Assembly: GCA_963825175.1 (NCBI GenBank)
Contig: CAWGSA010000001.1
Coordinates: forward strand, 1,116,706-1,180,705
Direction of reading: 5' to 3'
Source: an uncultured Acidobacteriota bacterium
GTDB taxonomy: Bacteria; Acidobacteriota; Thermoanaerobaculia; UBA5066; Gp7-AA6
DNA length: 64,000 nucleotides
In this document: piece by piece, positions 1 through 64,000 of the stretch
How positions within the stretch are numbered: position 1 is the first letter of the stretch
Layout of the letters: each line of letters opens with the position of its first letter
The notes under the pieces: model-generated
The model's database searches: none
The model's input: the letters and a program-made list of their open reading frames with translations, nothing else
Told to the model about the DNA's origin: nothing
Made by a program: the position numbers and the translations under genes

Positions 1-504
1 CGTCGACCTCGAGATCGGCGGTGAACCGTCCTCCGGCGCTCTCGTACCGGTAGGCGCGGTCGCCCGTGCGGCGATAGAGCTGCTCGAGCGGCTCGAGCCG
101 GAAGCCGGGAAACCGCAGCCAGGCCGCGCGCACCGACGCCTCCGCTCCCACGGCGAGATTCAGGCGGCGGATCGGGAGGAGGTTCGTCGAAGGGCTGAAG
201 TTCAGGTCCAGATCGACGCAGCCGTCGACCTGCGGCTGATCCGCGCCGTTCAAACGCCACCGCCCGTCCGGAGACGACGCCAGCTCGACCGCGATCGTCT
301 CCGACCCGACCCAACCCTCGACCCGGGCCGAGAGGGAACGCCACCGCCCATCGCAGAGCACTTCGTAATCGAGCCGGCAGCTCTGCCCTTCCTGCGCGAA
401 GACCGCCGTGCCCCGGAGCCGCCACATTCCGTTCTCCGGATCGAGCCGGGCGGCCTCGTGGCCGAGGCGGTCGAGCCGCCGCCAGAGAATCACGCCGTCG
501 GTCA
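1..504 (-). CDS. putative glycolipid-binding domain protein; 3' end runs off the window
   Basis: Reverse-strand translation MTDGVILWRRLDRLGHEAARLDPENGMWRLRGTAVFAQEG...VDLDLNFSPSTNLLPIRRLNLAVGAEASVRAAWLRFP matches the conserved pattern of the Glycolipid_bind family as I remember it. ATG complement at 502-504 overlaps the TGA of the downstream gene (ATGA). Confidence 0.55.
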
Positions 505-942
505 TCGCGGCTCCTCGGCGTCCGGATCCGCTTGGCCGGGCCGCTCCCCGCGCGACGGCCGGACCTTGAGCACCCGCTCACGGCGGATCGCGACCGTTCC
601 CTCCGGCGCGCCGCGCGGCTTGGTCACGTCGCGGGCCCGCGTGCAGGAGACCGGCACCACGCCCGCCGCCCGCGCCTTGCTGTGGTAGGCCGCGATGGCC
701 GCGGCCCGCTCGAGCGTGGCGCGGTCCGGCTCCGCGCCGGACGGCCCCTGGAGAATCACGTGGCTGCCGGGGAGGCCGCGCACGTGAAACCACCAATCGC
801 CGGGCTGCGCGACTTCGAAGGTCAACCGCTCGTTGTCCGAGTCGGTGCGCCCGGCCCGGACGGTCCATCCTCCGGGCAGCGCGTACTCGAAGGCGCGCAC
901 GGGCCTGGACACGTCAGGCTCCCGCCAGGGCGCGGCGGGCAA
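502..942 (-). CDS. NFACT-R / DUF814 domain protein
   Basis: ORF track 146 aa. Motif WFHVRGLPGSHVIL is typical of DUF814 (the FbpA/Rqc2 C-terminal RNA-binding domain). Start uncertain; overlaps the upstream gene end by about 29 nt. Confidence 0.5.
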   Translation of the reverse strand: MPAAPWREPDVSRPVRAFEYALPGGWTVRAGRTDSDNERLTFEVAQPGDWWFHVRGLPGSHVILQGPSGAEPDRATLERAAAIAAYHSKARAAGVVPVSCTRARDVTKPRGAPEGTVAIRRERVLKVRPSRGERPGQADPDAEEPR

Positions 943-1447
943 AGCGGCCCAGCAAAGCCGCCGCTACGCACGGCATCCAGACCCAGAGGAGCTCGGAACG
1001 GACGATGTCCAGCCCGCGCCGGGAGAAGAAGCGGCCGACGCCGATGGGAGAAACGAGGATCACGCGCCAGGGAAGGAAGAATCGCGTGTTGGAGAACGGG
1101 CTCAAGAACGCCACGCCCAGCCCGCCGGTCGTCATCGCGTCGAGAAGGCCGTGCGACGCGGCGCTGACGAACACGAGGAGGAAGGCCGCGACCGGCCGCG
1201 CGCCCAGCCGTCCGGCGGCGGCCGCCGCCGCGATCGCGAGCAGGAACGCGAAGACGAGGGAGTGTGTGAAGCCGCGGTGGCCGAGGGGATCGCCGTAGGG
1301 GATGCCGGCGAAGTAGCCGAGCGCGTCCGCGTCGGGAAGCACGCTCGCGGCGCAGGCGGCCGCGACCAGCGCGGGAGGCGCCGCGCGCGGGCCCAGCGCG
1401 ACGGCCATCGCCAGCGGCACCGCGGGGTGCGAGAGGACCGAGGCCAT
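914..1447 (-). CDS. membrane-bound metal-dependent hydrolase (YdjM/DUF457-like)
   Basis: C-terminal 177 aa of the 245-aa ORF, from MASVLSHPAVPLAMAVALG... Hydrophobic segments with GHRGFTHSL and HGLLD motifs. Start codon CAT complement at 1445-1447. Confidence 0.5.
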   Translation of the reverse strand: MASVLSHPAVPLAMAVALGPRAAPPALVAAACAASVLPDADALGYFAGIPYGDPLGHRGFTHSLVFAFLLAIAAAAAAGRLGARPVAAFLLVFVSAASHGLLDAMTTGGLGVAFLSPFSNTRFFLPWRVILVSPIGVGRFFSRRGLDIVRSELLWVWMPCVAAALLGRFARRALAGA

Positions 1448-1474
1448 GACGCGCTCCAATCTCGAAACCGGTGG

Positions 1475-1540
1475 TTCAGTGGTTCGACTGTTCGGCGGTT
1501 CGACGGTCCGACGGTCCGACGGTTCGACGCTCCGAGGCAA
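1475..1540. repeat. tandem array of about 7 octamers GGTTCGAC / GGTCCGAC
   Basis: Sequence ggttcagtggttcgactgttcggcggttcgacggtccgacggtccgacggttcgacgctccgagg, read directly. Intergenic, about 125 nt upstream of the small peptide gene. Confidence 0.7.
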
Positions 1541-1665
1541 AGCCAAGATAGCCCGCCTCTTCAAGCCGCTCAACTCCGGGCGCCGAGCGCCGGGGCTACA
1601 ATTGCTCGATCCCCGCATTCCTGTTTTCCGATCGGCGACCGGCCGCAGCACCGGAGGTGAGCGTC

Positions 1666-1827
1666 ATGGCGACCAAACGCAAGAAGGCTTCGAAGAAGAA
1701 GGCCGTCAAGGCCTCGAAGGTCCGCGTCCGCGACCTCGACGCCCGCAAGGGAAAGGTCACCGGAGGCGGGATGATGGGAGGCTACAGCGGCGGCGGCTTC
1801 TCTGGCGTCATGAAGAAGCCGGTCTGA
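1666..1827 (+). CDS. 53-aa Lys-rich/Gly-rich peptide, candidate RiPP precursor
   Basis: Not in the ORF track because it is under 60 aa. ATG at 1666 is preceded by the SD GGAGGTGA at 1653-1660, and TGA is at 1825-1827. Translation: MATKRKKASKKKAVKASKVRVRDLDARKGKVTGGGMMGGYSGGGFSGVMKKPV. The next gene starts 17 nt downstream. Confidence 0.55.
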   Translation: MATKRKKASKKKAVKASKVRVRDLDARKGKVTGGGMMGGYSGGGFSGVMKKPV

Positions 1828-1843
1828 GCGGCTGGATCTCGAG

Positions 1844-3349
1844 ATGGCGAAGCGCGGCGCTTCGTCGGCGGCGGCAAGCATGGCGGCCGCGACGGACCCG
1901 GATTCCCTGGCGGACCTGGTGGTCCGCTCGCCGTTTCTCGTCCGGGTTCCGATCGATCGGCGCGAGACGGTCCTCTTCCACTCCTTGTGGGGAACGAGCC
2001 TGATTCTCAATCGGGAGGGGGAGGACCTCCTCGATCTCTTTCGAACGCCGGCGCGGCCAGCCTCGGTCCTGACGCGCGCGGCGCGGCGGCTGCTCGCGGA
2101 TACGCTGCGGACCCTGGTGGCCCGGCGATTCCTGGTGCCTCCGCACGCCGACGAGCGCGCGGACTTCATCCGCGCGATGCGCCCGAGCCGGCCCGCGTCC
2201 GGCGCCCACCTGCGCGGGCTGGTCCTGCTGGCCGCGGAGCAATGCAACCTGGCCTGTCCTTACTGCATCAAGGACAAGCTCATGGACCTGCGCTCGGGCC
2301 GCGCCCAGACGCGCATGTCGATCGAGACGGCACGCCGGGCCATCGACCAGTTCTTCGCCGTCGCCGACGGAAACGGGCGAGCCGGCGTGAGCCTCCAGTT
2401 CCGCGGAGGAGAGGCCCTCGTCAACGCCGACGTCGTTCTCCAGGCCGCGCGCTACGCGCGGTCTTTCCGGCCCCGCGGCGCTCTCGACATCTCGATGGTG
2501 ACCAACGCCACTCTCGCGACCGAGGCCGCTGCGGCCGAGATGGCGGAGCTCCAGATTTCCGCGGAGGTCAGCATCGACGGAACGCGGGCCGTCCACGACT
2601 CGATCCGATACACCAAGGCCGGCCAGCCCACGTTCGATGCGGTCATCGCCGGGCTCCGGCGCCTCCTTGCCGCGGGAGTCGCGGTCACCAACGTCAACGC
2701 CACGATGACCGTGGAGACTTTCCCGCGCGTCGGACTGCCGTTCCTCTCCCTGCTCGCTCGACTCGGCGTCCGGCTCCTGAACCTGGAGCCGGACGTTCTC
2801 GCCCCCGTGCACCCCGACCCGCGCGTCGTGACGCGCCGCCTGCTGGCGTTGCGCGAAAGGGGTCGAGCGCTGGGGATCGAGGTCGGCGGATGCTGGGCGC
2901 GACCGCTCAAGGCGATCGGCGAAGTCCGGCGAGGGGCCGGCCTTCCGCCGCCAGCCGACGATGTGCTGCTGGTGGTGGACGCGCTCGGCCAGGTCGTGCG
3001 GTGGGAATACAACCCGGAACGAGAGCTGGGACCGGTGGCGAACCTTCCCGCCGTCCTGGCTTCCCCTGCCTTTCGCCGGCACGTCCAATCGCGCACGCCG
3101 GGACAGATTCCGGAGTGCCGGGGCTGCGAAATCGAGGGTGTCTGTCAGGGCAACGCGAGCTTCGCGCTGCTCTATGAGAGAGCGACGGGCCGGTCCGGTC
3201 TCTTCGAGCACCGGTGCGCGATCCTCCGAGCCATGACGCGCGGCGCGCTGGCGGAACCAAACGATCTCCGGGCAGCGCCTCGCCGCCGCCCGCGCGATCA
3301 ACGCGCGGTGCCGCGCTCGCCGCCGGCCATCACAGGCGCCGGTACATGA
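1844..3349 (+). CDS. radical SAM/SPASM (or twitch) domain protein with N-terminal RRE-like extension; putative peptide maturase
   Basis: CNLACPYCIKD (CxxxCxxC) lies about 125 aa from the N-terminus. The N-terminal region VLFHSLWGTSLILNREGEDLLDLF resembles a PqqD-like RiPP recognition element. C-terminal Cys cluster CRGCEIEGVC ... HRC. Start could instead be M13 at 1880. Confidence 0.8.
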   Translation: MAKRGASSAAASMAAATDPDSLADLVVRSPFLVRVPIDRRETVLFHSLWGTSLILNREGEDLLDLFRTPARPASVLTRAARRLLADTLRTLVARRFLVPPHADERADFIRAMRPSRPASGAHLRGLVLLAAEQCNLACPYCIKDKLMDLRSGRAQTRMSIETARRAIDQFFAVADGNGRAGVSLQFRGGEALVNADVVLQAARYARSFRPRGALDISMVTNATLATEAAAAEMAELQISAEVSIDGTRAVHDSIRYTKAGQPTFDAVIAGLRRLLAAGVAVTNVNATMTVETFPRVGLPFLSLLARLGVRLLNLEPDVLAPVHPDPRVVTRRLLALRERGRALGIEVGGCWARPLKAIGEVRRGAGLPPPADDVLLVVDALGQVVRWEYNPERELGPVANLPAVLASPAFRRHVQSRTPGQIPECRGCEIEGVCQGNASFALLYERATGRSGLFEHRCAILRAMTRGALAEPNDLRAAPRRRPRDQRAVPRSPPAITGAGT

Positions 3350-3818
3350 TCAGCAGGTCGATCCGCCCGAGGCGGCCGTGGCGAAACCCCTCCGGGATGC
3401 GTCCCACGACCTCGAAGCCGTGTTTGCGCCACACGCGAATGGCCGCGGCGTTGGTTGCAACGACGGCGTTGAACTGCATGGCCTGATACCCCGCCGTGCG
3501 CGCGATCGCGAGCGAGTGCTCGCACATCGCGCCGGCGATGCCTCGGCCCCGGGCCTCCGGCGCGACCATGTACCCCGCATTGGCGACGTGCGCACCGAGG
3601 CCGGGCTGGTTCGGTTTGACGCAGTAGCAGCCCACCACCACGCCGCCGTCCTCGGCCACGAAGCACCGCGCGGGCGGCGTGGTCCACAGCTTCCGGGCCT
3701 CCTCCAGCGTCATGGCGGGATCGTACGTGTAGGTGTCCGCGGCGGCGATGACGGCGTGAAAGATCGGCCAGACCAGCCCGAACTCATCGGCCCCGATTTT
3801 GCGGATCTCCAGAGGCAT
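3330..3818 (-). CDS. GNAT family N-acetyltransferase
   Basis: 162 aa with typical GNAT motifs (VGCYCV..., ARGRGIAGAM, hGFEVVGR). Convergent with the rSAM gene, overlapping it by about 20 nt. Confidence 0.85.
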   Translation of the reverse strand: MPLEIRKIGADEFGLVWPIFHAVIAAADTYTYDPAMTLEEARKLWTTPPARCFVAEDGGVVVGCYCVKPNQPGLGAHVANAGYMVAPEARGRGIAGAMCEHSLAIARTAGYQAMQFNAVVATNAAAIRVWRKHGFEVVGRIPEGFRHGRLGRIDLLIMYRRL

Positions 3819-3833
3819 CGCGTCGCGCGAGAT

Positions 3834-4652
3834 CTATCGAACCTGCGCCTGGAAGAACTTCACGATCACCCGTGAGGCTCCCGCTGGAACGATATGGCCG
3901 CCGGGATGGACCAGCGCGATCACCGGTGTCCGGTTCGCCGACGTGTAGATCGTGCATCCCTGCCCGCAGGGCTTGCCCCGTTCTTCCGTCCGATCGAGGC
4001 GGCGCGCGACGGCGATGGTCGCTTCCTGGTCCGCGAACGGAACGAGGGGATCCTGCTTGCCCGCGATATGCAGGAGCGGCCTGGGCTGCGCAGGGTGGAC
4101 CGTGTTCCGAATCACCGCGGCGCACGGCGCCAACGCTGCGAAGACCTGCGGCCGCTCATCCCACAGCAGGTAGACGAAGAAGGCCCCATTGGAGAAGCCG
4201 GTGGCGTAGACGCGGCGATCGTCGACCCGATACTTGCGCTGGAGCGTCCGGAGCACCGCGTCGAAGAAGTGGACGTCCCGATCGCCGAGCTCCCCCGGGT
4301 CGCGCTGCCAGCCCGCCTGCAGTCCTTCGGGATCGACATCGGTCTTCGTCGGCAGCCCTTGCATGTAGACGATGAGCGCGTCGGGCCAGAGCTCCTGGAA
4401 TCGGAACCCGAGCGCCGCCCCGCGCGTGTTTCCGCCGTGGCCGTGAAATGCGAAGACCACGGGGATCTTCCCGGAGGCGTTCTCCTGCGATGCGGGAAAG
4501 ACGAGCGCCTCCCGCTGTGCGCCCTGGACCGTCCATCGCATCGTCACCGGCCCGGCGGCGGTGGCGTTGGAGACCGCGGCGCACGCGAGGAAGAACGCGA
4601 GGAGAACGATCGGCCGCCGGAAACGGCTTCTCCAGCCCGGCGACGTCCTCAA
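3834..4652 (-). CDS. secreted esterase, PHB depolymerase / LpqC family
   Basis: Signal peptide. HGHGGN, GFSNGA (the GxSxG nucleophile elbow) and HPGGH motifs. Confidence 0.7.
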   Translation of the reverse strand: MRTSPGWRSRFRRPIVLLAFFLACAAVSNATAAGPVTMRWTVQGAQREALVFPASQENASGKIPVVFAFHGHGGNTRGAALGFRFQELWPDALIVYMQGLPTKTDVDPEGLQAGWQRDPGELGDRDVHFFDAVLRTLQRKYRVDDRRVYATGFSNGAFFVYLLWDERPQVFAALAPCAAVIRNTVHPAQPRPLLHIAGKQDPLVPFADQEATIAVARRLDRTEERGKPCGQGCTIYTSANRTPVIALVHPGGHIVPAGASRVIVKFFQAQVR

Positions 4653-4656
4653 CGCC

Positions 4657-5166
4657 TCACTGCGCGCCGCCGGAAGGCTCGGCCAGCATGTACTGAAAGT
4701 CGTAGAAGTGTTTTCCGTCGGTGATCTGGATTGTCATCGCTCCGGCCAGGCCCGCGAGCTGGCCGGTGCCGGAGTCCGGCACCACGATGATGGTCAGATG
4801 CGGGTCGCCACGGTTCATCATGCCGTCGTGTTGAAGGACAAAAGTCCCGCTGCGTCCCTGAAGCTTGCCGGTGACTCGCTCCAGAGCCACGTAGCCGGCC
4901 GAGCCCTTGACCGCGGTCACCGCCGAGAGCATCTCGCCCTTGCTCACGCCTTCGAGGTCCCCGTGGAACTGCTTGTCGACCGACATCCTTCCCAGGGTCG
5001 CGCCCTCGGTCTTATCCTCGGGCACCTGAGGCACGAGCTTGACGTGGAACTCTCCTTTTGCGTGCATCGTTCCCGTTCCCTTCCGGCCGACCGGATTGTC
5101 CGGCGAGGCGGCCAGGCACACGAGCAAGGCGAGAAAGCCGCTTCCCAGCCGCGATCGCCCCGTCAT
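4657..5166 (-). CDS. DUF3224 domain protein
   Basis: 169 aa with signal/lipoprotein-like N-terminus. Pattern FHGDLEGVSKGEML...VLQHDGMM matches DUF3224 family members as I remember them. Confidence 0.55.
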   Translation of the reverse strand: MTGRSRLGSGFLALLVCLAASPDNPVGRKGTGTMHAKGEFHVKLVPQVPEDKTEGATLGRMSVDKQFHGDLEGVSKGEMLSAVTAVKGSAGYVALERVTGKLQGRSGTFVLQHDGMMNRGDPHLTIIVVPDSGTGQLAGLAGAMTIQITDGKHFYDFQYMLAEPSGGAQ

Positions 5167-5231
5167 GGCGGCGTCATATCACGACCCACGGCATCCCGAA
5201 CCGGGCCGGCGCACCGATCGGCGGGGGCCTC

Positions 5232-5261
5232 TTGACATGCAAGTATTTACTTGCATATTCT
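5232..5261 (+). promoter_or_regulatory. sigma70-like promoter with overlapping palindromic operator upstream of the ArsR gene
   Basis: TTGACA at 5232-5237. Palindrome TGCAAGTA-TT-TACTTGCA (5238-5255) directly abuts and overlaps a -10-like TATTCT (5256-5261). ATG at 5274 implies a near-leaderless transcript. Classic autoregulatory layout for ArsR/SmtB repressors. Confidence 0.5.
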
Positions 5262-5273
5262 TGCGAGCGTGAA

Positions 5274-5591
5274 ATGGACGACGTCTTCAAGGCTCTCGCC
5301 AGCCCCGCCCGACGGCGGCTGCTGGACGCCCTGCGCGCGCACAACGGACGGACGCTCGGGCAGCTTTGCACGCATCTGGCCATGACGCGTCAGGCCGTGA
5401 CCCAACACCTCGAGCGGCTGGAGAAGGCCAACCTCGTCGTGACCGTTCGCCGCGGACGCGAAAAGTTCCACTACCTGAACCCCGTTCCCATCCACGAGAT
5501 CTACGAACGCTGGATCCGCAAGTACGACAGGAAGCCCCTGGAGGCCCTGCGCGATCTGAAGAAACGCCTGGAAGGAGAGGACCGTGAATAA
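5274..5591 (+). CDS. ArsR/SmtB family transcriptional regulator
   Basis: MDDVFKALASPARRRLLDALRAHNGRTLGQLCTHLAMTRQAVTQHLERLEKANLV shows a winged helix-turn-helix. ATG verified at 5274-5276. Confidence 0.85.
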   Translation: MDDVFKALASPARRRLLDALRAHNGRTLGQLCTHLAMTRQAVTQHLERLEKANLVVTVRRGREKFHYLNPVPIHEIYERWIRKYDRKPLEALRDLKKRLEGEDRE

Positions 5592-6027
5592 GCCCGAGTT
5601 CGTGTACGTCACCTACATCACGACGACGCCGGAGAAGCTGTGGAACGCCTTGCTCGACCCCAAAGAGACCTTCCAGTACTGGCAGCACGAGAACGTTTCG
5701 GATTGGAAGCCCGGCTCGAGGTGGGAGCACCGGGCCTTCGACGAGAAGAGGACGCTCCGTCTGGTGGGCCGCGTCATCGAGAGCTCTCCTCCGAGGCGCC
5801 TGGTCCTGACCTGGGCGTACCCCAACGACACGGCTCCCGAGGACAAGCACTCCCGCGTCACCTTCGACATCGAGCCCGTCGGCGAGGTGGTGCGGTTGAC
5901 CGTGACCCACGAGAACTTCCAGCCGGGATCCGACATGCTCGACCGTATCCGCGAGGGATGGCCCAAGGTCCTCGCGAGCCTCAAGTCGCTGCTGGAGACG
6001 GGCCGGCCCCTTCCCAAGCTCTGGTAG
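5584..6027 (+). CDS. SRPBCC family protein (AHSA1/Aha1-like)
   Basis: 147 aa. GTG start overlaps the ArsR stop. ArsR followed by an SRPBCC protein is a common pair. Confidence 0.7.
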   Translation: MNKPEFVYVTYITTTPEKLWNALLDPKETFQYWQHENVSDWKPGSRWEHRAFDEKRTLRLVGRVIESSPPRRLVLTWAYPNDTAPEDKHSRVTFDIEPVGEVVRLTVTHENFQPGSDMLDRIREGWPKVLASLKSLLETGRPLPKLW

Positions 6028-6035
6028 AGAGAATG

Positions 6036-6113
6036 TGACGTGCGACGTTCTAAGTTCTACGTTCTACGTGTGGCGTTTCTACGTGCTCCCAACTTAGAAC
6101 GTCGCACCCGTCA
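6036..6113. terminator. about 21-bp inverted repeat spanning the spacer between convergent genes; putative bidirectional terminator
   Basis: The arm TGACGTGCGACGTTCTAAGTT at 6036-6056 is complementary to AACTTAGAACGTCGCACCCGTCA at 6091-6113 with a 2-nt bulge. The loop contains GTTCTACGT three times. The right arm includes the stop codon of the methyltransferase gene. Confidence 0.45.
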
Positions 6114-6734
6114 GACCGCCCTGGCCAGAAGGTAGCACCGTCGGCTCGGATACTCCGCGCCTTCGTACGGCTCGCGCTCCACGGACTCGAGGACGGCCAG
6201 AGAAGCCGATCGCAGCGCCGCCGCGACCTGGATCGGCAGGTGGAATCGAAAATCGAGCGAGACCGGCCGCCCGAAAAGGTCGTCGACGTGCACGGTCTCT
6301 TCGCCCACGTGGAACGCCGTCAGGACGGCGCCGCCGGGCGCGAGCGCCCGCCGCATGTGCGCGAACACGGAGGCGAGCTCGGACGGTGCGAAGTGCACGA
6401 TCGCATAGAAGGCCACGATCCCGGCCAGACTGGCGTCGGGCACGTCCAAGGCGCGCATGTCTGCGACCCGGAACTCCAGGCCTGGATTGAGCCGCCGCGC
6501 GCAACGGACCATTTCCGCAGACAGATCGATCCCGAACGCGTCGACTCCCCGCTCGTCGAGGTACCGCGCGACGTGACCGGGACCGCATCCGACGTCCGCC
6601 ACCCGGCCGCGGCCGCGAACCTCCTCGGCGTAACGGTCGAGGAGATGGCGGTCCAGAGGCTTGCGCTCGAGCTCCGTGAACAGGTGCTCGGCATAGGCCT
6701 CCGCGGCCGAGTCGTAGCTCTCCCGGACGTCCAC
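6111..6734 (-). CDS. class I SAM-dependent methyltransferase
   Basis: VADVGCGPGHVARYL (motif I, GxGxG) and LAPGGAVL motifs. Confidence 0.8.
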   Translation of the reverse strand: MDVRESYDSAAEAYAEHLFTELERKPLDRHLLDRYAEEVRGRGRVADVGCGPGHVARYLDERGVDAFGIDLSAEMVRCARRLNPGLEFRVADMRALDVPDASLAGIVAFYAIVHFAPSELASVFAHMRRALAPGGAVLTAFHVGEETVHVDDLFGRPVSLDFRFHLPIQVAAALRSASLAVLESVEREPYEGAEYPSRRCYLLARAV

Positions 6735-6737
6735 GGT

Positions 6738-7019
6738 TTACCGCCGCTCGATCAACGCGTCGAACTCGTTCAAGAGACCAAGCAGGCCCCGGGCCTCGGG
6801 CACCTGCTGGTGGTAATCGTACTGGCGCATCGCCATGAGCCCGACCTGGCTCTGCCCGGGAAGGGAGTGCGCGGCGACGGCCTCGCGGGCCCGGGGCAGA
6901 AAGACGCACTGGAGCCACAGCTCGAAACTGGGGGCATCCAGATAGCTCTGGATGCGGCCGTCGTCGATCTGCGCCAGCAGATCCGGCGGATTCGGATCCC
7001 ACCATTTGAGCCGCCGCAT
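6738..7019 (-). CDS. YqcC-like (DUF446) protein
   Basis: SFELWLQCVFLPR...LPGQ...LLGLLNEFDALI resembles E. coli YqcC (LEWLQWVLIPR...LPG...LAELEKLDALF), from my memory of that sequence. No alternative in-frame start exists upstream. Confidence 0.45.
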   Translation of the reverse strand: MRRLKWWDPNPPDLLAQIDDGRIQSYLDAPSFELWLQCVFLPRAREAVAAHSLPGQSQVGLMAMRQYDYHQQVPEARGLLGLLNEFDALIERR

Positions 7020-7141
7020 CTCCGCCTCGACCGCGTCGAGCTTCGCCGTGATCGAAGCCGTCCGGCTGGCCTCTCCCGCTCCGCCGGACTCATTGCCCGC
7101 GGTTCAAGACGATGGGGAGAGTCGAAGCCGCCAGGCACATC

Positions 7142-7717
7142 TCAGCGCGACAGAAGTTGAAACGCGACTCCCGCGGTGGCGCCCGCGAGCACGCCGGCGA
7201 CGGCCTCGCCGGTATTGTGGCGAGCCAGGGCCACGCGGGACCAGGCGACGAAACCCGAGACGGCCAGGAGAATCGTCATCGCCGCGATGTTGGGCAAGGC
7301 CAGCAACGCTGCGAACACGCCGAAGGCGGAGTGCAGGGAGACCTTGAGAAAGCGGCGCGCCGCGTGCGCGAAGATCACCAGAGCGGCCGCCGCCGCCATC
7401 CCGCCCGCGACCAGTCGCGGCCAGCCGAGCCACAACGCGGCGCCGACCGCGGCGAGAAGCAGGAGCGCCAGGAACGGGTTGAGCTGGCCTCGTTCGCGGG
7501 GAGCCGAGGCATCGACGTGCGACCAACGCCCCGACCGGACTTGGAGCCAGGAATACGCGAGGACGCAGAGCCCCAGACCGGCCGACGCGGCGACGGCCGG
7601 CCGGCGCACCGCCACAGATGCCCCCTTCGCGGACGCGCCCAACGCGACGGCGATGGGCAGGAGCACGGCCGGATGTCCGACCGTGGAGACAACACGGGCA
7701 AGACCAATTCGCGACAT
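7142..7717 (-). CDS. PAP2 family membrane phosphatase
   Basis: Polytopic membrane protein with SLHS and SRVALARHNTGE (SRx5Hx3[DE]) PAP2 signature motifs. Confidence 0.55.
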   Translation of the reverse strand: MSRIGLARVVSTVGHPAVLLPIAVALGASAKGASVAVRRPAVAASAGLGLCVLAYSWLQVRSGRWSHVDASAPRERGQLNPFLALLLLAAVGAALWLGWPRLVAGGMAAAAALVIFAHAARRFLKVSLHSAFGVFAALLALPNIAAMTILLAVSGFVAWSRVALARHNTGEAVAGVLAGATAGVAFQLLSR

Positions 7718-7775
7718 GCCGGCAGCTTTGAGCAGGCAACGCTATCGCACCACGAGGAACACATCACGGCCCGGT

Positions 7776-8093
7776 CTACCGTTTCTTCTTCGGTCTGGGC
7801 GGCAAGAGCGCTCCGGTCACGGCGGAGCCTGGAGACCTCCCTGTCCGAACCGTCCTTTCGCGATCTTCCAGAAGGCGCCGCTTCTTGACCGCGGCGAGCA
7901 TATCCCTGGCCACGAAATAGTCAGGCAGCGGCTTCGCGCCGATGGCCTCGACGGCCTTCAGCGCTGCCTCGGCACGCGTGATGTTCGGGTCGGCGGAGAG
8001 CAGATCGCGGATCACCGCCGACAACAATGCCCGGTCCTTTCGTCCGAAACCGTCCCGCGCCAGCGAACGGAACGCGCCCAAGAGCTCCCGCAT
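7776..8093 (-). CDS. hypothetical protein (about 105 aa)
   Basis: MRELLGAFRSLARDGFGRKDRALLSAVIRDLL..., starting at the internal ATG (complement 8091-8093). The longer track ORF runs into a repeat element and is rejected. Confidence 0.3.
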   Translation of the reverse strand: MRELLGAFRSLARDGFGRKDRALLSAVIRDLLSADPNITRAEAALKAVEAIGAKPLPDYFVARDMLAAVKKRRLLEDRERTVRTGRSPGSAVTGALLPPRPKKKR

Positions 8094-8103
8094 GGCCGCG
8101 GCG

Positions 8104-8425
8104 ATGACCTGTCCTTCCCAATCGTGCACGTCGCCTACGCTCCGCTTCTGGATCTGCGCGCCTTGCGCGCACCGTCGGACGGCTCGCCCAAAGGAGCTCG
8201 ACCGTCCGCCTGATCCAGAGGCTCCGCTCCGGCTCCCGCAACGCGAGTCGTTTCGCGGCGTGCGTGCCGCGAAATTTGGTCGCGTTGCGAAGGCACGAGG
8301 ACCCAAAGACCAAAGACAAAAGCCAACGATCCGTGCACGTCGCCTACGCTCCGTCTTGGAATCTGCGCGCTTCGCGCGCACCGGCGTTCGGCTTGCCCAA
8401 AGGGTCGCGCCGCGACCGGGAGCTT
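8104..8425. repeat. two adjacent copies (one full, one truncated) of a REP/MITE-like structured repeat family
   Basis: The module GTGCACGTCGCCTACGCTCCG occurs at 8124 and 8333. Hairpin cores are at 8174-8210 (GTCGGACGG-CTCGCCCAAAGGAGCTCGA-CCGTCCGCC) and 8383-8417. The copy at 8104-8330 also carries the module GCTCCGGCTCCCGCAACGCGAGTCGTTTCGCGGCG...GCCGCGAAA, which is shared with copies at 9070, 29200 and 46400. Confidence 0.75.
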
Positions 8426-8656
8426 GGCGTGAAGAAAGAAAACCGTGCTCACGGGCTGATCGTGGCCGGCCGAGTCGGACACTTGGTTGCTGATCGCGGT
8501 TGGGGTCACCAGACAGTCAGGTTTGGAGGGGTGAGAATCCACGACAAGCGGACTTCCGGCGTGGTCGCCGACCACGGCGTCGCGTCGGTGCCGTAGGGGC
8601 GGCCCCTGCGGCCGCCCGTGTCGCGGCACACCCCGCCCTCCTCTATTCGTCGTCCG

Positions 8657-9004
8657 TCAGAGAGGACTCGTTACACGAAGCGAGAGAATCTCTCTTTCCT
8701 CCGTCACGAAATAGGCCGTGCGGCCTGGATCGACGAAGTGGACTTCGTCTGCGGTCGCCGCTTTCCACTCCTCGCAACGGCGGGCGGCGAGCAGAGCCGC
8801 GGCGTCGTCGAACCAGAGCTCGACCATGCCGTCGAAATCCGGCGCGGCCGCGTCTCCAGGCACGGAGATCGCGCGGCTCTGGACGAACTTCCGAAGACCG
8901 GGAATCCGTGCTCCGATCGGTCCGTGCTTGTTGAGCCAGTAGTCGGAGAACTCCTCCGGGCTCAGGCCCGGCTTGCGGGTGATGCAGTACACCAGTTTGA
9001 TCAA
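8657..9004 (-). CDS. EthD family (Dabb-fold) protein
   Basis: 115 aa. MIKLVYCITRKPGLSPEEFSDYWLNKHGP is a typical EthD N-terminus. Confidence 0.6.
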   Translation of the reverse strand: MIKLVYCITRKPGLSPEEFSDYWLNKHGPIGARIPGLRKFVQSRAISVPGDAAAPDFDGMVELWFDDAAALLAARRCEEWKAATADEVHFVDPGRTAYFVTEEREILSLRVTSPL

Positions 9005-9064
9005 GAAATCTCCTCCTCCCCTCTCAAGAGGAACATATTCGTAGCTTCCTCTACGGTTTCCTTT

Positions 9065-9200
9065 GTGCCCTTCGCGGCGCGACCAAGTTTCGCCGACTGG
9101 ATCGGCGAAACGACTCGCGTCGCGGGAGCCGGAGCGGAGCTCTCGGGATCAGGGCCGCGGCCGAGCCAAACGGGCGAGCCGCGGTCCGGTGCGCCCGCCA
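9065..9200. repeat. partial copy, reverse orientation, of the REP/MITE-like family
   Basis: CGGCGCGACCAAGTTTCGCCGACTGGATCGGCGAAACGACTCGCGTCGCGGGAGCCGGAGCGGAGC is nearly identical to 46428-46490, followed by a degenerate hairpin CCGAGCCAAACGGGCGAGCC. Confidence 0.65.
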
Positions 9201-9235
9201 GGGCACAGATCCGGAAGCGCAGCTCCGGCGACGTG

Positions 9236-10873
9236 CTAATCATAAATTCCGTCGGAGAACCAGGCGTCGCTCCGGCGATCCCGGTAGATGCGGTACAGGG
9301 CTCCGTCGGAGAGCTCCACGTCCCAATAGTCGCGTCGATCGGGGGAATCGGACCACCATTCCTCCTCCATGAACCAGGGACCGGCGGCGACTTTGACGGC
9401 GCCGGCAATGCGTGGGACCGCGTCGGGCGCGCGCGTCTTCAAGGACACGGGACGGGAAAAAGGAGACGGGGAGACGGGGAGACGGGGGGTCGGGGGGTCG
9501 GAAGGGGACGCGGGGACCTGAGGGCGGGGAGCTGAAGCCTGAGGACCCAGAGGGTCTGCCACGATCACCTCCAGCTCGACGGGCGGGCGCAGGACGCGCA
9601 CGGCGAGAAGGCCGTGGCCCGTCTTGCCCTGCGAGGGAAAGACGGGAGGTGGCGCGGGCTCGTAGCTCGCCAGCGCGAAACGCTCGGGCCGGTGGCCTTC
9701 GACGGCGCGCGGGGAGCCGATGCGGTCGGCGCCGAGCATCGCGGCCAGGCGTGCGATGGTTGTGGCCAGGCGGTCGGAGGAAAGCGCGGGCGGTCCGAAG
9801 AGGGCGAGCTGCGCGCGGCGGGGACGATCGGGATGCGCGGCGAAGGTGAAACCGGCGACGGGCGAGCCGGGAGGCCGCGCGTCGAGCTCCAGGCGCACGA
9901 GGGTCAGGAGCGTCTTGACGTCGCGCGTGGGAGCGGGAAGCCGGATGGCGCGCGCGTCGCAGCCGTCGGGATCGAGCTTCAACGTCACTTCCAGGCGCGT
10001 GCAGGCCAGGGCCTGCGACTCCAGCCGCCGCATCAGCCTCTCCAGGGCGGCATTGCCCACGAAGAGGAAGGGCTCGAGCGCGACGAGCGGCCACTCCAGA
10101 TCCATCCCTTCGGAGAAGGAGAGCGCCGGAAAGCGCGGCTCGAGCGGACGCGGATCGATGCCCCGGGCGGTCGCGTGGAGCGCCCGGCCGATCTCTCCCA
10201 GGCGGCTGGCGACCTCGCCTTCCGGAAGCCTGGCGAAATCGCCGATCGTGCCGAGTCCCCAGCGCGCGAGCGTCTCTGCGATCTCCAGGGCCGGCGCCAG
10301 GCGCGCGAGCGGAAGCGGCGCCAGAAAAGACGCCTCTTCTCCAGCGGGGACGACGGTCGGTGATCGCGCCAGGCTCGCGGCGACGCGGGCGGAGAGCTTG
10401 GAGCTGGCGATTCCGACGCGGGCCGGCAAGGAGTTTTTGTCGGCGCAAGCCCGAATCTCGCGGCCGAGACGGAGCTCGGCGTCGGGCTCGGACGGGGGGA
10501 CGGGGAGACGGGGGGACGGGGGGAGGAGCGCCGGGATTCCGTCCAGGTCGATGTAGACGATGCCCTCGCCGCCGTCCTCGACGCGCGGAGAGTAAGACTC
10601 GGCGATCTCGAGAAGCGCTTCCTGAGCCGAGCGCTCGCTCTCGCTATCGCGGGGGCGCGCGACGAGCTGGGGCAGGATGGCCCGCGACTGCGGGAGCGTC
10701 ATCCCGACCTCGATCCCGGCCTTGCGCGCCGGGCGCGTGGCGGCGACGACCCGGGCGGCGTTGCCGTTGCCCTCGCAGACGACGACCGCCTCCCCCTTCA
10801 GATCCGGTTCGCTCCTCAGCCGCGCGGCCAGCGGAAAGAGGGGAACGCAGAGACAGGCGAGGCGGGCCGGCAT
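9236..10873 (-). CDS. imuB: ImuB-like Y-family DNA polymerase (mutagenesis cassette protein)
   Basis: Start MPARLACLCVPLFPLAARL..., then EGNGNAARVVAA and GMTLPQSRAI (UmuC/ImuB N-terminal domain). ATG complement at 10871-10873, 1 nt after the imuA stop. Confidence 0.7.
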   Translation of the reverse strand: MPARLACLCVPLFPLAARLRSEPDLKGEAVVVCEGNGNAARVVAATRPARKAGIEVGMTLPQSRAILPQLVARPRDSESERSAQEALLEIAESYSPRVEDGGEGIVYIDLDGIPALLPPSPRLPVPPSEPDAELRLGREIRACADKNSLPARVGIASSKLSARVAASLARSPTVVPAGEEASFLAPLPLARLAPALEIAETLARWGLGTIGDFARLPEGEVASRLGEIGRALHATARGIDPRPLEPRFPALSFSEGMDLEWPLVALEPFLFVGNAALERLMRRLESQALACTRLEVTLKLDPDGCDARAIRLPAPTRDVKTLLTLVRLELDARPPGSPVAGFTFAAHPDRPRRAQLALFGPPALSSDRLATTIARLAAMLGADRIGSPRAVEGHRPERFALASYEPAPPPVFPSQGKTGHGLLAVRVLRPPVELEVIVADPLGPQASAPRPQVPASPSDPPTPRLPVSPSPFSRPVSLKTRAPDAVPRIAGAVKVAAGPWFMEEEWWSDSPDRRDYWDVELSDGALYRIYRDRRSDAWFSDGIYD

Positions 10874-10874
10874 C

Positions 10875-11765
10875 TCACGCACCGCGGGTGATCCGGGCGG
10901 ATGGCCCATCGGTCATCGGGTGATCGCAGCGTGATCGCAGCGTGATCGGGTGATCGAAAGAAGGCGCGCTCGCCGGGGGAGACGGAAAACACCCGAGCGT
11001 GAGTGGCGCGGATCGGCCGGAGGCCACGCGGCCGAGCTTCTCGAGTGTCAGGCGCGAGAAGAGACCGAAGAGAAGACGCGGCCCTCGTGTGCTCCCCCGC
11101 CAGACCGGACGCGCGGCGCCGGCGGCGACCACGGCGTCGGCGGCGATCCCGCTCATGCGGTAGGGGGTGAGAAGCAGGAGCGTCGATTCCTGGGCGGCAA
11201 CCGCCCGGGAGAGACGGACCCAGGCCGCGTCGGGCACGAATCGGCCGCCGCGCGGCGAGAGACCCATGTCGGCAACGACCAGGCGAAAGCCCGTCGACAG
11301 GAGCATCTCCGCCGCGGAGAGCGCTTCCTGGACCTTGCGGGGACGCACCCACAGCAGACGCGTCAGATCGACGCCGACAGACTCGGCCGCCTGGGGATCG
11401 AAAGCCCCTCCCAGGTCGACGAGCGCCGCGTCCTGGCCGCTTCCCGTCGCCGAGGCCAGGGCCGCGACCGCGATCGAAAAACGGCCGGCCGATCGCGCCC
11501 CCACGATCTCGACCAGCTTCGAGTCGGGAAGCCCGCCCAGAAGAGCGTCGAGGGGCGAGCGGGTCGGCAGCGCCGCCTGGGAGCACGCGGCCGCCGCCGG
11601 AAGGTCGCGAGCGCGCAGGAGCCGGGCGCCGGAGCCGGACAGCAGGGTCCCGTTCGGCTTTTTCGTGAAGCCGCGTCCGGCGAGAAATTGCTCCAGCGCG
11701 AGAGCTTGTGCAGTCGCCATTGAGGACAAGACCTCGATCCCCGCGTCGGGCAGGGAGATGCACAT
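10875..11765 (-). CDS. imuA: ImuA-like RecA/SulA-fold protein
   Basis: The pattern ...LVEIVGARSAGRFSIAVAALASATGSGQDAALVDLGGAFD matches ImuA/SulA-like proteins. Immediately upstream of and same orientation as imuB. The C-terminal 25 aa are encoded by a tandem repeat array, so the true stop is uncertain. Alternative start M16 at 11720. Confidence 0.6.
   Translation of the reverse strand: MCISLPDAGIEVLSSMATAQALALEQFLAGRGFTKKPNGTLLSGSGARLLRARDLPAAAACSQAALPTRSPLDALLGGLPDSKLVEIVGARSAGRFSIAVAALASATGSGQDAALVDLGGAFDPQAAESVGVDLTRLLWVRPRKVQEALSAAEMLLSTGFRLVVADMGLSPRGGRFVPDAAWVRLSRAVAAQESTLLLLTPYRMSGIAADAVVAAGAARPVWRGSTRGPRLLFGLFSRLTLEKLGRVASGRSAPLTLGCFPSPPASAPSFDHPITLRSRCDHPMTDGPSARITRGA
10899..10955. 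repeat. tandem array of GTGATCG(CAGC) motifs at the imuA 3' end
   Basis: CATCGGTCATCGGGTGATCGCAGCGTGATCGCAGCGTGATCGGGTGATCG. Same motif family as the array at 25447-25560. Confidence 0.65.
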
Positions 11766-11805
11766 TAGGCGTAATAAAAGCGTAAGTCAACGATGGCAAG
11801 CAGAT

Positions 11806-11820
11806 TTGACAAATAGTCAA
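11806..11820. promoter_or_regulatory. perfect palindrome TTGAC-AAATA-GTCAA in an AT-rich divergent promoter region; candidate SOS/LexA-type operator
   Basis: Read directly. Lies about 40 nt upstream of the imuA start in a 95-bp AT-rich island between divergent genes. Confidence 0.3.
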
Positions 11821-11855
11821 GCTAGCTTTACTTTTCAAGGTCCAGGAGTCATCGG

Positions 11856-12410
11856 ATGGAAGAGCATTCCGGAAAACTCGTCTCGCTCACGGCCACCGTG
11901 CACGTCGCCGCGCTCGTCGTGACCGGACTCGGTCTGCGCCTCGGCCTGGCCCAGGCGACTCTTCCCGCGACGGGAACCCAACACCTCGTGTACGGCCTGG
12001 CGGCCTTCGCCGCGGCAGCTCTCTTTCTCTGGACGCTGCTGCGGTTGGTCCAACTCGGTGAATGGGCCTGGTATCCCGCAGCGTCGCTCCTCCTTCTTCT
12101 TCTCTACACTGCCGCGAGATATCCGGCGCGGATGTCCGGCTGGGTCGCGCCGCTCGCCGCGATCTTCGTCGGCTCCGCGGGAGTTCTCCTGTGGCGATTT
12201 GCTCAAGCCGTCCGCCGCGCCGACGAGCTGCAGAAGCGGATTCTTCATCAAGCGTTCGCCGCGGGCTTCGTCGTCGAGCTCGCCGCCGTCCTGATCGCCT
12301 CGATCGCCAACGACGCCGGAGCACCTCGCCTTCATGCGATCTGGTGGGGCGTCACGCTGGTCGCGGCCTGGAGCGCGGCGCTCACGGTTTCCGCGGCTCG
12401 GTACGAATGA
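11856..12410 (+). CDS. hypothetical membrane protein (4-5 TM)
   Basis: 184-aa hydrophobic ORF with an AT-rich promoter upstream. Confidence 0.5.
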   Translation: MEEHSGKLVSLTATVHVAALVVTGLGLRLGLAQATLPATGTQHLVYGLAAFAAAALFLWTLLRLVQLGEWAWYPAASLLLLLLYTAARYPARMSGWVAPLAAIFVGSAGVLLWRFAQAVRRADELQKRILHQAFAAGFVVELAAVLIASIANDAGAPRLHAIWWGVTLVAAWSAALTVSAARYE

Positions 12411-12432
12411 CCGCGACGGCGCTCATTCCATC

Positions 12433-12639
12433 GTGACCAACCACCTGCGCGTCCTGCGCGCCGAACGCGGCTGGTCGCAGGCGGAGGCGGCCGGCAGGCT
12501 CCGCGTCTCGCGACAGACCGTCAACGCCATTGAAACCGGCCGCTACGATCCTTCCCTGCCGCTCGCCTTCGCCATCGCGCGGCTCTTCGGCAAGTTGATC
12601 GAGGAGATCTTCGAGCCGGACGCGCGCACCCGCGCCTGA
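12433..12639 (+). CDS. XRE family helix-turn-helix transcriptional regulator (about 68 aa)
   Basis: VTNHLRVLRAERGWSQAEAAGRLRVSRQTVNAIETGRYDPSLPLAFAIARLFG is a canonical Cro/C1 HTH. GTG at 12433 is the first in-frame start. Confidence 0.6.
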   Translation: MTNHLRVLRAERGWSQAEAAGRLRVSRQTVNAIETGRYDPSLPLAFAIARLFGKLIEEIFEPDARTRA

Positions 12640-12793
12640 CCTCGTCGGAACTTCGCCAGTTGCCGGACAGGACCCGACATCGGGAAAAGTTCCTCCGTCC
12701 GTGAGAGCTTTCATCCCGCGCCTCTCCCGCGCCGCGCTCGCGGGCAACGTCGCCGCCGTTTCCCATAGAGTACCGGGGCAAGAAATCCGTCTC

Positions 12794-14230
12794 ATGAGCG
12801 AATCGATCGAGCTGCCCCCGACCGACGCCCCGGCCGCGGCCCGTCCGCCGGCGTTCTGGCCGACGGTGCTCGAGGCGCTGCGCGGCTCGCGCCAGGACTT
12901 CACGCAAGGTCCCATCGGCCGGGCGGTGCTGCTGCTGGCCGTGCCGATGGTCCTGGAGATGGTTCTCGAGTCGGTCTTCGCCGTGGTCGACGTGTTCTGG
13001 GTGGCGCACCTGGGCGCCGACGCCATCGCCACGGTCGGAATCACCGAGTCGATGCTGGCGCTGCTCTACGCCATCGCCATCGGGCTGTCGATGGGGGCGA
13101 CGGCCACGGTGGCCCGCCGGATCGGCGAGAAGAATCCGGACGGGGCGGCGCGGGCGGCGGTGTCCTCGATCGCGCTCGGAATCTCGATCGCGGTGCCGAT
13201 CGGGATCGCCGGTTTCCTCCTCGCGCCGCGCCTCCTGGCGGTCATGGGCGGCTCGCCGGGGCTCGTCGCCACCGGCCACGGATTCACGCGCGTGATGCTG
13301 GGCTTCAACGTCGTGATCCTGCTCCTTTTCCTGATCAACGCGATTTTCCGGGGGGCGGGGGACGCGGCCATCGCCATGCGGGTGCTGTGGCTGGCCAATA
13401 TCATCAATCTGATCCTCGATCCGTGCCTGATCTTCGGCCTGGGACCGTTTCCGAGGCTCGGCGTCATGGGCGCGGCGGTGGCCACCACGTGCGGCCGCGG
13501 GACGGCGGTCGCGGTGCAACTGGTCATGCTCGCCCGCGGAAAAGGGCGCATCGCGATCCGCCGCGAGCACTTGAAGATCGAGGCGGCGGCCATGCTGCGC
13601 CTCTTGAAGATCTCCTTCAACGGAATCCTGCAAGCGGCGATCGGGACCGCGAGCTGGATCGGGCTGGTGCGGATCCTGTCGGCGTTCGGGAGCGCGGCGC
13701 TGGCCGGCTACACCATCGGCATTCGCGTCATCGTCTTCGCCATCCTGCCGTCCTGGGGGCTCTCCAACGCGGGGGCGACGCTGGTGGGCCAGAACCTCGG
13801 AGCGCGCCAGCCCGACCGCGCCGAACGTTCGGTCGTCATCGCCGGGCTCTACAACATGATCTTCCTTGGGACGATCGGCGCGTTCTTCGTCCTCTTCGCC
13901 GAGACGGTGGTCCGCCTCTTCACCGCCGATCCGGCCATCGTGCCCATCGGCGCGGCGTGCCTGCGCACGGTCAGCTACGGCTTCCTCTTCTACGCCTGGG
14001 GCATGGTGCTGACGCAGGCCTTCAACGGCGCGGGCGACACCTTGACCCCCACGATCATCAACCTCTTCTGCTTCTGGCTGTGGGAAATTCCCCTGGCGTA
14101 TGTCCTGTCGCGGCACACGAAGCTGGGACTGCGCGGCGTCTTCTTTGCCATCACCATCGCCTTCTCCACGCTGGCCGTCGTCTCGGCGGCCGCCTTCCGG
14201 CGGGGGCGGTGGAAGGCGAAGAAGGTCTAG
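12794..14230 (+). CDS. MATE family efflux transporter
   Basis: 12 TM segments and a typical MATE layout. ATG verified at 12794 (MSESIEL). Confidence 0.8.
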   Translation: MSESIELPPTDAPAAARPPAFWPTVLEALRGSRQDFTQGPIGRAVLLLAVPMVLEMVLESVFAVVDVFWVAHLGADAIATVGITESMLALLYAIAIGLSMGATATVARRIGEKNPDGAARAAVSSIALGISIAVPIGIAGFLLAPRLLAVMGGSPGLVATGHGFTRVMLGFNVVILLLFLINAIFRGAGDAAIAMRVLWLANIINLILDPCLIFGLGPFPRLGVMGAAVATTCGRGTAVAVQLVMLARGKGRIAIRREHLKIEAAAMLRLLKISFNGILQAAIGTASWIGLVRILSAFGSAALAGYTIGIRVIVFAILPSWGLSNAGATLVGQNLGARQPDRAERSVVIAGLYNMIFLGTIGAFFVLFAETVVRLFTADPAIVPIGAACLRTVSYGFLFYAWGMVLTQAFNGAGDTLTPTIINLFCFWLWEIPLAYVLSRHTKLGLRGVFFAITIAFSTLAVVSAAAFRRGRWKAKKV

Positions 14231-14270
14231 ATATTTGCGATTTGTGACTTGAGGTTTCGACTTGATAAGA

Positions 14271-14282
14271 ACGAACGTTCGT
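14271..14282. promoter_or_regulatory. palindrome ACGAAC-GTTCGT in an AT-rich region upstream of TetR; candidate TetR operator
   Basis: Read directly. About 30 nt upstream of the ATG at 14313. Confidence 0.35.
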
Positions 14283-14312
14283 GCTTTTATTGTGGCGGTG
14301 CCAAAGGCAGCG

Positions 14313-14942
14313 ATGGCCCGGAAAGGCCAGACCACCAAAACGGCCATCCTCGAGCATGCCGCGCGGCTGGCCCGGCGGGTTGGGCTGGAGGGGCTCTCGA
14401 TCGGCCGCCTGGCGCAGGACCTCCACCTTTCCAAGAGCGGTCTTTTCGCGCATTTCCGTTCCAAGGAGTCCCTGCAGATCCAGGTGCTGGACACCGCGGC
14501 CGGCCAGTTCGTGGCCACGGTCATCCGGCCGGCCCTCGCCCGCCCTCGCGGCGAGCCCCGCCTGGCGCGTCTCTTCGAAGCGTGGCTCGACTGGTCCCGG
14601 TCGCAGAAGACGCCCGGCGGCTGTCTCTTCGTCGCCGCCGCCGTCGAGCTCGACGACCGTCGCGGGCCGGTCCGACGACGGCTGGTGCGCCTGCAGCGCG
14701 AGTGGCTCGCCGTCATGGCCAACGTGGCCCGCACGGCAATCGACGAAGGGCATTTTCGCCGGGACGTCGACGCCGAACAGTTTGCCCATGACCTCTACGC
14801 CGTGATGCTCGGCTACCACCACGCCTCGCGGCTGCTGAAGGACCCGCGGGCGGAGTCACGGGCGACGGTCGCTTTCGAGCGTCTCCGCGACGCGGCGCGG
14901 ACGGCGATTCGGATTTCCTCGAGAAAGCGGGCGGCGGGATGA
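14313..14942 (+). CDS. TetR/AcrR family transcriptional regulator
   Basis: N-terminal HTH TAILEHAARLARRVGLEGLSIGRLAQDLHLSKSGLFAHF. Stop overlaps the next start (ATGA). Confidence 0.85.
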   Translation: MARKGQTTKTAILEHAARLARRVGLEGLSIGRLAQDLHLSKSGLFAHFRSKESLQIQVLDTAAGQFVATVIRPALARPRGEPRLARLFEAWLDWSRSQKTPGGCLFVAAAVELDDRRGPVRRRLVRLQREWLAVMANVARTAIDEGHFRRDVDAEQFAHDLYAVMLGYHHASRLLKDPRAESRATVAFERLRDAARTAIRISSRKRAAG

Positions 14943-15826
14943 AGACCGGCCGGCAACGCGAGGCGGCCGGCGGCGCGAGGATCTTCCTCGCCGGCGCGGG
15001 TCTGCGGGCCGCGGCGCGGGTGAGCCCCGATCTGGCGGCCCGGGCGGCCGGCGCGCTCTTCCGCCTGCCGCCGCGCCACAGGACGTCCGAGGCCGAGCGG
15101 CGGTTCCTCGCGACCGCGCGACGCCGCTTCCTCCAGACCGGCGCAGGGCGTGTGGCGGTCTGGTCGTGGGGCGAGGGACCGCCGATCCTCCTCGTGCACG
15201 GCTGGGGAAGCCGAGGCGTCCGGCTCTCCTCCTTCATCGCGCCGGTCATCGCCGCGGGCCGCCGCGCCGTGACGTTCGACGCCCCCGGCCACGGCGAATC
15301 CGACGGGCGGCTCTCTTCGCTCCCCCAGTTCGTGGAGGCGCTCGCTGCCGTGGCCGACGCGGCCGGCGGCCCGCGGGCGGTCATCGCGCACTCGATGGGA
15401 GGAGCGACAACGGCGCTCGCGATCCTCCGCGGACTGGCCGTGGAGCGGGCCGTGTTTCTCGCTCCGGCCGCCAACCCGGGAGCGTACTCGCGCCGGTTCG
15501 CGCAGGCGCTGGGACTCTCCGCCGACGTGCGCGACCGCATGGAGCGTCGCTTCGAGACGCGCTTCGGCTTTCGCTGGACGGACCTGGACGTGCCCAGCCG
15601 GGCCGCGGCGATGACCACGCCGCTCCTGGTTTTCCACGACGAGGAGGACCACGAGGTCCCGTGGAGCGACGGCCAGGCGATCACCCGGGCCTGGCCCGGC
15701 GCCCGGCTCGTCACGACGCGGGGCCTCGGACACACGCGGATCGTCCATGATCCGGAGGTCGTGGCGCGGGCCGCCGCGTTCGTCACCGAGCCCGCGGACG
15801 CAATGGCCGCCCGGCTCACAATTTAG
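14939..15826 (+). CDS. alpha/beta hydrolase fold protein
   Basis: HGWGSRG, AHSMGG (GxSxG nucleophile elbow) and the HT catalytic His region. Translationally coupled to TetR. Confidence 0.75.
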   Translation: MKTGRQREAAGGARIFLAGAGLRAAARVSPDLAARAAGALFRLPPRHRTSEAERRFLATARRRFLQTGAGRVAVWSWGEGPPILLVHGWGSRGVRLSSFIAPVIAAGRRAVTFDAPGHGESDGRLSSLPQFVEALAAVADAAGGPRAVIAHSMGGATTALAILRGLAVERAVFLAPAANPGAYSRRFAQALGLSADVRDRMERRFETRFGFRWTDLDVPSRAAAMTTPLLVFHDEEDHEVPWSDGQAITRAWPGARLVTTRGLGHTRIVHDPEVVARAAAFVTEPADAMAARLTI

Positions 15827-16434
15827 ATATTGTGAGAGCGGACCGGGCTCAGCAGGCCGATGGCTTTGCGCAGCGCCCGCCGCACCGATTCGTCGCCCCC
15901 TTCGGCCAGGGCCTCGACCGCGGTGAACCAGCGCGCGTCCCGCACCTCCGCCGCAGCCGGCGAAACGGCCTCCGCCGTGGTCGTCAGCAGGAAACGCACG
16001 TCGTGGTGCACGTGCCCGGGCTTGCCGCCGCGCGGCGGAACCGGATGGACGTCGACGTCGAGGATCCGGCCGCCGCTCGGGGCGTCGAACGCGGTCACGC
16101 CGGTTTCCTCGGCCGCCTCGCGCCGGGCCGCCTCGAACACCGACGCGTCCTCGGGCTCGACGTGACCGCCCGGCTGAAGCCAGCGGTCGAGCCGGCGGTG
16201 GTGGACCAGAAGGAACATCGATCCGTCCGACCGCGCCACGACCGCGCTCGCCGTGACGTGGTCGGGCACGTCGCGGGTGAAGGGATCGGGGGCCCGGGCC
16301 AGCAATTCGCGCAGCCGCTCGACGGATGCCGCCTCCGCAGCGTCGGAGGGAGCGTAGGAGAGGAGCTCCTCGAGAAGCGCCGACGGTTCGATCACTTCAA
16401 CACCTGAAACAGGTTGCTGTAGTCGTCGGTCCAC
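15823..16434 (-). CDS. NUDIX hydrolase
   Basis: Nudix box GGHVEPEDASVFEAARREAAEETG. Start uncertain because of overlap with the upstream gene end. Confidence 0.7.
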   Translation of the reverse strand: MDRRLQQPVSGVEVIEPSALLEELLSYAPSDAAEAASVERLRELLARAPDPFTRDVPDHVTASAVVARSDGSMFLLVHHRRLDRWLQPGGHVEPEDASVFEAARREAAEETGVTAFDAPSGGRILDVDVHPVPPRGGKPGHVHHDVRFLLTTTAEAVSPAAAEVRDARWFTAVEALAEGGDESVRRALRKAIGLLSPVRSHNI

Positions 16435-18671
16435 ACCCGCACGGTCTCCCCTTTCTCGTTACGGCTGCAGGCTTTCTCGAAGACGGGGGTCTCGAAGAGA
16501 TCTCCGTCGCGCGTCAGGAGGACCCAGGTCGTGCCCCACACGGCGTCCCCCATCCTCGGCTTGTCGACCACGCACATCGGGAGCTGCAGCGAATTTGCGA
16601 GCCCCCGCACCACGGGCTCCAGATTCAGCTGCCGGTTGGAGATGTGGATCGCCAGGATGCCGTCCGGCGCCAGATGGCCGAGGTAGATCCGCAGGGCCTC
16701 GCGCGTCAAGAGATGCACCGGGATCGCATCGCTCGAAAACGCGTCGACCGCCAGCACGTCGTAGCGCTGCGATCCCCGCGCGAGCTCCCGCTCCATCGAG
16801 AGCCGGGCGTCTCCCAGAACGATCTCGATTCGGGCCCGGCTGTCGGCGAGATAGGTGAAGAGCCGCTGCCGCCCCATGGAGAGGGCGACCACGCCCGGAT
16901 TGATGTCGTAGAAGCGGAACGTGTCTCCCGGCCTCCCGTACGAGGCGATCGTTCCGGTGCCGAGCCCGACCGCGCCGACCTTCAGGGGCCCCGCCGACCG
17001 CCGCGGGTGATCGAGCAGGGCCAGGCCGATACCGCTCTCCTGCGTGTAGTAGGTCGTCGGCGACCGGCGCTTGTCGCCGTTCTGATACTGAAATCCGTGG
17101 ACGATACGGCCGTTGCGCAGATCGAGCCGCTCCAGATCCGGATCGTCGGCGTTGACCCTCTCGACGGTCAGCACCCCGTAGAAATTGCGGGAAACGGAGA
17201 CCGCCGCGGCGAGGAAAGACTGAACGTCTGAGATCAGCAGAAAGGCGAGGCATCCTGCCGCTCCCAGCAGACAGCTTCCGGCGAACCACGGCCGGCCGGA
17301 TGCGGTGAGCATCTTCAGCCGCAGGAGGACCAGAATCGCCGCGACGCCGGCGCCGGCCGCGAGCAAGCCGCCGCTGGTCTTCAAGAGATCGCGCACACCG
17401 GTCAGTCCGGAGGCGAAGACCTCCGGATCGCGCGCGTCGTACAGGACCGCCGCCAGGCCGACGAGGACGACGAGCGCCGGCCACGGCCGCCGCCGATGAA
17501 TCCAGGAGGAGCGGTCGCGCACCAGGGCCGCGATCGCCAGCAGCGCCGTGAGCACGAGCGCAACGTGGATCTCCAGAAACGTCCGAAAGATCCGGGGCGC
17601 GATGAGAGCGACGAAGATGCCGCCAGCGGCGCCCCCGGCGGCGATCGTCAGGTAGAACGCGGTCAGGCGGCGCGGTTCCGGCTTGGAGCGCGCCAGCTCG
17701 CCGTGGAGCACCATGCAGGCGGCGAAAAGCGCCGCGCAGTCGGCCAGGACCTGTGTCCGGATCGAGACCTCGAATCCCCGGAAGAGAACGAGTCCCGCCC
17801 AGCCCAGGGCCGCGGCGAGCGCCGGGCCGAAGAGCCAGCGCGCGTAGAGCCGATCGTTCTCGAAACAGATGACGAATGACAGCAGATAGAGACAGAGCGG
17901 CAGGATCCACAGAAACGGGATCGACGCGACCTCCTGGCACATCTGGTTGGTCGTCGCCAGCAGCATCATCGAGCCGCACGCCGCCAGCGCGAACCAGAAG
18001 AGATAGGGAAGGCGCTTCGATAAGACCGGCGCCGCGCCGCCGCCCTCCGGTGCCTCCTGCGGACCGAGCCTCCCCGCCCGCCAGGCGCACAGAAGCGAGC
18101 CCGCGCAGAACGCGGCGTAGGTGCCGGCCCAGACCCAGCCCTGCGCGCGCAGGGGAAGGAACCGCTCGACCAGCGGCGGATAGGTCACCAGGGCCAGCAG
18201 CGACCCGAGGTTGGACAGCGCGTACAGGCGATAAACGCGGGTGCCGGGATGCGTGCGCGCGGCCCACGCCTGGAGAAGCGGGCTGGTGGAGGACAGGAGC
18301 AGGTACGGAAGCCCCACGCTCACGGCGAGCAGAACGAGGATCCGCTCGACCGGCCGCTCCGGATCGACAGGCTTCCACCCCGGGCCCGGCAGGATCGGAG
18401 ATCCCCAGGAGAACGCCAGCGCCACCAGCGCGGACAGCGAAAGAAGAACGAGCGAGACGTGGACGGCGCGGGCCGCGCGCGGGCTCAAACGGCTGACGAG
18501 GCCGTGCGCGTAGAGGTACCCGGCCAGGAGCACCAGCTGGAAGAAGAGCAGGCACGTCGACCACACCGCCGGCGCTCCGCCGAACCACGGAAGGATGTAC
18601 TTGCCGATGAGCGGCTGGATCTGGAAGAGAAGGAACGCCTCGAGGAAGATCGTGACCGCGTAGGCGAGCAT
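16392..18671 (-). CDS. fused polytopic membrane domain / spermidine synthase-like aminopropyltransferase family protein
   Basis: About 480 aa of TM helices, followed by a C-terminal SpeE-like Rossmann region (VGLGTGTIASYG, VLAVDAFSSDAIPVHLLT). Confidence 0.7.
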   Translation of the reverse strand: MLAYAVTIFLEAFLLFQIQPLIGKYILPWFGGAPAVWSTCLLFFQLVLLAGYLYAHGLVSRLSPRAARAVHVSLVLLSLSALVALAFSWGSPILPGPGWKPVDPERPVERILVLLAVSVGLPYLLLSSTSPLLQAWAARTHPGTRVYRLYALSNLGSLLALVTYPPLVERFLPLRAQGWVWAGTYAAFCAGSLLCAWRAGRLGPQEAPEGGGAAPVLSKRLPYLFWFALAACGSMMLLATTNQMCQEVASIPFLWILPLCLYLLSFVICFENDRLYARWLFGPALAAALGWAGLVLFRGFEVSIRTQVLADCAALFAACMVLHGELARSKPEPRRLTAFYLTIAAGGAAGGIFVALIAPRIFRTFLEIHVALVLTALLAIAALVRDRSSWIHRRRPWPALVVLVGLAAVLYDARDPEVFASGLTGVRDLLKTSGGLLAAGAGVAAILVLLRLKMLTASGRPWFAGSCLLGAAGCLAFLLISDVQSFLAAAVSVSRNFYGVLTVERVNADDPDLERLDLRNGRIVHGFQYQNGDKRRSPTTYYTQESGIGLALLDHPRRSAGPLKVGAVGLGTGTIASYGRPGDTFRFYDINPGVVALSMGRQRLFTYLADSRARIEIVLGDARLSMERELARGSQRYDVLAVDAFSSDAIPVHLLTREALRIYLGHLAPDGILAIHISNRQLNLEPVVRGLANSLQLPMCVVDKPRMGDAVWGTTWVLLTRDGDLFETPVFEKACSRNEKGETVRVWTDDYSNLFQVLK

Positions 18672-18745
18672 AGGGCGGCGCGATTATCCGACACGTCGAT
18701 CCCGCCTGTCCGGAGGACGCGATGGCGCCTCTGCGTTCTCCCTTT

Positions 18746-21481
18746 CTAACGGCGAAAGTCGACGGCTGGAGGCGAGACGCGCCGATTGGGGGCGTCGCCA
18801 AGGTCGCGCAGCGCAATGACCCAGAGCTCGCGGCCGGTGACGCCGTCGTTGGCGGAAAAGTAGACCAGCGGGCCGACGTCGAAGAAGTCGGTGGGGGACG
18901 ACGAGTACGGCCCGGGCACGAGGTCTTCCACCATGGAGGTGCCCGCCTCCGTGCCGTCGCTCCTCCAGAGCTCCTTGCCATTCACTCCGTCGTCGGCTCC
19001 GAAGAGGAGAATCCCGGCCACGTCGACCATGTTCGCGATATCCGAGCCGGCGGGCCCCGGCCGAATGTCCTTGACCAGGTTCGTTCCCCCGGGCGTCCCG
19101 TCGCTCGCCCAGAGCTCGGTGCCGTGGTCGTCATCGCGAGCGAGAAAGAAGATCCGGCCGCCGGAGACGACCGGCGAAACGGGAAAGTCGACGAGCTGGG
19201 CCGGCCGGATATCGCGGACGAGGTCGGTGCCGGCAACCGTCCCGTCCGATTTCCAGAGCTGTCTTCCCCGCTCGGCGTCGTCCGCACCGAAAAAGACACT
19301 CGCGCCCAGCGTAAGAAGATTGATCAGGCCGATGCTCGACTCGCCGCGTGGAATCGTCTTCACGAGGATCGTGCCGGTGGACGTCCCGTCGCTCTTCCAG
19401 AGGCCGTCCGGATTCGGCGACACGAAGTAGAGCGTTCCGCCGGCGTCGACCATCCGCTCGGCCGGAACGTGCCTGACCTCGACCGTGCCGGCCTCCGTCC
19501 CGTCGCTCTTCCAGAGCCCGGGACCGTTTTCGAAATCCTGATATGCCTCGAAGAAGAGCGTCGACCCAACGGCTGCCAGCCACTGTGGGATCGACCCGAC
19601 GGCTCCCGGCTCGACGTCCTTGACCAAATGGGTCCCGTTGGGTGTTCCGTCGGTGACCCATAGCTCGTCCCCGTGGTCGACGTCCGCGGCCGAAAAGAAA
19701 AGCTGGTTCCCGGCGACCGTCAAGGCGCTGGGATAGGACTCGCTGCTTCCGGGACTGCCCGGTCCGGGCACCGCGATGTCCTTGAACAGGCCAGTCCCGG
19801 CGATGCTGCCGTCGGTTCGCCACAGCTCCAATCCCCTGTTATCCCGAGCGGCGAAATAGAGAGCACCGTGGAAAAGGGTTGGAACCGACGGTGCTCCCGA
19901 AAGGAGCGCGTCGGGTCCCGGCGTTGCGTTCGCCAGCTCGAACGTGCCCTCCTCCGTCCCGCTGGTCAGCCAGAAGCGCCGATCGAAGGGCTCCTCCTCG
20001 GCCGTGAAGAGGAGCGTCCCGCCGACGCTCGCGCTCGGAAGAGGATTGGACGAGACGTCTCCTGCGTCGAGCCTGCGGACGCGCGAAGTTCCGGAAGCAG
20101 AGCCGTCCGTTCTCCACAGGAAGAAGCCGTCGTCGGCTGTGGCGCCGAAGTACATCCAACCATCGAGCGCCTTCAGGAGAATCGGGTCCGAGTCCCCCGG
20201 TCCCCGGCGCAGGTCGGCGACGAGCGCCGTTCCCTCCGGAGTGCCGTCGCTCCTCCAGAGCTCGCGCCCGTGTACGAGCTCGCTTCCCGGAAAGTACTCG
20301 AAGCCTCCGCCCGACGCGAAAAGACCGAGAGCCGATGGTCCTCCAAGCCGGACCGTTCCCGCCGCGGTCCCGTCGCTGATCCACAGATCCTGGCCGAAGC
20401 CTTCGTCGACCACGAGCATCATGCGGTCCTGGAGCTCCGGCACCGCCGCGAGAAAGATGAGCGCATCGCCGGGACCCGGATTGATGTCCACGACCAGGCG
20501 CGTGCCGGCTGTCGTTCCGTCGCTTCGCCAGAGCTCGCTGCCGTGCTCGGGATCGCGCGCGGCAAAGTAGATCGTCCCATCCACGGAGAGCAGACCCTGG
20601 GGATAGTCGAAAGCGTTGCCCGCACCCGGAAAGATGTCCGCAACGAGTCTCGTACCGGATCGCGTCCCGTCGCTTTTCCAGAGCTCCAGCCCCGCGGTTC
20701 CGTCGTCACCCATGAAGTAGGCGATGCCGAGATTGTCCACGAGCCCGGCGGGGCCGAACGTCGGACAAATGTCGGGACAGACTCCGCCGAAGACTGTGCC
20801 CACGAAGTCCGCGAGGAGCCGCGTTCCGCCGTTGGTCCCGTCGGTCGTCCAAAGGCCGTACGGCCGAGCGGGGTTCGGAGCCGTGCCGAAGAAGAAGAGA
20901 TGCCCGCCGACCACGGTCAATTCACGAGGTCGGAGACCGACGGGCGCGGGAAAGAAGTCGGTGACGCGAACCGTGCCGTCTTCGGTTCCGTCGGTCTTCC
21001 AGAGCTGATCGCCCCCGACCGGGTCGGCGGCTCCAAAGTACAACTCTCCGCCAAACACGGTGAGTCCGCCATCGAACCTGCTGGCAGGGGGCAGACGCAC
21101 GACCATTCGAGTGCCGTCCGCCGAGCCGTCGCTGCGAAACAGACCGGCTTGGGAGTCTCCATTCCCCGCGACGAAGTAGAGAAGGCCCTGGAAAACCGTC
21201 AGGCTCGACGGGCCTGCGTTTTGCCCCAGGTCCTTGACCAGACCGGTTCCCGCCTCCGTCCCGTCGGTCCTCCAGAGCTGCGAGCCGTCACTGGTCGTCG
21301 ACGCGGCGAAAAAGAGCACATCGCCGACGACGGCGGACTCGCCGACCGCGTCGACGGTCGTTCCGAGTGTCGTGCGGATGTCTTTGACCAGATGCGCGTG
21401 TCCGCTGGCCTCTGGGACGAGAGCCAACGACATGGCCAGAGGCGTGAGGAGCCCGAACCAACGCGGGAGAACCATGAACAT
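18746..21481 (-). CDS. ELWxxDGT repeat protein (secreted beta-propeller-like)
   Basis: Signal peptide, then about 17 repeats of G.ELW[RK][ST]DGT.AGT.LV.DI.PG. Confidence 0.75.
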   Translation of the reverse strand: MFMVLPRWFGLLTPLAMSLALVPEASGHAHLVKDIRTTLGTTVDAVGESAVVGDVLFFAASTTSDGSQLWRTDGTEAGTGLVKDLGQNAGPSSLTVFQGLLYFVAGNGDSQAGLFRSDGSADGTRMVVRLPPASRFDGGLTVFGGELYFGAADPVGGDQLWKTDGTEDGTVRVTDFFPAPVGLRPRELTVVGGHLFFFGTAPNPARPYGLWTTDGTNGGTRLLADFVGTVFGGVCPDICPTFGPAGLVDNLGIAYFMGDDGTAGLELWKSDGTRSGTRLVADIFPGAGNAFDYPQGLLSVDGTIYFAARDPEHGSELWRSDGTTAGTRLVVDINPGPGDALIFLAAVPELQDRMMLVVDEGFGQDLWISDGTAAGTVRLGGPSALGLFASGGGFEYFPGSELVHGRELWRSDGTPEGTALVADLRRGPGDSDPILLKALDGWMYFGATADDGFFLWRTDGSASGTSRVRRLDAGDVSSNPLPSASVGGTLLFTAEEEPFDRRFWLTSGTEEGTFELANATPGPDALLSGAPSVPTLFHGALYFAARDNRGLELWRTDGSIAGTGLFKDIAVPGPGSPGSSESYPSALTVAGNQLFFSAADVDHGDELWVTDGTPNGTHLVKDVEPGAVGSIPQWLAAVGSTLFFEAYQDFENGPGLWKSDGTEAGTVEVRHVPAERMVDAGGTLYFVSPNPDGLWKSDGTSTGTILVKTIPRGESSIGLINLLTLGASVFFGADDAERGRQLWKSDGTVAGTDLVRDIRPAQLVDFPVSPVVSGGRIFFLARDDDHGTELWASDGTPGGTNLVKDIRPGPAGSDIANMVDVAGILLFGADDGVNGKELWRSDGTEAGTSMVEDLVPGPYSSSPTDFFDVGPLVYFSANDGVTGRELWVIALRDLGDAPNRRVSPPAVDFRR

Positions 21482-21548
21482 GGGACCGTGTACCTGCCGC
21501 TCATTCTAGCCGAGGCCCGTGCCCGCGACCGGCGAAGGCTTGCTCCCT

Positions 21549-23147
21549 TCAGCGCTCCCGCGTTCGATCGCCCAGCCACGCGGCGGCCAACGCGGCCAAC
21601 CCCACGAGAACATACGCCGCGCTCGTCGCGGCGCTGGGGCTCCGGGAGAGCGCGCCGGCGAAATCCGCGGCGGGAAGGCGATTGATCGCGGCGTACCACA
21701 GGATCAGGAAGAGCGCGGAGAAGAGCTTTCCGCCGCCTGTCAGCCAGCCGCAGGCGGTGGCGACGAAGGCGAAGAAGAAGAGGCCGAATACGAGCTCGAT
21801 GCCCTTGATCGGCGCCGCGGCAAACGCCCGGACGATGGCCGGCGAGCCGAGCGCCAGAAGGAACAGGACAAGGCTTCCCGCTTTCCACAACAAGGGAGAA
21901 GCGGGGACTCCGGGCTGTGAGAAGACGAGCCCGCGGGTTCCGGCGAGCTCTTCGCGGGCCGCCGATTCCGAGACGACCGGGATGAGCAGCAGAAAGAAAG
22001 CCGCGAGCGACGGCGCGACGGCCGGAGCGGGAAGGACCGCGGCCGCGAGCGCGCTCGCCGCGAGCGGCCACTTGATCCAGTTGGCACCGCTCCAGATCAG
22101 TCGCGCCTCGGCCAGGAGGGCCGCGGCGGCGGAAGGCCTCGCGGGATTCCCGGCCAGAGCCATTGGACCGACGTGGATCGCCGGCGGGGAAGCCGCTGCA
22201 ACCGCCGTCCCTTCGGGCCGTTGCCCTTCCCGAGCCCGGCGTCGGCGTCCCCGGCCCGAGCGCGCGGGGTCGAAGCGGTCGAAGAGCAGCGCCGCCAGCG
22301 CGAGCGGCGCCAGGGCGAAGATGCCGTTGAGGGCCCGCACCGCGCAGAGACGCGCGGTAACCTGCACTCCGGGCCACGGGACCCGGGAGACCGGCCGGTC
22401 GTGGATGATGAGACCGGTCGAGATCGAAACTCCCGAGGGAACGGTCTGGCGCACGAGCCAGTCCTGTGTGGCGAAACCGGCGGGGTCGAAAATCGGCAAT
22501 CGTCCCGGCCCGGCGCGGGAGACCCCGGCGAGGGAGTGCGGCAGGGCGACGAGCAGGAGAAGGAAGGTAAAGAACCAGATCACGAGGCCGGCCCTGCCTC
22601 GCAGCCCCGGCGTGACGTCGAAGAGAAGAGCCAGTGACGCGGTGACGGCGACCGCGGGAATCGAGATCAGGATCGGCAGTGCGAAGAAATCGAGCGGAGC
22701 GAATGGACCCGCTCCGAATCGCCAGAACGCGACGAGCCCCGCCGAAAGCGTCATGGCGGCGACCAACGCGAGATACAGGGCATGTGCCGCGAACTTGCCC
22801 AGAATGTACTGCCCGCGCGAGAGAGGTGTGGCCGCGAGGATCGCGCCGACGCCGCAGTCCCGGTCCCGGCGCACCGCTCCCACCACCAGGTAGAAGCCGA
22901 ACCACGCCACGAGACTCGCCACCACCAGCGAGGCGGCGAACCCGACATAGGAGGAGGTGTAGACGGGCGCGAGATCCGTTCCCCCCGGCATCCTCCAGCT
23001 CAACGAAGCGACTCGGCCCCTCGGGTCGGGGATCCAGAGAAGGGAGCCGGCAAAGGCGGCCAGGATCGCGACGAGGGTGCCGGGCGAGCGCAGCCGGGTC
23101 CGGACCTCGGCCTGGACCTGCGCGCCGACGACGTCGAGGATCCTCAC
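21549..23147 (-). CDS. ABC-2 type transporter permease
   Basis: Polytopic membrane protein immediately downstream of the ABC ATPase, overlapping by 4 nt. Confidence 0.55.
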   Translation of the reverse strand: MRILDVVGAQVQAEVRTRLRSPGTLVAILAAFAGSLLWIPDPRGRVASLSWRMPGGTDLAPVYTSSYVGFAASLVVASLVAWFGFYLVVGAVRRDRDCGVGAILAATPLSRGQYILGKFAAHALYLALVAAMTLSAGLVAFWRFGAGPFAPLDFFALPILISIPAVAVTASLALLFDVTPGLRGRAGLVIWFFTFLLLLVALPHSLAGVSRAGPGRLPIFDPAGFATQDWLVRQTVPSGVSISTGLIIHDRPVSRVPWPGVQVTARLCAVRALNGIFALAPLALAALLFDRFDPARSGRGRRRRAREGQRPEGTAVAAASPPAIHVGPMALAGNPARPSAAAALLAEARLIWSGANWIKWPLAASALAAAVLPAPAVAPSLAAFFLLLIPVVSESAAREELAGTRGLVFSQPGVPASPLLWKAGSLVLFLLALGSPAIVRAFAAAPIKGIELVFGLFFFAFVATACGWLTGGGKLFSALFLILWYAAINRLPAADFAGALSRSPSAATSAAYVLVGLAALAAAWLGDRTRER

Positions 23148-24025
23148 GCCGCGAGATCTCCTTCGGAGGAGAGCTGCATCGCGAGGTACGCGTCCTCGAG
23201 CGTCGGCTCGACGGCCCGGGCCGCGGGCAGCGCGGCGCCGCTGCCGACGTAGCGCACGTGGACTCCGTCCGCCCGCCGCATCAGGCTCGAGACATGCACC
23301 GCGCTCTGGGCCTGGCTCAGGAGCTCGGAGGAGACGACGGCGGAGAAGACCTGCCCCTCGGCCCGGGACAGGAGGTCCTCCGGTGAGGCGTCGGCTAGGA
23401 GACGCCCCCGGCGCAGAACTGCGATCCGGGAAGCGACCGCCTCGACGTCCGACACGATGTGGGTCGAGAGGATCACCACCCGACGCTGCGCGATCTCGGA
23501 GAGAAGGTTGCGAAAGCGCACCCGCTCCTCCGGGTCGAGGCCGACCGTCGGCTCATCGACGATCAGGAGCCGGGGATCTCCCAGGAGGGCCTGCGCGATA
23601 CCGACACGCTGCCGCATCCCGCCGGAGAAGCCGGCCAGCCGCCGGTTGCCCGCCGTATGCAGGTTGGTCAACTCGAGCAGGCGGCTCAGACGCCGGTCCA
23701 GATCCGCACCGGAGAGGCCCTTCAAGCGGCCCAGGTAGCGCAGGAACTCGCGGGCCGTCAGCTTTTCGTAGACTCCGAAATCCTGGGGCAGGTATCCGAG
23801 CTGACGGCGAACGCAGAGCGGATCGGAGACCGCGTCGCGTCCCTCCCATAGAAAAGTCCCCGACGTCGGACGCGTCACCGTGGCCAAAATCGACATCAAT
23901 GTCGTCTTTCCCGCTCCGTTGGGCCCCAGGAGGCCCAGGACCCCCTCTCCGGCCGTGAGCGAGAAGTCGGAAAGTCCCACCGTGCCGCCCCGATAGCGCT
24001 GCGTCAGAGATCGGATTTCGAGCAT
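23144..24025 (-). CDS. ABC transporter ATP-binding protein
   Basis: Walker A GPNGAGKTT, signature LSGGMRQR, Walker B LLIVDEPT. Start at MLEIRSL (CAT complement 24023-24025). Confidence 0.85.
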   Translation of the reverse strand: MLEIRSLTQRYRGGTVGLSDFSLTAGEGVLGLLGPNGAGKTTLMSILATVTRPTSGTFLWEGRDAVSDPLCVRRQLGYLPQDFGVYEKLTAREFLRYLGRLKGLSGADLDRRLSRLLELTNLHTAGNRRLAGFSGGMRQRVGIAQALLGDPRLLIVDEPTVGLDPEERVRFRNLLSEIAQRRVVILSTHIVSDVEAVASRIAVLRRGRLLADASPEDLLSRAEGQVFSAVVSSELLSQAQSAVHVSSLMRRADGVHVRYVGSGAALPAARAVEPTLEDAYLAMQLSSEGDLAA

Positions 24026-24228
24026 GGACGTCTCCCTGGGGTTTGCTAGCGATACGGAATCGGTGGGGTCTTGTTCCGCATCTCCCCCCGCGGGCGCCGC
24101 CTCCCACTGCGGCTTTGCGAACATTTCCGGCCGGCCTGCGTATCGAAAGGATGCAGGACAAACGGATGGCGGCAATGGAATCGAAGTCCCCGGAGGGCCG
24201 GCGGTTACCGGCATTCTTGAGGTTTTTC

Positions 24229-25446
24229 ATGAAGAAAAAGCGTTGGATCTGGATCACCGTCGGCGCCCTGGTCGTGGGAGGCGCCTTCGTCGCCGCGCGC
24301 GGGAGGGACAAGGCCGATCCGAAGGAGAAGGCGAGTCCGTTCCGGCTCGGAAAGGTCCAGCAGGAAGACCTGCAGGTTTCCGTCCGCGAGGTCGGCGTGG
24401 TCGATCCGGTCACGAAGGTCGACGTCAAGTCCGCCGTCTCCGGGCGCGTTATCTCGCTGCGGGTGCGCGAGGGCGCGGTGGTCAAGACCGGCGACGTGCT
24501 GGCGGAAGTCGAACCGGACGTCAACCAGGCCCAGACCCTCTCCGACACCCAGGCCGGGCTGACCCAGGCGGAACTGAAGCTCCAGGACGCCGAACGCGAG
24601 TACGGAATGCAGAAGGCGCTCTTCGACCAGGGGCTTCTGGGAAGCGACGCGTTCAAACAGGTCAAGAACGCCCACGAACAGGCGGTCGAAGCGTTGAAGG
24701 CGGCCAGGATGCGCTACCAGATCGTCGAAGACCGCGGTATTCCGATTTCCGGGAGCGCCGCTTCGCAGAACGCGCGCGTGACCTCGCCGATGTCGGGGGT
24801 GGTGATCAAGAAGGGTGTGGAGCTGGGCGAGACGGTCACCTCCGGCGTCTCCTCCTTCAACGCGGGGACGGTGCTCTTCACCGTGGCGGACCTGAAGTCG
24901 CTCATCATCCGCGTCAACTTGAACGAGGTCGACATCGCCAAGGTCCACGTGGGCCAACCGGTGCGCATCACGCTCGACGCCTATCCCCAGAAGGTCTTCA
25001 CCGGACGCGTGAGCTTCGTGGCTCCCTCCGCCGATCTGGTCGAGAAGATCAAGGTCTTCAAGGTCGAAGTGACGCTCGATCAGCTCGCCGACGCCTTCAA
25101 GACCGGAATGACCGCCAACGTCGAGATCCTCGGCGAGAAGCGGGACAAGGCGGTCTCGATCCCGCTCGAGGCTCTGCAGAAGCGCGACGGGCAGACCATC
25201 GTCTATAAGTTGAAGGATGGCCTGAAGCCGCAGCAGATCGCCGCGGCCAAGGACGGCCTCTCCGGCCGCAACAAGTTCATCTGGCTCTCCGATCACTGGA
25301 AGGAATACTTCGATGTCGCTCCGGTCAACGCCGGCATCGCCACGCTCGAGCGCATCGAGATCCTCTCGGGCGTCAAGCCCGGCCAGCAGGTCTGCCTCGA
25401 AGACCCGACCAAGAAGAAGGTCGAGAAGGACGACGACACGGACTAA
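24229..25446 (+). CDS. efflux transporter periplasmic adaptor subunit (HlyD/MacA family)
   Basis: N-terminal TM, then lipoyl/beta-barrel motifs (KVDVKSAVSGRVISLRVREGAVVKTGDVLAEVEPD). ATG verified at 24229. Confidence 0.8.
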   Translation: MKKKRWIWITVGALVVGGAFVAARGRDKADPKEKASPFRLGKVQQEDLQVSVREVGVVDPVTKVDVKSAVSGRVISLRVREGAVVKTGDVLAEVEPDVNQAQTLSDTQAGLTQAELKLQDAEREYGMQKALFDQGLLGSDAFKQVKNAHEQAVEALKAARMRYQIVEDRGIPISGSAASQNARVTSPMSGVVIKKGVELGETVTSGVSSFNAGTVLFTVADLKSLIIRVNLNEVDIAKVHVGQPVRITLDAYPQKVFTGRVSFVAPSADLVEKIKVFKVEVTLDQLADAFKTGMTANVEILGEKRDKAVSIPLEALQKRDGQTIVYKLKDGLKPQQIAAAKDGLSGRNKFIWLSDHWKEYFDVAPVNAGIATLERIEILSGVKPGQQVCLEDPTKKKVEKDDDTD

Positions 25447-25560
25447 GGGAATCGGGTGATCGCAGCGGGATCGGGTGATCGCAGCGGGATCGGGTGATCG
25501 CAGCGAGATCTCAGGTCACCGGTCGCCGATCACGCTGCGCTCCCGTTGCGATCATGCTGC
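25447..25560. repeat. intra-operon spacer array: 3 direct copies of GGGATCGGGTGATCGCAGC followed by 2 inverted partial copies
   Basis: gggaatcgggtgatcgcagcgggatcgggtgatcgcagcgggatcgggtgatcgcagcgagatc...gccgatcacgctgcg...gcgatcatgctgcgat, read directly. Confidence 0.75.
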
Positions 25561-25578
25561 GATTCGGAAGAGCGAGCC

Positions 25579-26259
<681 letters not shown>

Positions 26260-26261
26260 GG

Positions 26262-26338
26262 AAATCGGATCATCGGTTCATCGGCTCATCGACTCATCGG
26301 CCCCTCGTCGAGCCGCAATCGACCGCTGGACCGATCGA
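26262..26338. repeat. spacer array of YCATCGG heptamers (4-5 direct copies) followed by inverted CCGATNG copies
   Basis: atcggatcatcggttcatcggctcatcgactcatcgg...gaccgatcgaccgatggaccgattcc. Confidence 0.7.
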
Positions 26339-26341
26339 CCG

Positions 26342-27601
26342 ATGGACCGATTCCCCATGACCGGCGCTTTCACCGAGCGCGTCCGCAATGCGTGGGTCGA
26401 GATGCGGGAGAACCTCGGCCGCGCCACCCTCCAGTCGCTCGGCGTGATGCTGGGAGTGGCCTCCGTCCTCGGGGGCTTCTCCATTTCCGACAGCCAGAGA
26501 AAACGCGCCGACGAGCTCTACATCCGCTTGGGCGGTCTGGACAAGTTGAACGTCCAGCCCTCCGCAGTGATCAAAGACGGCCAGCCCACGGCGCTGCAGA
26601 TGGCCAATCTCGGACTGCGCCGCGACGATGCCGACGAGGGACAGGGGCTCGACACCAAGGCGGTCAGCGGGGTCAGCCAGCAGAAATTCTTCCGGGCGCG
26701 GGTCCGGTCTCCCCAGGCCGACCAGGAGCGCCCGATCATCGGGATCGGAGGGGACTACCTTCCGATGGACGGCTACGCCATCGCGCGCGGGCGCGCCTTC
26801 ACCGCGGAGGACCTCGCGTCCGCCGCGCCGGTGGCCGTGCTGGGGACCGAGGCCGTGGAGACGTTCTTTCCCGACGGCCACGCTGTCGGCAAGACCCTGC
26901 GCGTCGGGGACACGCCGGTCCAGGTCGTGGGCGTCCTGCAGGAGCGCGTCTTTCGGTTTCGCAACTCGGGCCGCAACATCTTTCGCCGACGCAACCGCGT
27001 CATCGCGCTGCCGTCCACGCTGGTGGCGCGCCGGTTCCAGGGAGACCAGTATCACCGCCTCGACCGGGTGACGTTTCGCATCCGCGACCTGAACGCGATG
27101 GCGATCTTCTCCAAGAGCCTCTCGTCGATGTTGAAGGCGAACCACCGCCAGCAGGATGATTTCCGGCTGGACGACGTCGCGGCGCGGGTGCGCAAGGAGC
27201 AGAGCCAGGGCGACATCTACAACATCATCTTCATGCTCTCCGGCGTGCTCTCCCTGATCGGCGGAGGGCTGGTCAACGTCAACATCCAGATGGCGACGTT
27301 GAAGGAACGGGTCCGCGAGGTGGGCGTGAAGATGGCGATCGGCGCCTCGGGCCGCGAGGTCTTCAAGGAGTTCATGACCGAGGCGCTTCTCTTGACGGGG
27401 TTGGGCGGCGCCGTGGGGCTGGGCCTGGGAATCGCGTTTTCCAAGATCATCACCGCGTCGCTCGGAATCCCCCTGTTCATGCAGGGCAAGAGCTTCCTGT
27501 GGGCGTACTTCCTGGCCTCGGTCTTCGGCTTCTTCTTCGCGCTGTACCCGGCCTTCAAGGCCAGCCGCCTCTCTCCGATGGAGGCGCTGCACTATGAGTG
27601 A
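26342..27601 (+). CDS. ABC transporter permease (FtsX/MacB family)
   Basis: N-terminal TM, large periplasmic domain, and a C-terminal 3-TM FtsX domain. Starts MDRFPM. Confidence 0.75.
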   Translation: MDRFPMTGAFTERVRNAWVEMRENLGRATLQSLGVMLGVASVLGGFSISDSQRKRADELYIRLGGLDKLNVQPSAVIKDGQPTALQMANLGLRRDDADEGQGLDTKAVSGVSQQKFFRARVRSPQADQERPIIGIGGDYLPMDGYAIARGRAFTAEDLASAAPVAVLGTEAVETFFPDGHAVGKTLRVGDTPVQVVGVLQERVFRFRNSGRNIFRRRNRVIALPSTLVARRFQGDQYHRLDRVTFRIRDLNAMAIFSKSLSSMLKANHRQQDDFRLDDVAARVRKEQSQGDIYNIIFMLSGVLSLIGGGLVNVNIQMATLKERVREVGVKMAIGASGREVFKEFMTEALLLTGLGGAVGLGLGIAFSKIITASLGIPLFMQGKSFLWAYFLASVFGFFFALYPAFKASRLSPMEALHYE

Positions 27602-27813
27602 GGGAGGGATCGGTTTATCGGTTCATCGGTCCATCGGATCATTTGCCCGGATGGAGCGACCCCAGCCGAGATCAACCGATGAACCGATGGATAAATGGAC
27701 CGATTCCAGGGAGGGATCGGTTTATCGGTTCATCGGTCCATCGGATCATTTGCCCGGATGGAGCGACCCCAGCCGAGATCAACCGATGAACCGATGGATA
27801 AATGGACCGATTC
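27600..27813. repeat. perfect tandem duplication of a 107-bp unit built from CATCGG / CCGATG modules
   Basis: GGGAGGGATCGGTTTATCGGTTCATCGGTCCATCGGATCATTTGCCCGGATGGAGCGACCCCAGCCGAGATCAACCGATGAACCGATGGATAAATGGACCGATTCC occurs twice, at 27600-27706 and 27707-27813. The second copy runs into the start of the next gene. Confidence 0.85.
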
Positions 27814-29112
27814 CCCATGAGTAGCCTCGCCGTCCCCGCCGCCACACCGGCCGTCGAACGCCCCGTGCGTCGTCTGGGCATCCGCCAGCATCTCGCTCTG
27901 TACGGCGAGGTCGTGCGCGGGGGGTTCGTCGAGCTGTGGGCGCACAAGCTGCGGTCGACGCTGACGCTGACGCTTCTGATGCTCGGCGTCTTCGCGCTGG
28001 TCGTCATGACCTCGGTCCTCGACGGCGTGATGGACAAGATCGCGACGGGTTTTTCCGGCATGAGCTGGGATGGGACGATCCAGGTGTCGCCCAAGAGCCC
28101 GGAGACGACCGAGGAGCAGAAGCGGTTCGCCATGAGTCCCGGCCTGCGCTACGAGGATCTGTCCCGAATCGCCGCGCCGCATCCCAAGGTCCTCGGGTAC
28201 ATCCCGCGGGCCCAGAAGACTTCCGCCGTCCGCGTCGCCGGCGGCAGCGAGCGCATGTTCGTGATGGGCGTGAGGCACGATTACGCCAGCCTGATGAACC
28301 GGCCCATCGGACTGGGCCGGGGACTGACCGAGGACGACGAGCGCCGCCACTCGACCGTCGCCGTGGTCGGCGCGACCCTGGCCTCCAAGCTCTTCGGCGG
28401 TTCCGACCCCGTTGGGCGCGACATCACGGTCGAAGGGGTCCCGTTTCGCGTCGTCGGCGTCCAGGCGCCGGGGCAGCTCTTCTCCGACGAGAACTGGTAC
28501 GACGCCAACGGAATCCAGATTCCGCTCGAGACGTACATGGACCGGATCGATCCGGACCACAAGCTCGCGCAGCTCTCCGTCAAATTGAAGAAGAAGAAGG
28601 ATCTGGGCGAAGTCTCGGCGATGCTCCTGGCGCGGACCCGGGAGGCCCACCACGGGATCGAAGACGTGGAGATCGTGGACCTGGAAGCCGAGGGCGCCCG
28701 CTCCTGGCAGAACTTCCTGAACCAGATGCACGGATGGACGGTCGTCCTGATGAGCCTGGCCGGGACGGTTCTCTTAGTCGGAGGCGTGGGGATCCTGTCG
28801 GTCATGCTCATCTCGTTCTCCGACCGGCGCTACGAGATCGGCTTGCGCAAGGCCATGGGCGCGTCCGACGGGGAGGTGTTCGTGCAGTTTCTCCTGGAGG
28901 CGTGCGTGCTCGCGGCGGTCGGGGCCTCGGTCGGAACGTTCTTCGGATGGGGCCTTTGCACCGCTCTCGCCTCCAAGTTCCCGTACGGGCTGGTGGTCAA
29001 TCCCGTCGGTCTCGTCGTGGCATGGGGCTCGGCGCTCCTTCTGGCCGTCGTCTTCGGCATGTATCCGGCCGTGCGCGCGTCGCGGCTGTCGCCGATGGAG
29101 GCGATGAGGTAA
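27802..29112 (+). CDS. ABC transporter permease (FtsX/MacB family), second copy
   Basis: Same architecture as the 26342 gene. Also starts MDRFPM, preceded by the identical ggaccgattccccatga leader. Confidence 0.75.
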   Translation: MDRFPMSSLAVPAATPAVERPVRRLGIRQHLALYGEVVRGGFVELWAHKLRSTLTLTLLMLGVFALVVMTSVLDGVMDKIATGFSGMSWDGTIQVSPKSPETTEEQKRFAMSPGLRYEDLSRIAAPHPKVLGYIPRAQKTSAVRVAGGSERMFVMGVRHDYASLMNRPIGLGRGLTEDDERRHSTVAVVGATLASKLFGGSDPVGRDITVEGVPFRVVGVQAPGQLFSDENWYDANGIQIPLETYMDRIDPDHKLAQLSVKLKKKKDLGEVSAMLLARTREAHHGIEDVEIVDLEAEGARSWQNFLNQMHGWTVVLMSLAGTVLLVGGVGILSVMLISFSDRRYEIGLRKAMGASDGEVFVQFLLEACVLAAVGASVGTFFGWGLCTALASKFPYGLVVNPVGLVVAWGSALLLAVVFGMYPAVRASRLSPMEAMR

Positions 29113-29500
29113 ACGTCGCCTCCGCTGCGCGGCGGGATCTGCGGCTTCGGCCGCACCGGTGTCCGGCTCGGCCAAAGGCCTCGACCGGACGCCTGAGCCC
29201 GCCGCTTCGCTCCGGCTCCCGCGACGCGAGCCGTTTCGCTCGGTCAACTTCGCGAAACTTGGTCGCGTCGCGAAGGACCAACCAAGCCCGAAACCAACGT
29301 CGCCTCCGCTGCGCGGCGGGATCTGCGGCTTCGGCCGCACCGGTGTCCGGCTCGGCCAAAGGACCTCGACCGGACGCGAAGGCACCAACCAAGCCCGAAA
29401 ACCGGTGTCCGGCTCGGCCAAAGGCCTCGAGCGGTCGCCTGAGCCCGCGGCTCCGCGACGGCACCCCGAAGCCAGGCCCGTTTCCGGGGCCCTGAGGCAC
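29110..29500. repeat. three tandem copies of the REP/MITE-like structured repeat
   Basis: Hairpin cores GGTGTCCGG-CTCGGCCAAAGGCCTCGA-CCGGACGCC at 29158-29193, 29342-29377 and 29404-29440. The module CGGCGGGATCTGCGGCTTCGGCCGCACCGG repeats at 29126 and 29304. The GCTCCGGCTCCCGCGACGCGAGCCGTTTCGC module is at 29204. Confidence 0.8.
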
Positions 29501-29508
29501 GAATCGCA

Positions 29509-29533
29509 ACTAACAATACTTGTATTGTTAGCC
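29509..29533. other. perfect 10-bp inverted repeat CTAACAATAC-tt-GTATTGTTAG in an AT-rich island between convergent genes
   Basis: Read directly: gaatcgcaactaacaatacttgtattgttagccggc. Confidence 0.5.
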
Positions 29534-29602
29534 GGCGCGGTCACCGCTCTTCCTGGAGGAACTCCTTCAACTGCTGCGCGGCTAGGGTGCGATCGGCTCG
29601 GC

Positions 29603-30289
29603 TCAGCTGATGGGGATGACGATGGTCGGATGGGCGCCACGGCGGGCCGTGTTGGCGCCGGCCGGGGCCGGACCGATTTCCAGGCGGCCGACCCGCGGAT
29701 TCCAGAAGGCCATGACCACCCCGGACGGCAGGCGCGTGTCGAGGAGCCACTGCCACTGCGAGCGGGCGGCGTCCGGGGCGTAGAGATCGAACCGGTGGTC
29801 GCCGTTGGCTTCGCACAGAAGCCTCTGCAGAACCAGGTACTCGGGAACGGTCAGGCCGTTCCACCCCATCGCCGCGAAGAGCTTGTCCAGATCGGGCGGG
29901 CTCTTCTCGCGCGTCTCGCGCGGAAACGGACTCGTCCGGTACATCAAGAGATAGGCCCCGGCCGGGCGGTTGCGGGACGGAGCGGTCTTCAGGTTCCACA
30001 ACTCCGGCAGCGACGACGCGCTGTACTGCTCGCTCCTGGACAGGCCAAAAGCGGGGGCGATGGCGAGCTGCTTGACCATTGCGTCGAAGTGAATCTTCTG
30101 AGCCGCCATGGGCGGAAAAACGAAGGCCGCGTCGAATCCCTCGCCCAGGGCCTGGTCGAAACGGCTTTGACGCTCCGGACCGAGGTCGATGGCGGGCGGC
30201 AGTTCCTTGGCCAGCGCGACGAGCTCATGGCTCCGGAAAAACGCAGCGCTCGCCGCCAGCGACGTCTTGGGGTCGGTCTGTCGTTTCAC
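29603..30289 (-). CDS. hypothetical protein
   Basis: 228-aa ORF downstream of the kinase gene. No motif recognised. Confidence 0.4.
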   Translation of the reverse strand: MKRQTDPKTSLAASAAFFRSHELVALAKELPPAIDLGPERQSRFDQALGEGFDAAFVFPPMAAQKIHFDAMVKQLAIAPAFGLSRSEQYSASSLPELWNLKTAPSRNRPAGAYLLMYRTSPFPRETREKSPPDLDKLFAAMGWNGLTVPEYLVLQRLLCEANGDHRFDLYAPDAARSQWQWLLDTRLPSGVVMAFWNPRVGRLEIGPAPAGANTARRGAHPTIVIPIS

Positions 30290-30418
30290 CTTTGGAGCCT
30301 CCCGGGTCGACCCTCTTCGCCGTCGGTTCGAGCGCGGCGCCCGCCGGCGACGCGAAGATTAGCAGGTTGGCCGGAGACCGGTACGGCGTCGAGGGGCCGA
30401 CGCCGATCTGCTCCGGCG

Positions 30419-33142
<2,724 letters not shown>

Positions 33143-33299
33143 GCGAGCTCGATGCTACCGCAGGGACGAAAGCCCGGGCTGCGGTGATCAGGAGAGCGGT
33201 GCCGCCGACGAAGGTGTCGGATTCCGCCATGACCTGAAATCCGAAAATCTTCGTACTCAGCCCTAACCTTTTTCATTCCGATACGTCTAAAACACTCGA

Positions 33300-35561
33300 A
33301 TGGCGGTTGGAGGGGGGAGGCTCGCTCTGGCGGGGGCGTGCTGCATGGCAGCGCTCGCGCCAGCGGTGGCCCGCGGGCAGGCCGATCCGGGCAAGCCCGA
33401 GATCCACATCACGCGCGCGCGGGGAGCGATCACGGTCGACGGCGATCTCTCGGATCCTGGATGGAAGGCAGCGACGAAGATCGAGACGTTCTTCGAGACG
33501 AACCCCGGCGACAACGTGCCTCCCAAGGTCAAGACCGTGGGGTATCTGACGTACGACGATCACGCTCTCTACGCCGCCTTCGAGTTCTTCGATCCCGATC
33601 CGTCCAAGATCCGCGCCCCGTACGGCGACCGCGACGACGTGCCGAGCTACACCGACTACGGCGGCATCATCCTGGACACTCGCAACGATCACCGCACGGG
33701 AGTGCTGTTGCTGGTCAACCCCCGCGGCATCCAGTACGACTCGATCACCGACGACACCACGGGAAACGAGGACAGCTCGCCCGACTTCTACTGGGACTCG
33801 GCGACGAAGATCACCGCGCACGGATGGGTGCTCGAGATGCGGGTGCCCTTCTCGTCGCTGCGCTATCCGCGAACCGACCCGCAGACCTGGGGCATCCTCC
33901 TCTACCGCAACTACCCGCGGGACTTTCGTTATCAGATGTTCTCGGCCACGCTGCCCCGGGGGGGCAACTGTTTCATCTGCCGGAGCAACCCGCTGACCGG
34001 CCTGGAGCATCTGCCGCCGGCCGGCCATCTGGTCGTCGCGCCGTACGCCACGCTCAAGGAGGACGCCGTGCCGCGGGGCGACATCGGCTCCTCGATCGTG
34101 CAGAAGCCGATTCGGGGAAACGGCGGCGTCGACGCGAAGTGGACGCCCAACGAGAACAACGCCATCGACGCGACGCTGAACCCGGACTTTTCGCAGGTCG
34201 AGTCCGACGTCGCCCAGGTCGCCGTCAACCAGCGCTTCGCCCTCTTCTATCCGGAAAAGCGGCCGTTCTTCCTGGAGGACCTGGAGCTCTTCTCGACGCC
34301 GATCCAGGCCGTCTACACGCGCAGCATCACGTCACCGCGATGGGGCCTGCGCGCGACCGGCAAGTTCGACTCCAACCAGTACACCGCCTTCGTGGCCGAG
34401 GACCGCGGCGGCGGGAGCGTGATCCTCCCCGGCCCCAACGGCTCGAGCTTCGCCAACCAGGACTTCTCCTCGTTCGTCGGCATGGGAAGAATCCGCCACG
34501 ACTTCGGGAAGTCCTTCGCCAGCTTTCTGATCGCGGACCGGGAGGTGACCGGGGGCGGCTACAACCGCGTGTACGGGCCGGATTTTCAGTGGCGGGCCGG
34601 CGACCACGATACGGTCACCGGACAGTTCCTTCTCTCCAACACCCAGACTCCCAACCGCCCCGACCTCGCGGACCAGTGGACCGGCAACCGGCTCGACTCG
34701 CACGCCGGGGACGCCTGGTACTCCCACAGCGGTCTGCACTGGGACTGGTTCACCGAGTACAAGGACTACGGCGACGGCTTTCGAGCCGACGACGGCTTCG
34801 TGCCCCAGGTCGGCTACCGGGAGAACTATCTCGAGACCGGCTACACCGTTCATCCGACGAACTTCCCTGTCTCGCGGCTGCGGACGTACCTGATCGCCGA
34901 CTACCAGGCCGACACCGACGGCCACCTGATCAGCCGGGAGATCTCGCCCGGCTTCGGCATGGACGGCGTGTGGAACTCGTTCACGCGCATCCGGTACGCG
35001 TTCGACCGCGTGCGCGCCGGATCACGGACGTTTCCCCGCCAGCAGCTGGTCTACCAGACGCAGTTCTCCCCTTCCCGATGGATCTCCCAGATCGTCATTC
35101 AAGGATCGGTGGGCCAGCAGATCGACTTCGACAACTCGCGGGCCGGCACCGGCGCGGACATCAACGTGCAGGCCACGCTGCGCCCGACCTTCCACCTCGC
35201 GCTCGGGCTGGTGGCGGAGGAGAGCTGGGTCGACGTCGACGTCCAGGATGGACGCGGCTCGCGGCGGCTCTTCACGGCCGACATCGGGCGGTTGAAGGCC
35301 ACCTACACCTTCACGGCCCGCGCCTTCCTGAGATTGATCGGGCAGTACGTCGCGACGCGCCGCGATCCCTCCCTCTACACCTTCGCGGTCAACCGTAAAG
35401 ACGGCGACTTCGCCGGCTCCGCGCTGTTCGCCTACAAGCTCAACTGGCAGACGGTGATGTTCCTCGGCTACGGGGACAACCGCACGCTCGACGACAACCA
35501 GCGCTGGGCCAAAGCCGACCGGCAGTTCTTCCTGAAGCTCTCCTACGCCTTCCAGAAATAG
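33300..35561 (+). CDS. DUF5916 / carbohydrate-binding family 9-like domain protein (secreted)
   Basis: Signal peptide. ITVDGDLSDPGWKAA is a CBM9-like start. 753 aa. Confidence 0.5.
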   Translation: MAVGGGRLALAGACCMAALAPAVARGQADPGKPEIHITRARGAITVDGDLSDPGWKAATKIETFFETNPGDNVPPKVKTVGYLTYDDHALYAAFEFFDPDPSKIRAPYGDRDDVPSYTDYGGIILDTRNDHRTGVLLLVNPRGIQYDSITDDTTGNEDSSPDFYWDSATKITAHGWVLEMRVPFSSLRYPRTDPQTWGILLYRNYPRDFRYQMFSATLPRGGNCFICRSNPLTGLEHLPPAGHLVVAPYATLKEDAVPRGDIGSSIVQKPIRGNGGVDAKWTPNENNAIDATLNPDFSQVESDVAQVAVNQRFALFYPEKRPFFLEDLELFSTPIQAVYTRSITSPRWGLRATGKFDSNQYTAFVAEDRGGGSVILPGPNGSSFANQDFSSFVGMGRIRHDFGKSFASFLIADREVTGGGYNRVYGPDFQWRAGDHDTVTGQFLLSNTQTPNRPDLADQWTGNRLDSHAGDAWYSHSGLHWDWFTEYKDYGDGFRADDGFVPQVGYRENYLETGYTVHPTNFPVSRLRTYLIADYQADTDGHLISREISPGFGMDGVWNSFTRIRYAFDRVRAGSRTFPRQQLVYQTQFSPSRWISQIVIQGSVGQQIDFDNSRAGTGADINVQATLRPTFHLALGLVAEESWVDVDVQDGRGSRRLFTADIGRLKATYTFTARAFLRLIGQYVATRRDPSLYTFAVNRKDGDFAGSALFAYKLNWQTVMFLGYGDNRTLDDNQRWAKADRQFFLKLSYAFQK

Positions 35562-35574
35562 CCGCGGTGCCGGG

Positions 35575-37062
35575 GTGAGGGGGGCAAGTCTCCCCTCGTG
35601 TTCCACGGGCGCGGCGCGGTTGGCCTATGGCAGACTCGTCGGCGTGGGCCGATCCGTGGCAATTCTGCTCGGTCTCCTTCTCGGCGCCGGGGCCTCGGCC
35701 GGCGCGACGCGGCGCATCGTCGTCCAGGACGTCACCGTGATCGACGGGAGCGGCGGACCGGCTCTGCCTCACCGGGACGTCCGGATCGAAGGCTTCCGGA
35801 TCTCGGGAATCGCTCCGACCGGCGCCATTGCGCCGACGAGGGGGGCCGAGGTTCTGGACGGACGGGGAAGGTTTCTCGTTCCCGGTTTCGTGGACATGCA
35901 TGCCCACGTCACGTATCTGGAATGGACGCGCGACGCCGAGGGACGCTCTATCGGCGTCTACGACCGCGCCACGACGGAGAAGGCGTTGAAGCTCCTGCTC
36001 GCCTTCGGCGTGACGACGGTGCGCAATCCCGGAGCTCCGGCCGAGGAGGCGGTGCGGCTGCGGGAGGACCTCGCTCACGGACGCGTGATCGGACCGAAGC
36101 TCTTCACCGCCGGGGAGCCGCTCGACCGCGCCGCCGACTTCGACGGGTTGATGCGCCCGGTCGGCAGCGTCGAGGACGTGCGCCGCGAGGTCGCGCGCCA
36201 GGCGAAGATCGGCGTCGACTTCATCAAGCTCTACGCCGGACTGCCGCCGGCGCTGGTCGCGGCAGGGATCGCCGAAGCCCACGGGCACGGCCTGAAGGCG
36301 ATCGGCCACCTGCAGGCGACTTCGTGGAGGGAGGCCGCCGACCTCGGCATCGACGGTCTGTGCCACGGCGCCTCGTGGGCCCCGGAGGAGCTTGCGCCCG
36401 AGCGGCGCGAGGCGTACCGCCGCGCCGTTGCGTCCCGGGGCCCGATGAAGGCGCGGCTCGACTGGCTCGACGCGGCCGAGCCGCACGGCCGCGTCCTGAC
36501 CGCCACGATCCGGTCGCTGGTCAATCACGGCGTCTCGGTCGACCCGACCCTGGTGGCCTACGAGTCCAAGTTCAAAGGCGACGATCCGAAATACACGGAA
36601 AGCGCCGATCTGGAGCTGGCTCCGGGCCCGATGCGGGCCTCCTTCCCCAGGATCTCCTTCGTTTCAGACTGGTCCGTCCACGAGTTCCAGCGGGGCCACG
36701 ATCTCTGGAGCAAGATGATGACCCTCGCCCGCCTGTACTCGGAGGACGGCGTCCTCCTGACGGTGGGATCCGACGAGCCCAACGCCTGGCTCGTTCCCGG
36801 TCCGAGCTTCCACCGGGAGATGGCGTTGCTGGTCGAAGCCGGGATCGCTCCCCGCGAGGTCCTGAAGATGGCGACCGCCAACGCGGCCCGGGCTCTGGGG
36901 ATCGCCTCCCGCGCCGGCACGATCGAGGCCGGCAAGCGGGCCGATCTGGTTCTTCTCTCCGCCGATCCGACCGCCGACATCGCCAACACCCGCAAGATCG
37001 AGTGGGTCATGAAGGCCGGGGACCGGTACGATCCGCAGAAGCTGCTGGCCCAGGCCCGGTAG
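35575..37062 (+). CDS. amidohydrolase family protein
   Basis: Signal peptide. GFVDMHAHV metal-binding HxH motif and C-terminal ...GSDEPNAW... motif. Confidence 0.75.
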   Translation: MRGASLPSCSTGAARLAYGRLVGVGRSVAILLGLLLGAGASAGATRRIVVQDVTVIDGSGGPALPHRDVRIEGFRISGIAPTGAIAPTRGAEVLDGRGRFLVPGFVDMHAHVTYLEWTRDAEGRSIGVYDRATTEKALKLLLAFGVTTVRNPGAPAEEAVRLREDLAHGRVIGPKLFTAGEPLDRAADFDGLMRPVGSVEDVRREVARQAKIGVDFIKLYAGLPPALVAAGIAEAHGHGLKAIGHLQATSWREAADLGIDGLCHGASWAPEELAPERREAYRRAVASRGPMKARLDWLDAAEPHGRVLTATIRSLVNHGVSVDPTLVAYESKFKGDDPKYTESADLELAPGPMRASFPRISFVSDWSVHEFQRGHDLWSKMMTLARLYSEDGVLLTVGSDEPNAWLVPGPSFHREMALLVEAGIAPREVLKMATANAARALGIASRAGTIEAGKRADLVLLSADPTADIANTRKIEWVMKAGDRYDPQKLLAQAR

Positions 37063-37087
37063 AGGGTCGAAAGCGGAGAGCCGCCCG

Positions 37088-37999
37088 TTGCGCATGCAGG
37101 CCCTGGTCTTCGAGGACGGTCGCGCCGGCGTCCGCTCCGTCGACCGGCCGGCGCCGCGACGCGGACTCGCCCTGGTGCGCGTCACCCTGTCGGGCATCTG
37201 CAACACGGATCTCGAGCTCCAGCGCGGGTACCACGGATTCTCCGGGATTCCCGGCCACGAGTTCGTGGGCGTGGTGGTCGGTCCCCGAGGATCCCGGCTC
37301 CTGGGACAGCGCGTGGTCGGCGAGATCAATCTCTCCTGCCGCCGGTGCGGCTGGTGCCGCCGCGGTTGGGGCCGCCACTGCCCCCGGCGGACCGTGCTCG
37401 GCATCCTCGAGCATCCGGGCGCGCACGCCGAGTTCCTGACGCTTCCGGAACACAATCTCCATATTGTTCCGGCGGGAATCGCCGACGAAGAGGCCGTGTT
37501 CGCGGAGCCTTTGGCCGCGGCCTGCGAGATTCTCGATCAGGTCGACGTCATCCGCGGGACGCGCGCGGCGGTTCTGGGTCCGGGCAAGCTCGGAACGCTC
37601 TGCGCGGCGGTCCTGGCCCGGGCCGGGGCGCACGTCGCCGTGCTCGGCCGATCGGACCGCGCCCGCTCCGGCTCATTCGACCTGGTGGTCGAGGCGACCG
37701 GCTCGCCCCAGGGCATGCCCCGGGCCATCGAGCTCGTCCGGCCCCGCGGCACGATCGTCTGGAAGTCGACCCATCATGCGCCGGCGCGGTTCGACGCCGC
37801 GCCCGTCATCGTCCACGAGGTGACCATCGTGGGAAGCCGCTGCGGGCGCTTCGAGCCGGCGCTCGACCTGCTGCGGCGCCGGAAGGTGGACGTGCGCGGT
37901 CTGCTCTGGGCCGAGTTTCCGCTGTCGAAGGCGGCGCGCGCTCTGGCCGCCGCGGCCCGTCCCGGCGTGCGCAAGGTCATTCTGCGCCCCGGTGCCTGA
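37088..37999 (+). CDS. zinc-binding alcohol dehydrogenase family protein (MDR superfamily)
   Basis: GICNTDLE...GHEFVGVV catalytic Zn site, structural Zn Cys cluster CRRCGWC, Rossmann VLGPGKLG. Confidence 0.75.
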   Translation: MRMQALVFEDGRAGVRSVDRPAPRRGLALVRVTLSGICNTDLELQRGYHGFSGIPGHEFVGVVVGPRGSRLLGQRVVGEINLSCRRCGWCRRGWGRHCPRRTVLGILEHPGAHAEFLTLPEHNLHIVPAGIADEEAVFAEPLAAACEILDQVDVIRGTRAAVLGPGKLGTLCAAVLARAGAHVAVLGRSDRARSGSFDLVVEATGSPQGMPRAIELVRPRGTIVWKSTHHAPARFDAAPVIVHEVTIVGSRCGRFEPALDLLRRRKVDVRGLLWAEFPLSKAARALAAAARPGVRKVILRPGA

Positions 38000-38034
38000 A
38001 GCGATATCCTCTTGCCCATTCGGAGGGAACCGCG

Positions 38035-38568
38035 ATGAAGCGAGCGAGCCTGACTCTGGCGACTTTCTTGGCCTGCACCATGGCAGCCCTGGCCCTGGAC
38101 GGCATGGCGGGCGGCGTGAAGTGGACGGTCCCGGGATCCTGGAAGGCGCAGGCCGCGCGGCCCATGCGCGTGGCGACCTACGACATTCCGGCGGCCCCCG
38201 GCGCCGAGGCCGGAGAATGCGGCGTCTTCTACTTTGGCACCGGCCAGGGCGGCGGCGTCGACGAGAACATCGCGCGTTGGGCTCAGCAGTTCGAGAACGC
38301 GCCGGCTCCCAGGAAGACCGCGAAGACCGTGCACGACCTGAAGGTCCACTTAGTCGAGGTGGCGGGAACCTACCTCGCCCCTTCCGGCCCGATGATGCAG
38401 TCCGCGGGGAAGAAACCCAACTCCCGCCTGCTCGGTGCGATCATCGAGGCGCCGCACGGGCTGGTGTTCTTCAAGTGCGTCGGCCCGGCCGCCACCATCG
38501 CCAAGGCGCAGCCCGAGTTCGATCGTCTGGTGGCCTCGCTCGCCAAGTCGCCGGGAACGGCTTTGTGA
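38035..38568 (+). CDS. hypothetical secreted/lipoprotein
   Basis: ATG at 38035 with SD GGAGGGA 7 nt upstream. Signal peptide MKRASLTLATFLACTMAALA. Confidence 0.45.
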   Translation: MKRASLTLATFLACTMAALALDGMAGGVKWTVPGSWKAQAARPMRVATYDIPAAPGAEAGECGVFYFGTGQGGGVDENIARWAQQFENAPAPRKTAKTVHDLKVHLVEVAGTYLAPSGPMMQSAGKKPNSRLLGAIIEAPHGLVFFKCVGPAATIAKAQPEFDRLVASLAKSPGTAL

Positions 38569-40058
38569 GGAGGCGCGAGCCGGCACGGGCCCGCGTCGCG
38601 CTGCGCCTCGCTCTCGCGTTTTTCTCGTTCCTGCAGGGCGCCCTCCTCCTGGCCCAGGAGGGCTTCTCGCCGTTCACCTCCGATTTTCCGCCGGCGGAGT
38701 TCGCCGCCCGGCGCGAGAAGGTGTACGACGCGATCGGGGGAAAGACGGTCGCTCTTCTCCAGGGCGCGCCGACGCCCGTGGGGTACACGCGCTTCCGGCA
38801 GTCCAACGACTTCTATTACCTGTGCGGCATCGAAGTCCCCAACGCCTACCTCCTGCTCGACGGCGCCTCCCGCAAGACCACGCTCTATCTGCCGCACAGG
38901 AACGAGGGGCGGGAACGGGGCGAAGGAAAGGTACTCGCCGCCGAGGACGCGGAGGAGGTCCGCACGCTCTCCGGCGTGGACGCGGTCTTCGGAACCGACC
39001 TGATGGCCGAGCAGCTGGCGCGGCTGGTCCAGCGCTTCGACGGGCTGGCCGTTTCCACGCCCCTCTTTCCGCCCGAGGGGTTCGCCGAAAGCCGGGACCT
39101 GGCTCTGCGCCGCGTCGCGGAGCTGGGATCGGATCCGTGGGACCAGAGCCCTTCGCGGGCCGGCCGCCTGGTGTCGCTCTTGAAGGAGCGTTTCCCCAAC
39201 GTGGCGGTGACCGATCTCTCTCCGGCTCTCGACCGGCTGCGCGTCGTCAAGAGCCCGCGCGAGATCGCGGTGATCCGCAAAGCCACGCGCCTGGCCGATC
39301 TGGCCCTGCTGGAGGCGATGCGCTCGACGGAGCCCGGCCAGTACGAGCACGAGCTCGACGGGTTGGCCAAGTTCATCTATTACAGAAACGGCGCCCAGGG
39401 CGACGCCTACTACTCGCTGATCGCGTCGGGGCCCAACGCCTGGTGGCCGCACTACAACGCGGGCAAGCGCAAGATGGTCGACGGCGACTTCCTGCTCATG
39501 GATTACGCGCCCGACTACGGCTACTACATGAGCGACGTCACACGGATGTGGCCGGTCAACGGAAAGTACTCGCGCGCGCAGCGCGACCTCTACGGGTTCT
39601 ACCTGGCCTGCTACCGCGCCATCCTGAAGGCCATCCGGCCCGGCGTGATGCCGCCGGCGGCGATGCAGGAGGCGGCCGGCGAGATGGAGAAGATCCTGGC
39701 CTCGTCGAAATTCTCCAAAGAGATCTACCAGAAGGCCGCCCGCCAGTTCGTGGACGAGTACAAGAAAGGCGCCTCGCGGCAGGGTGCGGCGCTGGGCCAC
39801 TGGGTCGGCATGGCCACGCACGACGACGGCCCCCACGACGCGGCGCTCGCGCCGGGCAACGTCTTCACCATCGAGCCCGCGCTGCGCGTGCCCGAGGAGA
39901 AGATCTACATCCGCCTGGAGGACGTCATCGTGATCGGAGACAAGACGGCCGAGATCGTCAGCCACGTGACGCCGGAGGATCCCGACGCGATCGAGAAGAT
40001 CATGAAGGAAGCGGGGCTTCTGAAGAAGTATCCGAGGGCGGACTTCGCGAAGCCGTAG
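38565..40058 (+). CDS. M24 family metallopeptidase (Xaa-Pro aminopeptidase-like), secreted
   Basis: GTG start overlaps the preceding stop (GTGA). Signal peptide. The C-terminal half carries the M24 metal-binding region (GHWVGMATHD...FTIEP...IRLEDVIVI). Confidence 0.75.
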   Translation: MRRREPARARVALRLALAFFSFLQGALLLAQEGFSPFTSDFPPAEFAARREKVYDAIGGKTVALLQGAPTPVGYTRFRQSNDFYYLCGIEVPNAYLLLDGASRKTTLYLPHRNEGRERGEGKVLAAEDAEEVRTLSGVDAVFGTDLMAEQLARLVQRFDGLAVSTPLFPPEGFAESRDLALRRVAELGSDPWDQSPSRAGRLVSLLKERFPNVAVTDLSPALDRLRVVKSPREIAVIRKATRLADLALLEAMRSTEPGQYEHELDGLAKFIYYRNGAQGDAYYSLIASGPNAWWPHYNAGKRKMVDGDFLLMDYAPDYGYYMSDVTRMWPVNGKYSRAQRDLYGFYLACYRAILKAIRPGVMPPAAMQEAAGEMEKILASSKFSKEIYQKAARQFVDEYKKGASRQGAALGHWVGMATHDDGPHDAALAPGNVFTIEPALRVPEEKIYIRLEDVIVIGDKTAEIVSHVTPEDPDAIEKIMKEAGLLKKYPRADFAKP

Positions 40059-40095
40059 ATCGTGAGGCGTGAGGCGTTAGGCGTGAGGCGGAAGA
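40059..40095. repeat. spacer array of GGCGTGAGG nonamers
   Basis: gatcgtgaggcgtgaggcgttaggcgtgaggcgg. Reverse-complement family of the array at 58596-58656. Confidence 0.65.
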
Positions 40096-40110
40096 GACGC
40101 TAAGAAATCC

Positions 40111-42376
40111 GTGAGCGATTCCGGCTGGCGCGGATTCGTCTTCACCGTCGCTCTCTCCGCGGCGGTCGCGGCGGCGGCGATCTGGTCTCATGAGCCGCGC
40201 GCGCCGCGCAACGACCCGGCGCCGGGCGCGTTCTCGGCGATCCGGGCCCGCGAGATGCTCCAGCGGCTGGTCGGCGACGGCGTTGCGCATCCCGTGGGGA
40301 GCGCCGGCAACGCGGCGGTCCGACAGCGTGTGATCGACGAGCTCACGCGCCTGGGCTACGCGCCGACGACGCAGGAGGCCTTCGTCTGCGGCGACTCGGG
40401 AGTCTGCGCGACGGTGACCAACGTCCTGGCCCGATTGCCCGGAAACTCCGGCGCGAGAGCGGTCATGCTCGCGGCGCACTACGACTCGGTCCCCGCCGGC
40501 CCCGGCGCCTCCGACGACGGTATGGGCGTCGCCGTGATGCTCGAAGCGGCCCGGATCCTGCGTCAGGAGGGTCCGCGCAGGAACCCGGTCCTCTTCCTCA
40601 TCGACGACGCCGAGGAGGCCGGCCTCCTGGGGGCGCGGGCGTTCGTGCGCGACCATCCCTGGGCGCGGGACGTCGGCGCGGTCGTCAACCTCGATTCGCG
40701 CGGCACGACGGGGTCGAGCCTTCTCTTCGAAACGAGCGACGACAACCGCTGGCTGATCGACCTCGCCGCGGCTTCCCTGCCGCGTCCCGACACGAGCTCG
40801 CTCTTCGACACGATCTACAAGTGGCTCCCCAACGACACCGACCTGACCGTCTTCCGCAGAGCCGGGCTCGCCGGCGTGAACTTCGCGCACATCGGCGACG
40901 TCGAGCGCTACCACACGCCGCTCGACAATTTCGCCAACGCGTCCGCGGCGACGCTCGGCGAGCACGGCGCGCACGTCCTCGCGATGGCCAGGGCGCTGGC
41001 GCAGGCGGATCTCGAAGCGCCGCATCGGGGCAACGCGGTCTTCTTCGACGTCTTCGGGCTGGGCATCGTCCGATGGAGGGATGAGGCAACGCCTTTCCTC
41101 GCCGCGGCCGCGGCCCTCCTGGTCGCCGCGGCGATCGGATCGGCGCTGGCCCGGGGCACGCTGCGGCTGGCCGAGCTCCTCTGGGGGATTCCGGCCGTCC
41201 TCCTGGCCCTCGCCGTTTCCGCCGCGGCCGGAGCGGGGGCGGCCGCTCTGATCCGAGCCGCCGGCCACCTCTCGACGTCGTGGATCGCGCATCCGGAGCC
41301 CACGCTGATCGCGGTGTGGACCTTCTCCTGCGCCGGCGCCTGGCTGGCCGCTCATTTCTTCGCGCGGCGCTCCGGCTGGCGCGGCCTGTGGGCGGCGACC
41401 TGGGCGTCGTCGGCCGCGCTCAGCCTGGTCCTGGCGTGGGCCGAGCCGGCCCTGGCGTTTCTGACGCTCGTGCCCTGTGCCCTCGCCGGCGCCGCCGGAC
41501 TCCTCGCGCTGCGGAGCCTGCGTCCGGCCGCCGCCGCGTTCGCCGCCGCGCTGCCCGCCGCCGCGGCCGCGTTCTTCTGGCTTCCGATGGCCTGGCTCCT
41601 CTACGGAGCGCTCGGAGCACGCAGTCCCGCGATCGGCGCCGCGGTGGGGATGTGGGCCGGCGCGGCCGCCCCGGCGTTTCTGTTCCTCTCCGCCACGCAG
41701 CGCCGCCGCCTCCTTCTCGCGATCGGCGCCTCCGGACTCCTGGCGATCGTCGCCGGATTTTTCGTCTCGCCGCACGATGCCGCCGTGCCGGAGCGGATGC
41801 AGATCGTCCGGGAACAGGAACCCGGCGCCGGGACCGCCCAATGGATGATCTTCCCGGAGTCCGATCGCCTCCCGTCCCGATTCGCCGAAGCCGGCTTCCG
41901 CGCCGCGCGCGAGCGTCGAGCCGTGGGCCGGCGGCCGCCGTGGCTTCGCCGCGCCGGCGCCGCCCCTGGACCTCCCTTCGCCGCGGCTGGTCGTCCGGGA
42001 GACGACGCGCACGGCCTCGGGCCGCCGGGTGCGGGTCACGCTCGTCTCCGACCGATCCGCGCCGATCGTTTTTCTCGCCTTTCCCCCTTCCGCGAACGTC
42101 TCCTCGGTGACGATCGCCGATCAACCCCTCGTCTTCGATCCGCGCATCACCGCCCTGCGCGGCGGATGGCGGCTGGCGTCGTGCCTGACGACGCCCACCG
42201 GAGGGATCGACCTGGCCTTCACCGCCGCGGACGACGATCCGCTCGAGGTCGTGGCGGGCGATCGTTCCTTCGGCCTGCCTCCGGGCTCGCAGCGGCTGAC
42301 CGCGCTTCGCGGCGACTCCGCCGTCACGAGCCAGAGCGGCGACCTGACCGACGTTCTCCGGCGGCTGAAGATCTAG
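40111..42376 (+). CDS. M28 family peptidase with multi-TM region; apparent frameshift near 41900-41930
   Basis: HYDSVPAGPGASDDGMGVA and LFLIDDAEEAGLLGARAF M28 motifs. After about residue 600 the genuine-looking sequence switches to the +1 frame (VEPWAGGRRGFAAPAPPLDLPSPRLVVRETTRTASGRRVRVTLVSDRSAPIVFLAFPPSANVSS...), ending at TAG 42374-42376. Confidence 0.55.
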
Positions 42377-42415
42377 CAGGCTGCTGACGCCCGCAATCAT
42401 TCTTCAGCAGCCTGC
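42376..42415. terminator. 12-bp perfect-stem hairpin between convergent genes (GCAGGCTGCTGA ... TCAGCAGCCTGC)
   Basis: Read directly. Spans the stop codons of both flanking genes. Confidence 0.45.
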
Positions 42416-42419
42416 TCGT

Positions 42420-43406
42420 TTAGGACGCGCCCCCCGACAGCAGCTCCGCAAGCGCGCGGATGGTCGCCGGCGCGCACCCTTCCGCCTTGTTGTTGACCAG
42501 GACGAAGACGTCGCGGCCCTTTTCCGCGGCGCGGCGGGCCAGGCCGGCGACCTGGCCGCGCATCGCGGGATCAAAGTCCCGGATCCGATCGAAGGGAGCC
42601 AGCGCCTCGCGCCGCTCCTCGTAGCGGGTCGCCGGCGGAAGAAGCAGACGGATCACGACGAACGGCACGGCGGGCGGCAGCGCCTCCTCTTGCTCGGCCG
42701 GCAGCGGCATCGCCGTAGCCAGGTTGTAGACGTGGGACACGCCGCGGCGCGCGAGGACCCGTCCGTACTCCGGGGTCAGGAGGCGCTTCTCGCGCAGCTC
42801 GACGGCGAAACGGACGCCGCGGGGGAGCGCCTCCAGGAAACGGTCCAGCGCCTGCGCGAACGCGCCCGGCGCGAGCGCCGCGGCGGCGGGCGCGGGCGGA
42901 AACTGCAGCACGAACGGCCCGGTGTGGTCCGAGAAGGCGCCCGCGAACGGCTCGAGCATTTCGGCGGTCAAGCGCGCGGCGTCGAGAAAGTCCGGATTGG
43001 CCCGACGCGAAGCGCCGTCGCGGATAACGACGTCGGTCACCGCCGCGGGAGCCTTGGCCACGCAGAGAAAGCCGGCCGGCAGCTGGCGCGCGTAGTCCGC
43101 CAGATCGTTGGGAGGGATGGGAGCGTAGAAGCCGCGGTCGATCCCCACCGTCGTCAGCAGGGGATGGCGCGCGTATTCGACCAGCCCTTCGCGGGCCAGG
43201 ACGGACGGCGACGCCCGGCGCGAATAGACCAGCCCGGCCCATTCCGGATAGCTCCAGGAGCTCGTCCCGAAGAAGATCCGCGGCGGCAGCTTCGCCGCGA
43301 TCGCGGCGCACTCCGCGTGCTCGCGCTCCAGCCGCTCGCGGAGCGCCCGGTCCACGGCGCGCGGCGGCGCGGCGAAAAGATCGAGCTGCGCGTCGGCGTC
43401 GCTCAC
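42420..43406 (-). CDS. DUF72 family protein
   Basis: IFFGTSSWSYPEWAGLVY is the DUF72 hallmark. GTG start (complement 43404-43406). The longer track ORF is rejected. Confidence 0.7.
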   Translation of the reverse strand: MSDADAQLDLFAAPPRAVDRALRERLEREHAECAAIAAKLPPRIFFGTSSWSYPEWAGLVYSRRASPSVLAREGLVEYARHPLLTTVGIDRGFYAPIPPNDLADYARQLPAGFLCVAKAPAAVTDVVIRDGASRRANPDFLDAARLTAEMLEPFAGAFSDHTGPFVLQFPPAPAAAALAPGAFAQALDRFLEALPRGVRFAVELREKRLLTPEYGRVLARRGVSHVYNLATAMPLPAEQEEALPPAVPFVVIRLLLPPATRYEERREALAPFDRIRDFDPAMRGQVAGLARRAAEKGRDVFVLVNNKAEGCAPATIRALAELLSGGAS

Positions 43407-43443
43407 GCGGCGATTCTCCCACCGCGGGTAGACTGCGGGCGAA

Positions 43444-45453
43444 GTGGAAGAGATCGGGAACGCGGCGCTCGCGCCGATCGAGCGAGAGCTGGTCGAACGA
43501 TACGGGCAGGCGCAGCGCGCCGCCGTCGGCCGGGGCCTGGCCCAGGCCGCGCGGTTCTGGCGCGCCGCGGACGGAACGGCGGCCGACTTCGCCGACCTTG
43601 CCCGGACCCACTTCGCCGGCGACACAGCCGCGCGGGATGCCCTCTTCTCGCGGATGGAGTTCGCGTTGGAATCCCTGGACGGCCACATGTTCGAAATCGC
43701 ACGCGATTTTCGGCGCCAGGCCGACCTGGACCTGGGAACCGTCCACCCCTTCGACGAGATCCTGGCCGGGTACGATCCGTCCGCGCACGTCGCCGACGAC
43801 TGGTTCGCCAACAAGCTCGCCTTCGCGGTGCTGCTGAACTTCCCGCTGACCACGCTGGCAGAGCGCCTGCGCGAGGGAGACAGTTGGACCCGGCGCCAGT
43901 GGGCAGAGACGCGCCTGGCCGAGCGCTTCTCCAAGCGCGTCCCCGCCGACGTGCATCTGGCCATCGGCAAGGCCGCGGCGGAGGCCGAGCAGTACATCGC
44001 CGGCTACAACGTCTGGATGCACCACGTCCTCGCGTCCGACGCAAGCCGCCTTTTTCCGCCCGGGCTGCGCCTGCTCGCGCACTGGAACCTGCGCGACCAG
44101 ATCAAGGCCGACTACGCCGAGCCGGCGTCCCGCGGCCTCCCCCGCCAGCGCCTGATCGCCGCGGTCTTCGAACGGATCGTCACGCAGACGATCCCCGCGG
44201 CGGTGATCGACGATCCGCGCGTCGACTGGGAGCCCGCCGGCAACACCGTCGCGCCTTCCACAGCCGACGACGTGGATCGGTCCGTCCCGATTGCGAGGTC
44301 CCCCGACTCCGGACGCGAGCCGGACACGCGGTACGCCAAGCTCCTCGCAACCTTCCGCGCCGCGCGGCTGGCCGATCCGTTCTCGCCGACCGCCCCCACG
44401 ATGATCGCCCGCCGCTTCGAAGAGAGCCGGCAGATCCCCGAAGACCGCGTCTGCGGGATCCTGGAAGATGTCCTGGCCTCCCCGCTCGCGCCGCGCGCCG
44501 CGCGCCTGATCGAGAAGCGGTTGGGCCGTCCGCTCGAGCCCTTCGACATCTGGTACTCGGGATTTCGCCCCGCCGCCGGCCGCGCGGAAACCGAGCTCGA
44601 TCTCCTGGTGCGGGAGCGCTACCCGACGCCCCAGGCCTACGAGCGGGACATTCCGCGGCTGCTCGGGCTTCTCGGATTCTCCGCGGCGAAGGCGCACCAC
44701 CTGGCCGATCACATCGTGGTCGATCCGGCGCGCGGAGCCGGCCACGCCATGGGAGCGGCCCGCCGCGAGGACAAGGCGCACCTGCGCACGCGCGTGCCCC
44801 CGGCCGGCATGGACTTCAAGGGCTTCTCGATCGCGGTCCACGAGATGGGGCACAACGTCGAGCAGGTCTTCTCCTTGAACGACATCGATTCGACGCTCCT
44901 GCAGGGCGTTCCCAACACCGCCTTTACCGAGGCCCTGGCCTTCGTCTTCCAGAAGCGCGACCTGGAGCTCCTCGGCCTGGCCCGGCCGGACCCCGCGGAG
45001 CGCTCCTGGAAGACGCTCCACGACTTCTGGAGCACCTTCGAGATCGCCGGCGTGGCGCTGGTCGACATGGGCGTGTGGCACTGGATGTACGACCATCCCG
45101 ACGCGCCGCCAGAAGACCTGCGGGAAGCGACGCTGGCGATCGCGCGGGACGTCTGGAACCTCTACTACGCGGCGGCCTTGCGTTCGCGCGACCAGGTGCT
45201 CCTGGCTGTCTACTCCCACATGGTCTCCTCCTTCCTCTACCTGCCCGACTATCCTCTGGGCCACTTGATCGCCTTCCAGATCGACCGCCAGATGGAGAAG
45301 GCGGGGGCGATCGGGCCCGAGTTCGAGCGCATGGCCCTGATCGGCAATGTCACGCCGGATCTCTGGATGAGGCGAGCCACCGGCTCGCCCGTCGGCCCCG
45401 AAGCCCTGCTCGAGGGAACCGAGGAGGCTCTGGCGGCATTGGCCCACTCCTAG
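43444..45453 (+). CDS. hypothetical protein with HExxH zinc-metallopeptidase motif
   Basis: 669 aa. HEMGHNVEQ motif. I recognise no family. Confidence 0.5.
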   Translation: MEEIGNAALAPIERELVERYGQAQRAAVGRGLAQAARFWRAADGTAADFADLARTHFAGDTAARDALFSRMEFALESLDGHMFEIARDFRRQADLDLGTVHPFDEILAGYDPSAHVADDWFANKLAFAVLLNFPLTTLAERLREGDSWTRRQWAETRLAERFSKRVPADVHLAIGKAAAEAEQYIAGYNVWMHHVLASDASRLFPPGLRLLAHWNLRDQIKADYAEPASRGLPRQRLIAAVFERIVTQTIPAAVIDDPRVDWEPAGNTVAPSTADDVDRSVPIARSPDSGREPDTRYAKLLATFRAARLADPFSPTAPTMIARRFEESRQIPEDRVCGILEDVLASPLAPRAARLIEKRLGRPLEPFDIWYSGFRPAAGRAETELDLLVRERYPTPQAYERDIPRLLGLLGFSAAKAHHLADHIVVDPARGAGHAMGAARREDKAHLRTRVPPAGMDFKGFSIAVHEMGHNVEQVFSLNDIDSTLLQGVPNTAFTEALAFVFQKRDLELLGLARPDPAERSWKTLHDFWSTFEIAGVALVDMGVWHWMYDHPDAPPEDLREATLAIARDVWNLYYAAALRSRDQVLLAVYSHMVSSFLYLPDYPLGHLIAFQIDRQMEKAGAIGPEFERMALIGNVTPDLWMRRATGSPVGPEALLEGTEEALAALAHS

Positions 45454-45654
45454 CAGCCCGTGGAAAAATGGATGCGGGCGTCGTGTCCGGCTTTTTGCAT
45501 AGGAAGTCTCGGCAACTCCAGCGGAGTCGAGAGGAGTCGAGATCTTCTTCCGCGGTGAGTGAAAGATCGCAAAAAGCCGGCCACCCCAAGGGGTTGCGGC
45601 GGCGCGGCGCTCGCACGCCACGCCGCCTCACACCCTTTTTCCACGGGCTGCGAG
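45453..45654. other. about 200-bp nested inverted-repeat structure (structured ncRNA or MITE candidate)
   Basis: GCAGCCCGTGGAAAAA (45453-45468) pairs with TTTTTCCACGGGCTGC (45637-45652). Inner pair CCGGCTTTTTGC (45492-45503) pairs with GCAAAAAGCCGG (45569-45580). Confidence 0.5.
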
Positions 45655-45780
45655 GAGACTTCTCGCGATGCGAGAGCTGCGACTTCGGCCCTGGACGTTC
45701 GACGCGCGCCGGCCGAGTGTCGCGATAGACTTGCGCCCGCCTCGATGGATCGGGGATCCGAAAGAAAGGAAATGCGAAAG

Positions 45781-46236
45781 ATGAAGAAGTCGGGCTTTCT
45801 GTTGCTGGCGGCCGCCCTCGCCGTGGCCCTGTCGATTCCGGCGATTGCCGACGAGAAGAAGGACGACAAGAAAGGCGAGTCCAAGATGCACAAGACGCCG
45901 AGCGGCCTCCAGTACGAGGACACGGTCGTCGGGGCCGGCGATTCCCCCAAGACCGGTCAGACCTGTGTGATGCACTACACCGGCTGGCTCTGGGAGAACG
46001 GCGCGAAAGGAAAGAAGTTCGACAGCTCCGTCGATCGCGGCAAGCCCTTCAAGTTCCAGATCGGCCGTGGCATGGTCATCAAGGGATGGGACGAAGGTGT
46101 GGCCACGATGAAGGTCGGCGGCAAACGGACTCTTCTCATCCCGCCGCAGCTCGGCTACGGCACGCAGGGCGCCGGCGGCGTCATCCCGCCCAACGCCACG
46201 CTGATGTTCGACGTGGAGCTGCTGGGGGTCGAGTAG
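45781..46236 (+). CDS. FKBP-type peptidyl-prolyl cis-trans isomerase (periplasmic)
   Basis: Signal peptide, then FKBP domain (GLQYEDTVVGAGDSPKTGQTCVMHYTGWL...FDSS...PFKFQIGRGMVIKGWDEGVATMKVGGKRTLLIPPQLGYG). Confidence 0.85.
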   Translation: MKKSGFLLLAAALAVALSIPAIADEKKDDKKGESKMHKTPSGLQYEDTVVGAGDSPKTGQTCVMHYTGWLWENGAKGKKFDSSVDRGKPFKFQIGRGMVIKGWDEGVATMKVGGKRTLLIPPQLGYGTQGAGGVIPPNATLMFDVELLGVE

Positions 46237-46239
46237 GGC

Positions 46240-46570
46240 GGTCGGCTTCCGGCTTGGCAAGGGCGAGGTGCAGGTCGCGTCCGCTCGATCGGGATCTGCG
46301 GGCCGGAGCGCGGACGGGGACTTGACGCGGGCGGCCGCGAGGGCCGCCCCTACGGCACCAATCGCAAACGTTCGTAGGGGAGGGGCTTGTCCCCGCCCCC
46401 GCTCCGGTTTGCCCGCGCTTTCGCGGCGCGACCAAGTTTCGCGGACTGAATCCGCGAAACGACTCGCGTCGCGGGAGCCGGAGCGGAGCGCGCGATGAGG
46501 CGTTTGGTCGAGCCCCTTTGGGCGAGCCAAACGCCGGTGCGCCGAAGGCGCACATCGCGAGCGAAGCGGA
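46240..46570. repeat. composite copy of the REP/MITE-like family
   Basis: CCGCTCGATCGGGATCTGCG module at 46281. CGAAAC...GTTTCG module at 46398-46490. Hairpin core GGCGTTTGG-TCGAGCCCCTTTGGGCGAGC-CAAACGCC at 46499-46535. Confidence 0.8.
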
Positions 46571-46595
46571 GGCGACGGTATTAACATCCCACCCC

Positions 46596-49091
46596 GTGGA
46601 ACGCACGACCGCTCCGCCTGCGCCATTCCGTGCCGCCGCCCGCGTCGGGCTCTCCGAGCGCTTCGCGGCCTTCGTCGCGGAACGGCAGCCGTTCGCGCTG
46701 CGCCCGGCCCTGTCCGCCTTCCACGCGGTCTGCGACCGCGACCCCGGAAGAAACCCCGCGATGATCGAGGCCCTCCGCCCGGCCTTCGCGGTGGCCCTGC
46801 GCCGGGAGCTCGCCGGCGCCCCGCCGGAGGGTCTGCCCGAAACGACCCCCGGCGTCTCGGTGGAGGAACGGCTCGTTCTGGCCAAGGCCGATCTCGCGCA
46901 AGCCTGCGACGGCTTTCTCCGGCGGGAGGCGATCGCGGCGTCCCTCACGGAGCAAGAGCGCGTGGAGATCCTGAAGGGAATGCTCCTGACCCGCGCCACC
47001 GACAACCGGCTGAAGGCGTTCTTCACCGGCAACGAGGTGCGGTTCCGCGGAGTCTCTTTCCAGGGCAAGGGGTTCCGCTCGCTTGGACAGGAAGCCATCT
47101 ATGCCGCGCCCCTGCGGTTGAAACGCGGCGCGCGGCACCGGGGCGAGGACGGCACGTGGCAGGGCGACGTGGTCGCTCCCCTGATCCGAGACCTCGGCGC
47201 GGCGCTGGCCATGCGCCCGGAGCCCGAGGCCGTGCGCATGGTCTTGAACGCCCAGATGGGGAAGGCCGGTCCTCCCATGGACGGCAAGGACCTGCACGTG
47301 GGCGACTTCGCCTGGGGAGTCCTGCCCGCGGCCGCGCCGCTGGCCATCTCTTCGCTCGCCGCCGCGGGAATGGCCATGGCCTTCGCGCAGCAGGCCTCCG
47401 GCCGCGTGGCGGTCTCGTTCATCGGCGAAGGCGGCACGTCGCTCGGCGAATGGCACGAGGCCATCAACCTCTGCGCGGCACGCCGGCTCCCCGCGATCTT
47501 CTGCGTCCAGAACAACCAGACCGCTCTCTCGACGCCCGTGGCGGACCAGTCCGCGGCGCGGGTCTTCGCGGAGAAGGCCGCCGGATACGGCGTGCCCGGC
47601 GTGACGCTCGACGGCACGGATCCCGACGCCATCGCCGCGGCCTTCGCCTGGGCCGCCGAGCGCGCGCGCGCCGGCCTGGGGCCCGCTCTGATCGAGCTCG
47701 TCTGCATGCGGATGTGCGGCCATGCCCACCACGACGACATGCTCTACGCCGGCAAGGAGCCTCCGATCTCCTGGGACTATCCGCGCCTCTCCGAGGGCGG
47801 CTATGCCGACGCCGATCTGTACGCCTTCTGGTCGCGCCGGGACCCGATCAAGACGTATGCGGCCCGGCTGGCCGCGGAAGACGTGATCGATCTCGAGGAC
47901 CTGGCGCTCTGGAAGAGCGAGGCGCAGGCCCTGGTCGACCGCGAGGCGCGCGCCGTGATCGATGCCCCCTGGCCCGATCCTCTGCGGGCCGGTGAGAACG
48001 TCTTCGCCGCCGAGCCCCGGCGCATCCGCGTCGAGCTCCTGGAGCGGCAGCGCCGCGGCCGGCTGCCCGAGACCCTGCCTCCGATCGAGGCCGGACCCGC
48101 CTTCGACGCGAAAGGCAAGACCTTCCTGGAGGCCGTGGCCATGGGACTCGCCGACGCGCTCGCGGCCGATCCGCGGGTCTTCGTCTACGGCGAGGACGTC
48201 GGCGGCAAGTACGGAAACGCGTTTCTTCTGCTGCGGCCGCTGCTGCCGAAGTTCGGCGATCGTATCGTGAACTCGCCGCTCGCCGAAGGGGCGGTGCTCG
48301 GCGTCTGTGTGGGCGCGGCGCTCGCGGGCCAGCGCCCGATCGGCGAGATGCAATTCAACGATTTCGTCGCGACCGGGTTCAACCAGCTCGTCAACAGCGC
48401 GGCCAAGATCCGCTACCGCTGGGGAGGAGAGGTTCCCATGGTCGTGCGAATGCCGTGGGGCGGCCTGCGGCACGCCGGGCCGTACCACAGCCAGAACACG
48501 GAGCCCTGGTTCTACCGGACGCCGGGAATCAAGATCGTCGTCCCGTCCACGCCGCACGACGCGCGCGCGCTCCTGGCCTCGGCCGTGTCCGATCCCGATC
48601 CGGTTCTGTACTACGAACACATCGCGCTGTACCGCGACCCGCGCATCAAGCAGAGGCTGCCCGACGAGAGACCCGCTCCCATCCCCCTGGGGAAGGCCGC
48701 CCTGCGCCGAGCCGGCCACAATGTAGGTATTGTGTCCTACGGCGCCTACGTCCACGTGGCGATGCGCGTGGCGGAGAAGCTGGCCCGCGACGGCATCGAA
48801 GCGGCGGTGCTCGACTTGAGAAGCCTCGTCCCGCTCGACCGCGAGGCTCTGCTGGCCGTGGCCCGCCATTGCAACCGCGTGCTCATCGTGCACGAGGACA
48901 CGCGCACCGGCGGCATCGGCGAGAGCCTCGCCGCGATCCTGCAGGAAGAGGCGTTCGAGTACCTGGACGCTCCGGTGCGGATCATCGGGGCCCTCGACAC
49001 GCCCGTCCCGTACTCGCCGCCGCTGGAGGAGGCGTTTCTCCCGTCGGAAGAGGCGATCGAGCGCGCCGCGCGGCTGCTCGCCGGCTATTGA
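46596..49091 (+). CDS. 2-oxo acid dehydrogenase E1 component, fused alpha-beta subunits (TPP-dependent)
   Basis: Alpha TPP motif GEGGTSLGEWHEAINLCAARRLPAIFCVQNNQTA. Beta region GEDVG...GG..NSPLAE...GAA. Start uncertain: GTG 46596 or ATG 46761. The track ORF N-terminus runs through a repeat element. Confidence 0.8.
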   Translation: MERTTAPPAPFRAAARVGLSERFAAFVAERQPFALRPALSAFHAVCDRDPGRNPAMIEALRPAFAVALRRELAGAPPEGLPETTPGVSVEERLVLAKADLAQACDGFLRREAIAASLTEQERVEILKGMLLTRATDNRLKAFFTGNEVRFRGVSFQGKGFRSLGQEAIYAAPLRLKRGARHRGEDGTWQGDVVAPLIRDLGAALAMRPEPEAVRMVLNAQMGKAGPPMDGKDLHVGDFAWGVLPAAAPLAISSLAAAGMAMAFAQQASGRVAVSFIGEGGTSLGEWHEAINLCAARRLPAIFCVQNNQTALSTPVADQSAARVFAEKAAGYGVPGVTLDGTDPDAIAAAFAWAAERARAGLGPALIELVCMRMCGHAHHDDMLYAGKEPPISWDYPRLSEGGYADADLYAFWSRRDPIKTYAARLAAEDVIDLEDLALWKSEAQALVDREARAVIDAPWPDPLRAGENVFAAEPRRIRVELLERQRRGRLPETLPPIEAGPAFDAKGKTFLEAVAMGLADALAADPRVFVYGEDVGGKYGNAFLLLRPLLPKFGDRIVNSPLAEGAVLGVCVGAALAGQRPIGEMQFNDFVATGFNQLVNSAAKIRYRWGGEVPMVVRMPWGGLRHAGPYHSQNTEPWFYRTPGIKIVVPSTPHDARALLASAVSDPDPVLYYEHIALYRDPRIKQRLPDERPAPIPLGKAALRRAGHNVGIVSYGAYVHVAMRVAEKLARDGIEAAVLDLRSLVPLDREALLAVARHCNRVLIVHEDTRTGGIGESLAAILQEEAFEYLDAPVRIIGALDTPVPYSPPLEEAFLPSEEAIERAARLLAGY

Positions 49092-49111
49092 CGCTTGCGG
49101 AGCATCGGCCG

Positions 49112-49786
49112 GTGCCGGTCACTGCCGCGCTTCTGATCCTTCTCCACGCCGGTCCCGCTCCGACGCCTCCGCCGCGGCCCACGGGACCGCTCGCGGTCAC
49201 CGCCGACTTCCCTTCGGAGGACACCGGCACGATGCACTTTGCCTCGCGCCTGACGATCCGGTGGGGCGACGCCGAGCCGCTCACGCTCGGGGCCGACGCC
49301 GGCGACGCCGAGGAGGACGCCGCGGCGACGATCATGGTCCCCGGCCCGAGCTTCCAGCTCTCGCAGGATCGCGCGCTCCTCCTGGGCTGGTCCTCGACCG
49401 GCGCGGGAATGCAGGAGATGCAGGCCCTTCTCATCGAGCGCACGGGCTCGAAGCTTTCGATCGTCGACCGGCTCGACCTGCAGTCGGACAGACCCTCCTC
49501 GGCGCTCCTCGTCCGGCAGGACCCCGGCGGTCTTCGGATCGGGATCTTCCGGCCGGAGAAGATCGTCTTCGACGAGGACGGCTGGTTTCTCAGCTGCGGA
49601 GGCGCCTCTCTGGACATGGCCGCGCTCCGGCGCCTGCCTTACGACCCGCGCGGCCGGTCGTCGAGCGATTTCCTCTACGAATCCATGAGCCCGCCCAGTC
49701 CCATGCCGCGCGACGTGGCCTGGATCGAGATCGGTCCCCGCGGCTTTCGGCTTCCAGCGGCCGTGAAAAAGTCCAGGCGCCACTGA
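49112..49786 (+). CDS. hypothetical protein
   Basis: ORF downstream of the E1 gene. GTG start guessed. No motif. Confidence 0.3.
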   Translation: MPVTAALLILLHAGPAPTPPPRPTGPLAVTADFPSEDTGTMHFASRLTIRWGDAEPLTLGADAGDAEEDAAATIMVPGPSFQLSQDRALLLGWSSTGAGMQEMQALLIERTGSKLSIVDRLDLQSDRPSSALLVRQDPGGLRIGIFRPEKIVFDEDGWFLSCGGASLDMAALRRLPYDPRGRSSSDFLYESMSPPSPMPRDVAWIEIGPRGFRLPAAVKKSRRH

Positions 49787-49820
49787 GGGCAGCGGAGGCG
49801 GCGCGGCCTTCGACGCCGCC

Positions 49821-50960
49821 TTGCCCCCGGCCAATGCCAGAATACGCCGCGTGGAGACTTCGCTCCGCCGCATCCTCCACGTCGACATGGACGCGTTTTA
49901 CGCCTCGGTCGAGCAGCGCGATGATCCCGCGCTCCGAGGCCGGCCGGTCGCCGTCGGCGGCAGCCCCGAGACCCGCGGCGTCGTCGCGGCGTCGAGCTAC
50001 GAGGCCCGAACCTACGGCGTGCGCTCGGCCTTGCCCATGGCGCGCGCGGTTCGCCTGTGCCCGGATCTGGTGATCGTCCGGCCGAACTTCGAGAAATACG
50101 CCGCGGTATCGCGCCAGGTGTTCGCGCTGTTTCGAGAGGTCACGCCGCTGGTGGAGCCGCTCTCGCTCGATGAGGCCTACCTCGACGTCACGCAGAACTC
50201 CTGGGGCCTGGCTCTCGGCGTCGCGGTCGCCCGACGGTTGAAGTCCCGCATCCTCGAGGAGACGCGCTTGACCGCTTCGGCCGGCGTCGCCCCCAACAAG
50301 TTTCTGGCCAAGATCGCCTCGGGCTGGAGGAAGCCCGACGGCCTGACCGTGATCGCGCCGGAGCGCATGGAGCAATTTCTCCACCGGCTGCCCGTCGACG
50401 CGCTGTGGGGCGTCGGCCCCAAGACGGCGGCGCGTCTGCGCGCGGCCGGTTTCGAGCGGCTGGTGGACGTCCGCAACGCGGACCTCGAGGTCCTGCGGCG
50501 CGTCGTCGGCAGCTGGGCCGAAGGGCTGCAGCGGATGGCCTTCGGGGAGGACCTGCGGCCGGTCGATCCGCACCGGGAGCGCAAATCGATCGGGTGCGAG
50601 GAGACTTACGCCAAGGACCTGGCGGACCTTTCGACGATCCGCGACGAAGTCGAGGCCCTGGCCAGGCACTCCGCGGAGATCCTGGCGCGCAAGAAGATGA
50701 CCGCGCGCACGGTCACGTTGAAGGTGCGCTACGCGAACTTTCAGACCGTCACGCGCAGCGAGACCCGCGACCCCGCGACCTGTTCGGCCGAGGAGATCGC
50801 CGCGCGCGCGGCCGCTTTGCTCCAGAAGACGCAGGCCGGTCCGCGAGCGGTGCGCCTTCTCGGCGTGTCCGTCCACGGCCTGCAGGACGCCGACGCGCCG
50901 GCTGGCGCCGAGCCTTCGACGGAGCTTCCCTTTTCCGCGGACCGGCCGGACGCCGGCTAG
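49821..50960 (+). CDS. dinB: DNA polymerase IV
   Basis: ILHVDMDAFYASVE, SIDEAYLDVT and the little-finger region. Confidence 0.85.
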   Translation: MPPANARIRRVETSLRRILHVDMDAFYASVEQRDDPALRGRPVAVGGSPETRGVVAASSYEARTYGVRSALPMARAVRLCPDLVIVRPNFEKYAAVSRQVFALFREVTPLVEPLSLDEAYLDVTQNSWGLALGVAVARRLKSRILEETRLTASAGVAPNKFLAKIASGWRKPDGLTVIAPERMEQFLHRLPVDALWGVGPKTAARLRAAGFERLVDVRNADLEVLRRVVGSWAEGLQRMAFGEDLRPVDPHRERKSIGCEETYAKDLADLSTIRDEVEALARHSAEILARKKMTARTVTLKVRYANFQTVTRSETRDPATCSAEEIAARAAALLQKTQAGPRAVRLLGVSVHGLQDADAPAGAEPSTELPFSADRPDAG

Positions 50961-51012
50961 AAGAGACGGCGGAGCCGATTCCCCGTGGAAGCGCGCCGCA
51001 TCGAAGGACCCG

Positions 51013-52356
51013 TCACTCCAGCCGCAGCGCCCGGTCCAGGTGCTCGATCAGAACGTCCGAGCCCTCCAGACCGACGGAGAGCCGCACCAGGCCGGGAGTG
51101 ATTCCCCGGGCGATCCGGTCGGCCTCGGGAACGCCGGCGTGGGTCATGGAGTACGGGTGCTGGATGTAGGAGATCGCGGAGCCCAGGCTGACCGCGAGCT
51201 CCATCGGCGTGTCGGGGCGCGCGAAGTAGTTCATGAGCCGCTCGCCGGCCGCCGCGCCTCCTTCGACCTCGAAACTGATGAGCGCGCCCCCGTTGCGCAT
51301 CTGCCTCTTGGCGATGTCGGCCTGAGGGGAGTCGGCGAACCCGGGGTAGAAGACGCGGGAGACGTGCGGATGCGTCCGCAGGAACCGGGCGATGGCCTCC
51401 GCGCTCGCGCACTGAGCGGCTTCGCGCACGGCCAGGCTCTGGATCGTCATCCCGTTCAGCCAGGAATCAAACGGCGAGGGCGTCGGCCCCAGATCCCGGT
51501 ACCATGGGAAGACGTTCTCCCGCATCGCGCGGAAGGGGCCCAGCACGGCGCCGGCCATGGACGTCGAGTGCCCGTTGACGAACTTCGTCAAGGAGTGGAC
51601 CACGAAATCCGCTCCCAGCCGGAAAGGCTGCTGGACGTAGGGCGAGCAGAACGTGTTGTCCACGACGAGAAGGGCGCCTCGTTTCTCGGCGGCCCTCGAA
51701 ATCTTCTCGATGTCCGAGAGTCTCAGCGTCGGGTTGTCGGGGGACTCCAGGAACACGACGCGGATCCGCGGGTGCGCCTCCAGGGCCGCCTCGACCTCGT
51801 CGATCTGCCCGGTGTCGCAGAAGACGGTCTCCACCCCGAACTTCGACAGGCCGCGCAGGAGGCTGTCGGTCGAGCCGTAGACGCTCCCGGCCAGGACGCC
51901 GTCGCCCGAGCGAAGGAGAGAGAGAAGAAGCGTCGAGATCGCGCCCATCCCCGAGCCGAAGATGAGCGCGCCGATCGTCGGCTCCCGCTCGTCCACCGCC
52001 AGAGCCTTTTCCACGACGTGATGGGCCTCCAGCTGCAGCAGGACCTTTTCCAGGTACGCGGTGGTCGGGTTCCCCAGGCGCGTGTAGACGCGCACGTAGG
52101 GACGCTCTCCCTCGATCGACTTGCCGAGAAAGCGCTCCGCGCCGTCCTGCACGCTCCCGAAGGCGAAGTTGGATCGCTGCTGGATGGCCGGGAGCCCCGT
52201 GCCCACGGCCAGCGCTCGAAAAACGCTCTCCTCCAGCTGAGGTCGGGCGTCGCGGACCCAGCGGGTCTTGCGGTCGATCCACCAATCCCACCAGGGCCAT
52301 CGGGAAGCGCCGACCGGGGCGGGCACCAGGAGGCGGTCCGTTGCAAGGGTTGTCAT
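51013..52356 (-). CDS. Cys/Met metabolism PLP-dependent enzyme (cystathionine gamma-synthase / methionine gamma-lyase family)
   Basis: SLTKFVNGHSTSMAGAV (PLP lysine region). ATG complement at 52354-52356 (MTTLATD). Confidence 0.8.
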   Translation of the reverse strand: MTTLATDRLLVPAPVGASRWPWWDWWIDRKTRWVRDARPQLEESVFRALAVGTGLPAIQQRSNFAFGSVQDGAERFLGKSIEGERPYVRVYTRLGNPTTAYLEKVLLQLEAHHVVEKALAVDEREPTIGALIFGSGMGAISTLLLSLLRSGDGVLAGSVYGSTDSLLRGLSKFGVETVFCDTGQIDEVEAALEAHPRIRVVFLESPDNPTLRLSDIEKISRAAEKRGALLVVDNTFCSPYVQQPFRLGADFVVHSLTKFVNGHSTSMAGAVLGPFRAMRENVFPWYRDLGPTPSPFDSWLNGMTIQSLAVREAAQCASAEAIARFLRTHPHVSRVFYPGFADSPQADIAKRQMRNGGALISFEVEGGAAAGERLMNYFARPDTPMELAVSLGSAISYIQHPYSMTHAGVPEADRIARGITPGLVRLSVGLEGSDVLIEHLDRALRLE

Positions 52357-52411
52357 GCCTGTTCTGTACCGCCCCGCCGAGCCGCGGCACAGATCCATTT
52401 GCATCAGAGAA

Positions 52412-53521
52412 CTAGAGGCCCATGCCCGCCACGATGTCTCGCGCCGCTCGGGGCCGTGCTGCCTTTCGCGCCGCACGGCGCATGCGCTCGCGTCGGACGC
52501 GATCCCCGAGGAGCTCTCCGACTTTGTAGGCCAGCGACGCCGTCCCGATGGCCTTGACGCCGGCGCCGGCCTCCAGGAGGAAATCGGCGTTGCGTTCCTC
52601 CTGTCCGGGAATCGGATTGAAGACCACCAGCGGCAGCCCCATGGCCAGACACTCGGACGTCGTGAGCCCTCCGGACTTGCCCACGGCAAGGTCCGCCGCG
52701 GCCATGACCGAGGCGACGTCCTCGACGAAGCCGAAGGTGCGCAGGGACGAGCCGCGGGGCGGACGCATCGCGCCAAGCCGGCGGCGGAGCTTCTCGTTGC
52801 GGCCGGCCACCGCGAGAATCTGGACCGGAGAGCAGTGGAGGACCGTGCGCACGGCGTCCGCGAACGCTCCGACGCCCGCTCCGCCGCTCAGGATCAGGAC
52901 GACGGGCGAATCGCTTCGGAGCCCGAGCCGGCGGCGGGCGTCGGCCCGATCGTGCCGCTGCCCGAACGGGGCCGCGATCGGAATGCCGGTCACCGCGATC
53001 CTGTGCCGTTCGATACCGCGTCCGGCGAGCACCGCGGCCACCTCCTCGGTTGCAACGAAGAAACGGTCCGCCGTCGGCTGCACCCAGAACGCGTGCGCGT
53101 CGAAGTCCGTCACGGCCAAGCCCAGGGGAAAACGGTCGCGGCCCCGCTTGCGGTACGGCGCGAAGACCTGGCAAGCCAGGAAGTGGGTCGCGAGCACCAT
53201 GTCGGGCCGGAAGGAGCGCACGAAGCGCCGGAAGGACGCGAACTCCACGCGGTCGAACAGCCGGACGAATGCGGAGGCGGACGCCGGGCGCGCGCCGCGG
53301 TCGCTCGTCCGGTAGAGGTATCCCCACAGCTCCGGCACGCGGTGCACCATCTGCAGATAGCCATCCGCGTAGGCCCGGCGATAGAGCGGCGTGGTGAATT
53401 GCAGAATGTCGGCGTGTTCGACCACGACGCCTCTGCGGCGCCGGGCCGCCTCCGCCAGCGCCTGCGCCGCCCGGGTGTGCCCGGCGCCCGCCGACACCGA
53501 CAACACCAGGAGCCTTTTCAA
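52412..53521 (-). CDS. MGDG synthase-like / MurG-like glycosyltransferase (GT28)
   Basis: LVLSVSAGAGHTRAAQALAEA N-terminus and the C-terminal region ...VGKSGGLTTSECLAMGLPLVV. TTG start overlaps the upstream stop. Confidence 0.65.
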   Translation of the reverse strand: MKRLLVLSVSAGAGHTRAAQALAEAARRRRGVVVEHADILQFTTPLYRRAYADGYLQMVHRVPELWGYLYRTSDRGARPASASAFVRLFDRVEFASFRRFVRSFRPDMVLATHFLACQVFAPYRKRGRDRFPLGLAVTDFDAHAFWVQPTADRFFVATEEVAAVLAGRGIERHRIAVTGIPIAAPFGQRHDRADARRRLGLRSDSPVVLILSGGAGVGAFADAVRTVLHCSPVQILAVAGRNEKLRRRLGAMRPPRGSSLRTFGFVEDVASVMAAADLAVGKSGGLTTSECLAMGLPLVVFNPIPGQEERNADFLLEAGAGVKAIGTASLAYKVGELLGDRVRRERMRRAARKAARPRAARDIVAGMGL

Positions 53522-54288
53522 CGCCGCGACTGCTCCACCAGCAGGAGGGCAGCGACCAGGATGCCGATGACGATGACGGCCGCGCGCGCCTTCTGCCGGC
53601 CGATGCGCCGCGCGAACCGGGCCCCGGCGTAGCCTCCGGCGATCGCCCCGATCACCATGATGAGCGCGGCCGACCAGTGGACGGCGCCGCGGACGATGAA
53701 ATAGGCGGCCGCGACGCCGTTGATGCACATCCCGAAAAAATTCTTGATGCCATTGGCCGCGTGGATGTCGGACAGGCCCAGGAACCCGAGGACCGCCAGC
53801 ATCAGGATCCCGATCCCCGCACCGAAATAGCCGCCATAGACGCTCACGCCGAACTGAAAGAGCCACGAGACGAGGAGCCGTCCGGGCGAGCGGCCGGCGT
53901 GGTGGGCCGCGCCGGTCCAGCGGGCCACCGCCCCCTGGAGCATGAAGAGACACGTGGCGAAAAGGATCAGGAACGGCGCCAGCCGGGCGAAGGCCTTGAC
54001 CGGAGTCATCAGCAGAAGCACCGCGCCGAGCGCGCCGCCGAGGAGGCTCGGGATGAGGAGCGTCCGGAGCCACTCCTTGTGCTCGGCCACTTCGCGCCGG
54101 TACCCGTACATCGAGGAAAGCGCCCCCGGCCACAGTGCGACCGTGGAGGTCGCGTTGGCGGCGATGGCCGACTCTCCCAGCAGCAGCAGCGTGGGATAAG
54201 TCAGGATCGTGCCGCCTCCGGCCATGGCGTTCATGACGCCGGCGCCGAAGGAGGAAGCGACCAGGGCACCGATCTCTCCCGGCGTCAT
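53518..54288 (-). CDS. sulfite exporter TauE/SafE family protein
   Basis: 256 aa with 7-8 TM helices and GGG/GAG loops typical of TauE. Confidence 0.75.
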   Translation of the reverse strand: MTPGEIGALVASSFGAGVMNAMAGGGTILTYPTLLLLGESAIAANATSTVALWPGALSSMYGYRREVAEHKEWLRTLLIPSLLGGALGAVLLLMTPVKAFARLAPFLILFATCLFMLQGAVARWTGAAHHAGRSPGRLLVSWLFQFGVSVYGGYFGAGIGILMLAVLGFLGLSDIHAANGIKNFFGMCINGVAAAYFIVRGAVHWSAALIMVIGAIAGGYAGARFARRIGRQKARAAVIVIGILVAALLLVEQSRR

Positions 54289-54371
54289 GCGAGGCGGATT
54301 GTATGACCTGGGACGCGGGGATGAAGGACTCGGTCCTTAAGACCGAGGACCGCGGACGGAGGACCGGGGAC

Positions 54372-55031
54372 TCAACGGGCTTGCACGCGAAGCAGAAGCA
54401 TCTCCATGGCCTCGGCCAAGTCCCGCGCCAGGAAGTCCGGACCCGACGCGCGCAGGGCTTGCGCGTTGGGGAAGCCTCCCTCCAGGCCGACGACGTACAC
54501 CCCGGCCGCCCGCGACATGAGCACGTCTTCCGGGCTGTCGCCCACGTACGCGGCGGCGGAGGACTCGACAGAAAGACGCGCCAGCGCGAAGCGCAGCGGC
54601 TGGGGATCGGGTTTGCGCGTCTGGACGTCCTCGCAGCAGACAACCCGATCGAACTCTCCGGCGAGCGCGAGCGCGGTGAGCTCCCGCTCGACGCGTGGCC
54701 GGCTGCCGCTCGTCACCAGGGCGGTGGCGAGCCCCGCGGCCCGCAGCCGCGCCAGGGCTGCCGCCGCGCCCGGAAGCAGGCGCGCCTCTTCCGCGCCGTA
54801 GAGCGCGGTCCACCGTCTGTCGGCCTCGTCCCACCGATCGCGAGGGAGGCGAAGCGCCTCATAGGTCCGGTACCAGTCCGGCGAGTACGTGCGGGCGAAG
54901 AGCTCGCGGTCGAATGCGATCCCGTAGGCGGCAAAGAGGCGGACGTAGGACCGGTAGCTCGCCTCGGCCGAGTCGACCAGCGTGCCGTCCCAGTCGAAGA
55001 GCACGGCCTGCAGCGGGGTGCTTCGCCTCAC
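54372..55031 (-). CDS. HAD family hydrolase (phosphoglycolate phosphatase-like)
   Basis: AVLFDWDGTLVDS motif I, VTSGS motif II, VGDSPEDV motif IV. Confidence 0.8.
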   Translation of the reverse strand: MRRSTPLQAVLFDWDGTLVDSAEASYRSYVRLFAAYGIAFDRELFARTYSPDWYRTYEALRLPRDRWDEADRRWTALYGAEEARLLPGAAAALARLRAAGLATALVTSGSRPRVERELTALALAGEFDRVVCCEDVQTRKPDPQPLRFALARLSVESSAAAYVGDSPEDVLMSRAAGVYVVGLEGGFPNAQALRASGPDFLARDLAEAMEMLLLRVQAR

Positions 55032-55056
55032 GCCTTACGCTCGAGGCGCCGCTGCG

Positions 55057-56400
55057 TCAGCGCTTTTCGATCGGCACGAAATCGCGCTCCGCGGCGCCGA
55101 GGAACACCTGCCGCGGCCGGGCGATCTTTTGCTCCGGATCGGCCAGCATCTCCCCCCACTGGGCGATCCAGCCCGATGTGCGCGGAATGGCGAACAGGAC
55201 GGTGAAGGCCGCCGTCGGGATGCCGATGGCCTGATAGATCAGGCCGGAATAGAAGTCGACGTTGGGGTAGAGCTTGCGTTTGACGAAGTAGTCGTCCTGC
55301 AGGGCGATGCGCTCGAGCTCCAGCGCGATGTCGAGCAGCGGATTGCGCCCCGTCTCGGCGAACACTTCGTCGGCGATCTTCTTGATGATCTTGGCCCGCG
55401 GGTCGTAGTTCTTGTACACGCGGTGGCCGAAGCCCATCAGCCGCTTCTCGCTCTTCCCTTCCTTGACCTCCTTGATGAAGCCCGGCACCTGGGAGATGGA
55501 CCCGATCTCCTGGAGCATCTTCAGGACTTCCTCGTTGGCGCCGCCGTGCAGGGGTCCGTAGAGCGCCGCCGCCGCGCCGGCCACCGCGGAATACGGGTCG
55601 GTGTGGGAGGAGCCGATGCCCCGCATCGCGTGCGTGCCGCAGTTCTGCTCGTGGTCGGCATGGAGGATGAACAGCACGTCGAGCGCCTTGACCAGGACCG
55701 GATTGGGGCGCCAGCTCTTGGACGGAATGTGGAAGAGCATGTTCAGGAAGTTCTCGGCGTAGGACAGGTCGTTCTCTGGATAGACGTACGGCATGCCCAT
55801 GCTGTGGCGGTAGGCGAACGCCGCGAGCGTCGGCATCTTGGCGATGAGCCTCCAGGTCTGCTTCTGCCGCGACGCCGGGTCGTGGATGTTGCGGGCATCG
55901 GGATAGAACGTCGACATCGCCGCGACCGTCGCGATCAGGATCCCCATCGGATGGGCGTCGTGGTTGAAGCCGTCCATGAACTTCTTCAACGACTCCTGGA
56001 GCATGGTGTGGAAGGTGATGTGATGGACCCAGTCCTCGTACTGCGCCTTCGTCGGCAGCTCGCCGGTCAAGAGCAGGTACGCCACTTCGAGGTAGTTGGA
56101 CTTCTCGGCCAGCTGCTCGATGGGGTAACCGCGGTAACGCAGGATCCCCTTGTCGCCGTCGATGAAGGTGATCCGGCTCTTGCAGGAGGCGGTGTTCAGG
56201 AACGCCGGGTCGTAGGACATGAGCCCGAAGTCTTCCGGACCCGTCTTGATCTGGCGCAGATCGATGGCGCGGATCGTGCCGTCGGAGATGGGAATCTCGT
56301 AGGACTTGTCCGTTCGCCGGTCGATGACCGTGAGGACTTCTTTCTTTTCGGCAAGGGCCACACCGGTGGGGTCCTTCTTCTCGACTTCCGCGATTGGCAT
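55057..56400 (-). CDS. gltA: citrate synthase
   Basis: 447 aa. GPLHGGANE, MGFGHRVYK and NVDFYSG signatures. Confidence 0.9.
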   Translation of the reverse strand: MPIAEVEKKDPTGVALAEKKEVLTVIDRRTDKSYEIPISDGTIRAIDLRQIKTGPEDFGLMSYDPAFLNTASCKSRITFIDGDKGILRYRGYPIEQLAEKSNYLEVAYLLLTGELPTKAQYEDWVHHITFHTMLQESLKKFMDGFNHDAHPMGILIATVAAMSTFYPDARNIHDPASRQKQTWRLIAKMPTLAAFAYRHSMGMPYVYPENDLSYAENFLNMLFHIPSKSWRPNPVLVKALDVLFILHADHEQNCGTHAMRGIGSSHTDPYSAVAGAAAALYGPLHGGANEEVLKMLQEIGSISQVPGFIKEVKEGKSEKRLMGFGHRVYKNYDPRAKIIKKIADEVFAETGRNPLLDIALELERIALQDDYFVKRKLYPNVDFYSGLIYQAIGIPTAAFTVLFAIPRTSGWIAQWGEMLADPEQKIARPRQVFLGAAERDFVPIEKR

Positions 56401-56473
56401 CGGAGCCTCCTTCGGGCGTTGTCGCGAAGAAGGATTATACGAGCCGGTGTTTGGGCTCCCTGATCCGTTTTCA

Positions 56474-57460
56474 TCAGGGCCGGGACCCGACGCCGGCCGG
56501 CGCGCGAAATTCCCTGCGAATCGAGAGCAGAAAGACGAGAAGGGCGCACCACGCCGCGGCCATCAGGCCCAGAAAGACGGGACTGCCGAACAGGTCCATC
56601 TGACCCGCCATGCGGGCCTGCTCCGCCGGATAGCCCATCTGGGTGAGAAGGGCTTCCATGTCGATCTTACGGAACGTGAAGAAGTTCACCAATCCCAGAA
56701 CCTGCATGGCCATCAGCCCCCACCAGGCGGCCGGCTTCCGACGGTAGGCGGCGAAGGCGAGGAAGGCGCTGACGAGCCCCAGGGCGATACAAGCGGCCGC
56801 CGCGCTCGCGCCGGTCAGCACGATTCCGCCGACGGGAAGCGCCCGGATCGCCAGCGGCGCGATCCCACACATCACGGCGGCGGCGGCCAGGGCCAGGACG
56901 ACGCTCAGGATCGACACCGGCACGGCGTCGGTCCAATCGGAAGGGCTGGCGGCCTCGACCGTGCGCAGGACGTCCGGTTTTCGGTAGAAGAGCAGCAGGA
57001 GCAACGGAAGCACCACGAAGAACGAGAGCGCAAACGCGATCAGGAAAACAGCCATGCAGGCGAAGAGCCCCGGCGCAGACGAAGTCCCCGGAAGCATCGA
57101 GGCCATCCGTGGCAGGAGAACGGCCAGGCCAAGCGTGCTGACGGCTCCGCCCACGAGCCAGACCCAGGCCAGAGTGAGCGTGAGCGCGCGCGCCCATCGC
57201 CGGGCCCGAAGCGACCCCACTCCGAGCGTTCCCAGAACGGCCGCCAGACCCGCGTACATCAGGACGTCGAGGGCGACGCTCCTCGCCGGGAGCGGCGCGG
57301 CGGTCGGCAGCCCGCCGCGGGCGGCCAGGACCAGCAACGCCAGAAAAAGAAACGCGAACAGGAGGGCGAGGCCGCCGGCCGCGATGAGCACCCATCCCCA
57401 AACCCTGAGCCCCCGGCGGCGATCGCGAAAGGAAGGGACTGGGGCCCCGGTCGATTCCAT
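56474..57460 (-). CDS. hypothetical polytopic membrane protein
   Basis: 328-aa hydrophobic ORF. Confidence 0.45.
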   Translation of the reverse strand: MESTGAPVPSFRDRRRGLRVWGWVLIAAGGLALLFAFLFLALLVLAARGGLPTAAPLPARSVALDVLMYAGLAAVLGTLGVGSLRARRWARALTLTLAWVWLVGGAVSTLGLAVLLPRMASMLPGTSSAPGLFACMAVFLIAFALSFFVVLPLLLLLFYRKPDVLRTVEAASPSDWTDAVPVSILSVVLALAAAAVMCGIAPLAIRALPVGGIVLTGASAAAACIALGLVSAFLAFAAYRRKPAAWWGLMAMQVLGLVNFFTFRKIDMEALLTQMGYPAEQARMAGQMDLFGSPVFLGLMAAAWCALLVFLLSIRREFRAPAGVGSRP

Positions 57461-57466
57461 GGCGCC

Positions 57467-57844
57467 TCAGTACCGTCCGAAGTAGCGCGTGATGTCGAAG
57501 TAGAACGTCTTCTCCGTCCCGTCGGAGAGCACCACCATCACCTGATCGAAGGTCCGGCCGTTTTCCTGGACCACCAGGTTCTGCCGCTTGCGCTTGGCGT
57601 CGCCGAAGTGCGCGCGGATCCAGGCGTACTCCCAGGCCACTCCTTCGCTCTCCGTGTCTCGGGGCACCGGGACCGCCTTTTCGATGGACGAACCGTCCGC
57701 CCGGTCGACGTCTGCCGCGGCCGCCGGCGTGGGAGGAGACGGCCTGGGGGGCGACGCCCGCTCCGGCCGGCCCGAGGTCGCGGAGCAACCGACCCACGCG
57801 GTCAGAGCCACGACCCCAACGAGCGGCCGCGGAAGTCTGCGCAT
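57467..57844 (-). CDS. hypothetical lipoprotein
   Basis: Internal start MRRLPRPLVGVVALTAWVGC with a lipobox-like motif. The upstream part of the track ORF is rejected. Confidence 0.4.
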   Translation of the reverse strand: MRRLPRPLVGVVALTAWVGCSATSGRPERASPPRPSPPTPAAAADVDRADGSSIEKAVPVPRDTESEGVAWEYAWIRAHFGDAKRKRQNLVVQENGRTFDQVMVVLSDGTEKTFYFDITRYFGRY

Positions 57845-57939
57845 CGGTGGAAGAATATCGAAAGGCCGCCGGGCCCCCGGGGCAGCGCTCCCAACGCATC
57901 TGGCTCCGGACCCGGTGGCATAGTGTGGAGGGAGGACCG

Positions 57940-58410
57940 ATGACGACAGGCAAGAGTCTTCAGGAGACCTACGCGCCGGGCAACCGCTGCTTCGGCTGCG
58001 GGCCGGCCAACGAGAAGGGTTTGAGGATCGCAAGCTTCATCCAGGGGGAAGAGTGCGTGTGCGACTGGAAACCGCAGCCGCATCACCTTGCCTTCCCCGG
58101 CGCCGTCAACGGCGGGATCTGCGGCGCCCTGCTCGACTGCCACAGCAACTGGACCGCGGCGCACCACCTGATGCGCAAGGCCGGAGCGGCCGAGCTTCCG
58201 TCCACGGTGACCGCCGACTTTCACGTGAAGTTGAAGCGCGTGACCCCGATGGACGCCATGCTCCATCTGCGAGCGCACGTCGTCGAATCGACCGACGACA
58301 GGGCGGTCGTCGAAGCCGAGATCTCCGCCAACGGCAAGGTCACCGCCACGTGCCGCGGAACTTTCGTGGCGGTCCCGGAAGGACATCCCGCACACCATCG
58401 GTGGGAATAA
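57940..58410 (+). CDS. PaaI/hotdog-fold thioesterase
   Basis: ATG verified, with SD GGAGGGAGGA upstream. Motifs NGGICGALLD and CRGTF. Confidence 0.7.
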   Translation: MTTGKSLQETYAPGNRCFGCGPANEKGLRIASFIQGEECVCDWKPQPHHLAFPGAVNGGICGALLDCHSNWTAAHHLMRKAGAAELPSTVTADFHVKLKRVTPMDAMLHLRAHVVESTDDRAVVEAEISANGKVTATCRGTFVAVPEGHPAHHRWE

Positions 58411-58417
58411 CCGTCGC

Positions 58418-58575
58418 TTCCGCTCGATCGGGATCTGCGCTACGCGCACCGGCGTTCGGCTCGCCCAAAGGGGCTCGACCGAACGCCTGATCCCTCCCTC
58501 GCTCTCGCTCCCGCGGCGCTCGCCTCCTCCTTCGCTTCCGCTCAGGAGACTACGCGCGCCGCGAACCAGGCCTGA
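58418..58575. repeat. compact copy of the REP/MITE-like family
   Basis: CCGCTCGATCGGGATCTGCG, then hairpin GGCGTTCGG-CTCGCCCAAAGGGGCTCGA-CCGAACGCC at 58451-58487. Confidence 0.8.
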
Positions 58576-58595
58576 TCGAACCTCAAAGCGTAAGA

Positions 58596-58656
58596 GTCTC
58601 CGCCTCACGCCTCACGCCTTACGCCTCTCGCCTTACGCCTTACGCCTTACGCCCTT
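58596..58656. repeat. array of about 6 CCTCACGCC / CCTTACGCC nonamers abutting the stop codon of the DUF4097 gene
   Basis: cgcctcacgcctcacgccttacgcctctcgccttacgccttacgccttacgccc. Confidence 0.7.
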
Positions 58657-60166
58657 AACGCTTCAAGATCTCGATCGTGCCGTTGCTGTCGGTGAGCGTC
58701 ATCGGGCAGCGGCCGTCGCCAATCTTCCCCGACAATGACTCGCCGGAAACGTCTCCGGAGGTCGAGATGGGAAGGTCGCTGTGGATCCGTCCGAACGAGG
58801 TCCGAGCCGTCACGGCGTAGCTGGCGTTCTCCGGCACCGCCACGCGGATGGGAGCGAAGGACGTCTTGACCGAAACCTTCTGACAGGTCTTTCCCGAGAG
58901 GCGCACCTCGACGGTTCCGTTCTGGCTGTCCACGTCGACCGCGCCGGAGACCGACTCGAGCGACGTCGGCCCGAAGGAAGTGCGGACCGAGGCGTCTCCG
59001 GCGATGTCGCTTGCGCGCACGGATCCGTTGGCGTTCTCCACGGTCAATGCGCCGGCGATGCGAGCGGCCTCCGCGGGACCGAAGCTCGTCTTCACGTAGC
59101 TTGCTCCGCCGATGTCGGCGAGCATCACCCTCCCGTTGCCCGAGACGACTCTGGCTCCCTTGCCTACGTGCGTCACATGGATCTCGGCGAAACCGCCATG
59201 CACGTCGGCCGAGCCATCCACGTTGGCGAGCGTGACGGCCCCATTGGAGTCGGAGAGTGTCGCGTCCCCCCCGATGCCCGAGGCGTCGATCTCGCCGAAT
59301 CGGGTGGACAGCCGCGCGCCGCCGCGGACCTCACGCACGACGATGCGGCCATTGGTGTTCTCGACCTCCAGAGATCCGGCGACGCTTCGCACTTCGACCT
59401 TCCCGAAGGAGTTGGTGATCCGGGCCTCACCCCCGACGCCGTCGACCGTGACGTCCCCGTTTCCGTTGGCCACCGTGCAGCGGCGCGCGGCCCTGGTCAC
59501 GCTGACCCTGCCGAAACGATCGGTCACGTCCAGGTCGCCGCCGGCGTCCGCAGCGGTCACCGAGCCGTTGACGTTGACGACGGTCGTCGGACCCGCGCTG
59601 CCCGCGACGTCCACCGACCCAAAGGAGTTCTCGATCCTCGTCGATCCCCGGCCGCTGCGGACCTGGACCTTTCCGTTGCCGTTGACGATGTCCGTCCCCC
59701 CCTTGATTCCCTGCGCGTCCACATCGCCAAAGCGGTTTCGGACCTTCAAGGCCGCCCCTTCCGGCGTCGCGATGTCGTAGTCGACCGAGTAAGAGACGTA
59801 CCCCCGCCCCGAAAAGCTCCATTTTTTCTCCGGGAAGACCGTTCGCACCGAGACGCCGCCCGGCACGGCCTCGACCTCGATGCGAATGTCGTTGGCGAAC
59901 TTCTCCGCCCCTTCGCGATCCGAAGACGAGACACGAATCTTCGCGTCGATGGAAACCTCCGGCTCGGGGTGCGTGCGGACGCGGATGTCGCCGTTGCGAT
60001 GCTCGATCGACAAGGTCTGGCCGGGCTTCAGGGGCAGCGTCTTCTGAAACGTCCGGGCAAATTCCTCCCGGCCGGCCTCGGCCCGGGCGATCGCGGCGGC
60101 CAGGACAATCGCGAGGATCGCGGCCCACCGGGCGACGTGTGTGCGGACACGAGTGCGTGCGTTCAT
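58655..60166 (-). CDS. DUF4097 beta-strand repeat protein (putative adhesin-like)
   Basis: Signal peptide. Repeated NG.I.V...G motifs along the whole length. Start at MNARTRV (CAT complement 60164-60166). Final gene of the ECF sigma / anti-sigma operon. Confidence 0.65.
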   Translation of the reverse strand: MNARTRVRTHVARWAAILAIVLAAAIARAEAGREEFARTFQKTLPLKPGQTLSIEHRNGDIRVRTHPEPEVSIDAKIRVSSSDREGAEKFANDIRIEVEAVPGGVSVRTVFPEKKWSFSGRGYVSYSVDYDIATPEGAALKVRNRFGDVDAQGIKGGTDIVNGNGKVQVRSGRGSTRIENSFGSVDVAGSAGPTTVVNVNGSVTAADAGGDLDVTDRFGRVSVTRAARRCTVANGNGDVTVDGVGGEARITNSFGKVEVRSVAGSLEVENTNGRIVVREVRGGARLSTRFGEIDASGIGGDATLSDSNGAVTLANVDGSADVHGGFAEIHVTHVGKGARVVSGNGRVMLADIGGASYVKTSFGPAEAARIAGALTVENANGSVRASDIAGDASVRTSFGPTSLESVSGAVDVDSQNGTVEVRLSGKTCQKVSVKTSFAPIRVAVPENASYAVTARTSFGRIHSDLPISTSGDVSGESLSGKIGDGRCPMTLTDSNGTIEILKR

Positions 60167-60822
60167 GATTTGACCTCTTGGACGACCTGCTCGAGGGTGC
60201 GCTGCTTTTCCTGGTACATCGCCAGGAGCTCCTTTCGCAGGTGCGTGTTGAAGCTGTTCTGTTCCAGCTGGGACCGGAGATCGGCGATCGCCCCGTCGAT
60301 GAGCTGAATCTTCTCGCGGTACGAAACGAGGAGGGGACTCGTCGGCTCCTTCAGCTTGGGCCCGGCCAGAAGCGACAGGCGCTCGATCGCCGAGACGTAA
60401 CGCTCCTCCGACTTCTCCACGTCCGACAGCGCGTTCTCCGTCAACAGCGGCTCCTGGAGGTTTCGGGCCGGAATCAGCTCCCGCTCTCCGAGGCTCGGGC
60501 GGAAGACCTGAAGGCCGATCATCGCGACGACGAAGAGAACGGCCGCCGCGGCGAGCGGGAGCCAGGACCGGAAGAAATGGCGCCCGGGTGCCGGCCCGGC
60601 GGCGGATCGCGAGGCCGGCGCTCCGATCTCCTTCTCGATCCGGGACCACATCTGCCCGCTCTCCCATTCCTTCCTCAAGGACGGCGCTGCCTGGGAGATC
60701 GCGTGCCACAACGCGAGCCGCTCGCGGCATGGCTCGCAGCCCCGCCCGTGCGCTTCCAGCTCGGCCCAGACCGCCTCGCCGCCCCGGGCCAGAACGTCGT
60801 CGAAGCGCCCGCAAGCCCTCAT
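60163..60822 (-). CDS. anti-sigma factor (zinc-finger, single TM)
   Basis: HGRGCEPCRERLALWH ZAS-like motif, one TM helix (LPLAAAAVLFVVAMIGLQVF), periplasmic coiled-coil tail. Start overlaps the sigma gene stop (ATGA). Confidence 0.55.
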   Translation of the reverse strand: MRACGRFDDVLARGGEAVWAELEAHGRGCEPCRERLALWHAISQAAPSLRKEWESGQMWSRIEKEIGAPASRSAAGPAPGRHFFRSWLPLAAAAVLFVVAMIGLQVFRPSLGERELIPARNLQEPLLTENALSDVEKSEERYVSAIERLSLLAGPKLKEPTSPLLVSYREKIQLIDGAIADLRSQLEQNSFNTHLRKELLAMYQEKQRTLEQVVQEVKS

Positions 60823-61457
60823 GCCCGAGCCTCCCGCTCCTGCCACAGTCGACGCTGGAGCTCGCGCTTGGCCTCGAAGAGCAGAGACCGCGACGTCGCC
60901 TCCGGCACCCCGAGAATGTCGCCGACTTCCCGATGGCTGAAGCCCTCGACCTCGAAGAGGAGGAAGGCCGTGCGCCGCTTGGGATCCAGGGCGGTCAAAG
61001 ACGCCTCGAGATCCAGGCGCAGCGGGTGGTCCGCCTGCGCCGCGGCGGTCTCGAGCGCTCCCGCGGCATCGAGCGATGGTGCCGAAGTCTCGAATGCGCG
61101 CGAGCGCCGGCGCAGCGCGTCGTAGCACGTATTGACCAGGACCCGGTAAGCCCACGTCGAAATCCTGGCAGAGCCGCGGAAAGACGGCGCGGCCCGGTAG
61201 ATCTTCAGGAACGTTTCCTGAACCGCGTCCTCGGCGTCGGGGCGACTGCCCAGGAGGTTGGCGGCGAGGCTCTTCATCCGCGCTCCGTGAGACTGGTAGA
61301 GCCGCTCGAAAGCGGATACGTCTCCCCGGCGGCAGGCTTCGAGAAGGTCCGCCTCGGACTCGGACGCCGCCCCTCCATCAGTCTCTTGCCCCAGGGAGTC
61401 CCTCCTCTCCCGTGGAACGACGGGCAGCCCATTCTGCAACGCAAAGGCAGGCGCCAC
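60819..61457 (-). CDS. RNA polymerase ECF-type sigma-70 factor
   Basis: Region 2 DAVQETFLKIYRAA...WAYRVLVNTC. Region 4 LFEVEGFSHREVGDILGVPEATSRSLLFEAKRELQ. Confidence 0.85.
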   Translation of the reverse strand: MAPAFALQNGLPVVPRERRDSLGQETDGGAASESEADLLEACRRGDVSAFERLYQSHGARMKSLAANLLGSRPDAEDAVQETFLKIYRAAPSFRGSARISTWAYRVLVNTCYDALRRRSRAFETSAPSLDAAGALETAAAQADHPLRLDLEASLTALDPKRRTAFLLFEVEGFSHREVGDILGVPEATSRSLLFEAKRELQRRLWQEREARA

Positions 61458-61482
61458 ACTGTTTCATCCTTTCCACCCGTTG

Positions 61483-61508
61483 AGACGCCCGGGCCGGGCG
61501 ATTCGTTG
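61483..61508 (-). promoter_or_regulatory. candidate ECF-type autoregulated promoter (AAC-N17-CGTC)
   Basis: Minus strand caacgaatcgcccggcccgggcgtctcaa, about 35 nt upstream of the sigma ATG. Confidence 0.3.
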
Positions 61509-61539
61509 GGGGCATCGGAGGCCGTTATAGAGTCGCCAC

Positions 61540-62058
61540 GTGCGCGGCGTTCTGCTCCGGCCGGCCGGAGCGGTCCTTCTTCTGCTTCTTCCGTCCCTGG
61601 CGCAGGGCCAGCGGGCCATCTTCGTCGTGCGCCACGCGGAGAAGGCGACCGAATCCAATGACCCGCCTGTGCCCCTGTCGCCCGCCGGGACCGAGCGCGC
61701 CCGACGGCTGGCGGCCATGCTGAAGGACGCCGGCGTCACCGCGATTTTCGCGACGGACTTCGTGCGGACGCGGGCGACGGCGCAGCCCCTGGCCGAGATG
61801 CGTCACGTCGCGGTTCGGATCTACGCCCCCAAGGACGCGCAGGGGCGGCCCACGGCGGAGCCGCTTCTCCAGCAGCTTCATAAGCTCCGCTCCGACGACG
61901 TCGCGCTCGTCGTCGGCCACGGCGACACGGTGCCGGTTCTCCTCCAGGGCCTCGGTGTCGCGGAGCCGATTGCGATCGGCGGCGGCGAGTACGACAACCT
62001 CTTCGTGGTCGTGCCGCAACCCGGCGGACGTCCGCTCCTGCTTCGCCTGCGCTTCTGA
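61540..62058 (+). CDS. histidine phosphatase family protein (SixA/phosphoglycerate mutase-like), secreted
   Basis: Signal peptide, then IFVVRHAEK (RHG-type catalytic motif). Confidence 0.65.
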   Translation: MRGVLLRPAGAVLLLLLPSLAQGQRAIFVVRHAEKATESNDPPVPLSPAGTERARRLAAMLKDAGVTAIFATDFVRTRATAQPLAEMRHVAVRIYAPKDAQGRPTAEPLLQQLHKLRSDDVALVVGHGDTVPVLLQGLGVAEPIAIGGGEYDNLFVVVPQPGGRPLLLRLRF

Positions 62059-62147
62059 CGTCACCGCCCTCCAGCGACCACTTCGACGGCCGCCGGTTCC
62101 ACAATCGGGAGCGTGACGAAAGAACGCTCTTCGATTTTCTTCGCTGG

Positions 62148-63038
62148 ATGCGCAAGCGCCGCCCGGGCGCGTGGCGGCCGTTCATCGACGCGCCGCCGGG
62201 ACCAGCGCCGCCGCGCCGCGTGGCCGACCTGCGCGTGACTTTCGTCAACCACGCGACTCTGCTGGTCCAGGCCGGCGACGTCAACATCTTGACCGACCCG
62301 GTCTGGTCCGAACGCGTCTCCCCCGTCCCGTGGATCGGCCCGCGCCGCCGGCGGCCGGCCGGGATCCGCTGGCGCGACCTGCCGCAGATCGATCTGGTTC
62401 TGGTGTCGCACGATCATTACGACCACCTGGATCTGCCCACGCTGAGGGCTCTGGAACGCCGCGACCGGCCCGACTTCTTCTGCGGGCTCAAAGTCGGAGA
62501 GCTGCTGCGCCGGCAAGGGTTTTCGCAGGTCCTGGAGCTCGACTGGTGGCAGAGCGTTCCTGCCCGGCCGGGCCTCTCCGTGACGTCGGTTCCCGCCGAG
62601 CATTTCTCCGGCCGCGGCCCGATCCTGCGCAATCGCACGCTGTGGACCGGATTCGTCCTGTCCGGGTCCGCGGGCGGAGTCTATTTCGCCGGCGACACGG
62701 GATGGGGCCCGCACTTCGCCGAGATCGGGCGCCGCGCCGGGCCGATCCGTCTGGCGCTTCTGCCGATCGGTGCCTCCAGGCCGGAGTGGTTCATGGGTCC
62801 GGTGCACCTTTCGCCGTCGCAGGCGCTCGACGCGCACCGGGATCTCGACGCGGGCACCTCCGTCGGGATGCACTACGGCACGTTCCGCCTGGCCGACGAC
62901 GGGCAGGACGAGCCGGCGGCGGAGATCGAACGGCTCCTGGCCAGCGCCGCCCCTGCGCCCCCGCGCTTCTGGCTCCTCGAGCACGGCGAGGGTCGCGACG
63001 TGCCGTCGCCTTCGCTGCGCGCGGATCCTGCGCCCTGA
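62148..63038 (+). CDS. MBL fold metallo-hydrolase (COG2220-like)
   Basis: VSHDHYDHLD (HxHxDH) motif. The in-frame upstream region encodes a conserved-looking GRRFHNRE segment but has no ATG/GTG/TTG start. Confidence 0.7.
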   Translation: MRKRRPGAWRPFIDAPPGPAPPRRVADLRVTFVNHATLLVQAGDVNILTDPVWSERVSPVPWIGPRRRRPAGIRWRDLPQIDLVLVSHDHYDHLDLPTLRALERRDRPDFFCGLKVGELLRRQGFSQVLELDWWQSVPARPGLSVTSVPAEHFSGRGPILRNRTLWTGFVLSGSAGGVYFAGDTGWGPHFAEIGRRAGPIRLALLPIGASRPEWFMGPVHLSPSQALDAHRDLDAGTSVGMHYGTFRLADDGQDEPAAEIERLLASAAPAPPRFWLLEHGEGRDVPSPSLRADPAP

Positions 63039-63135
63039 CGGGCGCACCGGCGTTTGGCTCGCCCAAAGGGGCTCAACCAAACGCCTGGCCCCGTGCTCGC
63101 TCCGGCTCCCCGCGGCGCGCGACTCCTCCCTTGGT
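63035..63135. repeat. copy of the REP/MITE-like family
   Basis: Hairpin GGCGTTTGG-CTCGCCCAAAGGGGCTCAA-CCAAACGCC at 63049-63085, followed by GCTCCGGCTCCCCGCGGCG. Confidence 0.75.
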
Positions 63136-63240
63136 TACTGCGGGAGCTTCGCGCGCCGCGGACGAGGGCTGGCCCCGGCGGCCTTCGTGCCTCCGAGCGA
63201 AGGTCGCGCGCAGATCACGAATCGGAGCGGAGGCGACGGC

Positions 63241-64000
63241 CTACGCGGCCGCGGTGTGGCTGCTCTTCTCGATCTCGGAGACGACCACGGGCCACCCGTC
63301 GCGGACGCTTCCGTAGCGCGGCGCCCAGGCCGACGCGGCGCGCAGCTTCCGGTTGGAGATCCGTTCCGATCGCCCGAGAAGTTGGCCAGTCGAGCCGAGG
63401 AGACGGAAGGTCCAGGCCGGCGCAAATCGGGGGCGCTCCACGCCGAGCGCGCCGGCGAGCGCGTCGAAGTACTCCCGCCGCGTCACCGGCTCGTCGTCGC
63501 TGACGTTGTAGACGCCGGGCGGCAAGGCGAGAGCCGCGAGCGCCGCCGCGGCCGCGTCGTCGTGGGACACCGAGGCGACGAACGCCTCCGGCTTTCCGGG
63601 CAACGGCACCCAGCCGCGCCGCACCAGACGGATCATGTCGATCGAGAACAGCGAATCCGGTCCATAGAAACCGGCAAAACGCAGAACGACGCCCGCGCCT
63701 CCGGCTGTCGTGAAGCGGACGGCGGATCGCTCGGCGTCGGCGACCGTGCGGTTGTAGCGGGTGGGCTCGAGCGGCGTGTCCTCGGAGATCCATTCCGCGC
63801 CGCGGTCCGGATAGACCGGCGCAAACGACTCCTGCACGAAGCGCCTGACGCCGCCCGCGAGTGCCGCGTCCACCAGATTGGCGGATCCCTCGCGCCGGAT
63901 GCGGTCGTTCTCCTTCCAGGCGCCGGGCAGAAACACGCGCGAGGACGACGCGGGCATGTGCGTGGCGAGATTGTAAACAGCGTCATGGCCGGCCACGGCG
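63241..64000 (-). CDS. NAD-dependent epimerase/dehydratase family protein; N-terminal part runs off the window
   Basis: Partial ORF with ...DAVYNLA...; the start lies beyond the window end. Confidence 0.65.
   Translation of the reverse strand, partial: AVAGHDAVYNLATHMPASSSRVFLPGAWKENDRIRREGSANLVDAALAGGVRRFVQESFAPVYPDRGAEWISEDTPLEPTRYNRTVADAERSAVRFTTAGGAGVVLRFAGFYGPDSLFSIDMIRLVRRGWVPLPGKPEAFVASVSHDDAAAAALAALALPPGVYNVSDDEPVTRREYFDALAGALGVERPRFAPAWTFRLLGSTGQLLGRSERISNRKLRAASAWAPRYGSVRDGWPVVVSEIEKSSHTAAA

Follow-up and report, generated by a model that had tools for sequence, protein, structure and literature searches.

The spacer between the adaptor and ATPase genes of a MacAB-like operon (25447-25566) probably belongs to a lineage-wide class of foldback repeats in Thermoanaerobaculia-like Acidobacteriota, as an ORF-less, REP/MITE-like relative of the stem-loop elements of the intervening-sequence (IVS) type. 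We give this reading a probability of roughly 60%. All positions refer to the window, the whole 64-kb stretch of DNA that was analysed. In this class of elements, an array of three to six units of 7, 8 or 11 nt is followed by a short loop and an inverted array. Comparison of orthologous spacers indicates gain and loss of elements at intergenic positions that start no more than a few bases from a stop codon, and a fast evolution of the family, with the unit sequence being replaced between relatives.

Layout and folding of the adaptor/ATPase element

The element and its surroundings comprise the following features:

24229-25446, plus strand: periplasmic adaptor (membrane-fusion protein) gene of the MacAB-like operon; HlyD-type (Pfam HlyD_D23/HlyD_3); stop codon TAA at 25444-25446; its 405-aa product is identical to protein P0001
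25447-25566, plus strand: foldback element of the adaptor/ATPase spacer; hairpin of -62.3 kcal/mol
25451-25507, plus strand: direct array of three 19-nt units (ATCGGGTG + ATCGCAGCGGG), within which a 17-mer is perfect three times
25526-25563, plus strand: 3' arm made of two inverted partial copies (CCGATCACGCTGCGCTC and TGCGATCATGCTGCGAT) that pair with the repeats; Tandem Repeats Finder (TRF) period 11
25567-25578, plus strand: retained ancestral spacer with a Shine-Dalgarno (SD)-like purine stretch (GAAGAGCGAGCC); matches element-free orthologues and is unpaired in the folds
25579-26259, plus strand: ABC ATPase gene (Pfam ABC_tran, 2.6e-33); start codon ATG at 25579

A previous, sequence-only reading of this DNA had placed the adaptor stop at 25446 and the ATPase start at 25579, and both boundaries are borne out. 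It had also described three perfect 19-bp direct repeats followed by two inverted partial copies. Perfect threefold repetition holds for the 17-mer ATCGGGTGATCGCAGCG, with exact copies at 25451, 25470 and 25489 and thus a 19-nt spacing; the full GGGATCGGGTGATCGCAGC is perfect only twice, its first copy reading GGAATCGGGTGATCGCAGC. TRF reports 25451-25510 as an array of period 19 with 3.2 copies and 97% matches. The inverted copies are present as proposed, at 25526-25542 and at 25547-25563; they can pair with each of the three direct copies through arms of 15-20 nt at 80-88% complementarity, so that alternative pairing registers are physically possible. TGA triplets at 25457, 25476 and 25495 close all three frames of the direct array, and the element's ends read GGGAATCGG...CGATTC.

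A further exact copy of the 17-mer lies at 10915, which brings the count to four against 0.01 expected, confined to two loci in 64 kb. The adaptor/ATPase hairpin is more stable than dinucleotide shuffles (z = -3.1 sense, -4.2 antisense), as are those of the ATPase/permease-1 element (z = -2.5 sense, -4.1 antisense) and of copy 1 of the permease-1/permease-2 element (z = -4.4). Together, the 17-mer count and this excess folding exclude chance. The operon-spacer hairpins, with about 30-40 pairs and z between -2.5 and -4.4, are long stems formed from inverted termini.

Related arrays elsewhere in the window

Further arrays were found in the two remaining spacers of the operon and at other loci:

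26260-26356, plus strand: foldback element of the ATPase/permease-1 spacer; five copies of ATCGGNNC (26264-26303), a loop and four inverted octamers (26318-26351)
27602-27708, plus strand: foldback element of the permease-1/permease-2 spacer, copy 1; four copies of ATCGGNNN, a loop and inverted octamers
27709-27815, plus strand: copy 2 of the same element in the same spacer; TRF period 107, 2.0 copies, 100% matches
10911-10957, minus strand: direct-only array of the same family in the imuA 3' coding tail, in stop-free orientation; holds the fourth exact 17-mer (10915-10931)
40061-40090, plus strand: direct-only heptamer array of TGAGGCG type, beginning 2 nt past a stop codon
58601-58653, minus strand: direct-only heptamer array (TAAGGCG/TGAGGCG on the minus strand), beginning at the stop codon of a minus-strand gene
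54337-54371, minus strand: intercistronic spacer made of GTCCNCG heptamers throughout (TRF)
6040-6107, no strand assigned: hairpin with ACGTTCT heptamers between convergent genes (TRF)

All three spacers of the operon share the order of direct array, loop and inverted array, in agreement with the sequence-only reading as far as the arrangement is concerned; the other two spacers carry the related octamer ATCGGNNN (26264-26351 and 27609-27811) rather than the GATCGCAGCG motif that it had named. The 107-nt permease-1/permease-2 element is a perfect tandem duplicate. On the reading given above, two permease genes would owe an upstream ATG to an element. The array at 40061-40090 is another member of the same general phenomenon.

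The motif had further been assigned to the imuA/imuB junction, and the quoted string does occur there, at 10920-10956. The array is not a spacer, however: it is a coding insertion in the minus-strand imuA frame (imuB is also on the minus strand) and has no inverted partner. Its product is an additional C-terminal tail, FDHPITLRSRCDHPMTDGP, which is missing from ImuA of L002 and L003. Two general rules were tried on the elements and given up. A "stop-codon trap", in which units would carry stops in three sense frames, was rejected at 21 sense versus 21 antisense cases, although it does account for the stop-free orientation of the imuA copy. A consistently G/T-rich 5' arm held for no more than 29 of 41 elements.

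Variation of the adaptor/ATPase spacer among relatives

We extracted 75 orthologous adaptor/ATPase spacers, which comprise 62 distinct sequences. Across the 75 operons, spacers come in two forms, empty ones of 0-15 nt and ones that a foldback fills; among the distinct sequences, 16/62 are at most 30 nt and 45/62 at least 60 nt long. The close relatives L163 and L174 have empty spacers of 8-14 nt, and L175 and L180 are empty as well. The empty spacers of L174 (TCGGCGGAGCGAGC) and L180 (GAGTCGAAGCAG) match 25567-25578 of the window and the 3' flank of filled orthologues, in which the ancestral SD-bearing spacer is retained 3' of the element. Comparison of empty with filled sites revealed no consistent target-site duplication, the only hint being a possible GTCGA in L160.

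At least eight unit families of 7-11 nt occupy this junction (TCAGTTN, CAGCTNN, TAGGTGN, CAGGTNT, ATCGGGTG/GATCGCAGCG, ATCGGNTC, CATTGAAT and GATTTCG). Copy number, whose comparison among strains had been suggested as a check, does differ between relatives, with three units in the window and two each in L001 (93% aa identity) and L161. The window's adaptor/ATPase element is 85% identical over 98 aligned nt to the L169 element at the same junction. Each of the window's other two operon elements, at ATPase/permease-1 and at permease-1/permease-2, matches the adaptor/ATPase element of L176 at 80% identity with the loop counted in; a single element family is found at different junctions in different genomes. 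Four successive heptads change from C-G to U-A together in L166 and L159 relative to L168, L171, L172 and L178. Such alignments indicate that the two arms change in concert and stay complementary. Arm copy numbers vary independently in L168, L171 and L173, and more distant orthologues carry unrelated palindromes (GTCATCCCGAG... and CCCTCTCCC...GGGAGAGGG) at this junction.

No promoter-like sites were found in the three operon spacers, nor any terminator-like site. Judged by this arrangement, the elements would be co-transcribed with the operon genes, which would place an imperfect hairpin of 30-40 bp in the mRNA just 3' of the adaptor cistron. It is conceivable that the hairpin is a selected intercistronic RNA element which stabilises or separates the adaptor mRNA and so yields more adaptor than pump subunits, the repeats being only the way in which the stem is built. 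REP hairpins in malE-malF and intercistronic hairpins in the puf and pap operons act in this way, and the MacA:MacB stoichiometry of 6:2 would fit a higher need for adaptor. The adaptor/ATPase junction is filled (at least 60 nt) in 45/62 cases versus 21/47 and 10/43 at the next two junctions, and this high occupancy could mean that the hairpin is selected rather than merely tolerated. The unrelated palindromes in distant orthologues, the preservation of pairing through concerted compensatory changes, and the SD-like stretch and start codon left free by the fold are consistent with the same idea. Against it stand the empty spacers of the four close relatives, the independent variation of arm copy number, and the presence of the same elements after last genes, between convergent genes and in coding linkers. 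A comparison of strands by MFE and G-U pairs, made on 13 and then on 30 operon elements, also gave the sense strand no advantage: it was the more stable one in 9 of the 30 elements and the antisense strand in 20, with 61 G-U pairs in sense versus 70 in antisense. For this reason we do not claim selection at the RNA level, and we regard this explanation as possible but doubtful.

Census in the clade and in other genomes

The census covered 681 kb of clade DNA. Self-blastn for inverted repeats missed even the elements of the window, and TRF arrays with local alignment to their flanks were used instead. This procedure returned 312 arrays of period 6-12; those of period 7 are non-coding in 141 of 157 cases. 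An inverted partner scoring at least 15 accompanies 94 arrays, the 95th percentile of the control being 11. Where a gene stop codon lies nearby (91 arrays), 64 begin between -10 and +9 nt from it; the same elements also occur after last genes, between convergent genes and inside coding linkers. A motif scan of genomes listed at least 120 matches, mostly chance singletons, with a qualitative enrichment in Acidobacteriota metagenome-assembled genomes (MAGs); among the matches listed, the 11-mer family is represented in other Acidobacteriota MAGs (L054, L076, L105, L122, L126 and L147) at sites that are not orthologous. A viral origin was discarded, as the same kind of scan in viral contigs gave 34 singletons, which is chance level.

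Association with PF05635 genes

In seven relatives (L169, L170, L182, L218, L181, L206 and L216), the ATPase/permease-1 spacer consists of a TAGGTGN array, a PF05635 ORF (E 3e-27) and a CACCTAN array, and an internally deleted copy of this gene-bearing element is present in L172 and L173. PF05635 is the 23S rRNA intervening-sequence (S23p) or four-helix-bundle protein, Avd-like and pentameric. Inverted heptamer arrays flank the gene on both sides in 17 of 23 sampled cases, the sample being drawn from Thermoanaerobaculia (Acidobacteriota), KSB1, two low-GC organisms and 13 cyanobacterial plasmids. Within a 50-kb Nostoc stretch, the PF05635 gene lies inside the sole pair of inverted arrays spaced 300-700 nt apart, and 0/47 other annotated features are bracketed in this way.

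The 64-kb window itself contains no PF05635 gene by tblastn or HMM and no rRNA. Its units measure 8, 11 and 19 nt rather than 7, and 7-nt units are found in sister elements at the same junctions. We found no ORF-bearing element with GATCGCAGCG or ATCGG arms; the case for a link to IVS-type elements is therefore built on their architecture, the junctions they share, a series of deletions seen in another unit family, and an alignment of loops and units that is rather loose.

These results weigh against a local, neutral microsatellite that grew by slippage in place from a seed such as TGATCGG at a stop codon, with neither mobility nor an element family. Copy number does differ between relatives, arrays do start at or beside stop codons, the empty spacer of L174 begins with tgaTCGG, much like the unit core, and the arrays at 40061, 54337 and 58601 are direct-only. 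Slippage does not make an inverted array, however, and whole elements with their loops are 80-85% identical across junctions and genomes. The imuA locus, at a distance of 14.5 kb, has the 17-mer in exact form, arrays of the 11-mer are found again at unrelated loci of other MAGs, and longer copies enclose a conserved gene. We consider such an origin improbable, in line with the proposal of the sequence-only reading that this is no plain neutral microsatellite: a structured direct and inverted repeat sits exactly at the cistron junction.

The ribosome-binding region

It had been suggested that hairpins could form right at the ribosome-binding region of the ATPase gene. A long hairpin with alternative registers is indeed supported, but it ends at about 25566, upstream of the SD-like stretch: the purine-rich GGAAGAGCGAGCC and the ATG lie outside the stem in both the MFE and the centroid fold, and the SD-like stretch, being 3' of the element, forms no pairs with it. 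The hairpin is not followed by a T-run. Rfam covariance models gave no match at gathering score in the window and none at E<=1 in 25300-27950. At the elements beginning at 26260 and 27602, GGGAGGG and GAGGAA stand at the 5' foot of the hairpin and an ATG lies 2-5 nt past its 3' foot; a split ribosome-binding site joined by the hairpin could be read into this, but the G-rich 5' foot looks like a part of the element.

It is very improbable, given this layout, that the element is a translational attenuator whose hairpins mask the ATPase ribosome-binding site, or a phase-variable switch in which copy number toggles expression. The alternative registers (the MFE structure makes up 0.003 of the ensemble) and the variable copy number would suit such a device. 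The SD-like stretch and ATG, on the other hand, are free of the stem, no T-run is present, and a small bridging ORF like those of MIRUs is excluded by the TGA triplets in all three frames. Phase variation, which the sequence-only reading had raised, is unlikely because the array is neither in a reading frame nor in the interval between SD-like stretch and ATG. Its broader proposal of a dedicated post-transcriptional control device is not supported, in view of the free SD-like stretch, the missing T-run, the empty spacers of close relatives, the replacement of the unit, the lack of a sense-strand advantage in folding, and the nature of the imuA copy as a coding insertion that does not signal a junction.

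A DNA-level protein-binding array, whether a GATC cluster for methylation-dependent binding or a set of iteron-like sites, would account for the eight GATC sites read in the 120 nt of the element and for the strand-symmetric folding signal, yet we rate it as highly unlikely, since most sister families (TCAGTTN, TAGGTGN, CAGCTNN and others) are without GATC although their architecture and position are alike, the 7-8-bp period differs from the helical repeat, and no candidate binding protein is encoded nearby.

Relation to known repeat systems

Intervening sequences with an S23p/four-helix-bundle ORF interrupt the 23S rRNA of, for example, Coxiella, Leptospira and Xanthomonas. The Coxiella IVS is a stem-loop that is excised by RNase III, carries an S23p ORF and has heptameric repeats at its stem that vary in number (PMC4990558); in relatives of the window, a PF05635 gene lies between inverted heptamer arrays in the same operon. 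The elements described here share with IVSs the long stem formed from inverted termini, the existence of ORF-bearing and ORF-less forms, and the insertion into a transcribed region. They differ in that the window copies are located between cistrons in the mRNA of a transporter operon and not in helix 25 or 45 of 23S rRNA, are ORF-less and have units of 8, 11 and 19 nt; cleavage by RNase III is an analogy only.

The elements also resemble MITEs and foldback transposons, being short, non-autonomous and nearly all terminal inverted repeat, with arms of tandem sub-repeats and with short forms related to longer gene-bearing ones through deletion intermediates (L172, L173). Drosophila FB elements likewise have inverted termini built of short tandem repeats. 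In contrast to these transposons, no target-site duplication or transposase was identified here, and PF05635 is not known to be a transposase. As no transposase or other mobilising enzyme is known, the apparent mobility could instead be ectopic gene conversion.

With the REP, BIME and REPIN sequences of proteobacteria, the class has in common short extragenic palindromes in operons and after genes, clusters of direct and inverted copies, presence that varies between relatives, and a hairpin in the mRNA. A REP hairpin in mRNA is a known stabiliser of the upstream cistron. Unlike REPs and REPINs, however, the window elements have no GTAG or CGTC head such as is conserved on the 20-40-nt imperfect palindromes of that class, their arms are tandem arrays of 7-11-nt units, and they fall into many unit families rather than one or few; no RAYT transposase was seen.

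Intergenic TAACTGA heptamer repeats have been described in Beggiatoaceae, Cyanobacteria and Bacteroidetes (PMC4679880). Like these and the cyanobacterial STRRs, the arrays reported here are intergenic tandem heptamers beside start or stop codons. TAACTGA and our TCAGTTN/AACTGAN family are one and the same heptamer, and Nostoc plasmids carry the same foldbacks together with array-bracketed PF05635 genes. The published accounts that we examined describe direct repeats, with one indirect repeat in BOGUAY, and make no link to PF05635, whereas inverted pairing is the rule for about half of the arrays here. We found no account of foldback heptamer arrays in Acidobacteriota or of a link between PF05635 and heptamers, but an earlier one may exist, for example in older work on cyanobacterial STRRs or small dispersed repeats. 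Mycobacterial MIRUs are units of 46-101 bp with small ORFs that overlap the flanking stop and start codons. They too form tandem repeats with copy-number polymorphism in the intercistronic spacers of operons; our units, in contrast, are 7-19 nt long, have TGA in three frames and come with an inverted partner.

Proposed origin and wider meaning

We propose that the window copies derive from IVS-type stem-loop elements as ORF-less forms that resemble MITEs or REPs. They would be maintained mainly at the DNA level, by slippage and by template switching or conversion from arm to arm, and would occasionally be copied to new sites. Once transcribed, the hairpin 3' of the adaptor cistron is probably a target for RNA processing or a determinant of stability, by analogy with IVSs, which are cut by RNase III, and with REP elements, which block 3' exonucleases. 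As a processing site or stability barrier, it would uncouple decay of the adaptor segment of the mRNA from that of the pump segment. The better frame would be a lineage-wide family of repeat elements in which any effect on RNA processing or stability is a generic side effect and not a tuned switch.

A much broader idea is possible, although we would not expect it to hold in full: inverted tandem-heptamer arrays and the PF05635 gene might constitute one widespread, unrecognised class of self-propagating stem-loop elements that unites 23S IVSs, cyanobacterial repeats of the STRR/TAACTGA type and the operon foldbacks of Thermoanaerobaculia. The protein would recognise the units, and the window elements would be ORF-less derivatives that settle at stop codons and split operon transcripts into separately stable pieces via RNase III.

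If the preferred reading of a lineage-wide foldback class is true, much of the intergenic DNA of Thermoanaerobaculia, a soil lineage that has been little studied, would be turnover-prone hairpin elements and not promoter or regulator sequence, and the annotation of spacers, start codons and small ORFs there would change, as for the upstream ATGs of the two permease genes and the imuA tail. Processing sites would be predicted between the adaptor and pump cistrons. The four heptads that switch together would be a concrete case of palindrome arms evolving in concert. Finally, the very common and unexplained "four helix bundle protein"/S23p gene would be tied to inverted heptamer arrays in several phyla, a defined DNA context that would make its function, perhaps binding of the arrays, open to experiment.

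Foldback elements fill the spacers of the operon

The four genes of the MacAB-like operon, assigned from Pfam matches and ORF calls, lie on the + strand of the window (G+C 68.8%), and every spacer between them is filled by a foldback design, in which a tandem array of short units, a loop and an inverted array follow one another.

Genes of the operon and further repeat elements in the window
24229-25446, +, HlyD-type adaptor (Pfam, ORF)
25579-26259, +, ABC ATPase (Pfam, ORF)
26260-26356, +, ATPase/permease-1 foldback: five ATCGGNNC octamers, loop, four inverted octamers
26342/26357-27601, +, MacB/FtsX permease-1 (Pfam, ORF)
27602-27815, +, permease-1/permease-2 foldback: 107-nt element in perfect tandem duplicate
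27802/27817-29112, +, MacB/FtsX permease-2 (Pfam, ORF)
6040-6107, heptamer hairpin between convergent genes

Behind the adaptor stop codon (TAA, 25444-25446) lies a 132-nt spacer, where a 19-nt unit occurs in 3.2 copies with 97% matches. The sequence-only reading had described three perfect 19-bp repeats; the array is real, but GGGATCGGGTGATCGCAGC is perfect only twice, the first copy carrying one mismatch (GGAATC...). Perfect in all three copies is the 17-mer ATCGGGTGATCGCAGCG (25451, 25470 and 25489), which has a further exact copy at 10915, giving 4 copies in the window vs 0.01 expected. The two inverted partial copies noted earlier are present at 25526-25542 and 25547-25563, and for each of them all three direct copies are possible pairing partners. 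The predicted fold of the element (25447-25566) reaches -62.3 kcal/mol, with z = -3.1 against shuffles and z = -4.2 for the opposite strand, and both the purine-rich GGAAGAGCGAGCC and the ATG at 25579 are unpaired in predicted folds. Eight GATC sites lie within the 120 nt of this element; the whole window has 599, a calculated ~3x the base-composition expectation.

The hairpins at the other two junctions are also predicted to be more stable than shuffles on both strands. The tandem copies at 27602-27815 are 100% identical and therefore reflect a very recent duplication. An identical 18-mer, ATGGACCGATTCCCCATG, precedes both permease genes (26342-26359 and 27802-27819), and their in-frame upstream ATG, which adds MDRFP-, comes from the element's 3′ arm. 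Between element and start codon these genes have no room for a Shine-Dalgarno sequence, and the hairpins have SD-like GAGGAA and GGGAGGG at their 5′ foot; judged by this layout, the stem could conceivably bring together the parts of a split ribosome-binding site. The spacers are probably co-transcribed with the genes, which fits the absence of promoter-like or terminator-like sites within all three. No Rfam family matched the elements in the window.

Arrays elsewhere in the window and in clade DNA

The second locus of the sequence-only reading, assigned to the imuA/imuB junction, does hold an array (10911-10957) but was misdescribed, as this array lies inside the imuA frame. Both imuA (RecA-like) and imuB (IMS family) are on the minus strand, and the array codes for an ImuA tail, FDHPITLRSRCDHPMTDGP, which is absent from ImuA at two comparison loci (L002 and L003). 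It has no inverted partner, and its orientation is the only one free of stop codons; the GTGATCGCAGC orientation has TGA in all three frames from three copies. Period-8 arrays (GGAGACGG, GGACGGGG) also occur within the imuB coding sequence at 9462-9495 and 10490-10524 (minus strand), in proline/serine-rich linkers, and the imuB linker of another Thermoanaerobaculia MAG (L147, 3270-3330) has a GATCGCAGCG array instead; the repeats thus also remodel disordered protein parts.

Direct-only arrays of 7-8-nt units, at or beside stop codons or filling short spacers, were found at 40061, 54337 and 58601. The heptamers TGAGGCG/TAAGGCG at 40061-40090 (+) and 58601-58653 (-) run from the stop codon of two unrelated genes, in sense orientation and without an inverted partner. 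A census of 681 kb of clade DNA, which is biased to one operon and describes the phenomenon rather than genome-wide rates, gave 312 arrays (period 6-12, at least 2.8 copies). Period 7 was commonest: of 157 such arrays, 141 are non-coding. For 94 arrays an inverted partner scoring at least 15 lies no more than 130 nt away (control 95th percentile, 11). A gene ends close to 91 arrays, and 64 of these begin -10 to +9 nt from the stop codon (mode 0-4 nt).

Orthologous junctions are filled or empty

Adaptor homologues of 74-93% identity belong, by source names, to Thermoanaerobaculia or Acidobacteriota. From four orthologous loci obtained by exact protein look-up and 80 from metagenomes, we extracted 75 adaptor/ATPase spacers (62 distinct sequences), in which the junction is essentially empty or holds a 75-185-nt foldback. 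Empty junctions range from an overlapping TGATG up to 15 nt (8 nt in L163; tgaTCGGCGGAGCGAGCatg in L174), and the filled ones fall into at least eight unit families: TCAGTTN, CAGCTNN, TAGGTGN, CAGGTNT, ATCGGGTG/GATCGCAGCG, ATCGGNTC, CATTGAAT and GATTTCG. The empty-spacer sequence with its SD-like GGAG is kept 3′ of the element in filled spacers; the foldback repeat is therefore inserted between stop codon and ribosome-binding site. Distinct spacers of at least 60 nt make up 45/62 at the adaptor/ATPase, 21/47 at the ATPase/permease-1 and 10/43 at the permease-1/permease-2 junction.

Elements are gained, lost and changed in copy number. In a neighbour-joining tree of adaptors, unit families only partly track clades, empty and differently filled junctions being interleaved, and within the window's own family there are 3 units in the window vs 2 in L001 (93% aa identity) and L161. 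More distant orthologues have other palindromes at the adaptor/ATPase junction. A different long palindrome, GTCATCCCGAGCGAAGCGAGGGATCC ... GGATCCCTCGTCGCT..GGGATGAC, occupies this spacer in L189, L190, L198, L201, L203, L213 and L225, and a further type, CCCTCTCCC...GGGAGAGGG, that of L191 and L207.

Units of the TAGGTGA/AGGTGAT type occur in L162-L167, L239, L246 and L256. They would be complementary to the 16S rRNA 3′ end AUCACCU (extended Shine-Dalgarno pairing, E. coli 16S as reference), and the inverted arm would mimic the anti-SD; GGTGATC at 25455-25461 of the window would fit this 16S region as well.

Gene-bearing relatives encode PF05635 proteins

The elements have gene-bearing relatives. 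In seven loci (L169, L170, L182, L218, L181, L206 and L216) the ATPase/permease-1 spacer measures 424-613 nt and consists of a TAGGTGN array, an ORF of ~120-135 aa and a CACCTAN array. The ORF belongs to PF05635, the 23S rRNA intervening-sequence (IVS) protein (E 3e-27; the bAvd match is weak). In L172 and L173 the copy is 335 nt long and lacks residues 34-102, and the loop ends TAGGGAC...CCCTAC are common to full copies and short TAGGTGN foldbacks. The corresponding spacer of L162 (25 nt, CCACCTGCACGCGC...) has a single CCACCTG unit, adjoining the 3′ flank found after the CACCTAN array in PF05635-element genomes; from its sequence, it could be either a deletion footprint or an array seed.

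Across phyla, homologues ('four helix bundle protein') of the PF05635 protein reach 65-70% identity. We inspected flanks in an AT-rich organism (HNH / IVP / TrpRS), KSB1, a 38%-GC organism, Thermoanaerobaculia and 13 cyanobacterial plasmids; plasmid matches were all cyanobacterial (23/23). Of 23 PF05635 genes, 17 lie between an array upstream and an inverted array downstream, with element-specific units (TAGGTNN, GGAGTCA, GGGAGTA, GGGTGTA, GGCAGGG, AAGGGAA). In a 50-kb Nostoc stretch, the gene sits inside the only inverted pair spaced 300-700 nt, and the other 47 annotated features all lack such bracketing. On Nostoc edaphicum pNe_5 (L271) the element (44433-44923) lies antisense between nrdA and nrdB, and 4 kb off there is a short foldback (48929-49010) built on the same AGGGAGT unit, with no ORF; the long/short pairing thus also exists in cyanobacteria. 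In Pseudanabaena galeata plasmid pPg_01 (L267), the PF05635 gene stands between cas6 and cas4, flanked by direct rather than inverted arrays, (AAAAGCT)x11 upstream and (AAAAGCC)x9 downstream. In L242 (2501-4126), from the same sample as L001, the window's closest relative, an IS256-family transposase gene directly follows the PF05635 gene in place of the 3′ heptamer array.

The 64-kb window has no PF05635 gene. What would tie its elements to the IVS-type class is architecture, shared junctions, the deletion series and a loose alignment, which connects ATCGGGTG, TAGGTGN and CAGGTNT elements at the adaptor/ATPase junction through GGTGAT(C/A)G units and the GACCGGAGC loop motif. The Coxiella IVS is a stem-loop that RNase III excises; it contains an S23p ORF, and the number of heptameric repeats at its stem varies (PMC4990558).

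How the elements change and move

Arms gain and lose units by slippage independently of one another (L168, L171, L173), and they also evolve in concert. In six aligned elements with the common 5′ flank GCCGAG, four successive heptads read C-G in 4/6 and U-A in 2/6, with double changes at 6/25 predicted pairs; the concerted switch indicates that change has spread along one arm and to the other. A purely microsatellite origin of the repeat is unlikely.

One element family occurs at different junctions. The L176 element at the adaptor/ATPase junction shares 80% identity, loop included, with each of the window's elements at the two later junctions, ATPase/permease-1 and permease-1/permease-2; the L184 element shares 72-78% with them. 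For the adaptor/ATPase element of the window, identity to its counterpart at this junction in L169 is 85%. Among the matches listed, 11-mer arrays lie at unrelated loci in other Acidobacteriota MAGs, one in an imuB linker.

Across 30 operon elements, sense RNA folds better in 9 and antisense in 20 (Wilcoxon p = 0.15), with 61 sense vs 70 antisense G-U pairs. Neither fold stability nor G-U pairs give a sense-strand signal in this set; the constraint on arm complementarity therefore looks strand-symmetric, DNA-level or mechanistic. Among 41 foldback elements from different loci, 29 have the higher G/T content in the 5′ arm, and most PF05635 elements with flanks read have the G-rich arm on the upstream side of the ORF, a tendency rather than a rule.

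Interpretation

The main alternative, that the adaptor/ATPase hairpin is positively selected for differential expression, draws on the high occupancy of this junction, its use by unrelated palindromes and the 6:2 stoichiometry of MacA:MacB. Close relatives with an empty junction and the missing sense-strand signal speak against it, and it is less probable than our preferred reading. An attenuator or phase switch is improbable, and so is a GATC or iteron-type DNA site.

In its working the element may be likened to a REP/BIME hairpin, and in look it resembles a foldback MITE; by descent it seems to stand closest to the IVS-type PF05635 elements. It has no GTAG or CGTC head as in REP, no target-site duplication or transposase was found as for a MITE, and unlike IVS-type elements it has no ORF and is not in rRNA; it is therefore a variant of these rather than a member. 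Cyanobacterial STRR heptamer repeats are already known. TAACTGA heptamer repeats have been described (PMC4679880). In the searchable literature, incomplete in coverage, we found neither the foldback arrangement in Acidobacteriota nor PF05635 genes bracketed by inverted heptamer arrays described, and both may be new.

REP elements act as barriers to 3′-exonucleases. We put the probability of our preferred reading as a whole at about 0.6: the window copies would be ORF-less derivatives of IVS-type elements, maintained mainly as DNA, by slippage together with template switching or conversion between the arms, and from time to time copied into new sites. The operon transcript would form an imperfect hairpin of 30-40 bp at the element, which, by analogy with IVS (RNase III) and REP, may let the adaptor and pump segments meet different fates.

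Follow-up and report, generated by a model that had tools for sequence, protein, structure and literature searches.

We propose that the repeat-rich spacers of a transporter operon, encoded in the 64,000-nucleotide stretch of DNA analyzed here (hereinafter the window), are probably ORF-less palindromic inserts with unstable repeat arms, akin to the intervening sequences (IVSs) of rRNA but lodged between cistrons instead of within rRNA. Relatives of these spacers carry a gene of the S23p family, and the rRNA IVS of Coxiella displays a comparable design; taken together, these make the hairpins of the window look like ORF-less members of an IVS-like class. As the window copies are themselves devoid of an S23p gene, the S23p link rests on their architecture and on these relatives.

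Hairpin spacers and the true gene starts

The operon is on the forward strand and comprises genes for an HlyD-type membrane-fusion adaptor (24043..25446; Pfam HlyD_D23 and HlyD_3; exact start uncertain), an ABC transporter ATPase (25579..26259; Pfam ABC_tran, 2.6e-33), and two MacB/FtsX-type permeases, namely permease 1 (26357..27601; 414 aa from the second ATG, with orthologues of 414-415 aa; Pfam MacB_PCD and FtsX) and permease 2 (27817..29112; 431 aa; recognized by Pfam and 100% identical to the public protein P0001). Both permeases are preceded by spacers in which a run of ATCGGNTC octamers gives way to reverse-complemented copies. What results is an imperfect palindrome of about 100 nt per unit, with the CATCGG array as its left arm and the CCGATG array as its right arm. 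The first-pass annotation of this DNA had reported four to five YCATCGG heptamers and inverted copies thereof: the arrays are indeed there, but their period is 8 rather than 7, with YCATCGG constituting the core of ATCGGNTC. It had overlooked that, within each unit, direct and inverted modules pair up as the arms of a single hairpin, and it had missed a third spacer of this hairpin design ahead of the ATPase gene (25447-25578).

This last spacer (25447..25578, forward strand) begins directly after a TAA stop, has a predicted fold of -62.7 kcal/mol and combines a left arm of three 19-nt copies of GGGATCGGGTGATCGCAGC (25448-25510; Tandem Repeats Finder: period 19, 3.2 copies, 97%) with a right arm of inverted GATCACGCTGCG-type copies (25527-25566). 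The spacer between the ATPase stop codon and the permease-1 start (26260..26356, forward strand; -44.7 kcal/mol) has five ATCGGNTC octamers in its left arm (26264-26301; Tandem Repeats Finder: period 8, 4.8 copies) and inverted CCGNTSGA octamers in its right arm, which ends in the terminus ATGGACCGATTCC (26318-26354, with 4.2 inverted copies over 26318-26351); it is 64% identical, in register, to the 107-nt unit found twice before permease 2. Unit A of the latter (27601..27707, forward strand) displays, in order, an SD-like GGGAGGG, a left arm of four ATCGGNNN octamers (27609-27642), a loop and a right arm (27670-27707), with the hairpin spanning 27606-27707 (-50.1 kcal/mol, z -3.07). Unit B (27708..27814, forward strand) is its exact copy, with the hairpin at 27713-27814 (-53.9 kcal/mol, z -4.05), and the two units folded jointly reach -110.5 kcal/mol (z -5.7). 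Over 26-32 nt, the arms show about 81% complementarity. Sliding folds of the whole window, corrected for GC, single out the 107-nt unit as its strongest hairpin outlier (z -4.4), and ATCGGNNNATCGGNNNATCGG, which occurs six times in the window versus zero in shuffles, is confined to the two permease spacers in all six cases. The 64-kb window has three related palindrome copies, along with other arrays built of different modules. We recovered no rRNA in the window, no S23p gene in the window or its three palindromes (tblastn and HMM searches), and no Rfam match at the gathering score in the whole window; the region 25300-29700 yielded only chance-level Rfam matches (E > 2, at a cut-off of E <= 5).

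The peptide MDRFPM can be read at the 5' end of the longest ORF of both permeases, and an identical 17-nt leader, as claimed in the first-pass annotation, does precede them: GGACCGATTCCCCATGA occurs exactly twice, at 26344 and 27804. However, the claim that MDRFPM forms their N-termini holds only for these longest ORFs and not for the real proteins. The public protein identical to permease 2 starts with MSSLAV at 27817, its best 120 homologues and all of its orthologues start with MS(S/E), and the orthologues of permease 1 start with M(x)xGAF at the position equivalent to 26357; a start with MDRFP is found in 0 of about 75 orthologues of either permease. Since these starts all fall on the next ATG (26357 and 27817), MDRFPM is best read as a by-product of the palindrome, whose right-hand terminus (ATGGACCGATTCC, followed by CC) is in frame with the real ATG. 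The 17-19 nt common to the 5' sides of both permeases are, likewise, this palindrome terminus, CC and the start codon. Judging from these comparisons, the in-frame upstream ATG and four further codons (MDRFP) before permease 1 (26342..26356, forward strand), which form the right terminus of the palindrome inside the stem with the ATG base-paired in the predicted fold, and those before permease 2 (27802..27816, forward strand), which form the right terminus of unit B plus CC, are probably untranslated. Inspection of the sequence directly upstream of either permease ATG revealed no recognizable ribosome-binding site or SD motif. The permeases themselves show 25% identity, indicating that they are old paralogues, and their longest ORFs match at the first six residues only. 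For genome annotation, this means that in-frame ATGs within such palindromes can produce false N-terminal extensions and lend unrelated genes the look of a common start.

An insertion at the permease junction

Going by the names of close homologues, the operon belongs to a Thermoanaerobaculia-type acidobacterium. The permease genes of 56 orthologous loci share an 8-nt overlap, which takes the form of TATGAGTAG or TATGAGTGA. In the window a 217-nt insert splits this junction, with the host motif ATGAGT duplicated at both sides: the left copy (27594..27599, forward strand) lies within TATGAGTGA at the end of permease 1 and the right copy (27817..27822, forward strand) at the start of permease 2. 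The junction reads CACTATGAGT-GA[GGGAGGGATCGG...CCGATTCC-CC]ATGAGT-AGC, and the duplication of ATGAGT around the insert thereby recreated both the stop and the start. Hence, relative to the ancestral 8-nt gene overlap, as reconstructed from the orthologues, the permease spacer is evidently an insertion. It illustrates how tightly overlapped genes can take up an insert of 100-200 nt without the loss of either gene.

While most orthologous operons have no hairpin at this junction, several others show it split by hairpins of other modules, in each case between ATGAGT-like duplicates: L127, an 88% relative, has one of 106 nt with CATTGA modules; L178 one of 104 nt; L194/L195 one of 90 nt with GTCTAAG modules; and L202 one of 84 nt with ATCGGGTG modules. 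In L200, duplicated TATGAGT motifs enclose a junction spacer of 39 nt with no clear hairpin, and the 30-nt permease spacer of L006 (an 87% relative) looks like both ends of the L127 hairpin joined together.

The perfect 107-bp tandem duplication described in the first-pass annotation is borne out, with 27601-27814 amounting to 2.0 copies at 100% identity (Tandem Repeats Finder) and with no microhomology at its borders. Its second copy had been thought to reach into the coding start; instead, the exact repeat stops at 27814, two bases before the ATG at 27817, and so does not reach the coding sequence. We concur that the event appears to be very recent, given that the units have 0 differences over 107 nt as against only about 81% complementarity between the hairpin arms. 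A search of 1.49 Mb of related DNA brought up no further case of an entire hairpin doubled in tandem; as the sole instance, the duplication could be a rare, recent event or, in principle, an assembly error.

Related palindromes and the S23p gene

Orthologues with a long spacer at the ATPase/permease-1 or adaptor/ATPase junction likewise show a palindrome of tandem 7-8-mers there, with the type of module differing by lineage (GATCGG, CATTGA, GTCTCAAG, GGGATAC, GGTCGTAG, GGAGAGA and CAGCTNA). Compared with random segments, 16 of the 34 non-redundant long spacers (60-230 nt) from these orthologous operons lie above the 99th percentile in self-complementarity and 14 in 6-12-nt periodicity. A scan with four ATCGG octamers across genomes, one per species, matched at least 119 stretches. 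Among the matches listed, at least 64 were judged to be from Acidobacteriota (Terriglobia, Angelobacter, Solibacter and Thermoanaerobaculia), the stretches are mostly intergenic, and those between co-directional genes form hairpins of about 50-150 nt with the ends (G)GAATCGGG ... CCCGATTC(C/T). When the units of the window are aligned with hairpins from other junctions and lineages, an invariant A-T-Y-G register emerges every 8 nt, while the loops of different palindrome copies are unrelated. From such comparisons, the palindromic spacer that had been called mobile-like is a member of what is evidently a widespread family. To that extent, and in that the spacer is an insertion, the earlier characterization stands in part; the further notion that the module supplies a ribosome-binding site and start does not, there being no such site directly upstream of the genes and the ATG being part of a host motif. 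The searchable literature (on Acidobacteria repeats and on PF05635/TIGR02436) offered no description of such elements outside rRNA.

The palindromes lie close behind the stop codon of the upstream gene, with a median gap of 6 nt, and leave a median of 21 nt before the next start (23 against 3, Wilcoxon p = 3.7e-5); these distances point to the 3' end of that gene as their anchor. In a subset (the window, L046, L103, L005, L132, L178 and L194), the hairpins extend exactly from stop to start. Across the 34 spacers the sense and antisense strands are favored in folding equally often (17 against 17, p = 0.52); thus, nothing in the folding points to selection on RNA rather than DNA.

In several relatives, the ATPase/permease-1 spacer measures 446-505 nt and houses an intact PF05635/TIGR02436 gene, encoding S23p or "23S rRNA intervening-sequence protein", in its loop. 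At this junction the S23p gene sits between inverted module arrays in L003/L004, L131, L146, L166 and L137, and a 335-nt spacer in L187-189 retains a truncated version of it. S23p genes are also found in palindrome loops at unrelated loci, namely L017 (with ATCGGG modules), L067 (a Sphingosinicella) and L117. Because RNA duplex energy is uninformative in GC-rich DNA (controls -81 kcal/mol), the flanks of these genes were evaluated by alignment score: in 8 of the 9 unique cases, no more than 3 of the 2995 control placements attained as high an inverted-repeat score as the flanks. The S23p genes are all co-oriented with the neighboring genes, and in L146 and L003 one module is common to an ORF-less hairpin and the S23p element of the same operon.

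The S23p genes at the same junction are 59-66% identical to each other, the flanking genes being 72-83% identical, and three S23p elements have in common a GACAAG motif before arms whose modules are completely different. This combination suggests that the S23p elements are old residents whose arms are renewed on site without losing their complementarity. At one locus in Terriglobales, the left arm varies by a single octamer among strains whose S23p protein is identical. Identical S23p proteins were found on 16 and on 24 contigs, each set in a single syntenic context, and hence these genes show no sign of recent transposition. No transposase was seen adjoining any element examined; S23p, the only cargo seen in these elements, is not a known transposase.

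Origin, mechanism and known counterparts

Several other explanations have to be weighed against the IVS-like reading. The first-pass annotation had favored a recent duplication of a regulatory leader along with the 5' end of the permease gene, or else a module furnishing both permeases with a ribosome-binding site and start. While the identical 17-19 nt before both genes, the MDRFPM of both longest ORFs and the exactness of the 107-nt copies are compatible with this, the permeases are merely 25% identical, with their longest ORFs matching only in the first six residues. Moreover, the start used in orthologues and in the public annotation is the following ATG, which is outside the repeat and part of the duplicated host motif ATGAGT, no SD motif lies directly upstream of either ATG, and most relatives function with the 8-nt overlap and no spacer at all. 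We accordingly regard this model as largely refuted and give it very little credence. It is also unlikely, in our estimate, that the arrays merely grew locally through replication slippage and arm-to-arm template switching, with no copying between loci, no function and no relation to S23p. Such growth would agree with the differences in modules between lineages at the same junction, the unrelated loops, the one-octamer polymorphism between strains, the absence of a strand bias in folding and of evidence for recent transposition, and the 39-nt spacer of L200 lacking a clear hairpin between its TATGAGT duplicates. It is at odds, however, with the recurrence of the terminal motif GGAATCGG ... CCGATTCC and the ATYGR 8-nt register at unrelated loci of different genomes, with module types being common to the junctions of one genome (the window, L178, L146 and L003), with the recurrent association with S23p genes and with the anchoring of the elements to stop codons.

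A mobile origin of the REP/REPIN or MITE type, in which an enzyme supplied from another part of the genome, whether a RAYT-like tyrosine transposase or a transposase of another kind, would move the elements, is rather improbable. The absence of a GTAG or CGTC head, of a high-copy, near-identical family in the 64 kb and of a transposase adjoining any element examined all speak against it, as do the copy-to-copy differences in the tandem-module arms and, for a MITE, the syntenic as opposed to dispersed distribution of identical S23p genes. The elements do resemble such mobile sequences in being palindromic, intergenic, about 100 nt long and situated just 3' of genes, and Acidobacteria encode RAYT-like TIRYT genes (PMC3733652). 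The 6-nt flanking duplication in the window, with similar ones in L178, L194, L202 and L200, is likewise in line with the target-site duplication of a MITE; survivorship could account for it equally, in that only those insertions that keep both stop and start persist. Finally, the hairpins might be a dedicated cis-regulatory RNA, which either presents a split ribosome-binding site (GGGAGGG at the 5' base of the stem near the AUG at its 3' base) or tunes the ratio of the four subunits. The GGGAGGG just 5' of each stem, the AUG 2 nt 3' of the stem, and the hairpins that run exactly from stop to start in the window and the six other cases listed above would fit such a role; yet the sense strand has no folding advantage, the majority of the family stop well short of the start codon that follows, the permease junction is free of a hairpin in most orthologous operons and there is no Rfam family match. 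We hence consider this dedicated role to be highly doubtful.

Returning to IVS-like inserts as the preferred reading, we envisage the following course of events. The elements, with their design of tandem 8-nt modules, a loop and the reverse complements of those modules, are common in the intergenic DNA of Acidobacteriota; the full-length form carries the small four-helix-bundle gene (PF05635/TIGR02436, S23p) in the loop, with the three copies of the window being without it. One such insert split the ancestral 8-nt stop/start overlap of the permease genes, whereupon six bases (ATGAGT) were duplicated and both genes retained their ends; very recently, the 107-nt unit would then have been doubled in tandem. 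The arms may be thought of as unstable microsatellites that are kept mutually complementary, with the modules differing by lineage and junction and their number by strain. The operon would be kept as one transcript, a single transcript being likely since a site scan of the spacers found no promoter-like or terminator-like sites. In that transcript each unit is predicted to form a stem of about 35-40 bp, from just past the stop codon to just before the next ATG, such that a ribosome terminating on the upstream gene might open the stem at its base and so expose the next start codon. This might preserve the translational coupling that was once provided by the ancestral overlap. By analogy with the rRNA IVSs, stems of this length are also plausible substrates of RNase III; both elements of this RNA role, processing and coupling, are inferred.

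More speculatively, and in our view with less than even chances, stop-anchored palindromes of co-evolving tandem 7-8-mers, with or without S23p, could be the mRNA counterpart of the rRNA IVSs: a widespread class of intercistronic inserts that persist because the stem holds stop and start together or because RNase III excises them, with the S23p pentamer possibly acting on the arrays. If this were true, the S23p/IVS family would gain a genomic setting that lends itself to functional tests. The IVS design would now extend to the operon spacers of a major soil phylum, and the ORF-bearing, decaying and ORF-less forms at one orthologous junction offer a comparative series for studying gain, decay, arm co-evolution and operon expression.

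Among known systems, the closest parallels are with the IVSs of 23S rRNA (in Coxiella, Leptospira, Salmonella and others), whose function and origin, like those of the S23p genes, have been obscure for more than 30 years (PMC4990558). In Coxiella, the IVS combines a stem of terminal inverted repeats, an SD-like AGAAGA and an S23p ORF, and RNase III excises it; it also features tandem GACAGAT heptamers, whose number differs between strains (PMC4990558). The likeness to the present elements thus lies in the terminal inverted repeats that form a long stem, in tandem heptamers in the stem region with a copy number varying by strain in Coxiella (PMC4990558), in a loop with or without an S23p (PF05635) ORF, in the co-orientation with and dependence on host transcription, and in the insert being tolerated as the stem closes the gap. 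The elements described here differ in being situated between protein-coding cistrons or after stops rather than in rRNA helices, in lacking an ORF in the window copies and in having arms far richer in repeats, and RNase III excision would apply to them by analogy.

With REP, BIME and REPIN sequences they have in common imperfect palindromes of comparable size in intergenic DNA, often just 3' of a stop codon and inside operons, and the possibility of tandem arrangement. Unlike those, they have no GTAG or CGTC head (the termini in the window are GGAATCGG / CCGATTCC or GGGAGGGATCGG, with no GTAG within the element), no RAYT was seen adjoining the elements examined, and in place of a uniform high-copy family there are, in the 64 kb covered, arms of tandem 7-8-mers that vary between copies. 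Mycobacterial interspersed repetitive units (MIRUs) are tandem units of 46-101 bp with a variable copy number in the intercistronic spacers of operons, where small ORFs overlap the neighboring stop and start. An ORF at 27594-27824 similarly bridges the permease spacer of the window, overlapping the upstream stop and the downstream start; this is a weak likeness as the ORF is open in 3% of shuffles, for which reason we treat it as chance and reject it as a coupling device. The unit of the window further differs from MIRUs in being palindromic and, at 107 nt, in not being a multiple of 3. The heptamer arrays of cyanobacteria (STRR) and other short VNTRs are also intergenic tandem arrays of 7-8-nt units with varying copy number; what sets the present arrays apart from them is their occurrence in inverted, hairpin-forming pairs that are anchored to stop codons.

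Short-module arrays elsewhere in the window

Beyond the palindromes of the transport operon, the window carries additional arrays of short modules. Between convergent genes, at 6040-6110, lies a hairpin of ACGTTCT heptamers, in which three direct units are followed by the inverted TTAGAACGTCGCAC (fold -38.7 kcal/mol); its design is that of the operon hairpins, but the module differs. Modules from two of the operon spacers are combined in a mixed array at 10911-10957, which is flanked by two minus-strand genes and reads CATCGG, then GTGATCGCAGC (2.6 copies), then GTGATCGG, with a weak partner arm. Further tandem arrays of 7-8-mers are found at 1481-1535 (GGTTCGAC, six copies), 9462-9495 (GGAGACGG, four copies), 10490-10524 (GGACGGGG, four copies), 40061-40090 (CGTGAGG, four copies), 54341-54371 (GACCGAG, four copies) and 58601-58653 (CGCCTTA, 7.6 copies); none of these has a clear inverted partner. 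The array at 58601 is of the same type as that at 40061 in reverse complement, and the latter is immediately preceded by a stop codon.

Sequences between and downstream of the permease genes

The spacer between the two permease genes is bridged by a 76-codon ORF (27594-27824), which spans both copies of the 107-nt unit, each in a different frame; its start ATG overlaps the permease-1 stop, its terminal TAG overlaps the permease-2 start, and it stays open in 3% of shuffles.

Directly 3' of permease 2, the region 29112-29470 holds a repeat distinct from the operon hairpins: a 67-nt element present in two exact copies (29112-29178 and 29296-29362), along with a 66-nt pair that is 89% identical. 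Its relatives lie elsewhere in the window at 8180-8293, 58445-58490 and, on the minus strand, 9069-9136 and 46420-46490. Together, these copies constitute a second dispersed family of intergenic repeats. Immediately downstream of permease 2, the last gene of the operon, several lineages (loci L005, L131, L176, L182 and L187) share a conserved CTCCCTCTCCCC...GGGGAGAGGGACGGGGTGAGGG-type hairpin; the window lacks it.

S23p genes enclosed by inverted arrays

At the ATPase/permease-1 junction of the orthologous operon, loci L003 (4292-4693), L131, L146, L166 and L137 bear an inserted gene for the four-helix-bundle S23p protein (PF05635/TIGR02436), with inverted module arrays on both sides of it; in L187-189 the gene copy is truncated. 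At a conserved Terriglobales locus (L217-L226, about 2380-2500; L207, about 2440-2500), an S23p gene has a divergent LTXXQ gene on one side and a two-component operon on the other. Here, the left arm has five octamers in some strains as against four in others, while the protein is identical, and the palindrome continues outward into GTAAAGATTTGTA / TACAAATCTTTAC.

Among the matches listed in our scan for ATCGG octamers, such arrays are not confined to Acidobacteriota (L045, L040, L100 and L067): a Thermoleophilia contig carries long arrays that run both ways, one contig from Verrucomicrobiae and one from Rhodobacteraceae show over 25 units apiece, all in a single orientation, and the array of a Sphingosinicella contig (L067) encloses an S23p gene in its loop.

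SD-like modules

Several of the left arms associated with S23p genes are runs of SD-like AGGTG/GGAGA motifs, and the right arms are anti-SD-like. The module GGGTGATC / AGGTGAT is common, occurring at 25448-25510 in the window and at many other loci (e.g., L008, L017 and L187), and it matches the complement of what we take to be the 3' end of 16S rRNA (GGATCACCTCC).

Follow-up and report, generated by a model that had tools for sequence, protein, structure and literature searches.

MITEs of bacteria that duplicate a TA target and are linked to IS630/Tc1-mariner include the Correia elements of Neisseria and RUP of Streptococcus pneumoniae. Transposition of the IS200/IS605 type leaves the target unduplicated and relies on an asymmetric target beside one end only. 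For the IS630 family, insertion at TA with a 2-bp duplication has been reported, and the behavior of IS630 and ISY100 was taken here as the basis for comparison (PMC2170065); a preference of IS630 for CTAG is named in the title of a study cited there (Tenzen & Ohtsubo 1991, cited in PMC2170065). A further group of dispersed palindromes comprises REPINs, BIMEs and the TIR repeats of TIRtrons, and in Acidobacteria TIRYT genes flanked by long TIRs, together with dispersed TIR families, have been described (PMC3733652).

The locus studied here lies in a stretch of 64 kb (the window) from a Thermoanaerobaculia-like MAG, within the 325-bp spacer that separates a gene for a 669-aa protein from an FKBP gene. 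Judged by sequence comparison, the 199-bp structure found in this spacer is one copy of a previously undescribed, dispersed, non-coding palindromic family of soil Acidobacteriota, the members of which are probably mobile. It resembles the Correia and RUP elements in its size range (~100-300 bp), the lack of coding capacity, terminal inverted repeats, a variable interior, TA at both flanks with a preference for CTAG, an intergenic location near gene ends and the folding into long hairpins. Unlike them, it showed no sequence similarity to Rfam families, plasmids or viral contigs in the searches, and its family has a low copy density and an interior that is a mosaic of other hairpin repeats. We favor, with a probability of about 0.6, a non-autonomous, TA-targeting, MITE-like element with an insertion mode of the IS630/Tc1 type.

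Structure of the element upstream of the FKBP gene

A nested inverted-repeat structure had been described at this place in the first-pass annotation. The structure is real and its coordinates were right to 3 bases or less; the element ends at 45651 and not at 45654, because of the position of the outer arms (Table 1). The outer 16-bp and the inner 12-bp pairs were both perfect on a pattern check, and a repeat search extended them further, the outer one to 39 nt with 79% complementarity, the inner one to 16 nt with 94%. Perfect 16-mer inverted repeats less than 400 nt apart gave three seeds in the window, compared with 0.07 per first-order Markov simulation. Runs of at least five A or T number 27 in the 64 kb, and the four that fall in the 200 bp of the element are all within its arms, as had been said of the A- and T-tracts.

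Table 1. Features of the window copy and its surroundings (positions in the window).
Feature	Position	Strand	Remarks
Upstream gene, 669 aa	43444-45453		Ends with TAG at 45451-45453; the first G of the element is the third base of the stop codon
Left flank, TA	45451-45452		Presumed target-site copy; bases 1-2 of the TAG stop
Left terminal inverted repeat	45453-45468		GCAGCCCGTGGAAAAA; perfect outer arm, 16 nt
Inner hairpin P2	45483-45584		Stem GTGTCCGGCTTTTTGC / GCAAAAAGCCGGCCAC; -44.9 kcal/mol, z = -4.2
Inner arms	45487-45498 / 45569-45580		CCGGCTTTTTGC; perfect 12-nt pair
Center of P2	45499-45568		70 nt; copy-specific
Right-hand GC-rich hairpin P3	45588-45638	+	-35.1 kcal/mol, z = -6.05; runs into T5 at 45636-45640
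Right terminal inverted repeat	45636-45651		TTTTTCCACGGGCTGC; perfect outer arm, 16 nt
Right flank, GA	45652-45653		Would be a decayed second TA (T to G)

As RNA, the region 45447-45660 is predicted to fold with -119.7 kcal/mol on the + strand (z = -7.6) and with -123.2 kcal/mol on the - strand (z = -8.3), and on neither strand was any of 200 shuffles as good. The conserved left end runs on to about 45484, and columns 5-29 of the alignment of 18 family members are invariant. At two alignment pairs, 36-141 and 44-132, the changes seen in the window copy are compensatory. The center of P2 forms a hairpin in its own right and showed no match above background to other family members. Pattern, blastn and profile HMM searches detected no other copy of the element in the 64-kb window.

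Copies of the family and their conservation

Besides two further Acidobacteriota MAGs, many soil-metagenome contigs contain homologues of the element, and the sites, at least 25 in all, are unrelated. A scan of 185,579 species genomes for exact 11-mer ends spaced 152-182 nt apart yielded a single short-form copy apiece in only two species, both represented by Acidobacteriota MAGs (CAWFHK010000001.1 and JBDTOO01), where the copies lie in unrelated contexts and in opposite orientations. The remaining four of the six matches (Comamonadaceae, Desulfobacterales, Syntrophales and Nostocaceae) had only the required 11-mers in common and were discarded as chance. A metagenome scan with the left-end 19-mer gave 50 loci, 37 of them family members; after the removal of duplicates the distinct sites amounted to 20 complete and 5 partial ones. 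One match of the metagenome scan (L038) was an unrelated, AT-rich sequence.

A MITE had been one of the two readings offered in the first-pass annotation. At the level of the family it is supported, given the copies that share TIRs at these unrelated sites and their TA flanks, whereas within the window the element is a single copy. Each fetched contig likewise carries one copy, and this distribution, with two species in the genome scan, speaks against a MITE in being much sparser than a classic MITE burst.

The members range from 159 to 287 nt and consist of about 40 nt at either end that are ~90% conserved and of a modular, variable interior; the ends are invariant or nearly so across the 18 aligned members. 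Between the window copy and the others the ends are 86-92% identical and the center 45-61%, which equals background. Among eight long-form copies, all at unrelated sites, the identity is 87-96%, while their flanks reach only ~59%, again the background value, so the similarity ends at the element boundary. The members are thus short (MITEs being below ~500 bp), non-coding and delimited by terminal inverted repeats conserved among copies, as MITEs are. The P3 sequence is conserved in short- and long-form members, the latter with an extra hairpin module in the P3 loop; in some copies, L027 and L061 among them, the interior is exchanged as a whole, with P2 and half of P3 included. Two interior modules, "insert" and "alt center", are also found alone elsewhere. 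A covariance check over the family recovered 12 compensatory pairs, compared with 3.9 +/- 1.7 in shuffles, and such changes in the stems imply that the hairpins themselves are maintained, beyond what transposase binding alone requires, a point that counts against the MITE-like reading.

The long open reading frames predicted across the element had been suspected to be artefacts, and the family bears this out: differences in length between members are not multiples of 3, and the best read-through frame leads only to 19 short proteins, all of them named "hypothetical protein" and devoid of Pfam domains. None of the 19 is on a large contig, so they are uninformative on the number of copies per genome.

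No autonomous element or transposase with these ends was found, and the fetched loci contain no second pair of ends at an IS-like spacing. When a plasmid collection was searched by blastn, the window copy had no match, and the matches of a long-form copy were short, GC-rich and due to chance. In viral contigs, the 16-mer TIR had 13 single unpaired matches, consistent with chance, the left-end 19-mer had two (L073, on a contig equal in length to that of the AT-rich metagenome match L038, and L074) and the right-end 22-mer none. No gene neighbor, FKBP included, is common to the family loci. In literature searches on MITEs or repeats in Acidobacteria and Thermoanaerobaculia the family did not come up. 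It adds a new repeat family to an abundant soil phylum that is known mostly from MAGs, explains spurious ORF calls and accounts for a striking structure that an annotator could have taken for a small RNA or a riboswitch. Elements of this kind can fragment MAG assemblies and are usable as strain-typing markers.

TA flanks, stop codons and orthologous spacers

The element always starts with G and ends with C (base -1 is G and base +1 is C, each in 20 of 20 sites). The adjacent dinucleotide is TA at 24 of 40 ends (left 13/20, right 11/20, both sides 7/20), against a background of 0.87% of the dinucleotides in the window, and most of the non-TA flanks are one base off TA. The tetranucleotide CTAG occurs 10 times in the window, against 184 expected from base composition. 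In about 75% of the ends an outer C/G stands next to the TA. Of the 40 ends, 10 show variation at the outer flank bases and 0 at the inner G/C, and a 2-bp TA duplication therefore fits better than a 4-bp one, to the extent that a duplication is separable from an extended inverted repeat where CTAG is palindromic. An IS5-like duplication of the 4-bp CTAG was considered and fits more poorly; sites such as L056 (TTAG...CTAG) and L024 (CTAG...CTAT) call for no mutation if the TA model applies. From these flanks we infer that the copies are bordered by a TA target duplication. The flanking TA is more decayed than the ends of the element, which weighs against this reading unless the ends are under selection or the copies undergo gene conversion.

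In the window, the junctions read TCC TA/GCAGCCC...GGGCTGC/GA GGAG (slashes mark the boundaries of the element). At four of the 20 sites a confirmed gene has its TAG stop codon made up of the terminal TA and the G of the element; these genes are the 669-aa gene of the window, a response regulator (L024), an exonuclease (L048) and a GHMP kinase (L054). The orthologues of the 669-aa gene in L002 and L003 have the same TCC TAG ending with no element behind it, which implies that the TAG predates the insertion and is in keeping with an insertion at TA of the IS630 type. The two nearest relatives, L001 (upstream protein 88% identical) and L003 (77%), lack the element in their orthologous spacer, although both keep the gene order DUF72, 669-aa gene, FKBP and E1 dehydrogenase. 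A block conserved in the window, L001 and L003 precedes the FKBP start (cgatagact... and the ribosome-site region AGAAAGGAA) and lies downstream of the element. The relatives' spacer carries a small Cys-rich ORF that is missing from the spacer of the window. Homology between this ORF and the element was considered and rejected, as the MAFFT alignment was forced and a tblastn search of the window for the ORF came up empty.

For a MITE-like element of the IS630/Tc1 type, the conserved ends of ~40 nt would be the binding and cleavage sites of a transposase supplied in trans, and the interior would be a variable set of hairpin modules. Insertion would take place into TA, often inside CTAG, with duplication of the TA in the fashion of IS630/Tc1-mariner. 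As the element starts with G, its landing in the TA of a stop codon, be it TAG or TAA, would remake TAG in place; such insertions leave the protein unchanged and would persist for this reason. We know of no description of a terminal G that remakes a TAG stop in families of the Correia/RUP type. The lineage of the window would have gained its copy after the split from the L001 lineage. Exact docking at stop codons suggests how a TA-targeting element can persist where TA makes up 0.9% of the dinucleotides, and the family ends together with the TA flanks provide a concrete handle for a search for the transposase.

Alternative readings and predicted termination

The family could instead be a REPIN/BIME-like palindrome moved as single-stranded hairpin DNA by an HUH (IS200/IS605-type) RAYT/TIRYT transposase, for which the ends and hairpins would be the recognition structure. 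The element shares with REPINs, BIMEs and TIRtron TIR repeats (PMC3733652) the character of a dispersed extragenic palindrome built of hairpin units and found downstream of genes: all its modules are hairpins, their stems are kept through compensatory changes, and its interior is, much as in BIMEs, pieced together from smaller palindromic repeats that exist singly as well. The same spacer region contains other palindromic repeats, among them a GTAG-headed repeat (46374-46399) and one with three copies in the window, and the TIR families mentioned above were reported in Acidobacteria themselves. However, the TA flanks are symmetric at both ends of the element, in contrast to the one-sided target of IS200/IS605; the ends (GCAGCCCGTGG) have no conserved GTAG or CGTC tag; no Y1 or other tyrosine transposase gene was seen beside the copies, nor any recurrent neighbor gene; and REP units of 20-40 bp are much shorter than the 160-290 bp of the present elements. 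We consider this reading unlikely.

The other reading in the first-pass annotation, a small RNA or a cis-regulatory leader of the FKBP gene, was not supported. A functional structured RNA, either an sRNA gene or a 3'-UTR or terminator module, would have spread or persisted through transcript stabilization or termination. The predicted folds are very stable, 95% of the cells of the consensus structure pair and 12 pairs covary, at least 12 of the 20 sites lie ~40 nt or less from the 3' end of a gene, and P3 with its U5 resembles an intrinsic terminator on the + strand. Nevertheless, Rfam gave 0 matches in the 64-kb window at gathering thresholds, and nothing credible even at E <= 10, where the only match was PreQ1-III (12.5 bits, the threshold being 63; E = 9.3). 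The element is missing from orthologous loci with the same gene order, and the exchange of the interior in copies like L027 and L061 also argues against this reading. Of the genes that run into the element, six enter at the left end and six at the right, though the hairpin with U5 exists in one orientation only, and the variable stem pairs comprise 14 G.U and 18 A.C, so that no RNA strand is favored. Moreover, a structured RNA leaves the TA flanks and the exact abutment on stop codons unexplained. We consider this reading quite improbable. As to a leader or attenuator of the FKBP gene, the position in the spacer upstream of this gene is its one argument, and the comparative data already contradict it, since relatives with the same FKBP gene are devoid of the element, the conserved block before FKBP lies downstream of it and other family members are not beside FKBP genes; it is very improbable, and the element probably has little consequence for the biology of the FKBP gene.

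Returning to the TA-targeting MITE-like element, its insertion may have had a side effect on transcription. P3 is a stable GC-rich hairpin directly before U5 (45636-45640) on the + strand, and hence may terminate the transcripts of the upstream gene, which would end before the conserved block that belongs to FKBP. A simple consensus terminator scanner missed P3 because its stem is bulged. A further step, which we regard as speculative and rather unlikely, would be to see in the family a mobile "stop-codon-docking terminator cassette" that is kept for termination or for the stabilization of 3' ends. The terminal G that remakes TAG would then allow a harmless landing on the stop codons of unrelated genes, and the copies would be retained for what their hairpins, preserved through compensatory change, provide in very GC-rich genomes that are short of TA sites and U-tracts. 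If this were true, a selfish element would have been domesticated into portable 3'-end signals across Acidobacteriota.

In comparison with known intrinsic terminators, the likeness lies in P3 (-35 kcal/mol) with U5 right behind it on the upstream gene's strand, whereas the hairpin differs from them in being embedded in a 200-nt, presumably mobile palindrome, the opposite strand of which has no canonical hairpin-plus-U. As in bidirectional terminators, an A5 tract upstream in the element is able to pair with the U-tract.

A dispersed family of MITE-like repeats

The nested inverted-repeat structure of 199 bp at 45453-45651, in the 325-bp spacer before the FKBP gene, belongs to a new family of MITE-like repeats and sits directly on a stop codon. 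A pattern search recovered both perfect outer arms (GCAGCCCGTGGAAAAA, at 45453-45468 on the plus and 45636-45651 on the minus strand), and the inner arms (CCGGCTTTTTGC, at 45487-45498 and 45569-45580) are likewise present as the first-pass annotation described. When extended, the outer pair reaches 39 nt at 79% complementarity, taking in the final codons and TAG stop of the upstream gene, and the inner pair 16 nt at 94%. The RNA fold of 45447-45660 has -119.7 kcal/mol (z = -7.6) on the plus strand and -123.2 kcal/mol (z = -8.3) on the minus strand, none of 200 shuffled sequences being as stable. The window is about 40 times richer in perfect 16-mer inverted repeats at most 400 nt apart than first-order Markov simulations are, and one of its three such seeds is the element's; the structure is genuine and well beyond what chance would produce. 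The A- and T-tracts previously reported in the arms are present, 4 of the 27 A5/T5 runs of the 64 kb falling inside them.

A scan for CCGTGGAAAAA-N(152-182)-TTTTTCCACGG in single genomes representing 185,579 species gave six loci, two of which are clear homologues, both in other Acidobacteriota MAGs; the remaining four had nothing in common beyond the required 11-mers and were rejected. In metagenomes, a 19-mer from the element's left end matched at least 50 loci; among the matches listed, 37 are family members and 13 are unrelated sequences, several of them coding-like. Merging the same site across samples left at least 20 complete and at least 5 partial distinct sites. The copies share neither flanking sequence nor any recurrent neighbouring gene. 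Identity among eight long-form copies, each at its own unrelated site, is 87-96%; two contigs (L030 and L067) have almost identical variants at different sites, and two others (L027 and L064) represent a single orthologous site with two different internal variants. Like a MITE, the element is short, does not code for protein and is bounded by terminal inverted repeats (TIRs), and the earlier suggestion of such an element is supported at the family level by homologues with shared TIRs at unrelated sites. The 64-kb window has one copy. Each fetched contig also holds one copy; as the strict scan gave one short form in each of two species, copy density appears low.

Among aligned members the left (CAGCCCGTGGAAAAATGGATGCGGGCGTCG...) and right (...GCTCGCAACGCCGCCTCACACCCTTTTTCCACGGGCTG) ends are invariant or nearly so, and the interior is modular. 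Short forms (~175-197 bp) include the window copy, whose 70-nt centre resembles no other member; long forms (~260 bp) have an extra 85-nt hairpin module within the P3 loop; in alternative forms P2 and half of P3 are swapped for an unrelated 140-nt palindrome. Each extra module is also found by itself at other places in the fetched contigs, which identifies both as other, independent small repeat families nested into the element.

No match to the element was found in Rfam or the plasmid collection, no family member in the viral contigs inspected, and no description of the family in the literature on MITEs and repeats in Acidobacteria and Thermoanaerobaculia. Its closest analogues are TA-duplicating bacterial MITEs, followed by REPIN/BIME-type mosaics. 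The chance 16-mer matches in three IMG/VR contigs fall in four-unit direct-repeat arrays, which are unrelated to the element.

Features of the element, its locus and related contigs (window positions unless a contig is named)
Feature	Location	Description
Upstream gene	43444-45453	669 aa, no Pfam domain; TAG stop at 45451-45453
Downstream gene	45781-46236	FKBP-type isomerase, signal-peptide-like N-terminus
Further neighbours		E1 dehydrogenase after FKBP gene; DUF72 gene upstream, other strand
P1 (RNA fold)		closing stem, made of the TIRs
P2 (RNA fold)	45483-45584	left hairpin, centre copy-specific
P3 (RNA fold)	45588-45638	right GC-rich hairpin, -35.1 kcal/mol, runs into T5
Genome-scan homologues	L019 7683-7877; L018 1795-1988	unrelated contexts, opposite orientations
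Solitary modules	L033 620-680; L055 400-460; L068 2588-2646; L025 3560-3622	same contigs as family copies
Cys-rich small ORF	L001 7148-7357; L003 7263-7484	MVVLEDFT...CCPRCGR...PQDCC; 81% identical between both
~85-nt repeat	46428-46495; 9079-9150; 29190-29266 (- strand); L003 7005-7095	in L003 at a different intergenic position
Viral direct-repeat arrays	L009 1168-1366; L014 798-996; L016 2174-2372	CAGCCCATGGAAAAA..., spacing 60-62 nt, CRISPR-like

Termini, TA flanks and the stop codon

At all 20 of 20 sites a G precedes CAGCCC and a C follows GGGCTG, which establishes GCAGCCC...GGGCTGC, the termini originally proposed, as the real ends. Next to them stands TA at 13/20 left ends and 11/20 right ends (both sides, 7/20), and most other flanks are one base away from it; TA makes up 0.87% of window dinucleotides. 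The outermost flank bases (left C, right G) vary in 10 of 40 ends and the inner G/C in none. Two copies, in L056 (T-TA-[element]-TA-G) and L024 (C-TA-[element]-TA-T), fit a model of 2-bp TA duplication without any mutation. Insertion of IS630/Tc1-mariner elements duplicates TA, and IS630 has a preference for CTAG (PMC2170065), which occurs 10 times in the window against 184 expected from base composition. By analogy, the flank pattern of the family fits the insertion signature of these elements. The main mechanistic rival is mobilisation by a tyrosine transposase, as for the long-TIR families reported in Acidobacteria (PMC3733652).

Bona fide genes end exactly at the TA+G boundary in the window (669-aa protein), L024 (OmpR-type response regulator), L048 (PolB-like exonuclease) and L054 (GHMP kinase), and at least 12 of the 20 sites lie within ~40 nt of a gene 3' end. 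The element's first base is G, so a copy entering a stop codon at its TA would rebuild TAG in place and would be neutral for the protein. Orthologues of the 669-aa gene in two relatives (L002 and L003) also end in ...TCC TAG, so the stop codon is older than the element. The empty site, reconstructed as ...CAC TCC TAG GAG ACT TCT CG..., is loosely like that of another relative, L001 (...TAA GGA GCT CGT CG...); the right-hand flank in the window is GA where duplication predicts TA.

Hairpin maintenance and the adjacent genes

In the RNAalifold consensus of 18 aligned members 95.3% of cells pair, and pairs changed on both sides number 12, where shuffles gave 3.9 +/- 1.7 and slid controls 1-7, indicating that the hairpins are maintained. 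Two compensatory changes belong to the window copy (alignment pairs 44-132 and 36-141); the former, C-G to U-A, lengthened the inner tract from the T4/A4 of the family to the T5/A5 noticed in the first-pass annotation. In distal P2, much of the covariation reflects the exchange of entire hairpins, not point compensation. Variable pairs include G.U (14) and A.C (18) about equally often, so neither strand is favoured as RNA. DNA-level maintenance of palindromes, whether one arm is corrected from the other or copies undergo gene conversion, would fit these data, as would selection on transcripts of both orientations.

Read along the upstream gene's strand, P3 and the U5 behind it resemble an intrinsic terminator; the opposite strand has no canonical hairpin-plus-U equivalent. 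The 12 genes near sites are evenly divided, six running into the left end and six into the right one, and this lack of orientation bias implies that termination would be at most a by-product in the window orientation.

The element is not a known RNA. Nor is it the FKBP leader once envisaged: it is absent from the orthologous spacers of L001 and L003 (432 and 670 bp), and the block just before the FKBP start (cgatagact..., then AGAAAGGAA), common to both and the window, lies downstream of it. Both relatives keep the order DUF72/669-aa gene/FKBP/E1 dehydrogenase (669-aa protein 88% and 77% identical to that of the window), and their spacers instead hold a conserved Cys-rich ORF of 69-73 aa, which tblastn did not find in the window. 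The 669-aa protein has homologues in the thousands (at least 7992 with E <= 1e-30 among 8000 candidates scored), whose annotations name Thermoanaerobaculia or Acidobacteriota MAGs; its HEMGH motif (AVHEMGHNVEQ) suggests a putative uncharacterised family of zinc metallopeptidases.

Other repeats in the window

Repeats crowd the spacer that follows the FKBP gene. A second dispersed repeat of ~85 nt (CCTTCGCGGCGCGACCAAGTTTCGCGGACTGGATCCGCGAAACGACTCGCGTCGCGGGAGCCGGAGCGGAGC), unrelated to the element and containing a nested hairpin, has three copies in the window and one in L003; unlike the element, it is clearly multi-copy in the source genome. GTAG-headed GC-rich palindromes at 46340-46400 (e.g. 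GTAGGGGAGGGGCTTGTCCCCGCCCC at 46374-46399) resemble GTAG-type REP elements; a similar palindrome lies in L002 at 7030-7075 (GGGGACAAGCCCCGCCCCTAC), and another contig (L066) has GTAGGGGC...GCCCCTAC pairs. At 27617-27795, 19-nt inverted repeats (ATCGGTTCATCGGTCCATC / GATCAACCGATGAACCGAT) cluster in at least four alternating arms with a period of ~53 nt. Besides the element, the sole perfect inverted repeat of at least 16 nt in this window, of ~69% G+C, is a 17-nt one at 6040-6107 (GTGCGACGTTCTAAGTT, 34-nt spacer).

Follow-up and report, generated by a model that had tools for sequence, protein, structure and literature searches.

A previously undescribed multi-hairpin repeat of about 160 nt, often placed just past stop codons, in the Acidobacteriota class Thermoanaerobaculia

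What kind of sequence lies around position 58,412 of the window, the 64,000-nucleotide stretch of an uncultured Acidobacteriota genome analysed here, and how did its copies come to be where they are? A sequence-only reading had proposed a dispersed family with at least nine copies in both orientations. A covariance model built from 62 copies (R1), with which the window was scanned without filters, found six full and four to five partial copies on the plus and minus strands, so the proposed count was correct, and the earlier coordinates were off by no more than 10-30 nt. The core pattern GGCTCG[C/G]CCAAAGG(N1-3)CTCRA occurred 7 times in the 64-kb window and in none of 100 shuffles, and the core 23-mer with up to 3 mismatches was found 5 times against 0.01 expected. 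The motif was not confined to the window, the same repeat being present in at least 36 Thermoanaerobaculia/Acidobacteriota MAGs. Since these are independent assemblies, an assembly artefact was ruled out. The sample studied comprised 137 copies from 96 sources, and their alignment supported the proposal of a REP/MITE-like family that is dispersed and structured and whose compensatory substitutions are genuine.

The whole window had no match in Rfam 15 at gathering thresholds, and at E ≤ 10 the repeat itself gave only two meaningless lncRNA matches. No relation of the repeat to tRNA or tmRNA was found, and a reading of its three-way junction as a hammerhead or other ribozyme was without Rfam support. 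A scan of viral contigs returned one 20-nt pattern match that the covariance model did not confirm, and the searched literature held no description of the repeat content of Thermoanaerobaculia. The family is a previously undescribed multi-hairpin repeat of about 160 nt in one class of soil Acidobacteria, and it is specific to Thermoanaerobaculia (Acidobacteriota).

Each unit consists of an unpaired leader and a three-way junction, followed by a C-rich linker that leads to a second hairpin domain, P4/P5. The complete copy of the majority type at 58412-58567(+) (R1 span 58410-58567, 149 bits) starts one base past the TAA stop (58408-58410) of a PaaI-like thioesterase gene and has fold z-scores of -3.3 as RNA and -3.55 as DNA. 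Its leader with the tag, CGTCGCTTCCGCT, occupies 58412-58424. The family leader is 13 nt long, is unpaired, starts with CGTC and has the consensus [A/C]CGTCGCCTCCGCT; [A/C]CGTCGC (loose match CG[T/G]C..) was present at the start of the aligned element in 118 of 137 copies, with the CGTC tag unpaired in the consensus fold. The junction is formed by P1 (58430-58435 paired with 58489-58494), the P2 hairpin (58436-58448), which is very variable in length and sequence, and P3, in which a variable outer stem (58451-58459 paired with 58479-58487) carries a conserved inner hairpin (58458-58480) with a near-invariant GGCTCG/CTCGACC internal loop and a small hairpin cap. The linker (58495-58511), with 50% C and 3% A in the family, is followed by the long P4/P5 hairpin domain (58512-58562), of which there are two types. 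Among the unpaired columns of the plus strand, C makes up 43% and G 24%. At its 3' end the element fades after GCG-A-R-C without duplication. The nested hairpin described earlier is real, yet it is only one arm of the three-way junction, and the supposed flanking modules are instead parts of one element, namely the leader, P1, P2, P3, the linker and the P4/P5 types. A terminal helix between the CGTCGC tag and a 3' GCGA(N)CG was rejected from a reading of the alignment, where it showed no covariation and competed with P4.

RNAalifold predicted 38 pairs, 25 of them with double changes. In the 137-copy alignment 94.9% of the cells were paired compared with 80.6% in shuffles, and double changes were seen in 32 of the 38 pairs. 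The number of double-change cells was 588 versus 162 in shuffles, with none of 500 shuffles as high, and slid controls were 31-47% paired. These data show that compensatory Watson-Crick changes preserve the predicted fold in every helix. The covariation of the outer and inner stems seen in the window, for which a larger sample had been named beforehand as a check, held in the 137 copies. The stem pairs that had been quoted are present in the sequence, although the one at 8174, GTCGGACGG/CCGTCCGCC, contains one T-C mismatch. Mismatches in P1-P4 comprised 44 G-T, 61 A-C and 76 C-T/T-C among about 4,200 cells, and an apparent wobble in P5 vanished in the correct register. Since G-T was no commoner than A-C, the resident copies look like neutrally decaying products of structure-dependent copying. 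An orthologous copy with an uncompensated stem change was also found. The covariation is consistent with copying that is itself subject to selection or templated, after which the copies decay neutrally; it does not indicate ongoing selection on resident copies at the RNA level.

The other type of second domain, type B (GTTTCGCGG..CCGCGAAAC), is carried by the complete copies at 46418-46579(-) (152 bits), 29114-29276(+) (R1 span 29112-29276, 129 bits) and 8129-8293(+) (R1 span 8127-8293, 123 bits). The 46418 copy, with its 5' tag at 46565-46577 and TTAATA before the tag on its own strand, is antisense to both neighbours, an FKBP gene (45559-46236) and then an E1 dehydrogenase gene. It is faced by a degenerate leader/P1 fragment at 46273-46300(+) (GTCGCGTCCGCTCGATCGGGATCTGCG, tag match with 2 mismatches), with GTAG-type REP hairpins between the two, and R1 gave a weak partial match at 46343-46477(+). 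The 29114 copy starts one base past the TAA stop of a MacB/FtsX-like gene (27802-29112, Pfam) and is the first unit of a tandem cluster, which continues in direct repeat with a truncated second unit holding the first domain only (29296-29403(+), 57 bits) and a third P3 fragment (29404-29439(+), with a tail to 29470, 24 bits). The 8129 copy, which was compared with the syntenic locus L080, has one mismatch in its P3 outer stem and is antisense to its neighbours because it lies between two minus-strand genes. A truncated tandem second unit with leader, P1, P2 and half of P3 (8338-8444(+), R1 8336-8444, 35 bits) is a direct repeat at 85% identity.

A complete but diverged copy at 9069-9233(-) (R1 span 9069-9235, 84 bits) has the inner hairpin loop GTTT and starts two bases past the TAG stop of an IMS/DinB-like gene (9236-10909(-)); judged from the sequence, about 100 nt at this site in L080 may be a deleted remnant of the copy. 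The complete copy at 63004-63164(+) (R1 span 63002-63164, 124 bits) begins within the end of an MBL-fold hydrolase ORF (62148-63038; ORF list, Pfam), the first 35 nt of the copy being the 3' end of the ORF, and therefore the stop codon is inside the element. The earlier description of all copies as intergenic fails for this one. A partial inverted copy at 63107-63240(-) (32 bits, inverted repeat with a tag match) has the palindromic P4/P5 domain in common with it, and since the 5' tag of the partial copy is at 63226-63238, the pair looks TIR-bounded.

That copies abut stop codons had been noticed for a few of them, and the association proved to be far above chance. The 5' end was 0-3 nt past the stop codon of a co-oriented gene in about half of the copies (57 of 117) compared with about 8% expected; 43 of these were at clear ORF stops and 14 at stop-like triplets. 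An ORF ran into the element in 4 of the 117, and the distance to the upstream gene showed a sharp peak at 3-4 nt. TAA was 7-fold enriched among the anchoring stops, the TAA/TAG/TGA counts being 20/10/6 at copies versus 28/118/232 in the background (p = 7e-12). Position -1 was C or A in 113 of 117 copies. T[A/G]A or TAG was present 0-3 nt upstream in 57 of 117, and the other half were without a common target. The idea that the element supplies its own TAA was rejected, as empty orthologous sites keep the stop position; TAA or TGA can pre-exist at insertion sites (L076, L051/L017, L121). The orientation matched that of the neighbouring upstream gene in 82 cases versus 34 (71% co-oriented, 29% antisense). 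The spacers were tandem co-oriented (36), convergent (29), tandem antisense (19) and divergent (8), which shows that divergent (promoter) spacers are avoided.

Comparison of related genomes, a check that the sequence-only reading had suggested, revealed both filled and empty sites. The orthologous site in L120 is empty, with a 6-nt spacer where the window holds the 58412 element; in L010 three units take the place of the 12-13-nt spacer seen in L051 and L017, and L005 has one extra unit relative to L076. Copies 88-93% identical to each other were found at non-homologous loci. No target-site duplication was observed at the ends or in the comparisons of filled with empty sites. Duplication of the stop triplet as a target was rejected, the 3' triplets mismatching the 5' triplet (3/12 by eye) with no fixed offset; stop-like triplets were somewhat frequent 4-12 nt past the 3' end. 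Single units had no TIRs, the 5' end (CGTCGCCTCCGCT) being unrelated to the 3' end (CGCGCCGCGARC), and inverted leaders were seen only where two units face each other. No replication-strand bias was present, with the oriented local GC skew, a crude proxy taken from 8-kb pieces, positive in 67 and negative in 67. This even distribution is unlike what insertion into lagging-strand ssDNA predicts, within the coarseness of the proxy.

The neighbourhoods of the copies were searched for recurrent proteins. Clustering of 587 ORFs from the loci gave no transposase that recurred beside copies; the clusters were large housekeeping paralogue families (kinases, ABC ATPases, sigma-54 activators, GGDEF and ECF sigma proteins). 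The loci held no ORF bounded by both end domains, 0.86 Mb of them contained no full-length IS with the same ends, and no TnpA (Y1) or TnpB partner with matching ends was found in the loci examined. These genomes contain Y1 (HUH) transposase genes. A tblastn search led to one of them, a Y1_Tnp/RAYT-like gene located some 50 nt from a copy (L086/L114). The gene matches PF01797 at E = 9e-17 and scores 75 bits with NCBIfam REP_Tyr_transpos, for which the cutoff is 80. Perfect 27-nt TIRs of its own, which carry the GGGGWSAS motif of Acidobacteria 'TIRtrons', enclose it, and the element sits 13 nt outside these TIRs. No R1 match flanked the Y1 genes in L115-L118. The Y1 survey covered five loci and three Y1 proteins, three of the loci being copies of one gene, and is far from exhaustive. 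Since the sole adjacent Y1 transposase has TIRs of its own, and none of the surveyed Y1 genes was flanked by copies, the RAYT link raised earlier is not supported as far as it was tested. A RAYT or other HUH enzyme encoded elsewhere may be the mobiliser.

The account that we favour, with a confidence slightly above even, is that the repeat is a new non-autonomous element of the REP/BIME or PATE kind, about 160 nt long and non-coding, with orientation-specific insertion near stop codons. Its copies would be made by a structure-dependent, orientation-specific process, with recognition of the folded single strand and of the conserved internal loop probably due to an enzyme acting in trans; most plausibly, the process would be ssDNA transposition of the HUH/Y1 type (IS200/IS605 or RAYT-like). 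Insertion would take place just 3' of a short A-rich target, which in a 69% G+C genome would be offered mainly by stop codons. Selection would eliminate copies inserted elsewhere, and those that stay would then decay nearly neutrally. As a side effect, a large stable structure and C-rich single-stranded stretches would be added to the 3' UTR of the upstream gene. Several observations count against this account: no autonomous partner was found in the loci, orientation follows the neighbouring gene and not the local GC skew, about half of the 5' ends have no adjoining stop-like triplet, the small per-genome sample contained no near-identical dispersed copies and so gave no sign of recent activity, and the end structures are far more elaborate than those known for IS200/IS605 elements or REPs.

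GTAG- and CGTC-tagged palindromic repeats are of the REP/BIME kind (Di Nocera et al. 2013, PMC3733652). The element resembles REP/BIME sequences in its high copy number and extragenic location, for the most part 3' of genes, within tandem or convergent spacers, in its conserved unpaired 5' tag (here CGTC), in its GC-rich hairpins, in its occurrence as singles, inverted pairs and clusters, and in ends that may touch or supply stop codons. Whereas a REP is one hairpin of 20-40 bp, the element has 160 nt and five helices, arranged in part around a three-way junction. In published CGTC REPs the stems are 8-9 bp long and start with A-T pairs, the loops have 4-5 nt and there is a CCA tail (PMC3733652); none of these features is found in the element. 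It also differs from REPs in that no RAYT gene was flanked by copies among the five loci and three Y1 proteins, and its stop anchoring and TAA bias are much sharper than those described for REPs. PATEs, IS608 and ISDra2 have no TIRs or target duplications, have unlike ends with subterminal hairpins and insert 3' of a short A/T-rich target. The element is similar to PATEs in lacking TIRs and duplications, in its different ends with subterminal hairpins, in its proposed orientation-specific insertion and in the conservation of fold rather than sequence. It differs from them in its degenerate target (T[A/G]A[C/A], present at about half of the copies), in hairpin domains of much greater size, in that no TnpA/TnpB partner with these ends was found in the loci, and in that no replication-strand bias was detectable.

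Among other intergenic repeats, ERIC/IRU and Correia (NEMIS) sequences of enterobacteria and Neisseria are folded, 100-160 nt long and co-transcribed with their neighbours, and show structure-preserving changes; they are long, nearly perfect palindromes that have TIRs, to which TA duplications are added in Correia elements. The present element shares their length, intergenic position, long fold and structure-preserving changes, but is asymmetric, branched and anchored at stop codons. Mycobacterial MIRUs are located at gene boundaries in operons and touch the flanking stop and start codons. Placement exactly at gene boundaries is common to both, although MIRUs are tandem 46-101-bp units with small ORFs and not branched hairpins.

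Alternatively, the repeat could be a functional RNA module of 3' UTRs whose spread is secondary, a reading that we regard as possible but rather unlikely. Such a module, transcribed together with the upstream gene, would place a very stable structure just past the footprint of the terminating ribosome and expose C-rich single strands; it could block 3'-exonucleases and/or load Rho in a genome lacking hairpin-plus-U terminators. The start 0-3 nt past the stop codon agrees with it, and because the leader is unpaired for 13 nt, the first helix would fall approximately where the terminating ribosome ends, given the generally known extent of the ribosome footprint. The C-rich unpaired columns and linker resemble a rut site, the TAA excess could offset the weak C/A base at position +4, and the copies are 85-92% conserved compared with about 80% identity of the coding flanks. 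The co-orientation of 71% of the copies with the upstream gene and the avoidance of divergent spacers point in the same direction, but 29% of the copies are antisense to that gene, 19 copies lie antisense in tandem spacers, and units are inserted inside operon junctions. G-U pairs no commoner than A-C or C-U mismatches, and the uncompensated stem change in an orthologous copy, also argue against the module, as do the absence of a T-run and of an Rfam family match. The function as a canonical terminator that had been suggested is unsupported, because there is no T-run, the 3' tails being A/C-rich with 6% T, and no terminator-like site coincides with a copy in 57800-63400. A role of the predicted structure as RNA in the 3' UTR is possible.

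The remaining readings concern other kinds of mobile or recombining DNA. That the copies are strict REPs moved by a dedicated RAYT, whose gene is flanked by copies (REPtron), appears improbable. The unpaired 5' CGTC tag is like that of the CGTC-tagged REP super-family (PMC3733652), the placement is REP-like with occasional head-to-head or tail-to-tail pairs, and there is the Y1_Tnp/RAYT-like gene next to the L086/L114 copy; that gene, however, has its own ends, and the Y1 genes in L115-L118 lack flanking R1 matches. Besides, published CGTC REPs are single hairpins of 8-9 bp without an associated transposase (PMC3733652), and classical GTAG REPs, the substrates to be expected for a RAYT, occur in these genomes as well. 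Very improbable, in our estimate, is a classical MITE, that is, an internally deleted DDE-type IS with TIRs and target-site duplications. Facing pairs with their leaders outward do look TIR-bounded (63004-63240, 46273-46579 and L010 1296-1887), and the TA-containing flanks are reminiscent of the IS families that target TA or TNA, but most copies are single asymmetric units with a 5' end unlike the 3' end. They show no end duplication, the 5' and 3' stop triplets of a copy differ, and the stems vary with compensation between copies, unlike TIRs bound by a transposase. We consider it most improbable of all that the copies are attC-like or other site-specific recombination sites following integron gene cassettes. 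attC sites have a conserved fold and variable sequence, act as a folded single strand and lie immediately past a stop codon, and the element shares the conserved fold with variable sequence, the location right past stop codons (often ...TAAC) and, probably, the single-stranded form. Nevertheless, its ends lack RYYYAAC/GTTRRRY core sites (R''/R'), and it is associated with neither cassette arrays nor an integrase; the genes beside it are ordinary chromosomal ones, found in both orientations, and orthologous genes occur with and without it at the same chromosomal place.

A more far-reaching reading is that of a mobile unit that recognises gene ends, either by stop-codon-specific insertion (TAA > TAG > TGA) or as a portable 3'-UTR module tuned to the ribosome, and we put it forward only tentatively, as doubtful. 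Stop-specific insertion by such a repeat may be a mechanism not yet described for bacterial repeats. The portable module may be suggested by the order of its parts, with a 13-nt anti-SD-like leader followed by structure and then by rut-like C-rich strands.

Thermoanaerobaculia are abundant and almost uncultured Acidobacteria of soil and sediment. If the density in the window is typical, the family alone would occupy hundreds of intergenic sites per genome. The covariance model is usable for annotation and avoids mis-calls of ORFs and sRNAs in such MAGs. The five helices, their heavy covariation and the almost invariant internal loop make the copies an unusually clean natural data set for the question of how DNA repeats are copied in a structure-dependent way, and the TAA anchoring offers a testable handle on the site choice of REP-like elements and on the mover of 'orphan' (CGTC-type) REPs. 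In its hosts the element reshapes the 3' ends of genes; it can lengthen ORFs, as at 63002, and it splits operon junctions, as in L010. If the portable 3'-UTR module were true, it would govern the 3'-end formation or the stability of the mRNAs of hundreds of Thermoanaerobaculia genes.

The sequence-only reading had reported at least nine copies of a structured repeat in the window, and its quoted sequence was found on inspection within 58418-58575. The core pattern, GGCTCG[C/G]CCAAAGG(N1-3)CTCRA, had seven matches in the window and none in 100 shuffles that preserved dinucleotide content, and a repeat finder recovered the same places, in both orientations. An unfiltered scan of the window with a covariance model, R1 (161 positions and 38 pairs, from 62 copies), gave six full-length elements, at 8127-8293 (+), 9069-9235 (-), 29112-29276 (+), 46418-46579 (-), 58410-58567 (+) and 63002-63164 (+), and four or five partial ones, at 8336-8444, 29296-29403, 29404-29439, 63107-63240 (-) and, as a weak match, 46343-46477; hence the count was right. 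The flanking modules described earlier were also recovered by the repeat finder, but they are parts of one element and not separate. The copy at 58412-58567 is a complete element of the commonest type. The appearance of elements bounded by terminal inverted repeats (63004-63240, 46273-46579 and L010; L numbers denote loci from related MAGs or metagenomic contigs) is due to two copies standing face to face.

Alignments of 101 and 62 copies and single-sequence folds all agreed on the order of the parts. An unpaired leader, [A/C]CGTCGCCTCCGCT, forms the 5' end and is followed by P1, typically GGGATC/GATCCC with an irregular extension, and by the P2 hairpin, which ranges from GGC-TTCG-GCC up to stem-loops of 50-58 nt. 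The outer stem of P3 (CCGG-CG-NNN-GG paired with CC-NNN-CG-CC) is accompanied by an internal loop that hardly varies, GGCTCG...CTCGACC, which surrounds a small hairpin cap (CCC-AAAG-GGG, GCC-AAAG-GGC, CGYG-GATR-CRCG, among other versions). A linker rich in C (...CGCTCCGGCTCC) leads to P4 (CGCGGCGCGNG / CNCGCGCCGCG), which encloses P5 of type A (TCCTCCC...GGGAGA) or type B (GTTTCGCGG...CCGCGAAAC), and the 3' end reads GCG-A-R-C, after which conservation fades to an A/C-rich tail. The element folds well on both strands (RNA z = -3.3 for + and -3.9 for -; DNA z = -3.55 for +). Orthologous copies at L005 6677-6818 and L076 1688-1845 are identical in the leader, P1 and P3 and wholly different in their P2 hairpins (50-58 nt), which suggests a cassette-like replacement of, or a nested insertion into, the P2 tip.

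The core pattern, searched in 185,579 species-representative genomes, matched at least 113 stretches. About 95 of the matches listed were true copies, all in Thermoanaerobaculia- or Acidobacteriota-labelled MAGs, and they came from at least 36 assemblies of several unrelated projects. About 18 others among those listed, from other phyla, showed no flanking similarity and were rejected as chance. The repeat is therefore neither specific to this window nor an assembly artefact, the two possibilities raised against it at the outset. Among viral contigs, one match to the 20-nt pattern only was seen, which R1 did not confirm. The window has a G+C content of 69% and is syntenic with the MAG locus L080 at about 80% identity.

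Covariation was measured on an R1-based alignment of 137 copies. Standard pairs occupied 94.9% of the cells, compared with 80.6% after partner shuffling and 31-47% when the partners were slid by 1-3 columns. Changes on both sides were found at 32 of the 38 pairs, in 588 cells against 162 expected, a value reached in none of 500 shuffles. The covariation first noticed in a few copies thus persisted in the larger sample, both in the inner stem (C-G 70, G-C 56) and in the outer stem, whose most variable pair was CG 31, GC 27, UA 27 and AU 18. Pairing follows Watson-Crick rules strictly: the exceptions in P1-P4, among about 4,200 cells, were 44 G-T, 61 A-C and 76 C-T/T-C, and an apparent U-G in P5 came from a wrong register in the automatically derived structure. 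An RNA under selection would tolerate G-U and not A-C; the equal standing of G-T and A-C fits neutral transitions, on either strand, in an initially perfect helix. The orthologous copies L013 and L024 also differ by an uncompensated stem change. Our conclusion is that structure is constrained while a copy is being made, and that copies already in place drift afterwards. The same stem variants recur across species and dispersed copies within one genome are 80-93% identical, so the family is old, with several lineages breeding true.

In the end logos, single units showed neither terminal inverted repeats nor a target duplication. The 5' end is sharply defined, with C or A at position -1 in 113 of 117 distinct ends. 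As noticed from the sequence alone, copies abut stop codons: TAA, TAG or TGA ended 0-3 nt (mode 1 nt) before the CGTC of the leader at 57 of the 117 ends, while about 8% would be expected from base composition. Long, high-GC3, co-oriented ORFs were closed by 43 of these triplets; the other 14 are stop-like triplets, some of them belonging to real genes below the strict ORF filter, such as the thioesterase gene before 58412. Four ORFs, that of the MBL-fold gene at 63002 among them, extend 16-35 nt into the element. In 36 confident cases the adjacent stop was TAA in 20, TAG in 10 and TGA in 6, against 28, 118 and 232 for background stops (TAA odds ratio 15.6, p = 7e-12). Of the upstream neighbours, 82 were co-oriented and 34 opposed, with a spike of distances at 3-4 nt, and only 8 of 92 classifiable copies lay in divergent spacers. 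Orientation had no link to local GC skew (67 to 67).

Comparison of relatives pointed to turnover. At the thioesterase site the window has TAA, a 158-nt element, a heptamer array and TTA, whereas the metagenomic contig L120, in which the thioesterase is orthologous (80% identical) and the convergent gene is the same one, has only TGA-GCCTCG-TCA, both stop codons being at equal protein positions; the spacer of L121 is 78 nt long and lacks the element. At an operon junction, L010 has three units, two direct and one inverted, with their leaders pointing outward, between a TGA and the GTG that starts the following gene; L051 and L017 have a spacer of 12-13 nt there. L005 carries an extra unit directly after TAA relative to L076, a recent difference; the flanks are 92-94% identical. 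At the hot site at 8.1-9.2 kb, the 80%-identical L080 carries differing element versions in this spacer and, elsewhere, a closely similar copy. These comparisons show that elements come and go over times comparable to species divergence, and that the adjacent stop codons belong to the genes themselves.

Other repeats were also observed. Tandem (GGCGTRA)n arrays begin at a gene's own stop codon (window 58599-58655 (-) and 40050-40092 (+); L015 7431-7451; L022 7935-7962), their 7-nt period gives TAA/TGA in all three frames, and three of the four share a spacer with a main-element copy, on the convergent-gene side. Two MacB/FtsX-like permease genes meet at a perfect tandem duplication of 107 nt (27601-27814), of which a third copy, 64% identical, lies at 26248-26354. 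Octamer runs (GGGGAGAC/GGGGGGAC) at 9457-9505 and 10491-10531 lie inside or at the ends of an IMS (DinB-like) ORF, 9236-10909 (-), and a 19-nt unit (GTGATCGCAGCGGGATCGG) is tandemly repeated over short stretches at two distant intergenic places, 25451-25514 and 10915-10956. The 911-aa ORF at 18746-21481 (-) is filled by diverged repeats of 144 nt (48 aa), eleven or twelve in number, that end ...GTCCCGTCGCTCNTCCAGAG, and its product is presumably a beta-propeller-type repeat protein.

No protein family recurred beside the copies except large housekeeping paralogue families. One Y1 (HUH) transposase turned up in a probe search, some 50 nt away from a copy (L086/L114; PF01797 E = 9e-17; 75 bits to the NCBIfam REP-associated tyrosine transposase model, cutoff 80). 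Its gene is enclosed by perfect inverted repeats of its own, 27 nt in length (GGGTCAGTCGTG...), which carry the GGGGWSAS motif described for Acidobacteria 'TIRtrons' (PMC3733652), and the main element lies just outside them; Y1 homologues at four further loci had no copies nearby. In this small test the suggested RAYT partnership was therefore unsupported. Such TIRtrons, at L114 4967-5969 (the reverse complement of L086) and L116 4928-5967, contain a Y1_Tnp + Bac_DnaA_C transposase gene between 27-33-nt inverted repeats starting GGGGTCAGTCGTG, and L116 has additional solo copies of the right repeat. At L115 3513-5864 a Y1_Tnp gene is immediately preceded by an RVT_1 reverse-transcriptase gene (491 aa), and an integrase and a transposase of the rve type are encoded at a distance of a few kb. 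A second, unrelated family of classical GTAG-tagged REP-like hairpins (GTAGGGGCGGCC...GGCCGCCC / GTAGGGGAGGGGCTTGTCCCCGCCCC) often lies next to or between main-element copies (window 8587-8641 and 46305-46400; L076 1846-1921; flanks in L048 and L051), and these are more obvious RAYT substrates than the main element.

We consider it highly probable that the main element is a non-autonomous, structure-dependent mobile repeat. The grounds are the branched fold, the near-invariant internal loop, Watson-Crick compensation, asymmetric ends without duplication, oriented placement directly 3' of stops (TAA foremost), gain and loss among relatives, and avoidance of promoter spacers. As in IS200/IS605-type and REP/RAYT-type (HUH) single-strand transposition, a trans-acting enzyme would recognise the folded single strand and insert it beside a short, A-rich target; at 69% G+C such targets may be left chiefly at stop codons and within spacers, and insertions inside genes would be purged by selection. 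This specific HUH-type mechanism is put forward tentatively, and we lean slightly towards the combined statement of mobile repeat and HUH-type transposition. The main rival, that placement reflects function as an RNA protecting the mRNA end or loading Rho, draws on the 13-nt unpaired leader, which would fit under a terminating ribosome, and on the very stable structure behind it with C-rich, G-poor single strands (unpaired columns 43% C vs 24% G; linker 50% C); a preference for TAA may also arise from the weak C/A that the element imposes at +4. As the primary explanation it is unlikely, with the wobble statistics, the 29% of copies that are antisense and the insertions inside operons all against it, and an RNA effect could be a real secondary one. 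The terminator role suggested earlier fails in its canonical form, as copies have no T-run and, over 57800-63400, no terminator-like site.

No Rfam family matched, even at E <= 10. An attC site was rejected for lack of core sites and cassette arrays, and a DDE-type MITE for lack of terminal inverted repeats and target duplications. The searched literature held no description of Thermoanaerobaculia repeats. The nearest published class is the CGTC-tagged REPs, which are without a known transposase (PMC3733652); the main element shares this lack and differs from them in size and structure. We rate it as a REP/BIME/PATE-like structured repeat, unusual in its multi-domain fold, its hypervariable P2 and its anchoring at stop codons, TAA in particular.
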